Positions 1-64,000 of a stretch of DNA of 64,000 nucleotides are shown piece by piece (the first letter of the stretch is position 1; every line of letters begins with the position of its first letter). The stretch is from Dendrobates tinctorius (taxonomy: Eukaryota). The stretch covers positions 3,844,001 to 3,908,000 of the forward strand of contig NW_027361921.1 in assembly GCF_039654945.1 (NCBI RefSeq). Direction: 5' to 3'. The notes under the pieces were generated by a model. It was not told the origin of the DNA and searched no databases. It saw only the letters and a list, made by a program, of their open reading frames with translations. Position numbers and translations under genes: made by a program.

Positions 1-208
1 AATTTTGGGAGTACCAATCAATAGGCATATATAAATTATCGGCTCTATTACATTTTATACTGTTGCAAGGAAGACATATGATGTAGAGGCACTTGTTTTC
101 TTCTGATTGGTATTCAGTCATATTGGTTCAAATTACCAGAATTTACTGAAATTGACTTAAAACTAATAAACATATAATGTAAATAAAAATCTAAATTATA
201 TAATTTAC

Positions 209-573
209 CAGGCCATTTTCATTGTTGGTAACTGCAAGGTCTTCTTCAATACCATCAAATGCTTTAATTTCAATGCCAAGATTGGATTCAGGATTCTTCA
301 GCCAGTTTTGAAACACAGTTTTCACATCTATACTTTGCCAAGATCCAGGTCCTGGATTCATCTCAAGTTTTAATGCTCGGATTCCAGTATGCCTTGAACC
401 ATCTTTCAAAGGTTTAATGAGTCTTAAGATTTGCACCACAACTGTTGTAGACCTTTGGACAGGCTTTAGATAAATCCATAGTTGTGCCTTTGAAATTTTA
501 TTTAACTGAATTTTGGAGCTCACTTTAAAATAACAACACTTCGGTTTTTCAGCCACATCAGCTACAAATTCAG
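209..573 (-). CDS. mstn: Myostatin (GDF8) exon 2, TGF-beta propeptide region
   Basis: Translation [30 protein letters not shown]...[12 protein letters not shown]...[29 protein letters not shown]...DLAVT matches MSTN rather than GDF11 (KPKCC, SSKIQ, RLIKP.KDG). Acceptor TTTGCAG|CT at 574/573 (phase 1) and donor CTG|GTAAAT at 209/208 (phase 0) match vertebrate MSTN exon 2 boundaries; 365 nt. Confidence 0.92.
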
Positions 574-2081
574 CTGCAAAGTAAAAATGTTTATAAATCA
601 CATTAAAGGTATTTTAACATTTATCATTTAATGTTTCATTAATTTTTTTAAATTTAGCTACACAATAACATAATTAAAACCATTGTTCTTGAAACAGTGG
701 AAAACAAGAAATAATACATTTATCTATAAAAAATTTAACAATGTTTACTTCATACAAGTTTGCATTTATTTGTCTTTTATTTTCAAGCATTGAGCTAATG
801 CAACTAAATGTAGTGATTTACAGATATTGTTCAGTTACATAGATTTCACTTTCCTTATTTTCAAAATCCATTATCAATGTTGGCTGTTAAAAAGTGAATT
901 TGGAAGCCTAATAAAAGTTATTATAGTACATATTATTAGATGATATATTTAAAATTGTATTGAAATAAATTATTGATGATTCATTCATTATGCATGGTAT
1001 TGTTGCTTAATAATTATAACTGGTTGTAAGATCACATTTATATAAATAATTATTACTATTGTTAGCAACAATGGACTATAATTGTAAGATTGCTTAAAAA
1101 TAGCTTACAGACTAAAGAAAATAGTTAAATCAATCGCTTTACAAAAACAAGTTTCTCTAGCCTATATATTTTTATTTTACTTTGTTACATTGTTATCTTG
1201 AATGATAATAATCACTTCGCGCCACAGCCAATTTTTGTTTTTGCGTTTCTGTTTTTCACTCCCCTTCTTCCCAGAGCCATAACTTTTTAATTTTTCCATC
1301 AATATGGCCATTAAGGGCTTGTTTTTTGGTGGGAAAAGATTTAATTTTGAACGTCACCATTAGTTTTACCATATCATGTACTCAAAAAGTGCAGTGAAAT
1401 TGTAAAAAAAAGCGCAATCCACAACTTTTTTTGGATTTTTTTCTCACATGTTCACCAAAAGCTAAAAAATGACCTGTCACTATGTTTCTCCAAGTCAATA
1501 TAAGTTTATAGACAACAAACATGTCTAGTTTCTTTTTCATTTAACCCCTTAACGACCACCAATACTCCTTTTAACAGCGGCAGTTAAGGGTACTTAAACC
1601 ACAGCACCGCCTTTTAACAGTGCTGAGGTTTAAGGTTACAGCGCTTCCCAGAGTCGGAATTTTACCAGGGTCTTGGCTGCACAGACCCCAGAAAACATAA
1701 TTCGGGTCAATTTTTAGTGACCCCAGTGTTGCGTTTGCTGTTATTAAAGGTATTAAGTGGAAAAAATGGTTAGCACTCGACTTTTTGTGAAACGGTGCCA
1801 GTGAAAGGAACCCGAGGTCCCATAAGCGTAAGTTCAGAGAAAATCACTGCACATGTACAAGAAAAATGCTTCAGGTAAGTTTATTGCTGATTGTTGAAGC
1901 GACAATTTAAATGACGTTGTTTCGGCCAATCATTGGCCTTTATCATATAGTAGCTGGAAAAAAAAGGAAATACAACAATAAGAAACAATCCTATCCAGAA
2001 TAAGATCTGGAATAGATTTTCTTCCCATTCCCAGTAGAGACATCAAAACAAGGGACTGGGAAAAAGAAAGGAAAAGACTGG

Positions 2082-4710
2082 TTGCCTATGACCTGCACTG
2101 CGCGACCCAAGGAGAATATCATAGACAAGGCAAAATTCCTCGTGGTCTCCGTAGTAACCTACGACCCACCCTTTTTTTCAGACAACGAAAAATATTTTAC
2201 TACCTTTCAGAAGATTCTGAATAAATGTTCATTTGACATCATCTTGCTAATGATAGAATTTCTTCAAGAAGCCATCAAGGAGACGGAAGAAAAAATTACC
2301 ATGATTGAAACTCAACTAACCTCTACTCTAAGTACTACGGACTTCAGTACCTTAAAAAAACAAGGTGAACTCTGCTTTATTGACACATCAGAAAACTTTA
2401 GAGAGAAAACGAACCAAGTTCCAACGTGACACAGAAGACTACCTTACCAATAGAGTCTACAAATGGGAGGATTCAGCCCCCAGACGGTTTCGAACAAGAC
2501 CTCGCCACCAAGCAGGGGGATATACGGCCTCCGGAGGCTCCTCACCTGTAGGAGGCTCGTCTCCAGGCTCTGGGAGTGACACTGGTGCAGTGTCAACCTC
2601 AAGAACTTCTTTTTTAGGCCAATGCGCACATCAACAAGGCGGTCCAGGAGGAGGAGATCCGAATCGCCAAATGACCCTTCAGTCCCAGGTAGGAGTTCAA
2701 ACCAAGTGGTTAATATCTCTGACTACTCACTCTCTCCTTTAGAACTTAAGGTACTTAACATGGGTCTATCTTTCTGTCCAACACCTAAATGGGATGCTTT
2801 TTAATTAGAAAATGATCCCCAACAATTCTATCGTAGCATTAGACTGAAGGTACATTTTGAGAATACCCCTTCCCCAACATTGAACACCCTAGGATCCATT
2901 CCCACTCGGGACTTGCATCCACTAATCACAATTGATTCCATATGGTTTGAGAAACCCAAGTAGTTTTATGCCCCCAAAAGCCAACCATGCGGTTGAGACA
3001 TTTGTCGACCTACTAGAAAGAGATGTAAAACAGGCTATTCATGACCAACGTATAGGACTACTCCCTGTCTGCCACAATCTATCTACAATTGAGAAAAAAG
3101 CTTTAAACTCCTTGAAGGAGAGTACCAACATTGTTATAAAACCTGCGGACAAGGGAGGTTCCATCGTTGTCATGAACAGAAACCAGTATGTTGCGGAAAT
3201 TAGGAGACAACTTTCAGTCACAAACACATAGGATATCACATGGTGACCCCACCTTTGAGATACATAAGATAATTGACACCATTCTATCAAAACATTTACA
3301 GCTCAAGACAATTGACGCTAAAACTAGAACATACTTGATCAATCAGCACCCGGTGACCCCTGTTGTATACACTCTCCCCAAAATACACAAGGATCTGTAT
3401 AATCCACCAGGACGTCCCATAGTTGCTTCTACGGACTCTATTCTCAACCCACTATCCATCTTTCTAGAAAAACTACTGACGCCTCTTACCCATACCACTA
3501 AATCATTTATCTTGGATACAGGTGATTTCCTGAATAAAATCCGGGACATTAGTTCCATTCCACCCACTAGCATTCTTTGCACCTTTGATGTTACCAGCCT
3601 GAATACATCCATCACACACGATAAAGGCATGGAGGCTGTCTCTCTAACTCTTAGCGAGGTTAATATGGACATGCACCTGAAAGATTTTTGTTTAGACCTC
3701 TTGAATATTGTCTTAAGACAGAATTTTTTTCGTTTTGAAAATTACTTTTACATCCAGGTTTGCGGGACCGCAATGGGCTCAAATGTAGCCCCCGCGTATG
3801 CTAATCTCTACATGGACAGATCTGAACGAGATCACATTTACCCCAATTCACTGCTTTAGGAACTCGCTTTAGCGTGGTATCGTTACATCAACGATATTTT
3901 TTGCATTTGGCTGGGAGACCTCAACAGTCTTCTGACATTTTTACGCATGCTCAATGGCATCAGACAGGAACTTAAGTTCACACTCTCCCACAACATCCAT
4001 GAGATAACGTTTCTAGACACAAAAGTCCTTAAGGACCCTCAGGGAAGACTCACCATGGACATCTACACCAAACCCACCGGTTGCAATAATCTTCTTTCAT
4101 GTAACAGTTGTCATCTCAAATCCACCAGAAACAGTCTCCCTCGGTCCCAGTTCAAAAGAGTTACCAGAATTGTTTCTAACCCCTCAGTTAGAGACTCTAG
4201 GCTACAAGAAATGTCCAACATATTTTCATCCAGGAATTACCCATCCACACTTCTTGCTTCTGAAATGACTAGAGCACTTGCTGATACGGATCAGTCTTCT
4301 ACTACTTCACAAAAAACATCTAGACTCCCTTTTGTTCATGGTCATCATCCATCTATGCAAAGAGTACATAACTTAATTCACAAACATTGGCCCTTACTGA
4401 CTAAGGCTTACCCCAACATATCCATCTTTAGAAATCCACCACTGATGTGTTTGAGAAGGCCCCAAAGTATTAAGGATAAACTAGTCAGGGCCGACATGGT
4501 AGGTCACAATGAAGCACCCACAAGGACCTTGACAGGTCATAAGAGAACAGGTACCTTTCCCTGTCTCAATTGTATGAGTTGCTCCAATGTCATCAAGGGC
4601 AATGAGGTTGTCCATCCACGTACGGGCAAAACAACGTGAGACATTTTGGATATATACTTTAGACACTTTGCACCCCAGAGGTCTCAACCGTGAGATAGAT
4701 TGGATAACAT
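2082..4710 (+). pseudogene. Disrupted Penelope-type reverse transcriptase / GIY-YIG ORF
   Basis: IVIKPADKGG, YTLPKIHK..PPGRPIVAS, DVTSLNTSITH, GTAMGSNVAPAYANLYM, RYINDIF, FLDT, IYTKPT and CLNCMSC across several frames. After HPRTGKT the sequence jumps to RETFWIYTLDTLHPRGLNRE, so the GIY-YIG core is deleted. Confidence 0.88.
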
Positions 4711-6032
4711 AATGTATTTTTTTCCCTAGACCCATTGAATTCTTGTTCTTGTTGATTTATCCATAGAAATTCCCTGGCGGTAAGACCATTTTTTCATTAT
4801 CGAGGTGTTTGTTTCAATTTTTTACGTACTTTTTTATTTTTGTTTTTTATCTCTCCCACCCCCCATTCTCCGTTTCCTCCATTCTCTCTCCTTTTTTCAG
4901 TTTGGACTCCTACTTACAATTTATTTGATTTGCATTTATCTAATCTTTGTCAGTATACATTTTATATTGCATATTTACCCTGTATTCATGGCAATATTGT
5001 ATGCATATGTGCATGATGTCATTCATTCCACATCTATCTATGCCTAATTCAACCAGTGTTCTCATTGACACCACACACTATACTGCAGGGACTCAAAGAG
5101 TTAATTTCATCCCACTACGCCCAGCCCCCATTCTCCATTACAGGCTGATTTCACATAAGGCTTGTTGCTGAGCGACGCTCCCTCTGCAGTCTGTGCAGAT
5201 GCGGTGTCCTTCAGTATTTCCAGTCAAGTGACTGGCTGGAGCTCTGTTTTAAGAGCGCTCCCTTTCAAACAGAGCTCAGTCACCCCTGGGACACAGAAGT
5301 GTCTGCACCCTCCACTGCGCCACCAATGAATGTAAGTAATACTGCTCAGCACTACCACAATATAGTGCTTTTTGCTCTCCCATGGAAGCTATTTAACTCT
5401 TATCACGCCTCTTATGTTTATCCAGCAAGCCCATATTCAATGGAGAGCGGCTCCTCCTGAAACCACTGCATACACTGGACATTGACTCTAAACTGGTATT
5501 TATAGCCATTGTTTTGGCAACTACTACCTCCATCCTCCATGTCTTGGCTTTGTAGATCTCATCTGACAGTATGATTCTCCCATTTACTACATGCTGCACA
5601 CTAATGTTCTATTTTTATCACTCCACTGTTGTACATATAAGCACCTTCAGATATATAAGCCTTTTCAGCCAACATTATTACGGTTAATGCTTCCTTTTCT
5701 ATCATCTACAGGACCCAATAGGCTCTGACATATCATATTGCATTGCGGTAACACTACTTACCTGGTTTTCCCAAGCTACTTTTTTTGAAAAGGGTATGCC
5801 TTTTTTTCATTTCTTGTTGTAACAACACCTCTGTACCTTGAACATGTCCACCATTCTTTAACCCTTTCTCCATGTTTTGTGGATACCTCTCTCTGGATAT
5901 ATTTCCCTGTCGCATCAATACAGTTGCTTTTAAATCAACCTACATTTTGGAGATGTTTATTGTAAATAATCTGTAAATATTGTATATATTTCTCTATGGG
6001 TTTTCTTATTGTTGTATTTCCTTTCTTTCCAG

Positions 6033-6071
6033 CGACTATATGATAAAGGCCAATGATTGGCCGAAATGTCG
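6033..6071 (+). ncRNA. Degenerate minimal hammerhead-like motif in the PLE pseudo-LTR (inverted copy at ~1910-1953, minus strand)
   Basis: CGAC-TATA-TGATAA-A-GGCCAAT-G-ATTGGCC-GAAA-TGTCG: stem II hairpin followed by GAAA, but the core deviates from CUGANGA. Confidence 0.5.
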
Positions 6072-6544
6072 TTTAAATTGTCGCTTCACCTATCAGCAAT
6101 AAACTCACCTGAAGCATTATTTTTCTTGTACATGTGCAGTGATTTTCTCTGAACTTTGTTATTAATGGTATAACAGCAACCACAAAAAAGGCAGATTTTC
6201 CATTTAATTTCTCTCTCCTCCGATGTGTCGCACATCAGAGGAGAGAGAAATGGGTTCCCCTGGACCCCCGATAACCCCCCCATATACCTCCATTGTCCCT
6301 GCAGGCCCCCCTGATGTCCCCTGGGCCTTCTTTGGAGAGAAAATGGCGGATGCATGCAGAGTGCCTGCCGAGATCTGCCGGCCGATACCCGGCAACAACA
6401 GGAGATTTTTTCCTATTGGTTAATTTTGATCACTCTATCACAGTGATTAAAATAAAAAAAAATTGTAAATCAAACCTCCCTTTATCACCCCCTTTGTTAG
6501 GTAAAAATTAAAAAAATTTTTTTTAATTTGTTTCCATTTTCCCA

Positions 6545-6785
6545 TTAGGGTTAGAGTTGGGCTAAAGAGATTTGGGCTAAAGTTAGGGTTGGGGCTAAAG
6601 TTAGGGTTAGGGTTTGAATTATGGTTATGGTTGGTATTAGGGTTTGGATTAGGGTTATGGCTGTGTTAGGGTTAGGTTTGTAGTTAGGGTTAAGGGTGTG
6701 TTGGGGTTAGGGTTGGGATTAGCATTGTTAGGGTTGGGATTAGGGTTAGGGGTATGTTGGGGGTTAGGGTTGGAGTTAGAATTGG
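6545..6785 (+). repeat. Degenerate (TTAGGG)n interstitial telomere-like array inside element B
   Basis: Runs of TTAGGG with TTGGGG/TTAGAG/TTATGG variants. Confidence 0.85.
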
Positions 6786-8013
6786 GAGGTTTCCACTGTT
6801 TAGGCACATCAGGGGCTCTCCAAATGCAACATGGCGTCCAATCACAATTCCAGCCAATTCTGCATTGAAAAAGTCAAACAGTGCTCCTTCCCTTCCAAGC
6901 TCTGCCCTGCACCCAAACAGTGGTTTACCCCCACATATGGGGTATCGGCATACTCAGGACAAATTGGACAACAACTTTTGGGGTCTAATATCTCCTATTA
7001 CCCTTGGGAAATTAAAAATTTGAGGATGAAAACATTTTTGTGGAAAAAGTATGATTTTTTTTATTTTCGTGGCTCTAGTTTATAAACTTCTGTGAAGCAC
7101 TTGGGGTTTCAAAGTGCTCACCACACATCTAGAGAAATTCCTTGGGGGGTCTAGTTTCCAAAATGATGTCACTTTGGGGGGTTTGAACTGTTTAAGCACA
7201 TCAGGGGCCCTTCAAACGACACATGGCGTCCGATCTCAATTCCAGCCAATTCTGCATTGAAAATGTCAAACAATGCTCCTTCCCTTCTGAGCTCTGCCGT
7301 GTGCCCAAGCAGTGGCTTACCCCCACATATGTGGTATCGACATATTCAGGAGAAATTGCACAACAAATTTTGTTGTTCATTTTCCCATTTTACATTTGTA
7401 AAAATTAAAAAGCTGGTTCTGAATTAAAATGTTTGTGGAAAAAAAGTTAAATGTTAATTTTTTCCTTCCACATTGCTTCACTTCCTGTGAAGCACGTAAA
7501 GGGTTAATTAACTTCTTGAATGTGGTTTTGAGCACCTTGAGGGATGCAGTTTTTAGAATGATTTTGGGTATTTTCTGTCATATACACCCCACAAATGTGA
7601 GGTGGTCCCTAAATAAAATGGTTTTGTAAATTTTGTTGCAAAAATGAGAAATTGCTGGTCATCTTTTAATCCTTATAACTTCCTAACAAAAAAATTTGTT
7701 TCCAAAATTGTGCTGATGTAAAGTAGACATGTGGTAAATGTTAGTTATAAACTACTTTGTGTTACATATCTCTCCAATTTAAGGGGATAAAAATTAAAAA
7801 AGTTTGAAAATTCTGAAATTTAAAACATTTTCACCATATTTCCATTTTTTCATAAATAAACGCAAGTCTTATCGAATAAATTTTACCACTAACATGAAGT
7901 ACAATATGTCATGAAAAAACAATCTCAGAATCAGTGGGATCCATTAAAGCATTTCAGAATTATAGTCTCATAAAGTGACAGTGTTAAGAATTTTAAAATT
8001 GGCCTGTCATTAA

Positions 8014-10936
8014 CCCCTTCCCAACCTTTGACTCCACGTAGGCATCATGAAAGTCGGTACCAATCCGACCTATGACGCCTATGTGGCATCATGAATTGAT
8101 TGCCCCCTGTGGGTCTGGTGACCGGGGTCAATGAAAGGTCACCCGACCCGCAGGTACAGGGGACTTTGTGCTTCACCCCAGGGGGGTGGCTTAGCCCCCC
8201 CTGAGCTACGATCACTCTGATTGGCTGTTAAAATTGAAACAGCCAATCAAAGCGATTGTAATATTTCACCAATGAAATTTGTTGAAATATTACAATCCAG
8301 CCATGGCTGATGCTGCAATAGCATCGGCCATGGCTGGAGACCTTGATCCGACCCCCCACACTGACTGGCGGCGGCAATTGGCCCCCACCACCGACTGATG
8401 CAGGTGATCCACCGCCGACATCACCATCTGCTTCCCTCCGTCTTCCGATCCCCCACCCTCACCCTCCCCAGTACATCCTATGTCCCTCTGTCTGTATGGG
8501 TGTCCCTCCCGGTTTCTTCTTGGGTGCCGCCATCTTGCAAAATGGTGGGCGCATGCGCAGTGCACCTGCTAGAATCTGCCAGCTGCAGATTCATTCATTC
8601 ATTGCAGGTATATTTTGATCACTGTGATAAACTCTATCACAGTGATTAAAATAGAAAAAAGTAAATAACCCCCCCTTCATCACCCCCATAGGTAGGGACA
8701 AATAATAAAATAAAGAAAATATTTTTAATTTTCCATTAGGGTTAGGGTTAGAATTAGGGTTAGGGTTGGAATTAGGGTGAATATTGGGGTTAGGGGTGGG
8801 CTGGGGTTAGGTTTGTGGTTAGGGTTAGAGTTGGGATTAGGGTTAGGGATGTGCTGGGGATAAGGGTTGTGGTAAGGGTTGTGGTTATGGTTAGAGGTGT
8901 GTTGGGGTTAGGGTTGAGTTAGAATAGAAGGGTTTCCACTATTTAGGCACATCAGGGGGTCTCCAAATGCAGCATGGCATCACCATTGATTCCAGCCAAT
9001 TTTGCGCTCAAAAAGTCAAACATTGCTCCTTCCATTCCGAGCCCCGACGTGTTCCCAAACAGTGGTTTACTCCCACATATGGGGTATCAGAGTTGCTGAA
9101 CAACTTTGCGGGTCTAATTTCTCCTGCTACTCTCTTGAAAATAAAAAATTGGGGGCTAAAAAAAATTATTTTTGTGGAAAAAATGATTTTTTATTTTGAC
9201 AGCTCTGCGTTATAAACTTCTGTGAAGCACTTGGAGGTTCAAAGTGCTCACCACACATCTAGATAAGTTCCTTGGGGGTCTAGTATGGGGTCACTTGTGG
9301 GGGGGTTTCTATTGTTTAGGCACATCAGGGGCTCTGCAAACGTAACATGATGCCCGCAGACCATTACATCAAGTCGGCATTTCGAAACATCACTACTTCC
9401 CTTCCGAGCCTTGACGTGTGCCCAAACAGAGGTCTCCTCCACATTTGGGGTACCAGCGTACTCAGGACAAACTGGACAACAACTTTTGCGGTACAATTTA
9501 TCCTGTTACCCTTGTGAAAATAAAAAATTGTGGGTTAAAAAATCATTTTTTGAGAAAATAAAATGATTTTTTATTTTCATGGCTCTGCGTTATAAACTTC
9601 TGTGAAGCACCTGGGGGTTCAAAGTGCTCACTACACATCTAGATAAGTTCCTTAATGGTCTAGTTTCCAAAAATGGGGTCACTGGTGGGCGGTTTTCACT
9701 GTTTAGGCACACAAGGTCTCTCCAAACGTTACATGGTGTCAGCTAACGTTTGGAGCAAATTTTCCATTCAAAAAGTCAAATGGCGCTCCTTCTCTTCCGG
9801 GCTCTGCCGTGCGCAGAATCGGTGGTTCATGACCACATATGAGGTAGCGGTGTACTCAAGAGAAATTGCCCAACAAATTTTAGGATCCATTTTATCCTGT
9901 TGCCCATGTGAAAATGAAAAAACTGAGGCTAAAAGAAAATTTTTGTGAAAAAAAGTACTTTTTATAACGGATCAATTTGTGAAGCACCTGGGGGATCAAA
10001 GTTATCACTATGCATCTAGATAAGTTCCTTGGGGGGTCTAATTTCCAAAATGTGGTCACTTGTGGGAGAGCTCAAATGTTTAGGCATACAGGGGCTCTCC
10101 AAACATGACATGGCAACTGCTAAATATTTCATCATATTTTCCATTCAAAAAGTCAAATGGCGCTCCTTCCCTTCTGAGCCCTGCCGTGCGCCCAAACAGT
10201 GGTTTATGACCACATATGAGATATCGGTGTACTCAGGAGAAATTGCCCAACAAATTTTATGATCCATTTTATCCTGTTGCCCATGTGAAAATGAAAAAAA
10301 TTGATGCTGCTAAAAAAAATTTTGTTGGAAAAGTTAAAATGTCCATTTTTTCCTTCCACGTTGTTTTAGTTCCTGTGAAGCACCTGAAGGGTTAATAATC
10401 TTCTTGAATGTAGTTTTGAGTAGCTTGAGGGGTGCAGTTTTCAGAATGGTGTCACTTTTGGGTATTTTCTGCCATATAGACCCCTCAAAGTGACTTCAAA
10501 TGTGAAATGGTCCCTAAAAAATGGTTTTGTAAAATTTGCTGTAAAAATGAGAAATCGCTGGTCAACTTTTAACCCTTATAACTTCCTAACAAAAAACATT
10601 TTGTTTCCAAAATTGTGCTGATGTAAAGCAGACATGTGGGAAATGTTACTTATTAACTATTTTGTGTCACATAACTCTCTGGTTTACCAGAATAAAAATT
10701 AAAAATTTGAAGATTGGGAAATTTTTGCCAAATTTCCATTTTTCACAAATAAATGCAAAGATTATAGACCTAAACTTACTACTAACTTGAAGCCCAACAT
10801 GTCATGAAAAACAGTCTCACAATTGCTAGCATCTGTTGAAGCGTTCCTGAGTTATTACCTCATAAAGGGACACTTGTCAGAATTGCAAAAAATGGCCAGG
10901 TCATTAAGGTCAAAATAGACTGGGTCATGAAAGGGG
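8014..10936 (+). mobile_element. piggyBac-type non-autonomous element, family C, copy 1
   Basis: TTAA (8010-8013) CCCCTTCCCAACC ... GGTCATGAAAGGGG TTAA (10937-10940); homologous along its length to 13535-18056 and 27039-32339 (both inverted). Confidence 0.85.
8735..8925 (+). repeat. Degenerate (TTAGGG)n array in family C copy 1
   Basis: TTAGGG and variants. Confidence 0.85.
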
Positions 10937-11164
10937 TTAAACTGCAAATAGGCTCTGTCACTAAAGGCTTAAGTGGTGAAAAAAAGTCCAAAGTTTTCTA
11001 AAAAAAAAAAAAAAAAAAATTGCGCCATTTTCCGAGACCCGGAGCATCTTCATTTTTTGGATCTCAGATTGCGTGAGGGCTTATTTTTTGGGTGTCGAGC
11101 TGACGTTTTTAGTGATACCATTTTGGTTCAGATATGATCTTTTGATTGCCCGTTATTACATTTA

Positions 11165-11594
11165 GGCTGGAGTCACACACAACCATTAAAAAAATCTTTC
11201 CAATTTTTACGGTACAAAATCGCACAAAGATTTCTTGTCCAGGGATCCGTCTGTCATCCGAATTTCCAGCCATGAACCGATTTTATTCTCATCTAATCAT
11301 CTGCTTGCCATCCAATACCTGTTGACCTGGAGAAGTCTTGCGATTTTATCGCAAGTCACATTTGTGGTCCATTTGCAATCCTATTTTTAATCGCACACAT
11401 AGACTTGCATTGGCGAGTCCGATCCGAAAATCGGTGACAATCGCAGCATGCTGCAATTGTCTCGGTCCGAGGAAACGTTCAGAAAAAAAATTGGATGATG
11501 GGAGCTGCACCATAGAATAACATTGGGACGAATGCAATGCGATTTTTTTATCGCATTGCATTCTTCCGATTTTTTCGCTAGTGCGACTCCAGCC
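11165..11594. mobile_element. PIF/Harbinger-type MITE
   Basis: TIRs GGCTGGAGTCACAC / GTGCGACTCCAGCC; 3-bp TSD TTA (11162-11164, 11595-11597). Confidence 0.85.
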
Positions 11595-14500
11595 TTACAT
11601 TCAATGTTGTGGCGTCCAAATAAATGTAATTCTGGCGTTATGACTTTTTTTCACTATGCTGTTTAACGATCAGGTTAATCCTTTTTTTGTTGATAGATAA
11701 GGCGATACCAAATATGTTTATTTTTATTTCTTTATGGTTTTATTTTGAAGGGGGCAAAAGGGGGGGTGATTTAAAATTTTAATTTTTTTTATTTTTTAAT
11801 ATTTTTAAAACTTTTTTTTTACTTTTGGCATGCTTCAATGGTCTCCATGGGAGACTAGAAGCTTCCATAACCCGATCGGCTCTGCTCCATAAAGGTGATG
11901 ATCAGATCACCTGTATGTATCAGAATACCTCACTTGCTATGTGTGCCGACCACCGGGCGGTGCTCACAGCAAGGCAGCAGTGACAACCATAGTGGTCTCC
12001 AGGATGCCAAACCATCGGTGACCCGCGATCACGTGACGGGGGTCACCAATCGGCAGATTTCTGGCACGATGGCCATAAGCATGCGTTAAATGCCGCTGTC
12101 AGAGTTTACCAGTGGCATTTAACAAGTTAATAGCCATATGTGAATCGCAATTTCACCGGCGGCTGTTTCGGGCACATGTCAGCTGTTCAAAATAGCTGAC
12201 ATATGCTGGAAAAGACGTGGGCTCACCGCTGGAGCCCACATCAAAAGGGGAGTCACGGCATGCACAGTACATGTATGTCGCATGTTGTGAAAGCGGTTAA
12301 AAAAAGATATAAACTGTAAAAAGAAAATATTTAATGCATTTTGTTATGTGCCTTAAAAAAACACATGATGTCATGTAGCAATACTTATCATGAAATGTTA
12401 GGAATTTGTTTAAATAAGATTCTTAGATTCAAGATGTAATAATTGATTTAATGCAAATCATTTCAGGTTAAATTTTAAGAAATTTGCTGGACTAAATGTG
12501 TGATACAATTGGTATGATTTGACAAAAATATACAACACCACATTACACAAAGTAGATGATGGCATCGGCGATAGAATGCCAACCCCAAGCATGCCTATAT
12601 GTGCATCCCAATAATGCCTTGCAGCTATCACAAGGTTATTGTACTTCTAATAAGGAGGGAATATAGTAGGCTTTATAAAAGCCAGGCCAGAGAAAGCATC
12701 AGCCATTTTAGGGAGAATCTGGTTAGCCAATAAAGGTATCACTCCTTGAATACTTTTCTCAATTTTTTTGTGGACATAAGTATTTACATCTATTTTTCTG
12801 GCTAACATGGTACCACAATATTATTTTGTATTGTACATCATAGGGAGAATCTGGAAATGCAAGGTGACATTAGAGATCACAGTCAAGCAACAGTTAATGA
12901 CGAGAGTAATTCATAAAGCATTGGACTAAACTACAGCATGTAACACGAAGAAAAAACAACAGCATGACAAACGTGCAAAAATACTCTGCTGTAAAAATAT
13001 AACAGTAGACAGCCAGTGCTAGTAAAAAATGATAACAAAAACAGGGTATTTAGTTGATACATTTTTTACAAAAAATGTATACGAAGCCACTGCACCAACG
13101 TCACGGTATACCCATCTCGGAGCAGTCCTGTCTAATGTATTTAAAACCTGATCATGTGAGCAATACCTAAATGAGCAGGATTCAAAAAGGCGCTTCCTTA
13201 TGTAGGCATGCTGTGTAAGAGACGGCTCTTATTAGTTCCTTGCTCAGCAAGGTTTGGGAGATTCCCGCCCCTCTCTTGTGTGACATGCTTTTTGTTTGCT
13301 TTTTTTATCATTTTCATTACATGCTAAAACTGACCTGCCATTAGGATTTTCAAAGTCATTACGACTTTGCAGATACCAAACATGTATAGGTTAGTAAGTG
13401 CTAAAAAAAAATCCAAAGTTTGTGAAAAAAAAAAAAATGTCGCCATATTCCAAGAACCGTAGCATCTCAATTTTTCTGGATCTGGGGCTGGGTAAGGGCT
13501 TATTTTTTGAGTGCCAAGCTGATGTTTTTATTAACCCCTTCATGACCCAGCCTATTTTGACCTTAATGACCTGGCCATTTTTTGCAATTCTGACCAGTGT
13601 CCCTTTATGAGGTAATAAGTCAGGAACTCTTCAACGCATCCTAGCGATTCTGAGACTGTTTTTTCATGACATATTGGGCTTCAAGTTAGTGGTAAATTTA
13701 GGTAAAAATGTTTTGCATTTATTTATGAAAAAAATGGAAATTTGGAGAAAAATTTGGAAATTTTGCAATTTTCAAATTTTTAATTTTTCTTCTGTTAAAC
13801 CAGAGAGCTATGTGACACAAAATAGTTAATAAATAACATTTACCACATGTCTACTTTACATCAGCACAATTTTGGAAACAAAATTTTTTTTGTTAGGAAG
13901 TTATAAGGGTTAAAAATTGACCAGCGATTTCTCATTTTTACAACAAAATTTACCAAACCATTTTTTTAGGGACCATCTCACTTCAGAAGTCGCTTTGAGG
14001 GGTCTATATGGCAGAAAAAAACAAAAGTGACACCATTCTAAAAACTGCACCCCTCAAGCTACTCAAAACTACATTCAAGAAGTTTATTAAGCCTTCAAGT
14101 GCTTCACGGGGACTAAAGCAACATGTAAGGAAAAAATGGACATTTTAATTTTTCCAACCAAAATTTTCCTTTAGCATCAATTTTTTCATTTTTACATGGA
14201 TAACAAGATAAAATGGCTCGTAAAATTTGCTGGGCAATTTCTCCTGAGTACACCGATACCTCATATGTGGTCATAAACCACTGTTTGGGCACATGGCAAA
14301 GCTCAGAAGGGAAGGAGTGCCATTTGACTTTTTGAATGGAAAATATGCTGGAATATTTAGCGGACACCATGTCGTGTTTGGAGAGGCCCTGTGTTCCTAA
14401 ACATTAGAGCTCCCCCTCAAGTGACCCCATTTTGGAAACTAGACCCTCCAAGAAACTTATCTAGATGCATAGTGAGTACTTTGAACCCCCAGGTGCTTCA

Positions 14501-15229
14501 CAAATTGATCCGTAAAAAAAAAGTCCTTTTTTCAACAAAAATTTTCTTTTAGTCTCAGTTTTTTCATTTTCACATGGGCAACAGGGTAATATGGATCTTA
14601 AATTTGTTGGAAAATTTCTCCTGAGTACACTGATACCTCATATGTGGTCATAAACCACTGTTTTGGCGCACGGCATGGCTCAGAATGGAAGGAGCACCAT
14701 TTGACTTTTTGAATGGAAAATATGCTGGAATATTAAGTGGTTGCCATGTCACGTTTGGAGAGTCCCTGTGTGCCTAAACATTGGAGCTCCCCCACAAGTG
14801 ACCCCATTTTGGAAACTAGACCCTCCAAGGAACTTATCTAGATGCATAGTGAGTACTTTAAACCCCCAGGTACTTCACAAATTGATCCGAAAAAAAAAGT
14901 ACTTTTTTTCACAAAAATTATCTTTTAGCCTCACTTTTTTCATTTTCACATGGGCAACAGGATAAAATGGATCCTAAAATTTGTTGGGCAATTTCTCCTG
15001 AGTACACGATACCTCATATGTGGTCATAAACCACTGTTTGGGCGCATGGCAGGGCCCGGAAGGAAAGGAGCGCCATTTGACTTTTTGAATAGAAAATTAG
15101 CTCCAATCGTTAGTGGACACCATGTCGCATTTGGAGAGTCCCTGTGTGCCTAAACATTGGAGCTCCCCCACAAGTGACCCCATTTTGGAAACTAGACCCC
15201 CGAAGGAACTTATCTAGATGTGTGGTGAG

Positions 15230-15539
15230 TAGAGTTGAGCGACTTTGGTCGGATCGGGTTTCATGAAACAAAATTTGTTTCAGATGAAACTGGTCCGACT
15301 TGTGCAAAAAAAGACGGAGTTTCGTCTGAAACCCGACCCCAATGCAAGTCAATGGGAAATAAAGTTGACATTGAGCAGATGACATTCATCCACTCAATGC
15401 CGACTTTTATTCCCCATTGACTTGCATTGGGGTCAGGTTTCGGACGAAACTCTGACTTCTTTTGCCCTAGCGGGACCAGTTTCATCTGAAACAAATTTTG
15501 ATTCATGAAACCCGATCCGACCAAAGTCGCTCAACTCTA
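15230..15539. mobile_element. hAT-type MITE, almost fully palindromic (310 bp)
   Basis: TIR TAGAGTTGAGCGACTTTGGTCGG / CCGACCAAAGTCGCTCAACTCTA; 8-bp TSD GTGGTGAG (15222-15229) / ATGGTGAG (15540-15547). Confidence 0.88.
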
Positions 15540-16634
15540 ATGGTGAGCACTTTGAACCCCCAAGTGCTTCACAGAAGATTATAACGCAGAGCAGAGAAAA
15601 TAAAAAATCTTTTTTCCTCAAAAATGATATTTTAGCCCACTATTTTTTATTTTCACTAGGGTAGCAGGTGAAATTGGACCCCAAAAGTTGTTGTCCAGTT
15701 TGTCCTGAGTACGCTGGTACCTCATATGTGGGGGGAAACCAATGTTGGAATGGAAGGAGCAACATTTGACTTTGATTGGAAAATTAGCTCCAATCATTAG
15801 CGGACACCATGTCGTGTTTGGATAGCCCCTGTGAGCCTAAACTTTGGAGCTCCCCTACAAATTACCCCATTTTGGAAACTAGACCCCCTAAGGAACTTAT
15901 TTAGATGCATAGTGAACACTTTGGACCTTCAGGTGCTTCACAGAAGTTTATAACGCAGAGCCATGAAAATAAAAATAATTTTTTTCCTCAAAAAATGATT
16001 TTTTAGCCCGCTAATTTTTATTTTCACAATGGTAACAGGAGAATTTGGACCACTAAAGTTGTTGTCCATGTTCTCCTGAGTACGCTGGTACCCCATATGT
16101 GAGGGTAAACCACTGTTTGGGCACACGTCGGGGCTCAGAAGGGGAGTAGTGATGTTTTGGAATGCTGAATTGATGGAATGGTCTGCGGGTGTTATGTTAC
16201 GTTTGCAGAGCCCCTGATGTGCCTAAACAGTGGAAACCCCCCACAAGTGACCCCATTTTGGAAACTAGACCGCCGAAGCAACTTATCTAGATGTGTGGTG
16301 AGCACTTTGAACACCCAAGTGCTTCACAGAAGTTTATAATGCAGAGCCATGAAAATAAAAAATCATTTTTTTCCACAAAAATAATTATTTTAGCCCCTAA
16401 TTTTTTTATTTTCCCAAGGGTAACAGGAGAAATTAGACCCCAAAAGTTGCACAATTTTTACTGAGTACCCTGATACCACATATGTGGGGGTAAACCACTG
16501 TTTTGGCACACATCGGGGCTCGGAAGGGAGGGAGCACTGTTTGACTTTTTGAACGCAAAAATGGCTGGAATAAATGGTGGCGCCATGTCATGTTTGGAGA
16601 CCCCCTGATGTGCCTAAACAGTGGAAACCCCTCA

Positions 16635-17015
16635 ATTCTAACTCCAACCCTAACCCCAACACACCCCTAACCCTAATCCCAACCCTAATCATAACCCTAA
16701 CCACAACCCTAACCCCAACACACCCCTAAGCCTAATCCCAACTCTAACCCTAACCCCAAGCATAACCCTAATCCTACCCCAACCCACCCCTTACCCTAAT
16801 CTTAACCATAATTCCAACTCTAACCCTAATTCCAACCCTAATCCCAACCCTAGTTCCAACCCTAACCCTAATTCTAACCCTAATCCTAATTCTAACCCTA
16901 ACCCTATTTTTAACCCTAACCCTAATTCTAACCCTAACCCTATTTCTAACCCTAACCCTAATTCCAACTCTAATCATAACCCTAACCCTTGCCCTAGCCT
17001 TAGCCCTAACCCTAA
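16635..17015 (-). repeat. Degenerate (CCCTAA)n array in family C copy 2
   Basis: CCCTAA, TTCTAA and TTCCAA hexamers. Confidence 0.88.
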
Positions 17016-18646
17016 CGGAAAAATAAAAATATTTTCTTTATTTTATTAGTTGTCCCTACCTATGGGGGTGATAAACGGGGGGTTTATTTACTTTTTTTTA
17101 TTTTGATCACTGTGAGTTTATCACAGTGATCAAAATAAATAAATGAATCTGCAGCTGGCAGAATCCGGCGGGCACACTGCACATGCGCCTGCCATTTTCC
17201 AATATGGCGGCACCCATGATGCGGGACACCGGGACAGCCAGAGGGACAGGAGGTATCGGGGAGGGTGAGGGGGAGAATCAGAAGGCTGGGTGGAGTGGAG
17301 GGAAGGGGGAGGGGAGCTGATGATGACTGCGACGACCGATCGCTGCCGTCAATCGGTGGCCGGGTCCGATCGGTGCTGTTAGTGAGTGGGGAGGGTCTCT
17401 TCGGTGTCTGCAGCCATGGCCGATGCTATTGCAGCATCGGCCATGGCTTGATTGTAATATTTCACCAAATTTCTTTGGTGAAATATTACAATCGCACTAC
17501 GCATGTGCCTGCCATTTTCCAAGATGGCGGTGCCCATGAGCCGGGACATCGGGAGCCAGAGCGGGACTCGGAGGCACCGTGGAAGGTGGGGGGGTGATCG
17601 GACTGCGGGGGGGAGCGGAGGGAAGGGGAGTGGAAGCAGATTGTGATGGCAGTAGCCAATCGCTGCCGTCAGTCCGTGGCAGGGGCCGATCGCCCCCACC
17701 AGCCGGTGTGGGGGGGTCAGATTAGGGTCTGCAGCCATGTCCGATGCTACTGCAGCATTGGCCATGGCTGGATTGTAATATTTCATCAAATTTCATTGAT
17801 GAAATATTACTATCGCTCTGTTTGACTGTTGAAAGTGAAACAGCCAATCAGAGCAATCGTAGCCACGTGGGGGCTAAGCCACCCCCCCTGGGGTGAAGTA
17901 CAAAGCACCCTGTATCTGCGGGTCGGGTGACCCTTCAGTGACCCTGGTCACCCGACCCGCAGGGGGGCTTTGAAGTCATGATGCAGCATATGCGTCATGG
18001 GTCGGATTGGCACCGACTTTCATGACGCATATGCTGTGTCACAGGTCGGGAAGGGGTTAATACTATTTTGGGGTAAATACAATATTTTGATTACCTTTTA
18101 TTGCAATGTTGCGATGATAAAAAAAGTAATTCTCTGTTTTTTATTTATTTTCTCATTACACAACTTACTGATATTTCTTTTTATATTTTGACAGATCAGG
18201 CGTTTCTGAACACAACAAAGCTGTGATCTTCTGATCGCTTGTGATAAACATAGCAAGGCTTCAACCCTGCTATGTGTAGCAGAAATGCTCATCTGCTATG
18301 AATGCCGGCCACTAAGTAGAACTCATAGCAGACTGGCAATGACAAGCACAGGGTTCTTCTGCAGACCCCCGTTTGTCATGCCAACCTATTGGCACCCCGA
18401 GATCAAATGATAGGTGCGCTGATGGGCATAGTTAGTGATGTGTTTCCGGAGCGAGCATGTTAAATGCCGCTGCCAGAGTTTGACAGCAGCATTTAACATG
18501 TTAACAGCTGTAGGTGGATCATAATTCCAGAAAATCAATTGTCATGGGCTGGAAAAGATGCAAGAGCAGCACCGGAGCCCGGATCAAAGAGGGATGCACA
18601 ACATATGACGTACTTATAGTGTATGAGTTTCTCTATCCAGCAATAG

Positions 18647-20251
18647 TGTAAGGCTAGTTTCACACTAGCGTATGGAGAAGCTGTAGAGGGATGCGGACTT
18701 CCTCCGTGAAGCTCTGCCCACTGCTGCATCTCCTCCATTCTGCTCCGCCTATGTCCCCTATCTTTAGCATTAGGTACGCAGGCCATGCCGATGTATGCGG
18801 ATACCTCCGCATGCGTCGTTTTGACGGTGCAGTGATTGCAACAAAATCCAACACGTTGTGTTTGGCGCAGGTTGCTGCACTGTCAAAACGACACATGCGG
18901 AGGCATCCACATACATCAGCATGGCCTGCGTACCCAATGCTAAAGAAAGGGTACGCAGGCCACATGCTGATGTAGGCAGAGCTGAATGGAGGAGGCGTGG
19001 CATTTGGCAGAGTTTCACGGAGGAAGTCCGCATCCCTCCACAGCTCCTCCGTACGCTAGTGGGAAACTAGCCTTACATTGCCAGCAAAGCACTGTTAAAA
19101 AAAGAACCAGGAAGCTTCGGTTCACTGTGTGTGTGTAACTAGAGCGCATTTTACTTTCACTTTGCAGGCTGACTGACAAGATGCTTAGATATCAAGCTAT
19201 AAGAAATACCAGTTGCAAGCTGTGTTATATTTTTTCCTAAACAAATATATTTTCACTGTTCAATGGATGGACAGTACAGAGATTAATCAGCTGACAACAG
19301 GCTGTGGGTCCAGAGATCCAGGGACCCAAAAACCCAAAGACACAGAGAACAGTCCAGAGGAGAAGAACAACAGTGTACTAAGAAGAAGAAGAAGAAGCAA
19401 AGATGGAAACCAGCAACAACTCTGTGAAGTTCACAGTTCCAAATCTGACTAATCAGAACTACCATTCCTGGATTTTCAAGATAAAGATGCTGCGGATAAT
19501 AAAATGTACGTGAAAATACACACAGGAGTCTAAACCTGACCCACCATTAGAAAACTGGGTACAGAAGGATCAAAAAGCACAAAGTACTATCTTCCTCAGT
19601 ATAGATTATGATCAGATTGTGAATGTATGCAAATGTGAAACTGCAAAAGAAATGTGGGAACAGCTGCAGACAGTGCATGAAAGGATAAATCTCAGTATTT
19701 AATGAAAAATCTGTAACAGTCTAAGCTAAAGAAGGGCCAACATATTCAGAATTATATTAGAAATACTCTAGAAACTGTAGAGCACCTGAGGGGCATTAGG
19801 AAAAATCAAAAGGATTTCCATGTTGCTGCACTACTTCTAAACAGTCTACCAAAAAAGCTATTACACATAAATTGTAACTGCACTAGATACGCTCCCAGAT
19901 TATGAGCTTACATTGGAGTATGTCAGAGGAAAATTTATAGATGAGTTTAAGCAAAAGAAAAAAGTGCAAGCAGCAGTGGAGTAACCAAAGCACAATCTGC
20001 TTTAAAAACCCAAGATCTACCCCCGAAAAAAGTAACTTGAAGGACACAAGTGAGTGTTTTTTTCTGAAGGAAATCAGTGTACCTAAAGGCTGACTGTAGA
20101 GTCCAGAAAGCTATAAATGACACAAACTAGCAGAAGGAAAAAAAATCAAAGATGAGATGTACCAGCTGAAATGCAAGGAAAGTGTACACAATGCTAAACA
20201 TGAACAGCATAAGAATTTAATTCGTGTATGGTACAGGTGTCTTGCACATAG
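18647..20251 (+). mobile_element. Degenerate Ty1/Copia element: LTR (18647-19299, split by a MITE), PBS, gag and pre-integrase remnants
   Basis: LTR ends ...GACAACA then GGCTGTGGGTCCAG (copia-type PBS consensus GGTTATGGGCCCAG). Gag remnants LTNQNYHSWIFKIKML and DQKAQSTIFLSIDYDQIVNVCKCETAKEMWEQLQTVHE; broken zinc knuckle ECFF*RKSVYLKADC; VWYRCLAHR resembles WHRRLGH. Confidence 0.75.
18652..19072. mobile_element. PIF/Harbinger-type hairpin MITE inserted at base 3 of the Copia LTR
   Basis: TIRs GGCTAGTTTCACACTAGCGTA / TACGCTAGTGGGAAACTAGCC; flanks TAA / TTA; long internal inverted repeats. Confidence 0.82.
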
Positions 20252-21407
20252 AGCCGAACCCGGACCCCATTCACTTGAATGGGGGGTCCAAACATCCAGT
20301 GTTTGCCACGTTGTCATGCACAAACACTGCTTCTGATCGGCAGTAAAGTCATTACCGCCAGTAAGACAGCCGCAGTTGCCATGCTGTCTAAAAGTTTACC
20401 TCCTGTCACTAGCATGGGTTGATGTGACTACTGCTCCCAAAAAAGATATAGGGTGCACCTAAAACCTGACAAATCAATATGGGTGCAAAAACCTTGCATG
20501 GAAAATGACCATGAATGAAAATTGTTTGCACACCTGAACAATATAAATATCAATTTATTGGAAAACACAAGACACGCTATGCATAAAATCATTTAAAACC
20601 AATACACATATAACAACACCCCCAGACCTGAAACCATGTGGTCCCCCAAAAATATATAATGTCGGCATATAGAAATGCAGTGTGCGGTATATAAACACCA
20701 ATCAATTAGCAAGTAAGGCCAATCATAAAGTTAGAACATGTATCTCATATGTGAGTGCAAAAATTAGCAAGACACAATAAATGTCACAAGCACCAAGATT
20801 GGCAAAAGATACAGGCCCCTACTTATTATAAATGAAACTAGATGAGAAACCATGCAAACTGTATCCTAAGTAAAAAAATGAAAATAGGTGGCCAATGATG
20901 GCCACAGTTATAATTATCAAGCCAGCTGGGGAAAACAACAGGAACCAGCCCAGATAGGCTGAGCCTCACAAAAACATGGGGAACAGGGGTATGGGGAAAA
21001 GCCCCACGCGTAAGCAGCTTCATCAGAAGAAGTGTGTCCCAATTTCCAGAAAGTGAACATATTTATAAGATGCCTGATTAAGTTGCTGGTGAGTGATGAA
21101 GCCACCTGATTCAGGAGAGGAATCCATGTCGCTAGAATGCACAAGCCCAGTGCCGCTGTATCGCGAGACCACAGAACAAAAATCTCGCTCTGGCGTGAGA
21201 TCATTGGACAATGATAACACAAAGCACGCATGCACAGTGACGCAGACCAGTCTGCCAGGCAACAACTAGTTGCCGGGTGTAATTAAATCTGCGTGTGCGC
21301 TATGGAGATGTTGACGTAGGCGCGAATAACACAATTGTCTAAATACAGATGCTGCTCATTCGCCATGTAAATGTCAAAAATTACCGAAAGACAAACTGAC
21401 ATAAAGG

Positions 21408-22355
21408 TGTCATGATCCAGGCTGGATTTGACAGTTTAAATGCATAAAGTGAACTTTTTTTCCCTTGGCTGTGTGCCAAAGTGTGATGTGATCGCCCCCA
21501 GTGGCCATTAGAATTATTACACGTGGTGTCGTTCAATCTAAGTTGCCCCGGTGGTGGTGAGTGGTATCGCACGTTAGTTCTTTGGTTATGTGCACTTAAT
21601 TACAAATCAGGTGTTAGGCTCTATAAAAGGGAGCCAGGTGGGTTCAATCACTGTTGGTGATATTGTGTGTCATTTTGCAAGTAAGCCTGGGGGAGGAAGG
21701 AGCTGAACATGAGTCCTGCGCAGCCCAGCCAGAGGGGACGAGTGGCAGCTAGGTGGTCTGCAAGAAGGGCTGGAAAGGCGTGGTGGAGTCACAGTTTATG
21801 GTGTTGGCAGGAAGTGCTTGCATGGCTTGGTGGAGTGACGACTATGGAGAGAGTTGCACTCAGCATGCGGGACTTGGTTGCTGAGAGCTGGACTCAAGCA
21901 TGCTGGACGTTTTGGCAGAAGCTGAACTCATCTTTGGGACTCTGTTACTGGACAGCTGCAATTGGTGGTGGACTCTGCTCCAAGGCTGCACTATGGTGAA
22001 GGATCCAGTTATGATGATGGATCCGGGTGGAGGAGAAGACGCACGCAGGTGGTGTGCTCTGTTGCTAGGAGCATACGCAACAGAGCAAAGCTAAGTGGTG
22101 TTTCCCCTGTTTTGTCATGTTTCCTCATGTGTATTTTAGTGCAGTGGTGGGATTAGTTTCCACACCGACCAATTCCCTAGTGAGGGTTTAGGCCAGGGCG
22201 AGCTAGGCGTTTTAGGTTCCTGTTGCCCGCCCGGTGCGGAACCGGCTTAGGGAACGTTAGGAGTGCAGGGACACTGGCTCAGGGGAGCTCAGGAGGTCTC
22301 CACTTCCCTATTCCCTATCGCAGGGCCCACCATTGTTAATGTTTCCCAGGTTTCC
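21408..22355 (+). mobile_element. LTR-like fragment inserted in Penelope element 2
   Basis: Starts TGTCATGA, TATA-like CTATAAAAGG at ~21621, G-rich body; no clear 3' CA end or TSD. Confidence 0.45.
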
Positions 22356-22808
22356 CTTATTATTTAAATTCGCCTTACTGGAGACGGGGTTTCCAGACTT
22401 GTATATACGTGTAATGTCTAAATTCGCCAGTTGGAGGCGGTGTATCCAGCTGCACGTGTTTATTATTTAAATTCGCCCCACTGGAGGCGGTGTATCCAGG
22501 GTCACATGCGTCACATGGGTTCGCCTTGCGGTACTCGCTGCGTCCAGACACACGTGACCGTGACAAAAGGGAGGAAGAGCTGGACACATGTCCAGATGAT
22601 GTAAAGGCAGGCACATCGCAAAAGGGCATAGATAAAGTTGTGTGAAACATGTACGCACCCACAAGGGAAACATCATATATTAGATTGTTGCAAATAACAC
22701 AAAATATATAGGAGCGGCACAAAAGTAGAAAAAAACAAAATAATAAAAAAAATATAAAAAATAATAATGATCTACATGCAAAAAATAGTAATGAAAACAC
22801 ACAAAAAG

Positions 22809-22809
<1 letters not shown>

Positions 22810-22843
<34 letters not shown>

Positions 22844-22855
22844 CACACACACACA
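22810..22855. repeat. (TA)n(CA)n microsatellite
   Basis: Seen directly. Confidence 0.95.
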
Positions 22856-23196
22856 TTTCAGAACCCACAAAAATGATGAACAGATGGCATTACAGTCACT
22901 TGAAAAGTAGAGTCTCTGAGCTTGAGTAATTCAGGGTAAATGAGGAGTAGATGGAACATGTATGTATGGTCAGGCCGATGATAATCCAATCCTCCAAAAA
23001 GATGTTCTCCAGACCTCAATAAGCCAAGATAAATGGGAGATATATAGAGATTTAATATGAATCCCTAGAAGAGAGGAAAAGCATGAGCCATCAGGATGGT
23101 CCATAAATAAGCTTCTGGTAAAATCACCAACTTGATCCTGATAACCTAAAAAAAGAGGAATACCTGATGAAACAAATACCCCCCCCAAAAATTTTT

Positions 23197-25113
23197 TTAA
23201 CCCAAAAAAACAGTAAACAAAAGCTCCTTATTTAACCCTGTAGGAGATACAGAATGTAAATTAAAAATCCAACTGGATTCTACTTGGAACAGAAACTTAC
23301 GATTACTGCCACGCCTATTATTTTGGGTAAGCTTCTGCAATCCCACAACCCTAATACCTGATGCATTACCCCTGTGGGCCGACAAAAAATGCGCAGCCAC
23401 AACTCAACTCCTGGGATGTCTGTCCTACATATACTTTGCTGCAAGGACAGACCAGTGCGTAAATAACGTCTCTACTCTTACAATTAATATGAGAACCCAG
23501 AGTATGTCTCTTAGAATCCAGAGGATTAATAAAGGCATCTCGTGTCGGAGACATAATTGGACAAACGTTGCAGTCTCCACATGGGAAAGATCCCTTCAAA
23601 ATAATCCCTCTATTCAATTTGTAAGCTGGGCAAACAAAATGACTTCTTGTCAAAAGATTCCTTAAGCTAGGTGCTCTCCTAGCTGTCAAAAGAGTCCCTG
23701 TACTCATGACCAGAGATGTCTGAGCATCCATAGTGAGGATAGACCAATGCTTGGATAAGACATTCTTTACCTGGGGCCAACTGCTGTTGTACTCAGTAAT
23801 AAAACGAAGGCACGATTTCTGGTCACGGATGCGTGTCGAAAGGAGAGAAGCCTGGTTGTGTTGTCGAGCTCTTTGAAAAGCAGCAGAGATAACTCTCCTT
23901 GGATACCCACGTTTTTTTAAAACGCCCTGCTAAGTCCTGAGCCTGGGAGAAAAAAAATCACGTGTGCAATTCCTTCGGACCCTGAGGAATTGACCAATGG
24001 GCACACCCACCTTAGTGTGCTGTGGGTAGAAGCTCCCATATTCCAACAAATAATTAGTAGCCGTTGGTTTGCAATAGCGGTCAGTCACCAGGCGTGAATT
24101 ATGCACAAAGACGGTTAAGTCCAAGAAAGTAGCAGAACTGGGGGAGATGGAATGGGTTAAGAAGATATTATACAAATTGACATTCAAGCCGTTCAAGAAC
24201 TGAACACATTCAGATTCAGTACCCATCCATAGAAAGAAAATATCGTCTATAAATCGATGCCCATGAGAGACCTGTTTCCAGAAGGTCTCAGAAGAATAGA
24301 TAACTTTTTCCTCCCACCAGCCAAGAAAGATGTTTGTGAAGGCTAGCGCACACCGAGCCCCCATCGCCACTCTGGAGACTTGATGGCAAAATACTCTATC
24401 AAAGATAAAGAAGTTATGGAGGAGAAAAAACTTCAAAAAATCAAGCAAAAACTGATTATGCCCATGGTCAACCCACTCACGCTTATCAAGAAAATATGCA
24501 ACGGCCTCCAACCCATCCTCATGTCTGATGTTTGAGTACAATGACTCCACGTCACATGTGATGAACAAAAAATCTTCTGAGAGAGCAATTTCACAACATA
24601 GTTCAATGAAGTGGGTCGAATCACTAATGAAGGAAAGCAGGGAAGAGGCCAAAGGTTGGATGAAAAAAATCCACATAAGTGGAGACCCTCTCACAAATAC
24701 ACCCAATGCTTGACACAATGGGGTAACCCGGGGGGGTTAGTGGCGTGTTTGTGCACCTTTGGCAGCAAGTAAAAAGTTGAAGTAACTGGATGCTCCACCC
24801 ACATGTACTTGTGTTCATCAGAAGTGATGATACCAAAATGGACAGCTCTATCTAACAGTGTACAAAATTTTCCAAGAAACACGGGCGTGGGGTCCGACGG
24901 AAGTTTATGATAAAACTGGGAATTGTTGAGCTGTCTGCTGGCTTCCTTTAAGTACATGTGGGTGGGCCAAAGCATCACATTACCACCCTTGTCAGCCTCC
25001 TTAATTATAATGGTGTTATTATTCTTGAGAGCACCAAGAGCCTGCTTTTCAGTCAAGGAAAGATTAGGGGAGAAACTCACCCTTGGGATCATGGCAAGAA
25101 TATCATGTTTCAC
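23197..25113 (-). pseudogene. Frameshifted Penelope-type RT plus GIY-YIG endonuclease
   Basis: IIIKEADKGG, FYLLPKVHK, DVESLYSNIRH, AMGARCA, RFIDDIF, FLDL, CGDCNVC, INCKSRDVIYALVCPCSKVYVGQT, ESSWIFNLHSVSPTGLN. Confidence 0.9.
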
Positions 25114-26064
25114 TAATTAAAAAAAATTTGATAGCTGGCACAAGTGAAAAAGATGGAGTTCTAGTGGACTTTTGAGACGGAGTCATTCTCCTCCAAAAGT
25201 TCTAATAAATCTCGAAAAGTCTGATGTTCGTATGAATAATATCGAGTTTATTATGAATAACTTGAAATGTTAGGTTCCTACTGCTCCCATCATGCTATGC
25301 CTTGTGCCACTAATAACAATGAGAGCAGGCGGCAGCTGATGGGAGTATTCATCAGCTGGTGCCTGTGCACTAAATAAATAATTTTAAAAAGAAAACGGCA
25401 GTGGTTCCCTTGTATTTTTGATAACCAGCCAGGCAGAGCTGACAGCTGGGGGCTGCAACCTTTAGCTGTCAGTGTTAACAATGCTGGTTATCAAGAATAG
25501 AGCGGTCCTCACGCTGTTTTTTAATTAAATAAATAATAAAAAAACAGCATGGGGTCCCTCCAATTTTTGACCATCAGCCTTGCTAAAGCAGACAGCTGGG
25601 GGCTGGTATTCTCAGGCTGTTAAGGGGCCATAGATACTGACATCCCCCCACCCTAAAAATAGCAGCCCACAGCCAGCCAGAAAAGGCACATCTATTAGAT
25701 TAACCAATTCTGGTGCTTTGCCCGGCTCTTCCTACTTGCCCTGTGGCAGAGACAATTGGGTTTCATATTTGTGGGGTTGATGTCACCTTTGTATTGTCTA
25801 GTGACATCAAGCCCATGGATTAGTAATGGCTAGGCATCTATATGATGCCTATCCATTACTAATCCTATAGTTGTATTGTAAATAAAGAGACACGGCAAGT
25901 ATAAAGTATTTTATTTGAAATAAAAACAAAACACCCTTTTCCTTATTTTATTTAAAAATAGCAAACACAATTATACTCAATTGAATCTTTTGTCTCCTGT
26001 AATAAAGCAAAATTAAAAAACAACAATATCCCTCACCTGTCCGACGTATTGTCCCACTGTTTAC

Positions 26065-26190
26065 TGTTATATTGCCTGTAAGGCACTGTTAAAAAAAAAA
26101 AAGAACCAGGAAGTTCATGTTCAGCATGTGTAACATTTCACTCTCACTTTGCAAGCTGACAGACAAGATGATAAGATCCTAAGCCATTCT
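26065..26190 (+). repeat. Partial second copy of the Copia LTR
   Basis: TGTTATATTGCC...GCACTGTTAAAA..GAACCAGGAAG...CACTTTGCAAGCTGAC.GACAAGATG matches 19073-19200; no PPT visible. Confidence 0.6.
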
Positions 26191-28868
26191 TATTTGACTA
26201 AGAACACCCTTCAGACTGTGTAAAAAGAGAATTGTCAGCACCACCTGATTTGCAATGTTAAAATTCAGTGTTGCATATGTTCGAGCATCTGTATTGTAAA
26301 GTGATATAATCAGCTATCAGGCATACTGGGGCTTGGGTTATGGGAAGTTACCATTGGCAGCTAATGAAGGAGATGTGTCATCTACTGAGACCCTGAGGTT
26401 AATTAATTTTTCAGTAGGGACAATTGTGGCATCAATATTGCGATGCTCCTTATATTTATATTGGAAAAATCATGCACCAGGATGCAATAGGAGACAGAGG
26501 AAGAACATCAATTTGTATATGTTCATCACCACCGCCTTAGGGTTTTGGGGACACTCACGGATAATGTTAAATACAGCAGAATGTGAAGAAGAGGGAGGTC
26601 AAGAGGTGAAAGAGGAGCAGTAGGTGATTGTGGAGGATGACATTGAGTCATCTTAGGCATGGGGAAGGGAGGAGGCTAATAGACAGAGTGAAATTGATGT
26701 TTCGACAAAGAGGAGGCTATGTTTAACAATCATTGCAGTGGGGTGCGGAAATTAAACCAGTCAGGCCCTCAGTCAAGCTAGCTAGCATAGCAAGTGCATC
26801 TATGCTTTTACACCCATGCATTTTTTTTTAGCTTATGAAAGAAAGTTAATTGGCACATTAGCAGGGTAAACTGTGTTCACTGCTCGGCAAAGTGTTCACT
26901 GAGAGATACCTGCCAACCACACAACTAACCAAGAGACCTCTCTCAGCTCTCCGAAGAGACAATTCTTCCCCACTAGGTGCTAGGGCCAGTAGAGTAGCTG
27001 ACTCAGCATGGCTCATCTAGAGAAACTGGTACCCTTAACACCTTCATGACCAAGCCTATTTTGACCTTAATGACCAGGCCATTTTTTGCAATTCTGACCA
27101 ATGTCCCTTTATGAGGTAATAACTCTGGAATGCTTCAACGGATCCTAGAGATTCTGAGATTGTTTTTTGTGACATATTGGGCTTCATGTTAGTGGTAAAT
27201 TTGAGTCGATAATTTTTGCGTTTGTGAAAAAATCAGAAATTTGTCGAAAATTTTGAAAATTTCGCAATTTTCCAAATTTGAATTTTTATTCTGTTAAACC
27301 AGAGAGTTATGTGACACAAAATAGTTACTAAATAACATTTCCCACATGTCTACTTTACACTAGCACAATTTTGGAAATAAATTTTTTTGTTGTTATAAGG
27401 GTTAAAAGTTGACCAGTGATTTCTCGTTTTTACAACAAAATTTACAAAACCTTTTTTTTTAGGGACCACCTCACATTTGAAGTCACTTTGAGGGGTCTAT
27501 ATGGCAGAAAATACCCAAAAGTGACACCATTCTAAAATCTGCACCCCTTAAGCTACTCAAATCTACATTCAAGAAGATTATTAACCCTTCAGGTGCTTCA
27601 CAGGAACTAAAACAACGTGGAAGGAAAAAATGGACATTTTCATTTTTCCAACAAAAATGTTCTTTTAGCATCAATTTTTTCATTTTCACATGGGCAACAG
27701 GATAAAATGGATCCTAAAATTTGTTGGGCAATTTCTCCTGAGAACACCGATACCTCGTATGTGGTCATAAACCACTGTTTGGGTGCACGGCAGGGCTCAG
27801 AAGGGAAGGATCTCCATTTGGCTTTCTGAATGGAAAATATGCTGCAATATTTAGCTGTTGCCATGTCGCGTTTGGAGAGCCTCTGTGTGCCTAAACATTG
27901 GAGATCCCCCACAAGAGACGCCATTTTGGAAACTAGACCTCCACAAGGAACTTATCTAGATGCATAGTGATCACTTTGAACCCCCAGGTGCTTCACAAAT
28001 TGATCCATAAAACAAAGTACTTTTTTTCACAAAAATTTTCTTTTAGCCTCAATTTTTTCATTTTCACATGGACAACAGGATAAAACGGATCCTAAAATTT
28101 GTTGGGCAATTTCTCCTGAGTACACCGATATCTCATATGTGGTCATAAACCACTGTTTGTGTTTGAGCGCACGGCAGGGTCCGAAAGGGAAGGAGCGCCA
28201 TTTGACTTTTTGAATGGAAAATTAGCTTCAATCGTTAGCGGACACCATGTCGTGTTTGGAGAGCCCCTGTGTGCCTAAACTTTGGGCTCCCCCACAAATG
28301 ACCCCATTTTGGAAACTAGACCCCCTAAGGAACTTATGTAGATGCATAGTGAGCACTTTGAACCCCCAGATGCTTCATAGAAGCTTATCACGCAGAGCAG
28401 TGAAAATAAAAAAATCATTTTTTTTCCTCAAAAATGATTTTTTAGCACGCTATTTTTTATTTTCACATGGCTAACAGGAGAAATTGGACCACAAAAGTTG
28501 TTGTCCAGTTTGTCCTGAGTACGCTGGTACCCCATATGTGGGGGGAACCACTGTTTGGCGCACGGCAGGGCTCAGAAGGGAAGGAGTGCCATTTGACTTT
28601 TTGAAATGAAAATTAGCTCCAATCGTTAGTGGACACCATGTCGTGTTTGGAGAGCCCCTGTGTGCCTAAACTTTGGTCTCTCCCCACAAATGACCCCATT
28701 TTGGAAACTATACCCCCTAAGGAACTTATGTAGATGCATAGTAAGCACTTTGAACACTCAGATGCTTCACAGAAGTTTATAACGCAGAGCCGTGAAAATA
28801 AAAAATATTTTTTTTCCTCAAAAAATTATTTTTTAGTCCGCAATATTTTATTTTCAAAAGGATAACAT

Positions 28869-28906
28869 CTGATGAGGGGCAATACCCCGAAACAGCTATC
28901 TGTGGA
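28869..28906 (+). ncRNA. Type-I hammerhead ribozyme copy 1 (5' strand of stem I lost at the junction; GUC changed to AUC)
   Basis: CTGATGA-GGGG-CAATA-CCCC-GAAA-CAGCTA-TC-TGTGGA. Confidence 0.8.
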
Positions 28907-28953
28907 TGGATACCTTGTTTTGGCATAGGTGGTTTCCTTAATTGGAGACTGCC

Positions 28954-29770
28954 TGTTAGGAGTCAGATTTCTGCCTCTCCTTTGCTGAAATCTAGATCCT
29001 CACATTTTGCAATCTCCTGCTCTTCATCTGCTGTAGAAGGGACTGTAGAGGAGATTGCCTTGCGGCAACTCTCTCCAGAGGCTAAGTCCTCTACCCCTGC
29101 ATCTGAGCATGTTCATGGGACGAACTCTCATTGGAGTTCGGGAGACAGGTGTTCAGATCCTGTGTCGGATCCCATTGGCTCCTCTTGGAGACCTGGTGAT
29201 TTCCGGAAGGTCCTGTTCGCTATAAAAAGCGCGCATGGCTATTCCGCCATGCTCTAGTATAGCCATACTGCTGCTGTATGTTTGTTGATGGATGCATGGA
29301 CTGGTGAATGACTCATTGGAAACCCCTCCCCTCTGATACTACGTCTGTGAGAGTGCCTGAGTTATTGCCAGTTAGCAGTGTCTTTACAGCGGCTCTGTCT
29401 TTGCCGCGCTGCAATTGCAGCTCTTCGTGCGTCTGCAGTTGCGAAGCTCTACACACGATCCTTGTTGGTAGGTCTAGATGGAGTAAGTACCGCCATCTAG
29501 TGCTACTCCTGTGACCAGATACTGCGGGTGCAGCGCTGTAGTTCTGTGTCCTAAACAGACTCAGCGTTTTTTGTGTTTTATTTCTGTGACTCTGTGAGTT
29601 CAACAGAGTCTGAGCAGTGCACACTGGGTGCCATTAACCCCTGTGCACATTATCGCCAGATTGCTCTGCCGTCACCTAGCAGCAGTTATTACATCTTCTG
29701 CACGGTGGACCCCGAGTGGCGAAGGTACTTTATTTATATTTTTATTTAGTGCCTTCTGCCACTCCTAACA
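28954..29770. mobile_element. Solo LTR (817 bp) inserted in the first ribozyme unit
   Basis: TGTTAGGAGT ... ACTCCTAACA terminal inverted repeats; 5-bp TSD CTGCC (28949-28953) / CTGCT (29771-29775); TATAAAAAG at 29221. Confidence 0.85.
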
Positions 29771-30037
29771 CTGCTCTTCCCATGGTTGTTCCTTCCCAGG
29801 GAAAGACCTGGCTAGTCATTGCTTGCGTTGAGAAACATGTGATGGTGTCTCCGCGGCTTGTGTTTTGCATATGTTTACATATTTCCCATAAGGGATGGGG
29901 TCATTGCTCTAGAATCACTGCTTTGAGAAACATGTGATGGTGTCTCCGCAGTGTTGGATGTTGATCTCCATGAGTTCATTCATCCTCATTTTTCACAGTC
30001 TTCTACTAGGCATTGCTCCTACTGGCCAGTTTCCTAC

Positions 30038-30081
30038 TCCACACTGATGAGGAGCAATACCCCGAAACAGCTGTCTGTGGA
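30038..30081 (+). ncRNA. Type-I hammerhead ribozyme copy 2 (one stem II mismatch); predicted cut after C30075
   Basis: TCCACA-CTGATGA-GGAG-CAATA-CCCC-GAAA-CAGCTG-TC-TGTGGA. Confidence 0.88.
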
Positions 30082-30215
30082 TGGATACCATGTTTTGGCA
30101 TAGGTGGTTTCCTTCATTGGAGACTGCCCTTCCCGTGGTTGTTCCTTCCCGTGGAAAGACCTGGCTAGTCATTGCTTGCGTTGAGAAACATGTGATGGTG
30201 TCTCCGCGGCTTGTG

Positions 30216-30333
30216 TTTTGCATATGCTTACATATTTCCCATAAGGGATGGGGGCATTGCTCTAGAATCACTGCGTTGAGAAACATGTGATGGTGTCTCC
30301 GCAGTGTTGGATGTTGATCTCCATGAGTTCATT
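30216..30333 (+). promoter_or_regulatory. Candidate snRNA-type promoter elements of the repeat unit (octamer-like, SPH/Staf-like, PSE-like), present in each unit
   Basis: TTTTGCAT 30216-30223 (one mismatch to ATTTGCAT); TTTCCCATAAG 30235-30245 (partial SPH); TCTCCATGAGTTC 30318-30330 (resembles amphibian TCTCC-type PSEs). Similarity judged by eye. Confidence 0.45.
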
Positions 30334-30390
30334 CATCCTCATTTTTCACAGTCTTCTACTAGGCATTGCTCCTACTGGCCAGTTTCCTAC

Positions 30391-30434
30391 TCCACACTGA
30401 TGAGGGGCAATACCCCGAAACAGCTGTCTGTGGA
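30391..30434 (+). ncRNA. Type-I hammerhead ribozyme copy 3 (intact); predicted cut after C30428
   Basis: Stem I TCCACA (30391-30396) / TGTGGA (30429-30434); core CTGATGA 30397-30403; stem II GGGG/CCCC with loop CAATA; GAAA 30417-30420; minimal stem III with palindrome CAGCTG; GUC triplet. Confidence 0.93.
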
Positions 30435-31294
30435 TGGATACCATGTTTTGGCATAGGTGGTTTCCTTCATTGGAGACTGCCCTTCCCATGGTTGTTCCTT
30501 CCCGTGGAAAGACCTGGCTAGTCATTGCTTGCGTTGAGAAACATGTGATGGTGTCTCCGCGGCTTGTGTTTTGCATATGTTTACATATTTCCCATAAGGG
30601 ATGGGGGCATTGCTCTAGAATCGCTGCGCTGAGAAACATGTGATGGTGTCTCCGCAGTGTTGGATGTTGATCTCCATGAGTTCATTCATCCTCATTTTTA
30701 ACAGGAGAGATTGGACCCCAAAAGTTGTTGTACAGTTTGTCCTGAGTATGCTGGCACCCCATATGTGTGGGGGAACCACTGTTTGGGCACACGTCGGGGC
30801 TCGGAAGGGAAGTAGTGGCATTTTGAAGTGCTGACTTTGATGGAATGGTCTGCGGGCATCATATTACATTTGCAAAGCCCCTGTACCTAAACTGTGGAAA
30901 CCCCCCACAAGTGACCCCATTTTGGAAACTTGATCCCCCAAGAAACTTATCTAGATGTGTGGTGAGCACCTTGAACCCCCAAGTGCTTCACAGAAGTTTA
31001 TAACGCAGAGCCATGAAAATAAAAAATAGTTTTTTCCTCAAAAAAAAGATTTTTAGCCCGCAATTTTTTTTCACAAGGGTAATAGGAGAAACTAGACCCC
31101 TATAGTTGTTGTGAAATTTTTCCTGAGTATGCAGATACCCCATATGTTGGGGTAAACCACTGTTTTGGCACACGTCAGGGCTTGGAAGGGAGAGAGCACC
31201 ATTTGACTTTTTGAACGCAAAATTGGCTGGAATCAATGGTGGCACCATGCCACGTTTGGAGACCCCCTAATGTGCCTAAACAGTGGAAACCCCT

Positions 31295-31632
31295 CAATTC
31301 TAACTCCAACCCTAACCCCAACACACCCCTATCCACAACCCTAACCCCAACACATCCCTAACCCTAATTCCAATCCTAACCATAACCCTAACCCATCGCA
31401 CCCCTATCCCTAATCCCAACCTTAACCCTAACCACAAGCCTAACCCTAATCCCAACCCTAACTCCAACACACCACTAACCCTAATCTTAACCCTAATTCC
31501 AACCATAACCCTAATTCCAACCATTACCCTAACCCTAATTCCATCCTAACCATAATTCCATCCTTAACCATAACCCTAATTCCAACCCTAACCCTATTTC
31601 CAACCCTAACCCTAATTCTAACCCTAGCCCTA
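31295..31632 (-). repeat. Degenerate (CCCTAA)n array in family C copy 3
   Basis: CCCTAA and variants. Confidence 0.88.
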
Positions 31633-32639
31633 AAGGAAAAATAAAAATATTTTCTTAATTTTATTATTTGTGCCTACCTATGGGGGAAATAAAGGGGGGG
31701 TTATTTACTTTTTTATTTTATTTTGATCACTGTGAGAGTTTATCACAGTGATCAAAATGAATGAATGGAATCTGCAGCCGCAGATTCCGGCGGGTGCACT
31801 GCGCATGCGCCTGCCATTTCCGTAGATGGCCGCGCCCATGATCTGGGACCGCAGGACATCGGGAGCGACAGCGGCACTCGGAAGATACCGGGGGATGGGA
31901 GGGGGGGTGATCGGAAGCTGGAGGGAGCGGAGGGAAGGCGGGGGAGCAGATAATGACAGCGGCGACAGATCGCCGCTGTCATTCAGTGGCGGGGAGCAGA
32001 TCGACCCCGTTAGCTGGTGAGGGGGTCGAATCGGTGTTTTCAGCCATGTCCGATACTATTTCAGCATCGAACATGGCTCATTGATGAAATATTACTATCG
32101 CTCTGATTGGCTGTTTCATTTTAACAGCCAATCAGAGCGATTGCAGTCACGTGGGGGAGAAGCCACCCCCCTGTGATGAAGCACAAAGCCCTCTGTATCT
32201 GCGGGTCGGATGACCTTTCATTGACCCCGGTCACCCGACCCACAGGGGGGCTTTAATGTCATGACACAGCATATGCGTCATTGGTTGGATTGGCACCGAC
32301 TTTCATGACGCATATGCTGTGTCACTGGTCGGGAAGGGGTTAATTGTATTGGAGTGCGCAGCATGCTGATACTGTTAAACTCTGCGGAAAGGCCAGGAGC
32401 ATGTCTACCTACATGACTGCTCCCTGTTCCATAAGCTGCAGGTTGCTTTAAGTCTGCATCTTGCAGAATGGCAGGTTCTTGCCGAAGTAATGTGATGGCA
32501 TCATCACCCAAGTCATTGTCCCAGTGCGATGACATCACCATGTTGGTCTGCCGTGACCTGCCAATGTCTGCCACTGGACTTACCGGTGTTAGGTGAATAT
32601 ATGATGTTTATTTTAATATTAGGTGATGGCCAATAAGTG

Positions 32640-33580
32640 TCAGACCTACTAAGTTGCCATCATACATAGAGGGGGACTAGTAAGGGGGCCCTCATTCATA
32701 GTGGAAGATACTAAAGAGGCCTTCATACATAATGTAGGCTACTAAGAGAGTCCTTATAAATAGTGGGGGCTACTAAGAGGACCCTCATACAGAATGGGGG
32801 CAACAAAGGGGAACATCATAGATAGTTGGAGCTACTAAAGGGCCATGATACAGTGTGGGACTACTAATTGGACTATAATGCAGTGTGGAGGGGCTACTAA
32901 GTGGGCCATGATACAGTATGAGGGCTACCATCATCATACAGCATCATGGCTATAAAGGGGGACAAGATACTGTGTGGGGGCTACCAAGGGGGCCATCATA
33001 CAGAGTGAGGTTAACTAAGGGGACCTTCACACAGAGTGAGGACTACTGTGAGAGCTCTCATATAGAGTGGGGGCTACTTAGGGGCCATGGTACAGTTTGG
33101 TGACCACTGTGGGGGCCATCACTCAGTGAAGGGGCCATGATACAGTATGGGGACTAATGTGGAAACATTGTACAGTTTGGAGCCATGAGGCAGTGTAAAG
33201 ACTACTGTGGGGGTCATCATACACTCTGAGGGCTAATGTTGGGTCATCATACATTATGAGGGCCATAAAATAGTGTGGGGGCTGCTAAGAGGCTAATGTG
33301 GAGTGTGGGGCTACTGAGAGGCCATTACACAGTGTGGAAGCAATTATACAGAGTGAAGGTTATGAAGGGGCTCATGTACAGTGTGGGGGCTTCTGTGGGG
33401 CCATCATGCAGTGTGTAAGCTATTGGATGTCTCATTTATACAATGTGGGAACTACTGATGGGGCATTGTGCTGTTTGGGGGGCATTGTACTGTACATAGT
33501 AGAGCTGTGGAGTCATCATGCTGTTGTAGAGGGCAGATGTGGAGACATCATTCTGTGTATAAAGGAGCTGAGGGGACATC
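32640..33580. repeat. Diverged ~30-33-bp G-rich minisatellite
   Basis: Approximate consensus GTGGGGGCTACTAAGGGGGCCATCATACAGT, repeated with heavy decay. Confidence 0.75.
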
Positions 33581-33670
33581 ATACCAAGGTCAGACTGGGA
33601 CCAAAATGCAGCCCTGGCACAAAAACAAATTCACCAGCCCACATACGAGTGTTCTAGAATCAAATTGTAA

Positions 33671-34212
33671 GGGCCCTGTCACACATAGCGACTCACCAGC
33701 GATGCCGACAATGATATCAACTTGTCAGGATCGCAGGTGAGTCACTACATAATTGCTGGTGAGCTGTCAAACAGACAGCTTCACCAGCGATCAGCACCAG
33801 TGACGCCGAGCACCCGGCGTCGCTGTGTACATTAGTTACCAGCGAGCTGATGCAGGGGGCTGGTAACTAAGGTACACATCAGGTTTCTAAGCAGCGCGCG
33901 TCACTTAGAAACCCGATGTGTAACTTGGTTACCAGCTCCCTGCATCAGCGCGCTGGTAACTAAGGTACACATCTGATTTCTAAGCACCCGCACAGTGCTT
34001 AGAAACCCTGCGTCTACCCTAGTAACCAGCGCAATGATCGCTGGTCTCCCGCCTGTCACACGCAGCGATGCGTGCTGGCCAGCGGGAGACCAACGATCAA
34101 AAAAATGTCCTGGCTATTCCAGGACGATCAGCGATAACTGGCAGGGGGGCCGGTCGCTGGTCAGTGTCACACACCGCGATCTCGCTGGTGAGATCACTGT
34201 TGCATCACAAAA
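33671..34212. mobile_element. Harbinger-type MITE, right end truncated
   Basis: TAA|GGGCCCTGTCACAC left end; internal inverted repeats (GTTACCAGC / GCTGGTAAC); no matching right TIR. Confidence 0.55.
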
Positions 34213-34346
34213 ATTGTTTTTAAATGTTTTCATATCAATTTTGTCTGAGGTGTAATAAAGGTTTTTCTATATTTTACTATAATGTGGATGTGCATACCAT
34301 TATTAGTCTGGTCTCTTCTCTCTTCTGATGTTCTACAGTGTATATA

Positions 34347-35953
34347 CAGTGGGGAAAAAAAGTATTTAGTCAGTCAGCAATAGTGCAAGTTCCACCACTT
34401 AAAAAGATGAGAGGTGTCTGTAATTTACATCATAGGTAGACCTCAACTATGGGAGACAAACTGAGAAAAAAAAATCCAGAAAATCACATTGTCTGTTTTT
34501 TTTTCATTTTATTTGCATATTATGGTGGAAAATAAGTATTTGGTCAGAAACAAGCAATCAAGATTTCTGGCTCTCACAGACCTGTAACTTCTTCTTTAAG
34601 AGTCTCCTCTTTCCTCCACTCATTACCTGTAGTAATGGCACCTGTTTAAACTTGTTATCGGTATAAAAAGACACCTGTGCACACCCTCAAACAGTCTGAC
34701 TCCAAACTCCACTATGGTGAAGACCAAAGAGCTGTCAAAGGACACCAGAAACAAAATTGTAGCCCTGCACCAGGCTGGGAAGACTGAATCTGCAATAGCC
34801 AACCAGCTTGGAGTGAAGAAATCAACTGTGGGAGCAATAATTAGAAAATGGAAGACATACAAGACCACTGATAATCTCCCTCGATCTGGTGCTCCACGCA
34901 AAATCCCACCCCGTGGGGTCAGAATGATCACAAGAACGGTGAGCAAAAATCCCAGAACCACGTGGGGGGACCTAGTGAATGAACTGCAGAGAGCTGGGAC
35001 CAATGTAACAAGGCCTACCATAAGTAACACACTACGCCACCATGGACTCAGATCCTGCAGTGCCAGACGTGTCCCACTGCTTAAGCCTGTACATGTCCGG
35101 GCTCGTCTGAAGTTTGCTAGAGAGCATTTGGATGATCCAGAGGAGTTTTGGGAGAATGTCCTATGGTCTGATGAAACCAAACTGGAACTGTTTGGTAGAA
35201 ACACAACTTGTCGTGTTTGGAGGAAAAAGAATACTGAGTTGTATCCATCAAACACCATACCTACTGTAAAGCATGGTGGTGGAAACATCATGCTTTGGGG
35301 CTGTTTCTCTGCAAAGGGGCCAGGACGACTGATCCGGGTACGTGAAAGAATGAATGGGGCCATGTATCGTGAGATTTTGAGTGCAAACCTCCTTCCATCA
35401 GCAAGGGCATTGAAGATGAAACGTGGCTGGGTCTTTCAACATGACAATGATCCAAAGCACACCACCAGGGCAACGAAGGAGTGGCTTCGTAAGAAGCATT
35501 TCAAGGTCCTGGAGTGGCCTAGCCAGTCTCCAGATCTCAACCCTATAGAAAACCTTTGGAGGGAGTTGAAAGTCCGTGTTGCCAAGTGAAAAGCCAAAAA
35601 CATCACTGCTCTAGAGGAGATCTGCATGGAGGAATGGGCCAACATACCAACAACAGTGTGTGGCAACCTTGTGAAGACTTACAGAAAACGTTTGACCTCT
35701 GTCATTGCCAACAAAGGATATGTCACAAAGTATTGAGATGAAATTTTGTTTCTGACCAAATACTTATTTTCCACCATAATATGCAAATAAAATGAAAAAA
35801 AAAACAGACAATGTGATTTTCTGGATTTTTTTTTCTCAGTTTGTCTCCCATAGTTGAGGTCTACCTATGATGTAAATTACAGACGCCTCTCATCTTTTTA
35901 AGTGGTGGAACTTGCACTATTGCTGACTGACTAAATACTTTTTTTCCCCACTG
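34347..35953 (+). mobile_element. Full-length Tc1 element (1607 bp, ~200-bp TIRs)
   Basis: TA|CAGTGGGGAAAAAAAGTATTTAGTCAG ... CTAAATACTTTTTTTCCCCACTG|TA. Confidence 0.95.
34714..35736 (+). pseudogene. Tc1 DD34E-type transposase, 340 codons with one in-frame TGA at 35587-35589
   Basis: Paired-like HTH N-terminus, [25 protein letters not shown]; the frame continues past the stop to ...GYVTKY* at 35736. Confidence 0.93.
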
Positions 35954-36930
35954 TATAAGTCAGAACTGACAAGAAATATGTATATGCAGTTGTGGCCAAA
36001 AGTATTGACACCCCTGCAATTCTGTCAGATAATACTCAGTTTCTTCAGGAAAATGATTGCAAACACAAATTCTTTGGTATTATTATCTTCATTTAATTTG
36101 TCTTAAATGAAAAAACACAAAAGAGAATGAAACAAAAAGCAAAATATTGATCATTTCACACAAAATTCCAAAAATGGGCCAGACAAAAGTATTGGCACCC
36201 TCAGCCTAATACTTGGTTGCACAACCTTTAGCCACAACAACTGCGACCAACTGCTTCCGGTAACTATCAATGAGTTTCTTACAATGCTCTGCTGGAATTT
36301 TAGACCATTCTTCTTTGGCAAACTGCTCCAGGTCCCTGATATTTGAAGGGTGCCTTCTCCAAACTTCCATTTTTATATCTCTCCACAGGTGTTCTATGGG
36401 ATTCAGGTCTGGACTCATTGCTGGCCACCTTAGAAGTCTCCAGTGCTTCCTCTCAAACCATTTTCTAGTGCTTTTTGAAGTGTGTTTTGGGTCATTGCCC
36501 TGCTGGAAGACCCATGACTAGTGTTGAGCGATACCACCCGATACTGAAAAATATTGTATCGGAATGGATCGGCAGATCTAAAAAAAGTATCGGGTATCGC
36601 CGTTTCCGATCCCGGAAGTCCCATTCAAGTCAATGGAACAGAAATATCAGAATTAAAAAAAACCCTTTTTTTCCCTGTCAGTTAATTCTACATAAAGAAA
36701 AACAACTAATAATAATGTAGAATGTATTGTGGGAGGTGGAGGAGACATTAAAGCCATAGAGGTTTAGCCCAATCAAATGGAATAGCAGGAATTTTTTTTT
36801 TTTAAAGACGTTCGTAGTTACAAAGATATTGACTATGTTAAAGTCTTTAATTTTTTGTCAGATATGTATGTTTCACTACTTCCATGCTCTTCCCCTTCTT
36901 TTTTACTTCTCCCACACTTTCTCCATCATC

Positions 36931-37097
36931 NNNNNNNNNNNNNNNNNNNNNNNNNNNNNNNNNNNNNNNNNNNNNNNNNNNNNNNNNNNNNNNNNNNNNN
37001 NNNNNNNNNNNNNNNNNNNNNNNNNNNNNNNNNNNNNNNNNNNNNNNNNNNNNNNNNNNNNNNNNNNNNNNNNNNNNNNNNNNNNNNNNNNNNNNNN
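36931..37097. other. Assembly gap (N run)
   Basis: 167 N. Confidence 1.
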
Positions 37098-37539
37098 AAG
37101 TTTGAAGATTACACCTTCCGTTCAGCCTGTCACAAAAGATTTACAACAGGATTTGTCCGCGTTCAGTTTGGCCTGCAGCAGCAGGCCTTTTCCAGGGGCA
37201 CCACAAGGAGGAACGGACTCACCCCCATACACTGCTTAGTCTTCTTCTGCTTATAAATTTGATAATCTCATTTGCTCAGATTTTTAGTCTTATGCTTAAT
37301 GTTCTTCTGCTTTTGGATTTTATGCTTCTTGGTTTTCTGTCTCTTGTTGTTCTGCATCTTGGTGGTTGTCTTCCTGTTCTTTGTCCTCTTGTTCATCTTC
37401 TTCAAGGTCATCTTTTAGGTCTTCTTCGGTGTGGTCTTCAGGGTCATCGTCTTCAGGGTCATTGTCAGGGAGATCCAGAGTGAGAATCAAAAACCATTTC
37501 CACAAGCTTGAACTTGGAAAAGTAGCAGAAGTTACAAGA

Positions 37540-39090
37540 AGGCTGAGGAACTGGCGAGAACCAGCTGATGGTACTGGGACCCGGAGTGGCAGCAGAATGA
37601 ACAAGAGCCAATGGCACAACCGTGGACCAGCTGATGGTGCTGGAACATGGTTACTGAGCAGGAGGTACCTGTGCTCCAAAGCACTACCAAGGACCAGCAG
37701 ACGTTGGTGGAACTCGGATACCGACACGGAGGCAACTAGGCCAAAGGCACTGCTGAGAACCAGCTGACGGTGCAGGAACCCGGATGGGTAGCAGAAGCTG
37801 CAAGAGCAAATGAAACTAGCGAGGACCAGCTGACGGTGCTGGAACCCGGAGGGGCAGCAGAAGGAACAAGAGCCAATGGGACAACCGTGGAACAGCTGAC
37901 GGTGCTGGAACACGGTTACTAAGCAGGAGGTACCTGTGCTCCAAAGCACTACCAAGGACCAGCAGACGTTGGTGGAACTCGGATACTGACAAGGAGGCAC
38001 CTAGGCCAAAGGCTCTGCCGGGAACCAGCTGACGTTGCTGGAACCCAGATGGGTAGCACAAGGTACCCATGATTAACAAAGTGTCGCGTCCGCGAGCAGG
38101 CCGCAGTTACCGAAACCCACAGTCCTACAGGGGGTGCTTTTCCTATTGGCACTACGGAACCAGCCTTTGTTACCAGAACCCGCAGTCCACATAGGAAGCA
38201 CTGAAACTGCAGGCACCATAGACTCGGCTATCCCGACTGCAACACGACAGGACAACATATTGGTGGCAAAATGACGTTGACACTACCCGGAAACAGCAGG
38301 CGTGCTGGAACCAGGCTGGGCAGGAGGGAGTACCCGTGCCAAAGACACTGCCGAGAACCAGCTGACGGTGCTGGAACCTGGAGGGGCAGCAGAATGAACA
38401 AGAGCCCATGGCACAACCGTGGACCAGCTGACAGTGCTGGAACACGGTTTCTAAGCAGGAGTTACCTGTGCTAAAAGGCACTACCAAGGACCAGCAGACG
38501 TTGCTGGAACTCGGATACCAAGAAGGAGGCACCTAGGCCAAAGGCTCTGCCGAGAACCAGCTGACGGTGCTGGAACCCGGATGGGTAGCACAAGGTACCC
38601 ATGAAAAAGACAAACTTGCAAGGCCGTGAGCTGGCCGCAGTTACCGAAACCCACAGTCCTACAGGGGGTGCTTGTCCTATTGGCACTACGGAACCAGCCT
38701 TTATTACCAGAACCCGCAGCCCACATAGGAAGCACCAAAACTGCAGGCACCATAGACTCGGCTAACCCGACTGCAACACGACAGGACAACGTATTGGTGG
38801 CAAAGTGACGTTGCCACTACCCGGAAACAGCAGGCGTGCTGGAACCAGGCTGGGCAGGAGGGAGTGCCCATGCCAATGGCATAACCATGGACCAGCTGAC
38901 GGTGCTGGAACACGGTTTCAAAGCAGGAGTTACCTGTGCTAAAAAGCACTACCAAGGACCAGCAGACATTGCTGGAACTCAGATACCAAGAAGGAGGCAC
39001 CTAGGCCAAAGGCTCTGCCGAGAAACAGCTGACAGTGCTGGTACCCAGCTGGGCAGGAGGGAGTACCCATGGCAAACACACTTCTGAGCA
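37540..39090. repeat. Complex tandem repeat built on CCAGCTGACGGTGCTGGAAC modules, with a ~534-bp block duplication
   Basis: GAAACCCACAGTCCTACAGGGGGTGC recurs at ~38112 and ~38646; the ACCAAGGACCAGCAGAC module occurs four times. Confidence 0.8.
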
Positions 39091-40620
39091 GCAACATGCG
39101 ATGTTGAAGCCCAGGTGTCAATCATGCAGCAGGCTGAGGCCAACTTGGAGCGAGTTTTATATTAGTTGTACACAACTACTGATTGTAACTGTGCTCCACT
39201 TTGGCCTCTGGCTCTATTGTCTCTAGTATTTCCCCTGGCCTCCAACCATGCCAGTTGCTGCTCTGCAGTGTTGTCTGCACAATCCACACTTGTTCCTGAG
39301 TTACTGGGGCTCAGTCACGTCAGTTGATCCCCTGATGTGTGTCCGGCAAGGTGTCCTGCTCTGTCCACATTCCCACAACTATTAATGGGAATGGGGACAG
39401 AGCAGGAGACATTGCCGGACACACATCAGGGGATCAACTGACGTGACTGAACCCCAGTAACACAGGAACAAGTGTGGATTGTGCAGACGGCACATCAGAG
39501 CAGTGACTGGTGGGGTTGGAGGTCAGGGGAAATACTAGAGACAGTACAGCCAGAGGCCTAAGTGGACCACGGTTAAAAGTCAGTAGTAGTGTGATGTTGG
39601 AGGCAGCAGTACACTTAGCCATCCGCACAGCAGGGGAACAGCTGGCGTCACTGAACCCCACAGACACAGGAGCTAGTGTTTATATCTGTGCGGACGGCAC
39701 TTCCAGGCTACAACTAGCTGTGTTGTAGCCCAGGATCAATGCTCCGAGCAGGCTGAGGCCTACTTGGAGCGAGGAGAAATAGCGTTGTAGTGTGAATTTG
39801 GAGGCAGCAGGAGACTTTGCCATCCACACAGCAGGGGAACAGCTGGCGTTACTGAACCCCACAGACACAGGAGCGAGTGTTTATATCTGTGCGGACGGCA
39901 CTTCCAGGCTACAACTGGCTGTGTTGTAGCCCAGGATCAATGCTCCGAGCAGGCTGAGGCCTACTTGGAGCGAGGAGAAAAAGCATTGTAGTGTGAGTTT
40001 GGAGGCAGCAGGAGACTTTGCCATCCACACAGCAGGGGAAAAGCTGGCGATACTGAACCCCACAGACACAGTAGCGAGTGTGTTTTTCTCTGTGAAGACG
40101 GCAGTTCTGAACACCAACTGGCGTTGTTGGAGCCCAGGATGAGGCATGGAGCAGGCTGAGGCCAACTTGCAGCACGTTTTATAGAGGTAGTAGACTACTA
40201 CTGATTGTAACCGTGCTCCACTATGGCCTCTGGTTCCACTGTCTCTAGTATTTCCCCTGGCCTCCAACCCCGCCAGTGACAGCTCTGAAGTGGTGTCTAC
40301 ACAATCCACACTTGTTCCTGTGTAACTGTGGCTCAGTCCCATCTGTTGATCACCTGATGTGTGTCTGGCAAGCTCTCCTGCTCAGTCCTCATTCACACTA
40401 CTAGTAATGTGAATGTGGACAGAGCAGGAGACCTTGCCGGACACACATCGGGGGATCAACTGACGGGACTGAGCCATAGTAACTGAGGAACAAGTGTGGA
40501 TTGTGCAGACGCCACTTCAGAGCTGTAACTGGCGGGGTTGTTGGCCAGGGGAAATACTAGAGACAGTGGAGCCAGAGGCCTAAGTTGAGCACAGTTACAA
40601 ATCTGTAGTAGTTTGCATGT

Positions 40621-42040
40621 GGATGGAGCAGGAGTCATTGCCGTCTACACAGCAGGGGAACAGCTGGCATTACTGAACCCCACTAACACAGGAGCTAGTG
40701 TGTGTTTGTCTGTGAAGACGACACTTCTGAACACCAACTGGCGTTGTTGGAGCCCAGGAAGAGGCATGGAGCAGGCTGAGGCCTGATGGTGTTGGCATGT
40801 GGAGGCAGCACTAGACTTTACCGTCTACACAGCAGGGGAACAGCTGGCATTACTGAACCCCACAGACACAGTAGCGAGTGTGTTTTTCTCTGCGAAGATG
40901 GCACTTCTGAACACCAACTGGCGTTGTTGGAGCCCAGGAAGAGGCATGGAGCAGGCTGAGGCCTGATAGGGTTGGCATGTGGATGGAGCAGGAGACATTG
41001 CCGTCTACACAGCAGGGGAACAGCTGGCATTACTGAACCCCACTAACACAGGAGCTAGTGTGTGTTTCTCTGCGAAGACGGCATTTCTGAACACCAACTG
41101 GCGTTGTTGGAGCCCAGGAAGAGGCATGGAGCAGGTTGAGGCCTGGTGGTGTTGGCATGTGGAGGCAGCAGGAGACTTTGCCGTCTACACAGCAGGGGAA
41201 CAGCTGGCATTACTGAACCCCACTAACACAGGAGCTAGTGTGTGTTTCTCTGCGAAGACGGCACTTCTGAACACCAACTGGCGTTGTTGGAGCCCAGGAA
41301 GAGGCATGGAGCAGGCTGAGGCCTGATAGGGTTGGCATGTGGATGGAGCAGGAGACATTGCTGTCTACACAGCAGGGGAACCGCTGGCATTACTGAACCC
41401 CACTAACACAGGAGCTAGTGTGTGTTTCTCTGTGAAGACGACACTTCTGAACACCAACTGGCGTTGTTGGAGCCCAGGAAGAGGCATGGAGCAGGCTGAG
41501 GCCTGATGGTGTTGGCATGTGGAGGCAGCAGGAGACTTTGCCGTCTACACAGCAGGGGAACAGCTGGCATTACTGAACCCCACAGACACAGTAGCGAGTG
41601 TGTTTTTCTCTGCGAAGACGGCACTTCTGAACACCAACTGGCATTGTTGGAGCCCAGGAAGAGGCATGGAGCAGGCTGAGGCCTGATAGGGTTGGCATGT
41701 GGATGGAGCAGGAGACATTGCCGTCTACACAGCAGGGGAACCGCTGGCATTACTGAACCCCACTAACACAGGAGCTAGTGTGTGTTTTTCTGTGAAGACG
41801 ACACTTGTGAACACCAACTGGCGTTGTTGGAGCCCAGGAAGAGGCATGGAGCAGGCTGAGGCCTGATGGTGTTGGCATGTGGAGGCAGCAGGAGACTTTG
41901 CCGTCTACACAGCAAGGGAACAGCTGGCATTACTGAACCCCACAGACACAGTAGCGAGTGTGTTTTTCTCTGCGAAGACGGCACTTCTGAACACCAACTG
42001 GCATTGTTGGAGCCCAGGATGAGGCATGGAGCAGGCTGAG
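40621..42040. repeat. 180-bp satellite, ~8 units with alternating (360-bp dimer) variants
   Basis: Units start at 40621, 40801 ... 41881, alternating GGATGGAGCA and GGAGGCAGCA. Confidence 0.92.
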
Positions 42041-42703
42041 GCCAACTTGCAGCACGTTTTATAGAGGTAGTAGACTACTACTGATTGTAACCGTGCTCCA
42101 CTATGGCCTCCGGCTCCACTGTCTCTAGCATTTCCCCTGGCCTCCAACCCCGCCAGTGACAGCTCTGAAGTGGCGTCAGCACAATCCACACTTGTTCCTG
42201 TGTTATTTGGCCTCAGTCCCGTCAGTTGATCCCCCGATGTGTGTCCGGCAAGGTCTCCTGCTCTGTCCTCATTCACACTACTAGTAATGGGAATGTGGAC
42301 AGAGCAGGAGACCTTGCCGGACACACATCAGGGGATCAACTGACGTGACTGAGGCCAAGTAACACTGGAACAAGTGTGGATTATGCAGACGCCACTTAAG
42401 AGCTGTCACTGGCGGGGTTGGAGGCCAGGGGAAATACTAGAGACAGTGGAGCCAGAGGCCTAAGTGGAGCAGGATTAAAAATCAGTAGTAGTTTGAATGT
42501 AGATGGAGCAGGAGACTTTGCCGTCCACACAGCAGGGGAGCAGCTGGCATTACTGAACCCCACTAACACAGGAGCTAGTGTTTTTCTCTGTGCAGACAAC
42601 ACATCTGAGCGACAACTGGCTGTGTTGAAGCCCAGGGATTATAGTTCAGGTGGTAGAAACATGAACACAACAGGAGACCTGGATACAGTTGACAACCAAT
42701 TAT

Positions 42704-45700
42704 TTAGTCGGGAAGAGGACTGGCAAATTCTGGGGAGATCCAGGCCTTGTTCATTTTCAGAAAAGTAAGCCGGTCGACGTTATCGGAAGAAAGTCGCGTG
42801 CGACGGTCTGTTAGTACACCACCTGCGGCGCTAAAGACGCTTTCCGATAATACACTGGCAGCAGGGCAAGCCAGCACCTCCAATGCATACTGGCTAAGCT
42901 CTGGCCATGTATCCAGCTTAGAGACCCAAAACTTGAAGGGGGAAGAGCCATCTGGGAGTACACTGACAGGGCAAGACATGTAGTCTGTCACCATCTGACG
43001 GAAACGTTGCCTCCTGCTGACTGGAGCCGTCGGTGATGGTGTAGACAATTGTGGCGGACACACAAAACTTTGCCACATTTGGGCCATAGTGGTCTTGCCT
43101 TGTGCTGAGGCGCTGCCTCTGCTCCCTCTTTGTGCCGAGTTTCCTCCACTGGCTGGACGCACAGAGGTGCTTTGTAAAGCACTAGCAACACTGCTGTCGG
43201 GTGGAATGGAAAATATGATGGACTGCACCAGTGTGTCTTAGTACTCCCGCAGTTTATGCTCCCGGTTCAACGTTGGTATGAGGGTTTGCAAGTTGTCCCG
43301 GTAGCGAGGATCTAGGAGGGTGTACACCCAACAATCAGCCGGGTAGAGAATGTGGGCGATGCGGCGGTCGTTTCTCAGGCACTGCAGCATGAAGTCAACC
43401 ATGTGCTGCAGACTCCCAACTGCCAAAGAACCGCTGTCCCCTGCTTGAAGCGTGATCTTTGCCTGCTCTGCATCACCCCACCCTCGCTGTACATACTGAC
43501 TAGAGCTTTATGTACCTCCCTCCTGTGGAGAGATGTCTTCCTCCTCCATCGACTCCTCCTCATCCTTCTCACAAAGTGTCCCCTGCCTAGGCCTTTGTGA
43601 GGAAGCACGTAGCGCAGACTGTCCAGAGGCAGATAGCATTTGGGACTCCTCATCCTCCACCTCTTCAAAAGCCTCATCCATTAATGCTTGCAGTGTTTTT
43701 TGAAGCAGGCAGATAAGGGGGACAGTCATGCTGACTAGTGCATCATCTGCACTCGCCATCCTCGTGGAATCATCGAAGGCACGCAAAACGAGGCAGATGT
43801 CCTTCATAGAGGCCCACTCAGTGGTGTTGAAGTGTGACCAGCGCACATTGCGACTTGTTTGCGCCTGATGCAGCTGGTACTCCATAACTGCTGCCTGCTG
43901 CTCACACAACCGCTCCAACATATGTAACGTTGAAGTCCACCTGGTGGGTAGGTCACATATGATGTGATGTTCCGGAATGCGTAATCGGTGCTGAAGAGCA
44001 GCAAGGCGCGATCTTGCCGTGCTGGAACGACGCAAGTGAGCGCACTCTATGCGGACCTTGTGCAGCAGTGCATCAAGATCCGGATAGTCCCTCAGAAAGC
44101 TCTGCACGACCAAGTTGAGCACATGTGCCAGACATGGGATGTGAGTGAGGTTGCCAAGGCCAAGACCTGCCACCATATTTCGGCTATTGTCACACACTAC
44201 CAAGCCCGGCTGGAGATTCGCTGACAGAAACTACACGTTGCTCTCCTGCTTGATGGCATTCAAGGGCTCCTGCGCTGTGTGGCTTCGATTCCCCAAAGAA
44301 ATTAATTTGAGTATGGCCTGTTGACGTTTGGCCACGGCTGTGCTCATATCGGTCATAACAGGCTCCTGCAGCGCTGTTTCAGAGGAACTTGAGTAGGAGG
44401 AGAGTCAATGTGTACAGACTGGATTCCTGCAATCCGTGGAGTTGGCAGAACACGTAGAGCGCCACTCTCCAGATCTGTACCCGGCTCCACAACATTGACC
44501 CAATGGGCAGTGAGGGAAAGGTATCGTCCCTGTCCATGGTTACTGGTCCACGCATCGGTGGTAAGGTGGACCTTGCTACTGACGGCGTTTAGTAGCGCAT
44601 GTTTTATGTTTGCCTCCACATGTTTCTGCAGGGCAGGGACGGCTCGCCTGCTGAAATAAAAGCGGCAGGGCACGGTGCATTGTGGGACTGCCAATGCCAT
44701 GAAGTCCCGGAAGGTGTCAGTCTCCACCAGCCTGAATGACAGCATTTCAAGTGCCAGTAGTTTGGCAATGCCAGCATTCAGAGCCTGTGCTCGGGGATGG
44801 TTTGCCGAGTATGGCCGCCTTTTCTCCCATGCCTTTGCTACCTATGGCTGTCGAGTGGCCTGGGAGTGTGAGGATGACTTGGAACGTGGTGCTGTGGGTG
44901 GAATGTCACAGGGTCTCCGGACAACAGTGCCAGAGGTTCTTCCTTGGCGATCCTGTGAGGAAGGTGAACCAGCTGTGTTTGAGCTGGAGGAAGAGGCCCC
45001 AACACGAGCTGAAGAGGTGGTAGGTGGTGCTGTACGTTGGCCTACGTCTTCATTGTGTCTGTGTAACTCCACCTCGTGCTTGGTCCGCACATGTTTCCAC
45101 ATATTAGTGGTATTGAGGTTGCTGACATTTTTCCCTCTTTTGACTCTCTGATGACACAGCTTGCATTTGACAAAGCAAATGTCATCTGCAACTGTGTCAA
45201 AAAAGGACCACGCACTGCAAGTCTTGGGAGCGCCCGTTTTGCCTTTTGAAAGTGGAATGCTCCTAACGGGTGCCGAAGTGGAGGCTACAGGCAACCAAGT
45301 CTGCCCCCTCCCTCTCCCTCCAGTTTTGGCCGTTCGGGGAATCTCTTCCTCAGAGCTGCTCCCACCACCTTCCTGTTCCTCACGCCATGATGGGTCAAGG
45401 ACCTCATCATCTACACTCCCCTCTTCAAACACCTGCTTCTCCTGGGTTGTCTCGCCAGCACCGTACGCACAAGAAAGTGGTAACTGAGTCTCGTCATCAT
45501 CTGATGCGTACTGAGGTGTGCTGACCATAGGCACTGGCCCACCCGCCTCTTAAAATTCAGAGGGACAAAGAAGTTGCGCATCACTGCATACTCCCTCTTC
45601 TTCACATTCTGGAACGCTGCTTGGCTGGCCCCTTCTTTCCAAACCAACAGATTCCGAGAACAGAAGTAGAGACTGTGATGGCTCCTGTCCAGGGCTCTCT

Positions 45701-46059
45701 GACTGCCTGGGCACTTTAGCAGGTGGTGAAGAGACAGATGGTTGCTCTTCGGTGCTCTGGCCCTGAGAGGATGTGGAAGTAATTGAAGTCGATGCGTTAG
45801 CTGCCATCCATCCGAAAACGGCTTCAATTTGTTCCTCCCGCAGCAGTGGGGTACGGTGAGGTCCTACAAAGCTGCGCATAAAGGACTGTTGCCTGCTAAA
45901 ACTGGGGGATGCTGACTCACTGGTGCCAACAGCAGGCACAGAATCCCCACGTCCTCTCCCTGCAGAATCCCCACGTCCTCTCCCTGCAGAATCCCCACAT
46001 CCTCTCCCTGCTGAAACTCCACGCCCACGACCACGTGCCTTACTCCCTGCCTTCTTCAT
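42704..46059 (-). pseudogene. hAT transposase (BED finger, DDE core, dimerization domain; ZBED-like), frameshifted
   Basis: AWSFF..CKLCHQ..TTNMWKHVRTKH; HLTTDAWTS; VCDNSRNM; HIPCLAHVLNLVVQ; TRWTSTLHMLERL; FW..WPELSQYALEVLACPAASVLSESVFSAAG. Confidence 0.92.
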
Positions 46060-46419
46060 CTTGCTAGACAGAGAAAGATAGGCAGAAAAGTACAAAGGGG
46101 GGCCTTAGTGTGCTTATTCCTGAACAGCTGGTTACAGGTGTAAGAAACACTAATTTTATGAAGTGTGTGTGTCGACTACACTTTAATGGGAGCTAATGTG
46201 GCCTACACAACTTTCAAATGTAGTGTTTGGTGAACTTTGTTGTTTTTTTGGGGGGGAAAAAAACTTAAAGGATGTGAGCAAAGATTTGAAAGTCAGAGTA
46301 TCACCAACTTTCTGGAGCTATTACAATGCAGGCAGGTAACCACAATGCAAAAGATGAGGCTCCAAAAAAATTGGGTAATACTAATCTGGCTGCAGCTGAA
46401 GGGCACAAGCCAGAAAAAA

Positions 46420-47150
46420 GGCTCCTCTATCTACTCCTATATAGTGTTTGCAACCAACCAATGTAGATGGATATGGATGGATGCACACTAATAGGAGAAG
46501 AAAAAATGAGCTGCAATTAAAGAAAAATATGTGTGAGGCAGTGACGCACGCTGAGCGGCCTACAACCAGACATAGCTGCAGGACATACTACTCAGCGTGA
46601 GCTGCACTCACACACAGTCAGAGACCTTTCAGACAGCCGTGAACAGTGCAGCTAAGTGGGCACTAGCACTGACAGGCTGCAGAAAGGCTCCGCTGTGTAC
46701 TACTAGTGTTTGCTACCACCGTATATGGATACGGATGGATGCACTCTAATAGGAGAAAAAATGAGCTGCAATAAAAGAAAAATGTGTGAGGCAGTGACAC
46801 GCTGAGCGGCCTACAACCAGACGTAGCTGCAGGACACACTACTAAGCGTGAGCTGCACTCACACAGTCAGAGACCTCGCAGACAGCCTAGAACAGTGTAG
46901 CTAAGTGGGCACTAGCACTGAAAGGCTGCAGAAAGGCTCCGCTGTCTACTACTAGTGTTTGCAACCAACGTATATGGATACGGATGGAAGCACACTAGAT
47001 AGAATTTTTTTAAAAATAAGCAGCTCAAAAACAAAAAATATGTATGAGGCAGCAGTGATGCATGCTGGGCGTCCTACAACCAGACGTGGTTGAAGGACCC
47101 ACTCCACAGCGTGAGCTGCACTCACACAGCCCTTGCAGACAGCTGTGAGC
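46420..47150. repeat. Three ~250-bp tandem repeats in the hAT 5' region
   Basis: AAGGCTCC..TAGTGTTTGC..TGGATG..GTGAGCTGCACTCACACA recurs three times. Confidence 0.75.
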
Positions 47151-47659
47151 ACTGCTGCTAGGGAAAAGAAAGCTACAGTGGTGGTTTATGTAGCCTGGGT
47201 AAAGCACAATATTGTTTTGAGAATCGCTATTTCTAACTGTCCCTCACAGTCTTCAACAGCAGCCTGTCCCTAACTGAATTCACAGCAGAGTGACCAGAAA
47301 TGGTGGCGGCGGTGGCTTTTATAGTGCATCATGACATCATTTCAGCAGCCAATCACAGCCATGCCAATAGTTAACATGCCTACATGCCTAACAGGATGTG
47401 CCCACACTTCTGAGGATTCCCATTGGCTGAATCAAAGCGAGCAGGCTGATAGCATTATGGGAACTTCCGATTCCGGTATCCGATATGAAAAAGTATCGGA
47501 AGTCAGTATCGGAATTCCAATACAGCTAATATCGGCCGAAACCCGATACTTGCGGTATCGGAAAGCTCAACACTACCCATGACCTCTGAGGGAGACCCAG
47601 CTTTCTCACACTGGGCCCTACATTATGCTGCAAAATTTGTTGGTAGTCTTCAAACTTCA

Positions 47660-47824
<165 letters not shown>

Positions 47825-49582
47825 CTACTTTTGTTTCATCTGACCAAAGAACATTCTTCCAAAACGTTTTATGCTTTTTCAGGTAAGTTTTGGCAAACTC
47901 CAGCTTGGCTTTTTTATGTCTCGGGGTAAGAAGTGGGGTCTTCCTGGGTCTCCTACCATACAGTCCCTTTTCATTCAGACACCGACGGATAGTACGGGTT
48001 GACACTGTTGTACCCTCGGACTGCAGGGCAGCTTGAACTTGTTTGGATGTTAGTTGAGGTTCTTTATCCAACATCCACACAATCTTGCGCTTAAATCTCT
48101 TGTCAATTTTTCTTTTCCGTCCACATCTAGGGAGGTTAGCCACAGTGCCATGGGCTTTAAACTTCTTGATGACACTCCACACGGTAGACACAGGAACATT
48201 CAAGTCTTTGGAGATGGACTTGTAGCCTTGAGATTGCTCATGCTTCCTCACAATTTGGTTTCTCAAGTCCTCAGACAGTTCTTTGGTCTTCTTTCTTTTC
48301 TCCATGCTCAATGTTGTACACACAAGGACACAGGACAGAGGTCGAGTCAACTTTAATCCATGTCAACTGGCTGCAAGTGTGATTTAGTTATTGCCAACAC
48401 CTGTTAGGTGCCACAGGTAAGTTACAGGTGCTGTTAATTACACAAATTAGAGAAGCATCACATGATTTTTCGAACAGTGCCAATACTTTTGTCCACCCTC
48501 TTTTTTATGTTTGGTGGGGAATTATATCCAATTTGGCTTTAGGACAATTCTTTTTGTGTTTTTTCATTTAGGACAAATTAAATGAAGATAATAATACCAA
48601 AGAATTTGTGTTTGCAATCATTTTCAGGAAGAAACTGAGTATTATCTGACAGAATTGCAGGGGTGTCAATACTTTTGGCCACAACTGTATATATAAACGA
48701 GCAAGGTGATAGTCCCAGGTATAATAGCCCATAGATTGGAAGGTGATAACCTATAAATAAGGTTAGGATAAGGCAGCTAGCAAAGCATTAAAGTGGAAAC
48801 ACCTATAGGGCCTGTAAGATGTCAGCGTATATCACTCATGGAAAGCAGTTAGGTTAAGCCAGAAGGTCAGGAGTGTCCATAATATGAGGAGAGCAGTCTC
48901 AGGACCAGGGGGCAGTGGGAGAGACCCCACGTGTATCGCTGCAAAGGCAGCTTTGTCAGGGGAATCCCTGCGGACAATTGGCACTGGCTGTGCTCTCCTC
49001 TCCTGCGGACAAATCAGACATCCAGAGGAAGAGAGAGCTGTGGCTGCCCTTTCACTTCCTCTGGATGTCAATTATGTCCACAGGAGAGGAGAATAAAGTT
49101 AGAGATGATCGGCCAGAGGGATTATATGACATAACAATGTCACGCGATCCTAGGGAGAGCCAATGCCAACAACACTGGTTTTGTGCCTGCACCGATGGTG
49201 ACTATAAGGCAGAAGTCACACTACCTTGGAAAACGGATGATTGCTATGCAAAAAATAAAAATCGCATAGCACTCGGACCAATGTTAAGCTATGGGGCAGC
49301 TCACATCATTCGTTATCTTCTCGCCCGTTTTATATGTTCTGGTAAAATCGCAGCATGCTGCGATTTGCACCGTATCTCGGCCGAGACTTGCCAATGTAAG
49401 TCTATGGGTGCGAGAAAAAAACAGATTACACACGGACCATGCGTGTGACTTGTGAGAAATATGCAAGCATTGGTCAGGTGACAGGAAATTGCCTCTGCCA
49501 ATATTCAGGAAATTTTGAAATGCTAATTAGCCTAGGAAGTTTTAGAACAAGCCACCATCACGCCTCCACGGAGTACAGCAAG

Positions 49583-52624
<3,042 letters not shown>

Positions 52625-52934
52625 AATAAAAAAATACAAATTAAAGTTTTTTTTATTCTGTTGTTGTTTTTTTATTTGTAATTTTTTATGTTTATTATTA
52701 TTTTTTTATATGTTAAACTTGTTTGAGGGCTGCTAATTGGGGCCATAATTGCCATATGATGTGAATATGGTTGTTTCGCTGAAATAACATTATGTAAGTA
52801 AACTGAGTTAATACAATGTGTGTGTTTTTTTCCACTAGATAGATGAAGTTTTGATGTTACTTTTTTAACATATTTATTCAAACACATCAGAAATGTAAAA
52901 AGTGAACATCATTTTACTTAACACACATAAAAAA

Positions 52935-53406
52935 TTATAACATAGACACTGCATTCTCTTGCCACGGAGTATATCCGTACGGCGAAACAAAATAATTTGT
53001 AAAAACATCCCAAACTGTAAGTCCCGAGGGCGGACAACATGGATTATGTCCATGTGTAGTAGCCATGACATTATTTCCATCTGCCACATCATAAACATCA
53101 TTTGCAATACAGTCATGATTTCTGCTAAAGTTGTGAAGTACCACACCTACTTCTATAACCTCATTTACATTTCCTTCACCTAGTTGAATAGCAGACTGTA
53201 GAACACACTATTTGGCACAGAGAATGCCAAAGGCACACTCCACCAGGCGTCATGCACGGGATAGGCGGAAATTAAATATTCTGCGCCGGTGGTCCAGGAT
53301 TCTATGTGGATAGGGCCTCATGAGGTTCCTGGTTAATTGGAAATCCTCATTACCAACCATGACTTAAGGCACCGCTATCAGATTAGACCCTGGTAGCTAA
53401 CATGGG
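52935..53406 (-). pseudogene. PIF/Harbinger transposase C-terminal remnant, convergent with the MADF gene
   Basis: VGNEDFQLTRNLMRPYP..RIFNFRLSRA*RLVECAFGIL..VLHNF, the DDE_Tnp_4/HARBI1-type C-terminus. Confidence 0.82.
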
Positions 53407-54301
53407 TGTGGCACCCCAGGAGTCTGGTTGCCACAGTGGCATTGCCTCCCTCACAGGGAATAATGTCATGCCTGGAAGCAAGGAGGGGTCCCCTTACCAG
53501 GTGTCACTAGGATAGAAATCGACTAGAACCTGGGGAGTGGAGCTGTGAGTAAACTCGCCCCAGAGCTGAGCGATAGGAACCAGATACTGGAGTACTGAAA
53601 TCCCGGCAGCTAAATACAGAGGGAAGGGGACTGCAGGTCTCCTGGCCCTAACTAATACCCGGCGGCACAGCAGAATATCGGAGCCTGGAGCCGACACAAA
53701 GGAGTAGTACCTATGATAGGCTCGAGCTGCCTGCCATTCGGTCAACGGTTTGTTTTTAAAACAGATAGAGACAGTTATCAGCAGGAGGATGAGCTGTTAG
53801 GCAGCAAGGAAAAAGGGAGGACATTGCAGAAGGAAGTCCTCCATACCTACCTAGCCAGGTGTATCCAAAAATTGCTTCCAGGCTGCCCAGCTCTCCACTA
53901 CAATCTGTTACCAGTACCCTGGTCTGTACTATCAGCCATCAAGTAAAGGAAAATAAAAATACAGCCCTTGTGTCATTCAGTGATTGCTTGCACCCTGAGT
54001 CGTGCACCACAAGGTACATGAAGCCTGACATAAATGGAACGGGTAGCCCAGGGGCCCCGCTCCACCTGTGGGGAGCTGAACCATCCCAGCTGCGTCACCA
54101 TCAGCCCCAGTGGTCTCCTTTAGCAGCATCGGCCATCCATTGCAGAACACCACAGGTGATGTCATGTTAAATTCCATATACATGTTCCCCATTTTATGGC
54201 ACAGCCAGGGCCATGGAGATGGGTCATGGCCCCTTGACTCCCCCAAAGAACCATTCGACCCGTTTCTGAGTACCCCACGGCCCTGGTGGGCATGTCATTT
54301 T

Positions 54302-54320
54302 TGGCATCACAAACAGGATT
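54302..54320 (+). promoter_or_regulatory. Primer-binding site, tRNA-Ser(CGA)-like
   Basis: TGGCATCACAAACAGGATT versus TGGCGTCACGAACAGGATT (two CpG-type transitions), just after the LTR; tRNA assignment from memory. Confidence 0.65.
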
Positions 54321-56286
54321 TCATAGCCCGCTATTACCAGGTACTGTGTGCCATAGACTTTATTGAACTGTGTAATAGCTGTGATTACTGCACCACACAG
54401 CATGCAGAAAGCAGAGGCCCTGACTTTGAAACCCCTGGGAACTCAATCCATCCCGCCTGTGGAGCAGCAGCTTACTATAGTAATGATACCCAGAGCCTGG
54501 CTGAGGTTCACTAGGAGGGAAGGAGATGCCTAGTCTAGGAGAGGATCCAGCTGCAGGCACGGCCACAGCCACGTAATGCCTTTATCCATGCCATATATCT
54601 CAGAGGTGGCCTGGCTACCTCTGTACTCAGGTGAGTCGCACACCCTGAGCGACTTTAAGGAGAGACTGCATAGTTTATTCAAAGTGTATCCCCCGTCAGA
54701 GAGCCAAAAAGTCAGCATCATTATTGGCCAGCTAACCGATGCGGCCCAGAGGGAGGTGAAGTCCTGTCCGGACAGTGACTAAAGAAATGTTAGGCAAATC
54801 CTGGCCCAGCTGAAGGATACTTTTGACACCTGCACAGCAGGGGAGATTAAAATGAAATTCTATGGGTGCAAACAAAGGGCGCAGGACAGTGTATGGGACT
54901 ATGCCCTAAAGAGGCGCTGCAGGCCATTAAACAAGTAGACCCCGACAGTGTGCGAGATGAGGACAAATTGCTAACCGAGCAGTTTACTGAGAAGCTCCTG
55001 TCTACCGCTCACCAGACACAGCTGCACATTATGACCCTGCAAAACCCTGACCTGGATTTCGTACAATTTAAAGACCGGGCCATCCGGGTGCTGCGAGAAC
55101 CAACCCCAAGTGGCACTGCACCCCTCCAGCGCCCAGCCATCACATACCACCAGGAGGTGGTGTCCTTTTCCCTGGCACCCCTGAACACCAATGTGCAGAC
55201 CCTAGATAATGACTCCTCTGCAGGCCTATGTCTCCAGGTACAGGAGTTGACCCAAAGTGTGGCTGCACTAACTAAAACTGTGCAGTTAATGCAAGTGTCC
55301 CCAAAGGAGAAGATTTAGCGGAGAGGGCAGAAGAGAATCCCACCGACCAGAGGGAGAGAACAATCGCTACGAACAGGACAGACAACCCATCTTTTGCCGC
55401 TGCAGCAAGGAGGGGCACATCACAAGATTCTGTAATTTAAACAAGCAACCCCTGGGGCAGAGGGACAACCCCCAGGAGTAAGATAACTGGGCCCACAAAG
55501 TTGGCGAGACAAGTACGTGTTCATACCTCAGACGAGTTCATACCTCAGGTGGGGTATAAGGAGGTGACCATTAGGGTTGACTGAGTAGAATTGCAGTCGC
55601 AAGGTATGATTATAGATAATATTGACAGACAAGAATGCCATCCTATGATTACTCTAGGCACCAATGTAATAAGAATTGTCTTGGAGAAATTATTGTTTTG
55701 TTGCAACAGGTAGCCGAGACTGCCAGTTTCGGTCTGCAGCATGTCCTGCAAAAGGAAATCAGGGCACTGATACAGAGAAAAGAGGTAGAGCTATTTGGTG
55801 GAGAAGTCAGCAGTGTCAAAGTGAGTGATCCATTCCCCACTGCAATATCCCCTAGGAGTGAAATGTTGATTTGCTGTCATGCAGCGATAGGCCTCAAGGG
55901 TCAAGATTTCCAGGCTCTGGTAGAACCCGTGTACTCTGATAGTAGACCCACCATCCTGACAGCCAGAGGGGTAGTCAATGTCCTCAAAGGGAGGGTACCG
56001 ATATGCATCCTGAATTGTGGGGAGAAAGAGGTCCATTTACCCTGGTATGCCACCCTTGCTAAGCTGTTCACTGTCAGTAATAATGAAATAAAGGTCGTGG
56101 GGTTTACCAGGTGGTTTGAGAATAAGGTAAAAGGGGTCCAACACCATATCTCCACCGGAGATCATCTGCCCATTAAAGAAAGGAACCAGCCTGTACCCCC
56201 AGCTCACTATCAATGTGCCAAGAGTATGTTACGGGAGATGAAGGAAGCTGGGGTAATCAGAGATAATTGTAGCCCCTGGGCAGCTC

Positions 56287-57131
56287 TGCTATGAATGGGT
56301 CACCAAGGAGGAAAGCGCAAAAGGCTATGCCATCAGAACACCAGAGAGGTTGGTTACTCAGCAGATTGCAGACCCCTGATCTTAACAACACAACTAGCAG
56401 TAGCCGTGGAGCGTTCTTACAATGCCCTAGATGCTTCATCACAGCTGGAGGACTAACTAAGCCTAAAGACAGAAAGGTGAAATCTAAACTGCCCTGGGCA
56501 GATCCCCAAAGGAATAGACAGCCCCCAAACATATATTGTTAGTGAAACAAGATGAAACACAGACACAGACAGAAAATAGACTGAGCAAATGATGGGGCCC
56601 ACACTGACTAGATAGGACAGGACAGAAAAGGCACTGTCTGCAATCACGCAAAAACCATAAAAATTCCAACACGACTGAAGCACAAAAATACTGAGGTTAG
56701 AACAACCTCGCCCCACTATATCAGCACTCAGGTGTGAACTGGTGGCTAGCAACAGGCTAATACAGCAGGGGACGGAGCAAACAAACACAAGATACCAAAA
56801 AAAATACAGGGCAGGAGCCAGCAGCCCCAGGGGGAGCCAGCTGACTCCGGACAGCAAGGCAAAATCAGATGCAAAGGATTTAGCAAATGACATTTAGCTG
56901 GAAAATGCAGGATCAGGCAGGAGACAGATATCCTCACTATGCACAGACAGGAGTATCACTGGCAGCCACTGACAGAAGCTTGCTCGCTTATGTACTCCTA
57001 GTCACTACCCCCCACATCTCTAATCATCCTCTGAAGCTGTTGGATTAACCTCATGTTGACCAGCTCCACTACCAGCAGTATCCACCAGAGGGAGCCCTGC
57101 CTCAAAAGTCAGATTAAGAGAGTTCACAACA
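56287..57131 (-). mobile_element. Solo LTR related to the chromovirus LTR, inserted in the Gypsy RT
   Basis: Reverse complement starts TGTTGTGAA; shares CCACGGCTACTGCTAGTTGTGTTG..CAGGGGTCTGCAATCTG with 58355-58402; 6-bp TSD CAGCTC (56281-56286 / 57132-57137). Confidence 0.85.
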
Positions 57132-57688
57132 CAGCTCTGTTAGTTCTCGTTAGAAAGAAAGATGGTACAATGAGGATGTGTGTTGACTGCAGGCAGATTA
57201 ACCGCATTACATATAAAGATGCCTACCCGTTACCACAAATTGAGGAATCATTAGCTGCACTGAGATGTGCTAACTATTTCTCCACTTTAGATCTCACCAG
57301 TGGGTATTGGCAGGTTCCCGTGGCAGAAGCAGACAGAGAGAAGACAGCGTTTTTGACACCAATGGGCCTCTGAAAGTTCAACTGCATGCCATTCAGGCTC
57401 TGCAATGTACCGAGAATGTTCCAGCGGTTAATGGAATGCTGCCTAGGACGTAAAAACTTCAAAACCGTTTTGTTGTATCGGGACGATGTCATCGTCTACT
57501 CAAAGACATACGAAAATCACCTGGCCGAGGTGTTCAAGGCCTTATCCGGTTTTGGCCTGAAAGTAAAGTTGTCCAAGTGCCACCTGTTGAAGCCCAAGGT
57601 GCAGTACCTATGGCACGCGGTAAGCGCCAAAGGTGTGGCACCAGACCCTGAAAAAGTCACTGTAATCAAGGACTGCCGAAGACCCTCC

Positions 57689-60600
57689 TGTTGTGAGTTC
57701 ATTTTCCCCTCCGTCACTGAGGCCTGGTGAACTCCCTATTCTAGTGAAGGAAGGTAGTGAGCCTGATTATCAGGCACCTGGGACTAATGAAGACGATTGG
57801 CTGAGTGGGGTCACTGACTGGATTTAAGGCAGCCTACGCCCTTTCTGCCCTGCGGGTGATTTCTCTGTGGACTCTGGGACACCAGTCTGATTCCTGCTCT
57901 CCTAAAGCTAAGTTTTCTGTTTTTCCTTTTTGCATCTAAGATTTGTTTTTGTTTTTCTTGCTTTTTGGATTCTGCCACTCCCTGCTGGAGTGTGCAGTGG
58001 TCCTTGAGCTCTGTCTTCTGAAAGTACCTGAGTGCTGATTTAGTTTTGAAGCTTAGTTGCTTCAGGGCCATTTTTATATCAGCTTGTTGGCTTTTGTCTC
58101 TGATAGGGTTTTGGCAGATTGCAGACAGCAGCCTTCCTATCCTTTCCTATCTAGGTAGTTTTTGGGCCCCGTCTTTGCTCAGCCTGTCTTTCTGTCTGTG
58201 TAAGTGTTTTCATCTTGCTTCACCGTCATTATATGTGGGGGGCTACCTATTGCTTTGGGGTCTGCTCTGGGGCAGTTAGATTTCCCCTTTCCTTCTTTAG
58301 GCCTATGTATCTCTCCGGCTGTGATCGAGGGGTCTAGGTCATCGTAGGAACCCCCCACGGCTACTGCTAGTTGTGTTGATAGGTTCAGGGGTCTGCAATC
58401 TGATAGTTGCCAACTTCTCTGGTTTTCAGGACTTAGCTAGCATTTCTGTTTTTGCCTCCTACGGTTACTCAATCATAACAGAATCACCCGCCCTACCGCA
58501 GATCCTGGGGTACTCAATAGCAGGAAAGAATTGTGTTTAAAAAAAAAAAAAAGGTGTGTGTATATTCTTTCCTCTAAATCTCTGAGGCAGTAGGGGGAAT
58601 TTTTTTTTTTCTCTCAATGGAGATAAAGCAAGTGTATGATCGTGTGGAGCAGCTCGCTGCGGAAGTGCGAGGAATTTCCGCCTATCTTGCTCGTTCACAT
58701 GCTGTTGAACCAAAGATCCCCACACCTGATGTATTTTTTGGGGATCGATCTAAATTTTTGAGTTTCAAAAATAATTGTAAATTATTTTTTGCTTTGAAGC
58801 CTAACTCGTCAGGGAGCCCCGCGCAGCAGGTTAAAATTGTCATCTCTTTGCTGCGCGGCGATCCCCAGGATTGGGCGTTTTCTTTGAATCCAGATGACCC
58901 TATTCTGACTAATGTGAACGCATTTTTTCAAGCCTTGGGGTTGCTGTACGACGAACCTAATGCTATTGATCAGGCTGAAAAGACCCTGTTAGCATTGAAC
59001 CAGGGTCAAGAATCTGCAGAGTTGTACTGTCAAAAGTTCCGAAAGTGGGCGGTCCTTACTACCTGGAATGATAGTGCCTTGGCTGCTCTCTTTCGGAAGG
59101 GTTTGTCAGAAGCCGTAAAAGATACTATGGTGGGATTTCCTGTTCCCTCTGGTCTGGACGATTCTATGTCTTTAGCCATTCAGGTTGATCGGCGTTTACG
59201 TGAACGCAGGATTACACGAGAGGTGTTGCCACCGGTTGAACAGACGTCTGAACCTATGCAATGTGATGGTTTTGTCTAAGGCGCAACGTCAGGAATTCAG
59301 AAGGCGTAATAAGCTGTGTTTTTTCTGTGGAGATGCCTCACATGTTATTTCTGTTTGTCCTAAACGTGAGAAACGCTTTGCACACACGTTTTCTGTTGGT
59401 GGGGTTCAGCCTAAGTTTCTTTTGGCGATTACTCTGATCTGTTCCCTGTCCACGTTTTCCGCCAAGGCTTTTGTGGATTCGGGAGCAGCGCTAAACCTAA
59501 TGGACTTGGATTTTGCTAAACATTGTGGATTTCCGTTGACACCTCTGCAGACGCCTATCCCTTTGAGGGGGATTGATGCTACCCCTCTGGCTAAAAATAA
59601 ACCTCAGTTTTGGACCCAGTTGGTCATGCGGGTCGCCCCAGACCACCAAGAAAATTGCAGATTTTTGGTGTTGCATGGTCTGCATGATGCCGTTGTTCTG
59701 GGGGTTCCCTGGTTGCAGATTCATAATCCAGTTTTGGATTGGAAGTCTGTGTCTGTGGTGAGTTGGGGTTGCCGGTGTACCTTTAGTGAGGCTCCGGTTT
59801 TTTCCACCTCTCCTCAGTCGCATGAGGTTCCTGACTATTTAGCGGACTACTATGATGTATTTAGTGAGAATGAGTCTGCGTCCTTGCCTCCTCATAGGAG
59901 TTATGACTGTGCAATTGAACTAAACCCGGGGTGTAAATTTCCTAAGGGTCAGCTCTTCAATTTATCTGTGCCCGAGCACGAGGCTATGCGGTCCTATATT
60001 AAGGAGGCGTTGGAGAAGGGTCATATTAGACCATCCTCTTCACCCTTAGGTGCCGGGTTTTTTTTTGTGGCCAAGAATGATGGTTCTTTAAGGTCTTGTA
60101 TTGATTATCGTGCCCTCAATAAAATTACTATTAAATATCAGTATCCGTTACCCCTGATTTCGGATCTATTCTCTAGAGTCAGAGGTGCTTGCTGGTTTAC
60201 CAAGCTTGACCTCAGGGGGCGTATAATCTTATCCGCATTAAGCAGGGGGATGAATGGAAGATGGCGTTTAATACTCCGGAGGGACATTTTGAGTACCTGG
60301 TGATGCCTTTTGGGCTCACTAATGCCCCTTCTGTCTTCCAGTGCTTCATGAACGATATTTTCCGAGACTTTGTCGATAAATTTTTGATTATCTATCTGGA
60401 TGATGATATTTTGATCTTCTCCAAGGATTGGGATTCTCATGTGGAACATATTCGGACTGTGTTCCGGATCTTGAGAGAGAATTCTCTGTATGTCAAAGGA
60501 TCACAATGCCTTTTTGGAGTACAGAGAATTTCTTTTTTGGGATTTATTTTGTCTCCGTCTACTATTGAAATGGACCCAGCCAAGGTACAGGCCATTTATG

Positions 60601-63462
60601 ATTGGGTTCAGCCCACTTCTTTGAAGGCCCTCCAGAAGTTTTTGGGTTTTGCTAATTTTTATCGGAAATTTATAGCAAAATTTTCTAGTATTGCCAAACC
60701 ATTGACTGACCTGACCAGGAAGGGTGCGGATGTGTTGAATTGGTCTTCGGAGGCGGTTGCTTCCTTTCAGGAGCTGAAGCGTAGATTTACCTCTGCCCCG
60801 GTTCTGCGGCAACCTGATGTCTCACTCCCGTTCCAGGTAGAGGTGGATGCTTCTGAGATTGGTGCAGGAGCGGTGTTGTCCCAAAAGGATCCGGTAACAT
60901 CTAAAATGAATCCCTGTGCTTTCTTTTCCCGTAAGATCTCTTCATCTGAACGTAACTATGATGTGGGGAATCGGGAACTGTTGGCCATGAAATGGGCATT
61001 TGAGGAGTGGAGACATTGGTTGGAGGGAGCCAAACATCAATTTGTGGTCCTCACTGACCACAAAAATTTGATTTACCTAGAGTCGGCTAAACACTTGAAC
61101 CCTAGACAGGCTAGGTGGGCCTTGTTTTTTACACGTTTTGATTTTGTGGTCTCTTTCCTTCCTGGAACTAAGAATGTCAAGGCAGACGCCCTCTCTAGGA
61201 GTTTCTTTGCTGATTCTCCTGTGGGGACCAAGCCTGCCACCATCTTAGGCGAAGGGGTAGTTCTTTCTGCCATCTCGCCCGATTTGAGACTTGCTCTGCA
61301 AGAGTTCCAGGAGGACAAACCTGAGCGTTGCCCCAGTGGAAAGTTGTATGTTCCTGACCAGTGGAAGAAGAGAGTGATGTCTGAAGTTCATTGCTCTGCA
61401 TTGGCTGGTCATCCAGGTATTTTTGGTACTAGAGATCTGGTGAGTCGCTCTTTTTGGTGGCCCACCTTGTCTCATGATGTCAGGAATTTTGTGCAGTCCT
61501 GTGGGACTTGCTCCCGGTCTAAATCTTGTTCTCGCTCTAGTGGGTTGTTGATGCCTTTGCCGGTCCCCAGGAGGCCATGGACCCATATTTCAATGGATTT
61601 CATCTCTGATATGCCGGTCTCTCAAAGAATGACTGTTATTTGGGTGATTTGTGATAGGTTCTCTAAGATGGTTCATCTTATACCACTCCCTAAGTTGCCA
61701 TCTTCCTCTGAGTTGGTGCCTCTGTTTTTGCAACAGGTGGTTCGCTTGCACGGGATTCCTGAGAACATTGTATCTGACAGAGGAGTTCAATTTGTGTCTA
61801 AATTTTGGAGGACGTTCTGTTCCAAGTTGGGAATTCAGTTGTCCTTCTCCTCTGCTTTTCACCCTCAGACCAATGGGCAGACAGAGAGAACAAACCAGAC
61901 CTTGGAGTTGTATTTGAGATGTTTTATTTCCGCTGATCAGGATGATTGGGTTTCATTTTTGCCCTTGGCCGAATTTGCTTTAAATAATAGAGCTAGTTCT
62001 GCCACTTTGATGTCACCTTTTTTTTGTAACTTTGGTTTTCACCCTCGATTTTCTTCAGGGCAGGTGGAACCTTCTGCCTGCCCAGGTGTTGACACTGTGG
62101 TGGAGAGAATGCACCAGATCTGGGACCAAGTGGTGGATAAGTTATCTCTCTCCCAGGAAAAGGCCCAGCGGTTTTCCAATCGACATAGGACCATTGGTCC
62201 CCAGTTTAAGATTGGTGATATGGTGTGGTTATCATCAAAAAATATTGCTATGAAGGTGGCTTCTCCTAAGTTTAAGCCTAGATTTATTGGACCTTACAAG
62301 ATTTTGGAGATTATTAATCTGGTCTCTTTTCGTTTGGCTCTTCCTGTCACATTTAAGATCCATAATGTGTTCCATAAGTCCTTGTTGAAGAGGTTTGTTG
62401 AGCCAGTTGTGCCTGAGGTGGCACCTCCGGACCCTGTATTGGTTGAAGGTAACTTGGAATATGAGGTAGAGAAAATTCTGGATTCCCGTCTGGCTAGACG
62501 GAGACTCCAGTATTTGGTTAAGTGGAAGGGTTATGGTCAGGAGGATAATTCCTGGGTCTCTGCCTCTGATATTCATGCCAAAAGATTGGTGCGTGCCTTT
62601 CATCGGGCTCACCCTGATTGCCCTGGTAGCGTTGTTGAGGGTTCGGTGACCCCTCCTCAAGGGGGGGTACTGTTGTGAGTTCATTTTCCCCTCCGTCACT
62701 GAGGCCTGGTGAACTCCCTATTCTAGTGAAGGAAGGTAGTGAGCCTGATTATCAGGCACCTGGGACTAATGAAGACGATTGGCTGAGTGGAGTCACTGAC
62801 TGGATTTAAGGCAGCCTACGCCCTTTCTGCCCTGCGGGTGATTTCTCTGTGGACTCTGGGACACCAGTCTGATTCCTGCTCTCCTAAAGCTAAGTTTTCT
62901 GTTTTTCCTTTTTGCATCTAAGATTTGTTTTTGTTTTTCTTGCTTTTTGGATTCTGCCACTCCCTGCTGGAATGTGCAGTGTTCCTTGAGCTCTGTCTTC
63001 TGAAAGTACCTGAGTGCTGATTTAGTTTTAAAGCTTAGTTGCTTCAGGGCCATTTTTATATCAGCTTATTGGCTTTTGTCTCTGATAGGGTTTTGGCAGA
63101 TTGCAGACAGCAGCCTTCCTATCCGTTCCTATCTAGGTAGTTTTTGGGCCCCGTCTTTGCTCAGCCTGTCTTTCTGTCTGTGTAAGTGTTTTCATCTTGC
63201 TTCACCGTCATTATATGTGGGGGGCTGCCTTTTGCTTTGGGGTCTGCTCTGGGGCAGTTAGATTTCCCCTTTCCTTCTTTAGGCCTATGTATCTCTCCGG
63301 CTGTGATCGAGGGGTCTAGGTCATCGTAGGAACCCCCCATGGCTACTGCTAGTTGTGTTGATAGGTTCAGGGGTCTGCAATCTGATAGTTGCCAACTTCT
63401 CTGGTTTTCAGGACTTAGCTAGCATTTCTGTTTTTGCCTCCTACGGTTACTCAATCATAACA
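57689..63462 (+). mobile_element. Full-length chromodomain-bearing Ty3/Gypsy (Sushi/Tf1-type); LTRs 57689-58480 and 62671-63462 (792 bp each)
   Basis: TG...CA LTRs with about 9 differences counted by eye; PPT AAGGGGGGG before 62671; TSD CCCTCC (57683-57688 / 63463-63468). Confidence 0.96.
58617..62678 (+). pseudogene. gag-pol of the chromovirus (gag, CCHC, protease, RT, RNase H, integrase, chromodomain), two frame changes
   Basis: [95 protein letters not shown]; frame breaks near 59270 and 60215. Confidence 0.93.
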
Positions 63463-64000
63463 CCCTCCACTATCAAGGAAGTGCGGCCGTTCCTCAGGCT
63501 GGTAGGCTACTACAGAAGGTTCATAAAAGGCTTCACCAAGATAGCGGCACACGTGCAGGACCTCTTATTAGGCTTGTCCAAAAAGGCCAAGAATCCGAGT
63601 CCTCCGTTCGATTGGAATAAAAGAGAAGAAGAATCCTTCACTCGGTTGAAGATGTCTCTTACGGGAGACGAAGTCCTGGCCTACCTCGACTATGGCCAAC
63701 CCTTCATACTCTATACGGATGCCAGCAACCTGGGATTGTGAGCAGTGCTGTCCCAGGTATAGCAAGGCAGAGAGAGAGTGATTGCCTATGCCAACAGGAA
63801 GCTTCGTCCCACGAAAAGGAACACCTACAACCATAGTTCCTTTAAACTGGAGTTTCTTGCCATAGTCTGTTAACAGAGCACTTCAAGCACTACTTGGCTT
63901 CAGCGAAGTTCACCATTTATATGGATAATAATCCGCTGACCCACCTTGAAATGGCAAAGCTAGGTGCATTGAGGCAGTGATGGATGGCTCAGCTCTCCAA

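What the first reader, a model, noticed from the sequence alone, without database searches (positions are those of the whole stretch)
28868..30698. Tandem 353-bp hammerhead-ribozyme repeat (retrozyme / satellite-2-like) nested inside a transposon
Seen: three hammerhead cores spaced exactly 353 nt apart once the LTR insertion is removed. The intact copy reads TCCACA-CTGATGA-GGGG-CAATA-CCCC-GAAA-CAGCTG-TC-TGTGGA, giving stem I, the CUGAUGA/GAAA core, stem II, a minimal stem III with a palindromic loop and a GUC site. The unit has no credible ORF. Known: newt satellite 2, schistosome Sm-alpha and metazoan non-LTR retrozymes are tandem repeats of similar size with type-I hammerheads, and they give monomeric and circular RNAs. 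Inference: read-through transcripts self-cleave to a 353-nt monomer (30076-30428) that can circularise and be retro-copied by Penelope-type machinery. I cannot tell whether this frog family is already described.
Basis: partly seen in the sequence, partly recalled or inferred. Interest (0 to 1): 0.92.

Follow-up and report, generated by a model that had tools for sequence, protein, structure and literature searches.

The report
Frog hammerhead-ribozyme repeat (non-LTR retrozyme)
This is a roughly 1-kb insertion made of almost three copies of a 353-base non-coding repeat, each carrying a self-cutting "hammerhead" RNA motif; it is an aged copy of a kind of mobile element already described in salamanders and frogs.

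Summary
The stretch 28868-30698 is 2.86 head-to-tail copies of a 353-bp unit. It is split by an 817-bp solo-LTR-like insert with a 5-bp target duplication, and removing those 822 bp restores an exact 353-bp period.

Three hammerhead cores start at 28869, 30044 and 30397. Only the hammerhead at 30391-30434 is fully intact:
- It has every core nucleotide, a 6-bp stem I, a 4-bp stem II and a GUC site at C30428.
- Its stem III is minimal and lies inside the 8-nt palindrome ACAGCUGU.
- The copy at 30044 has a stem II mismatch.
- The copy at 28869 lacks one strand of stem I and has a broken palindrome.

Rfam aligns the type-I model over its full length, but at 20 bits, below the gathering score of 34. 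Across 101 hammerheads of the same architecture from metagenome contigs, stems I and II covary strongly.

The whole array is one discrete insertion. It is flanked by TAACA on both sides and sits inside another repeat.

This matches amphibian non-LTR retrozymes, the newt satellite 2 and axolotl Rtz type, whose hammerheads cut as dimers. Such elements were recently catalogued in Xenopus and other amphibians. Cleavage, circles and Penelope-driven copying are inferred, not shown. Other windows of this scan noted similar retrozymes in the same genome.

Verdict: a new member of a known kind, of low interest.

The parts
28863..28867 (.). Left copy of the putative 5-bp target-site duplication TAACA of the whole array
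   Evidence: Uninterrupted host units read ..TAACAGGAG.. once. In the blastn of a host unit, the left flank ends at host position 317 and the right flank starts at position 313, a 5-bp overlap.
28868..28953 (+). Truncated first unit. It starts with one non-matching T, then CUGAUGA. Its hammerhead is defective: there is no 5' strand of stem I, and G->A at 28898 breaks stem III and the palindrome.
28954..29770 (.). 817-bp solo-LTR-like insertion into the first full unit. It has TG..CA ends and a 10-bp terminal inverted repeat TGTTAGGAGT/ACTCCTAACA. There is no other copy in the window.
29771..29775 (.). Second copy of the insert's 5-bp target duplication (CTGCT; the first copy, CTGCC, is at 28949-28953)
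   Evidence: Removing 28954-29775 restores the 353-bp period exactly.
29776..30075 (+). Rest of the interrupted unit. It ends at predicted cleavage site C30075. Its hammerhead (30038-30081) has an A.C mismatch in stem II (G->A at 30053).
30076..30428 (+). The one complete uninterrupted 353-nt unit, running from cleavage site to cleavage site. It is 48% GC and non-coding, and its predicted fold is more stable than shuffled sequence.
   Evidence: Linear MFE is -124 kcal/mol, z = -3.07, with 0 of 100 shuffles as stable.
30391..30434 (+). Intact type-I hammerhead:
- stem I: UCCACA/UGUGGA
- core: CUGAUGA
- stem II: GGGG-CAAUA-CCCC
- core: GAAA
- stem III: AC-AGCU-GU, inside the palindrome ACAGCUGU
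- cleavage after C30428
   Evidence: Rfam Hammerhead_1 aligns over model positions 1-45 of 45 at 20.2 bits, E = 0.0052 on 81 nt.
30429..30698 (+). Last, 3'-truncated unit (unit positions 1-270), ending ..CCUCAUUUU
30699..30703 (.). Right copy of the putative 5-bp target-site duplication TAACA. It overlaps a microhomology with the unit (TTTTTCACAG), so the boundary is uncertain by a few bases.
27035..32350 (+). Host composite repeat into which the array inserted. It has a left arm, ~385-391-bp tandem units, a degenerate CCCTAA-like run and a right arm. Other copies lie at 13531-18067 (+), 10940-8009 (-) and 8013-6410 (-).

Best explanation
The stretch is one old insertion of a non-LTR retrozyme. 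This is a non-coding, non-autonomous retroelement made of tandem 353-nt units, each encoding a type-I hammerhead of the amphibian 'satellite 2' architecture.

Shown here:
- the repeat structure and the complete hammerhead core and helices;
- the palindromic stem III;
- the discrete insertion with flanking TAACA;
- the later solo-LTR-like insertion;
- the high copy number of the family in public runs labelled as two organisms.

Inferred from the family's published behaviour:
1. A multimeric + strand transcript folds so that two neighbouring hammerheads pair through the ACAGCUGU palindrome, forming an 8-bp shared stem III (a double hammerhead).
2. Each hammerhead cuts after its GUC, releasing 353-nt monomers with 5'-OH and 2',3'-cyclic phosphate ends.
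3. A tRNA ligase of the RtcB type closes the monomers into highly self-paired circles.
4. The reverse transcriptase of a Penelope-like element copies the RNA into a nicked target. Copying starts internally near unit position 270 and runs around the template almost three times, which would give a 2.86-unit array whose ends do not coincide with the ribozyme cut site.

This particular copy has since decayed. The units differ by 1.5-3%, one hammerhead is lost, one is weakened, and an LTR has landed in it. It is probably not a productive source today.
For: Repeat structure:
- 353-bp period, 97% matches.
- The exact period is restored when the 822-bp insert plus TSD is removed.

Hammerhead:
- All core positions are present, with a 6-bp stem I, a 4-bp stem II and a GUC site.
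- The Rfam type-I model aligns end to end at 20.2 bits; its own consensus has the same 8-nt palindromic stem III.
- The pattern is absent from 100 shuffles of the window.
- Two copies cofold into the double hammerhead at -36.3 kcal/mol. That compares with 2 x -15.4 for the non-native monomer MFE and 2 x -10.2 for the native monomer fold.
- Across 102 sequences with the same stem III, 86.4% of cells pair, against 27-33% when partners are slid. There are 178 double-sided changes, all 10 variable pairs covary, and 0 of 500 shuffles reach the observed values.

Insertion:
- The host consensus carries one TAACAGGAG, and TAACA lies on both sides of the array.
- The array ends fall at unit positions 321 and 270, not at the cut site.

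Family:
- 46-78 variant contigs in runs of organism A and 1705 in organism B lie on the unit at 90-100% identity.
- One contig leaves the unit at the same position 270 into a different flank.

Other features:
- 48% GC, non-coding, fold z = -3.07.

Literature:
- Axolotl Rtz_331 and Rtz_353 have hammerheads with a single-base-pair stem III capped by a palindromic tetraloop. Cleavage is weak in monomers and efficient in dimers. Linear and circular RNAs are seen, and RtcB circularises them (PMC7229834).
- Non-LTR retrozymes occur in all 7 amphibians sampled and are related to Penelope pLTRs in Xenopus (bioRxiv 10.64898/2026.07.22.740005).
Against: - There is no direct evidence of RNA, cleavage or circles. 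All runs laid were contigs, and the two that hold the whole unit are only guessed to be RNA.
- Rfam scores are below gathering: no hit on the whole window, and 20.2 against 34 bits on the short stretch.
- The TSD is short and overlaps a microhomology with the unit. An alternative reading has no TSD and an end at unit position 275.
- No Penelope-like element is in the window, and none of six large ORFs next to same-type hammerheads in metagenome contigs had RT or GIY-YIG domains.
- Only 1 of 9 Xenopus retrozyme dimers cleaved in vitro (bioRxiv 10.64898/2026.07.22.740005).
- In an anole Penelope element, hammerhead cleavage was not needed for insertion in vitro (PMC11167929).
Confidence: 0.82

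Rival explanations
1. This is a dead relic only. The element once belonged to a hammerhead repeat family, but this locus no longer yields cleaved or circular RNA and has no present activity.
For: - One hammerhead is truncated and its palindrome is broken.
- One has a stem II mismatch.
- An 817-bp insert splits the array.
- Units differ by 1.5-3%.
- Most tested Xenopus dimers did not cleave (bioRxiv 10.64898/2026.07.22.740005).
Against: The two rightmost hammerheads keep the full core and the intact palindrome, so a double hammerhead between them is still possible. This reading concerns the activity of this copy, not its kind, and is compatible with the best explanation.
Confidence: 0.55
2. This is a fragment of an autonomous Penelope-like element. 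On this reading the tandem units are pseudo-LTRs left after loss or 5' truncation of the ORF, not an independent non-autonomous family.
For: - Penelope-like elements are organised as partial tandems with hammerheads in their pLTRs (PMC4209133, PMC11167929).
- In the RNA run of a third organism, only the hammerhead and its flanks (30352-30452 plus 30100-30171) are shared and the rest of the unit is not. That is what a shared pLTR module would look like.
Against: - Almost three units follow each other with no trace of an RT or GIY-YIG frame.
- The whole insert is 1009 bp and bounded by host sequence.
- The hammerhead is the canonical type with stems I and II, not the minimal variant reported for Penelope elements (PMC7229834).
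Confidence: 0.08
3. This is ordinary satellite DNA that spread by unequal crossing-over or segmental duplication. On this reading the hammerhead is a passenger and there was no retrotransposition.
For: The surrounding region is rich in tandem and segmental repeats, with at least four copies of the host repeat in the window. The TSD is only 5 bp and overlaps a microhomology.
Against: - The array sits as a clean insertion inside a host unit whose uninterrupted copies show the empty site.
- The other three host copies in the window lack it.
- An independent junction in other contigs leaves the unit at the same position.
- The 5' junction carries one untemplated base.
Confidence: 0.05

Closest known systems
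Axolotl non-LTR retrozymes Rtz_331 / Rtz_353 with HHR_Amex1-type hammerheads (Cervera and de la Pena 2020, PMC7229834)
   Same: - Tandem non-coding units of 330-350 bp.
- A type-I hammerhead with loops in stem I and stem II.
- A one-base-pair stem III (beyond the A15.1-U16.1 pair) capped by a palindromic tetraloop, implying cleavage as a dimer.
- GC below 50%.
- A self-paired predicted RNA.
   Different: - Sequence homology outside the ribozyme was not tested, because no axolotl sequence was on hand.
- The source here is a frog-like genome, not a salamander.
- Expression and circles were shown for the axolotl but not here.
Newt satellite 2 (Epstein and Gall 1987; dimeric cleavage; snRNA-type promoter, Coats et al. 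1994, as cited in PMC7229834 and PMC2220036)
   Same: A repeat of about 330 bp with a type-I hammerhead whose weak stem III requires a double-hammerhead arrangement.
   Different: - The newt repeat forms long satellite blocks; here there is a 2.86-unit discrete insertion.
- The internal snRNA-type promoter is not supported here. The only octamer-like site per unit is a 7/8 match (30216-30223), and such matches are no commoner than chance in the window (85 seen, 97 expected).
Xenopus non-LTR retrozyme families including REP4_XT (Li, Clavereau and Pollet 2026, bioRxiv 10.64898/2026.07.22.740005)
   Same: - Anuran tandem hammerhead repeats with an average amphibian consensus length of 316 bp.
- Most families reach at most seven units.
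- They are dispersed as monomers, dimers and multimers.
- They are related to Penelope pLTRs.
Schistosome Sm-alpha and invertebrate retrozymes (coral, mussel)
   Same: Type-I hammerhead in short tandem non-coding repeats, with the same core and the same covarying stems I and II.
   Different: Invertebrate hammerheads have a more stable stem III and cleave efficiently as single motifs (PMC7229834). Sm-alpha has a pol III promoter (PMC2220036).

Membership tests
Hammerhead ribozyme, type I (Rfam RF00163) | Conserved core C3-U4-G5-A6-N7-G8-A9, G12-A13-A14, A15.1-U16.1 pair, and H17 at the cleavage site | tested here: met
   30397-30403 reads CUGAUGA, 30417-30419 reads GAA, A30420 pairs with U30427, and C30428 is H17. 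The core is aligned column for column by Rfam.
Hammerhead ribozyme, type I (Rfam RF00163) | Three helices around the core, with stem I open and stems II and III closed | tested here: met
   - Stem I: 30391-30396 with 30429-34 (6 bp).
- Stem II: 30404-07 with 30413-16 (4 bp, loop CAAUA).
- Stem III: AC/GU with loop AGCU.
Hammerhead ribozyme, type I (Rfam RF00163) | Score at or above Rfam's gathering threshold | tested here: not met
   There is no hit at gathering on the whole window. The score is 20.2 bits against 34 when only 81 nt are searched. The shortfall fits the short stems and the minimal stem III.
Hammerhead ribozyme, type I (Rfam RF00163) | Helices supported by compensatory changes among relatives | tested here: met
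   This holds at class level. In 102 sequences sharing GAAACAGCUGUC, all 10 pairs of stems I and II show double-sided changes. 86.4% of cells pair, against about 30% in slid controls. The window copy forms all 12 pairs.
Hammerhead ribozyme, type I (Rfam RF00163) | Self-cleavage after H17 | not testable with these tools
   This needs in vitro transcription, or raw RNA reads showing ends at C30075 and C30428.
Non-LTR retrozyme (metazoan) | Tandem repeats of about 150-450 bp, each unit with a type-I hammerhead | tested here: met
   353-bp period, with three hammerhead cores in register.
Non-LTR retrozyme (metazoan) | Non-coding, with no LTRs of its own | tested here: met
   The only long frame is a 97-aa antisense ORF with no Pfam family above threshold. 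The LTR-like piece is a later foreign insertion with its own TSD. PBS and PPT motifs were not searched for.
Non-LTR retrozyme (metazoan) | GC below 50% and a stable, self-paired RNA | tested here: met
   GC is 48.2%. The circular MFE is -117.8 kcal/mol with 64% of bases paired. The linear fold has z = -3.07.
Non-LTR retrozyme (metazoan) | Discrete insertions with target-site duplications longer than 4 bp | tested here: inconclusive
   TAACA lies on both sides and the empty site is seen in sister host units. However, the duplication is only 5 bp and overlaps a microhomology with the unit.
Non-LTR retrozyme (metazoan) | Many dispersed genomic copies | tested here: met
   Dozens to 1705 variant contigs lie on the unit in runs of two organism labels. 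At least one junction leads into a different flank. Other windows of this scan note similar elements (not checked here).
Non-LTR retrozyme (metazoan) | Unit-length linear and circular RNAs in tissues | not testable with these tools
   Only contigs were available. They show neither ends, strand nor circles.
Amphibian satellite-2-type hammerhead (HHR_Amex1-like) | Very weak stem III capped by a palindromic tetraloop, favouring a dimeric hammerhead | tested here: met
   ACAGCUGU is its own reverse complement. The two-copy cofold gives an 8-bp shared stem III at -36.3 kcal/mol.
Amphibian satellite-2-type hammerhead (HHR_Amex1-like) | Sequence homology of the unit to newt or axolotl repeats | not tested
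A text search for the ribozyme sequence in papers found nothing.
Penelope-like element derivative | Similarity of the unit to a pLTR of a Penelope-like element in the same genome | not testable with these tools
   No Penelope-like element is in the window (one search shows only Ty3/Gypsy and Tc1-type ORFs). The rest of the genome could not be searched.

The most novel reading that the evidence does not exclude
Independent insertions of this family may share one 3' boundary, at unit position about 270-279. This array ends at the position equivalent to 30345. A contig from other runs leaves the unit at 30345 into a different flank, and further junction classes lie at 30353/30354. Meanwhile the 5' ends vary and neither end matches the ribozyme cut site.

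If a genome-wide census confirmed this, it would be a genomic footprint of site-specific internal initiation of reverse transcription on a circular or multimeric retrozyme RNA. The 2.86-unit length would record rolling-circle copying. That would turn the so far hypothetical mobilisation mechanism of non-LTR retrozymes by Penelope-type enzymes into something directly testable.
Probability: 0.2. Interest if true: 0.5.

Novelty: new member of a known kind. Interest (0 to 1): 0.2.

Why it matters
It adds one well-delimited example to a known class: a multimeric retrozyme insertion with a visible empty site, a probable target duplication and a later nested LTR. Such a locus is useful for dating and for studying how these elements integrate. 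It does not change what is known. Tandem hammerhead repeats have been known in amphibians since 1987. They were reinterpreted as non-LTR retrozymes in 2020 and catalogued in frogs in 2026. The only point with some reach is the possible common 3' boundary of insertions, which bears on how the RNA is reverse-transcribed.

Tried and rejected
- **Rfam at gathering threshold on the whole window:** nothing. On 2.1 kb with E up to 10, only a permuted 16-bit type-III match appeared. The type-I model appeared only when 81 nt were searched.
- **First core pattern:** it used a wrong spacer length and found nothing. It was corrected.
- **Internal snRNA-type promoter:** this was proposed in another note of the scan and is known for newt satellite 2. 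The per-unit octamer-like site TTTTGCAT is a 7/8 match, and such matches are not enriched in the window (85 seen, 97 expected). PSE and SPH elements could not be scored objectively. The idea is left unsupported rather than refuted.
- **Antisense 97-aa ORF per unit:** there is no family (TusA at 16 bits, below its cut-off), and every difference between the two copies changes the residue. Rejected as a gene.
- **Penelope link through metagenome contigs:** six large ORFs near hammerheads of the same type had no RT or GIY-YIG domain. One is an animal class-C GPCR fragment and one a GNAT acetyltransferase. Only 1 of 120 such contigs has the hammerhead in a tandem array. These contigs therefore support the ribozyme fold, not the retrozyme context. 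blastn found no similarity to the 353-bp unit beyond the 42-nt ribozyme.
- **Text search of papers for the ribozyme sequence:** no paper.
- **The search of earlier findings by sequence and by several words:** blank.
- **Read laying:** all four runs were contigs, so expression, ends and circles remain untested. The 'goes back 336' joint in X17 is only the continuity of the permuted reference, not evidence of a circle.
- **Species identity:** it stayed coded and was not pursued.

Full report
**What is in the sequence**

Tandem Repeats Finder reports a 353-bp period over 29770-30704 (2.6 copies, 97% matches, no indels). The repeat finder adds an 85-nt piece of the same unit at 28869-28953.

Between these lies an 817-bp foreign segment, 28954-29770:
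- It starts TGTTAGGAGT and ends ACTCCTAACA.
- It is flanked by CTGCC/CTGCT.
- Deleting it together with one copy of the 5-bp duplication (822 bp) leaves exactly 353 bp between the first two ribozyme cores.

Without it the element is 1009 bp, or 2.86 units. The core pattern CTGATGAG-N11-CGAAAC occurs only at 28869, 30044 and 30397 in the 64-kb window. The longer pattern that includes the stem III palindrome occurs twice, against none in 100 shuffles.

**The ribozyme**

The copy at 30391-30434 has every conserved hammerhead position:
- CUGAUGA, GAA, the A15.1-U16.1 pair and C17;
- a 6-bp stem I (UCCACA/UGUGGA), which can extend by a further 3 bp after an internal loop;
- a 4-bp stem II with loop CAAUA;
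- a stem III of only A-U and C-G closed by AGCU.

The eight bases ACAGCUGU are their own reverse complement. When two copies are folded together, the minimum-energy structure is the double hammerhead with an 8-bp shared stem III. Its energy is -36.3 kcal/mol, against -15.4 for the non-native fold of one copy and -10.2 for the native single hammerhead.

Rfam gives no hit at gathering thresholds on the window. When only 81 nt are searched, the type-I model aligns over all 45 positions at 20.2 bits (gathering score 34, E = 0.0052 for that short search). Its consensus shows the same palindromic stem III.

For an independent test I scanned metagenome contigs for CTGATGA-N10-16-GAAACAGCTGTC. The scan found at least 120 contigs, apparently animal host DNA; one encodes a class-C GPCR fragment. 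In an alignment of 101 distinct sequences plus the window copy:
- stems I and II pair in 86.4% of cells, against 27-33% when partners are slid;
- there are 178 double-sided changes;
- all ten variable pairs covary;
- 0 of 500 shuffles reach the observed values.

The architecture is therefore a real, widespread hammerhead class, and the window copy conforms to it at all 12 pairs.

**State of the three copies**

Only the copy at 30397 is intact. The copy at 30044 has G->A at 30053, an A.C mismatch in stem II; its predicted local fold drops from -20.3 to -13.4 kcal/mol. The leftmost copy starts at the CUGAUGA box, so it lacks the 5' strand of stem I. It also has G->A at 28898, which breaks both stem III and the palindrome.

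Units differ pairwise by 1.5-3.0%.

**Insertion context**

The array lies inside a unit of a ~385-391-bp tandem repeat. Uninterrupted sister units of that repeat read ..TAACAGGAG.. once. At the array, TAACA stands at 28863-28867 and again at 30699-30703. In blastn the two host flanks overlap by host positions 313-317.

This is most simply a 5-bp target-site duplication. The right boundary overlaps a microhomology with the unit (TTTTTCACAG), so a reading without a duplication and with an end five bases further on cannot be excluded.

The element starts with one base that matches neither host nor unit (T28868). It begins at unit position 321 and ends at position 270, so neither end is the ribozyme cut site. 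The template was therefore not a simple ribozyme-cut linear monomer. It was a multimer or a circle copied for almost three turns.

The host is a composite repeat, 27035-32350. It consists of a left arm, tandem units, a degenerate CCCTAA-like run and a right arm, and it has three more copies in the window. I could not show that it is a transposon.

**Family evidence from public runs**

The unit's words are held by runs from eight studies. When one permuted unit (30100-30452) was laid on four runs:
- 46-78 variant contigs lay on it in two runs of the window's organism label;
- 1705 lay on it in a run of a second organism, at 90-100% identity;
- in a bona fide RNA-Seq run of a third organism, only the ribozyme and its flanks were held (30352-30452 and 30100-30171).

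All of these were contigs. They show a high-copy family and a conserved ribozyme module, but no RNA ends, strand or circles.

Variants that reach 10% lie in loop 2 (30408, 30411) and upstream of stem I, not in the core.

One contig leaves the unit at 30345 into an unrelated flank. That position corresponds exactly to where this array ends (30698). Other junction classes lie at 30353 and 30354. This hints at a preferred 3' boundary, but it rests on very few listed junctions.

**Comparison with what is known**

Cervera and de la Pena (PMC7229834) define metazoan non-LTR retrozymes as follows:
- tandem 150-450-bp non-coding repeats with type-I hammerheads;
- GC below 50%;
- target duplications longer than 4 bp when present;
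[quoted passage not shown] It cleaves poorly alone (6%) and efficiently as a dimer. Circularisation is done mainly by RtcB ligase. The window's element matches each sequence-level feature (48% GC, fold z = -3.07).

Li, Clavereau and Pollet (bioRxiv 10.64898/2026.07.22.740005) report:
- such elements in all seven amphibians sampled, with 57 families in Xenopus;
- an average amphibian consensus length of 316 bp, and mostly seven units or fewer per array;
- a phylogenetic relationship to Penelope pLTRs;
- cleavage in vitro for only one of nine tested dimers.

Frangieh et al. (PMC11167929) show that a Penelope enzyme starts reverse transcription internally on its RNA, and that hammerhead cleavage is dispensable for insertion in vitro.

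The mobilisation steps in my explanation are inferred from these papers. Nothing in this window tests them, and no Penelope-like element is present here. The window holds only Ty3/Gypsy-type and Tc1-type ORFs.

**Other ideas tested**

- An internal snRNA-type promoter, as in newt satellite 2 (cited in PMC2220036), is not supported by the one objective test I could run. The octamer-like site is a 7/8 match, and such matches are no commoner than chance.
- The 97-aa antisense ORF in each unit has no family, and every difference between its two copies changes the residue.

**Verdict**

Other windows of this scan carry first-reader notes of similar hammerhead retrozymes of 317-351 nt in the same genome. 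I did not check those notes. This is a new member of a known kind, of low interest, with one modest lead: the shared 3' boundary.

Noticed in passing
window 27035-32350; also 13531-18067 (+), 10940-8009 (-), 8013-6410 (-): A composite repeat is present at least four times in the window. Each copy has a ~600-bp left arm, an array of ~385-391-bp tandem units, a degenerate telomere-like CCCTAA-type run (31300-31633 in this copy) and a GC-rich right arm. Its nature (transposon with internal tandem repeats, or segmental repeat) is not established.
   Followed up: partly
window 28954-29770: An 817-bp solo-LTR-like insert with TG..CA ends, a 10-bp terminal inverted repeat, a TATAAAAA box at about 29222 and a 5-bp target duplication with one mismatch. 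There is no second copy in the window and its parent element is unknown.
   Followed up: partly
window 30177-30207 and 30272-30302 (and the same places in the other units): Each 353-bp unit contains a perfect 31-nt internal direct duplication (TTGAGAAACATGTGATGGTGTCTCCGC..). Both copies form the same hairpin in the predicted fold. Some contigs in public runs appear to join across the two copies.
   Followed up: no
window 30345 / 30698 (unit position 270); runs X15, X16, X5: A contig from other runs leaves the unit at exactly the unit position where this array ends, and continues into a different flank. Further junction classes lie 8-9 nt downstream. This may mark a common 3' boundary of insertions.
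   Followed up: partly
loci L001-L120 (metagenome contigs): At least 120 metagenome contigs carry hammerheads with the same GAAACAGCUGUC stem III and covarying stems I and II. Only one sits in a tandem array (period 341). L034 encodes a 7tm_3 GPCR fragment, so these are animal host sequences inside metagenomes.
   Followed up: partly
window 59185-62678 (+): Ty3/Gypsy chromovirus-type pol with protease, RT, RNase H, integrase, SH3 and chromodomain, in two adjoining open frames.
   Followed up: no
window 34714-35589 (+), 47676-48350 (-), 50292-51125 (-): Three Tc1/Sleeping-Beauty-like transposase frames with HTH_Tnp_Tc3_2, HTH_SB and, in the first, DDE_3 domains.
   Followed up: no
window 33824-33971: A near-perfect hairpin with 68-nt arms, 91% complementary and 12 nt apart, lying within a short direct repeat. 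It is possibly a MITE-like element.
   Followed up: no
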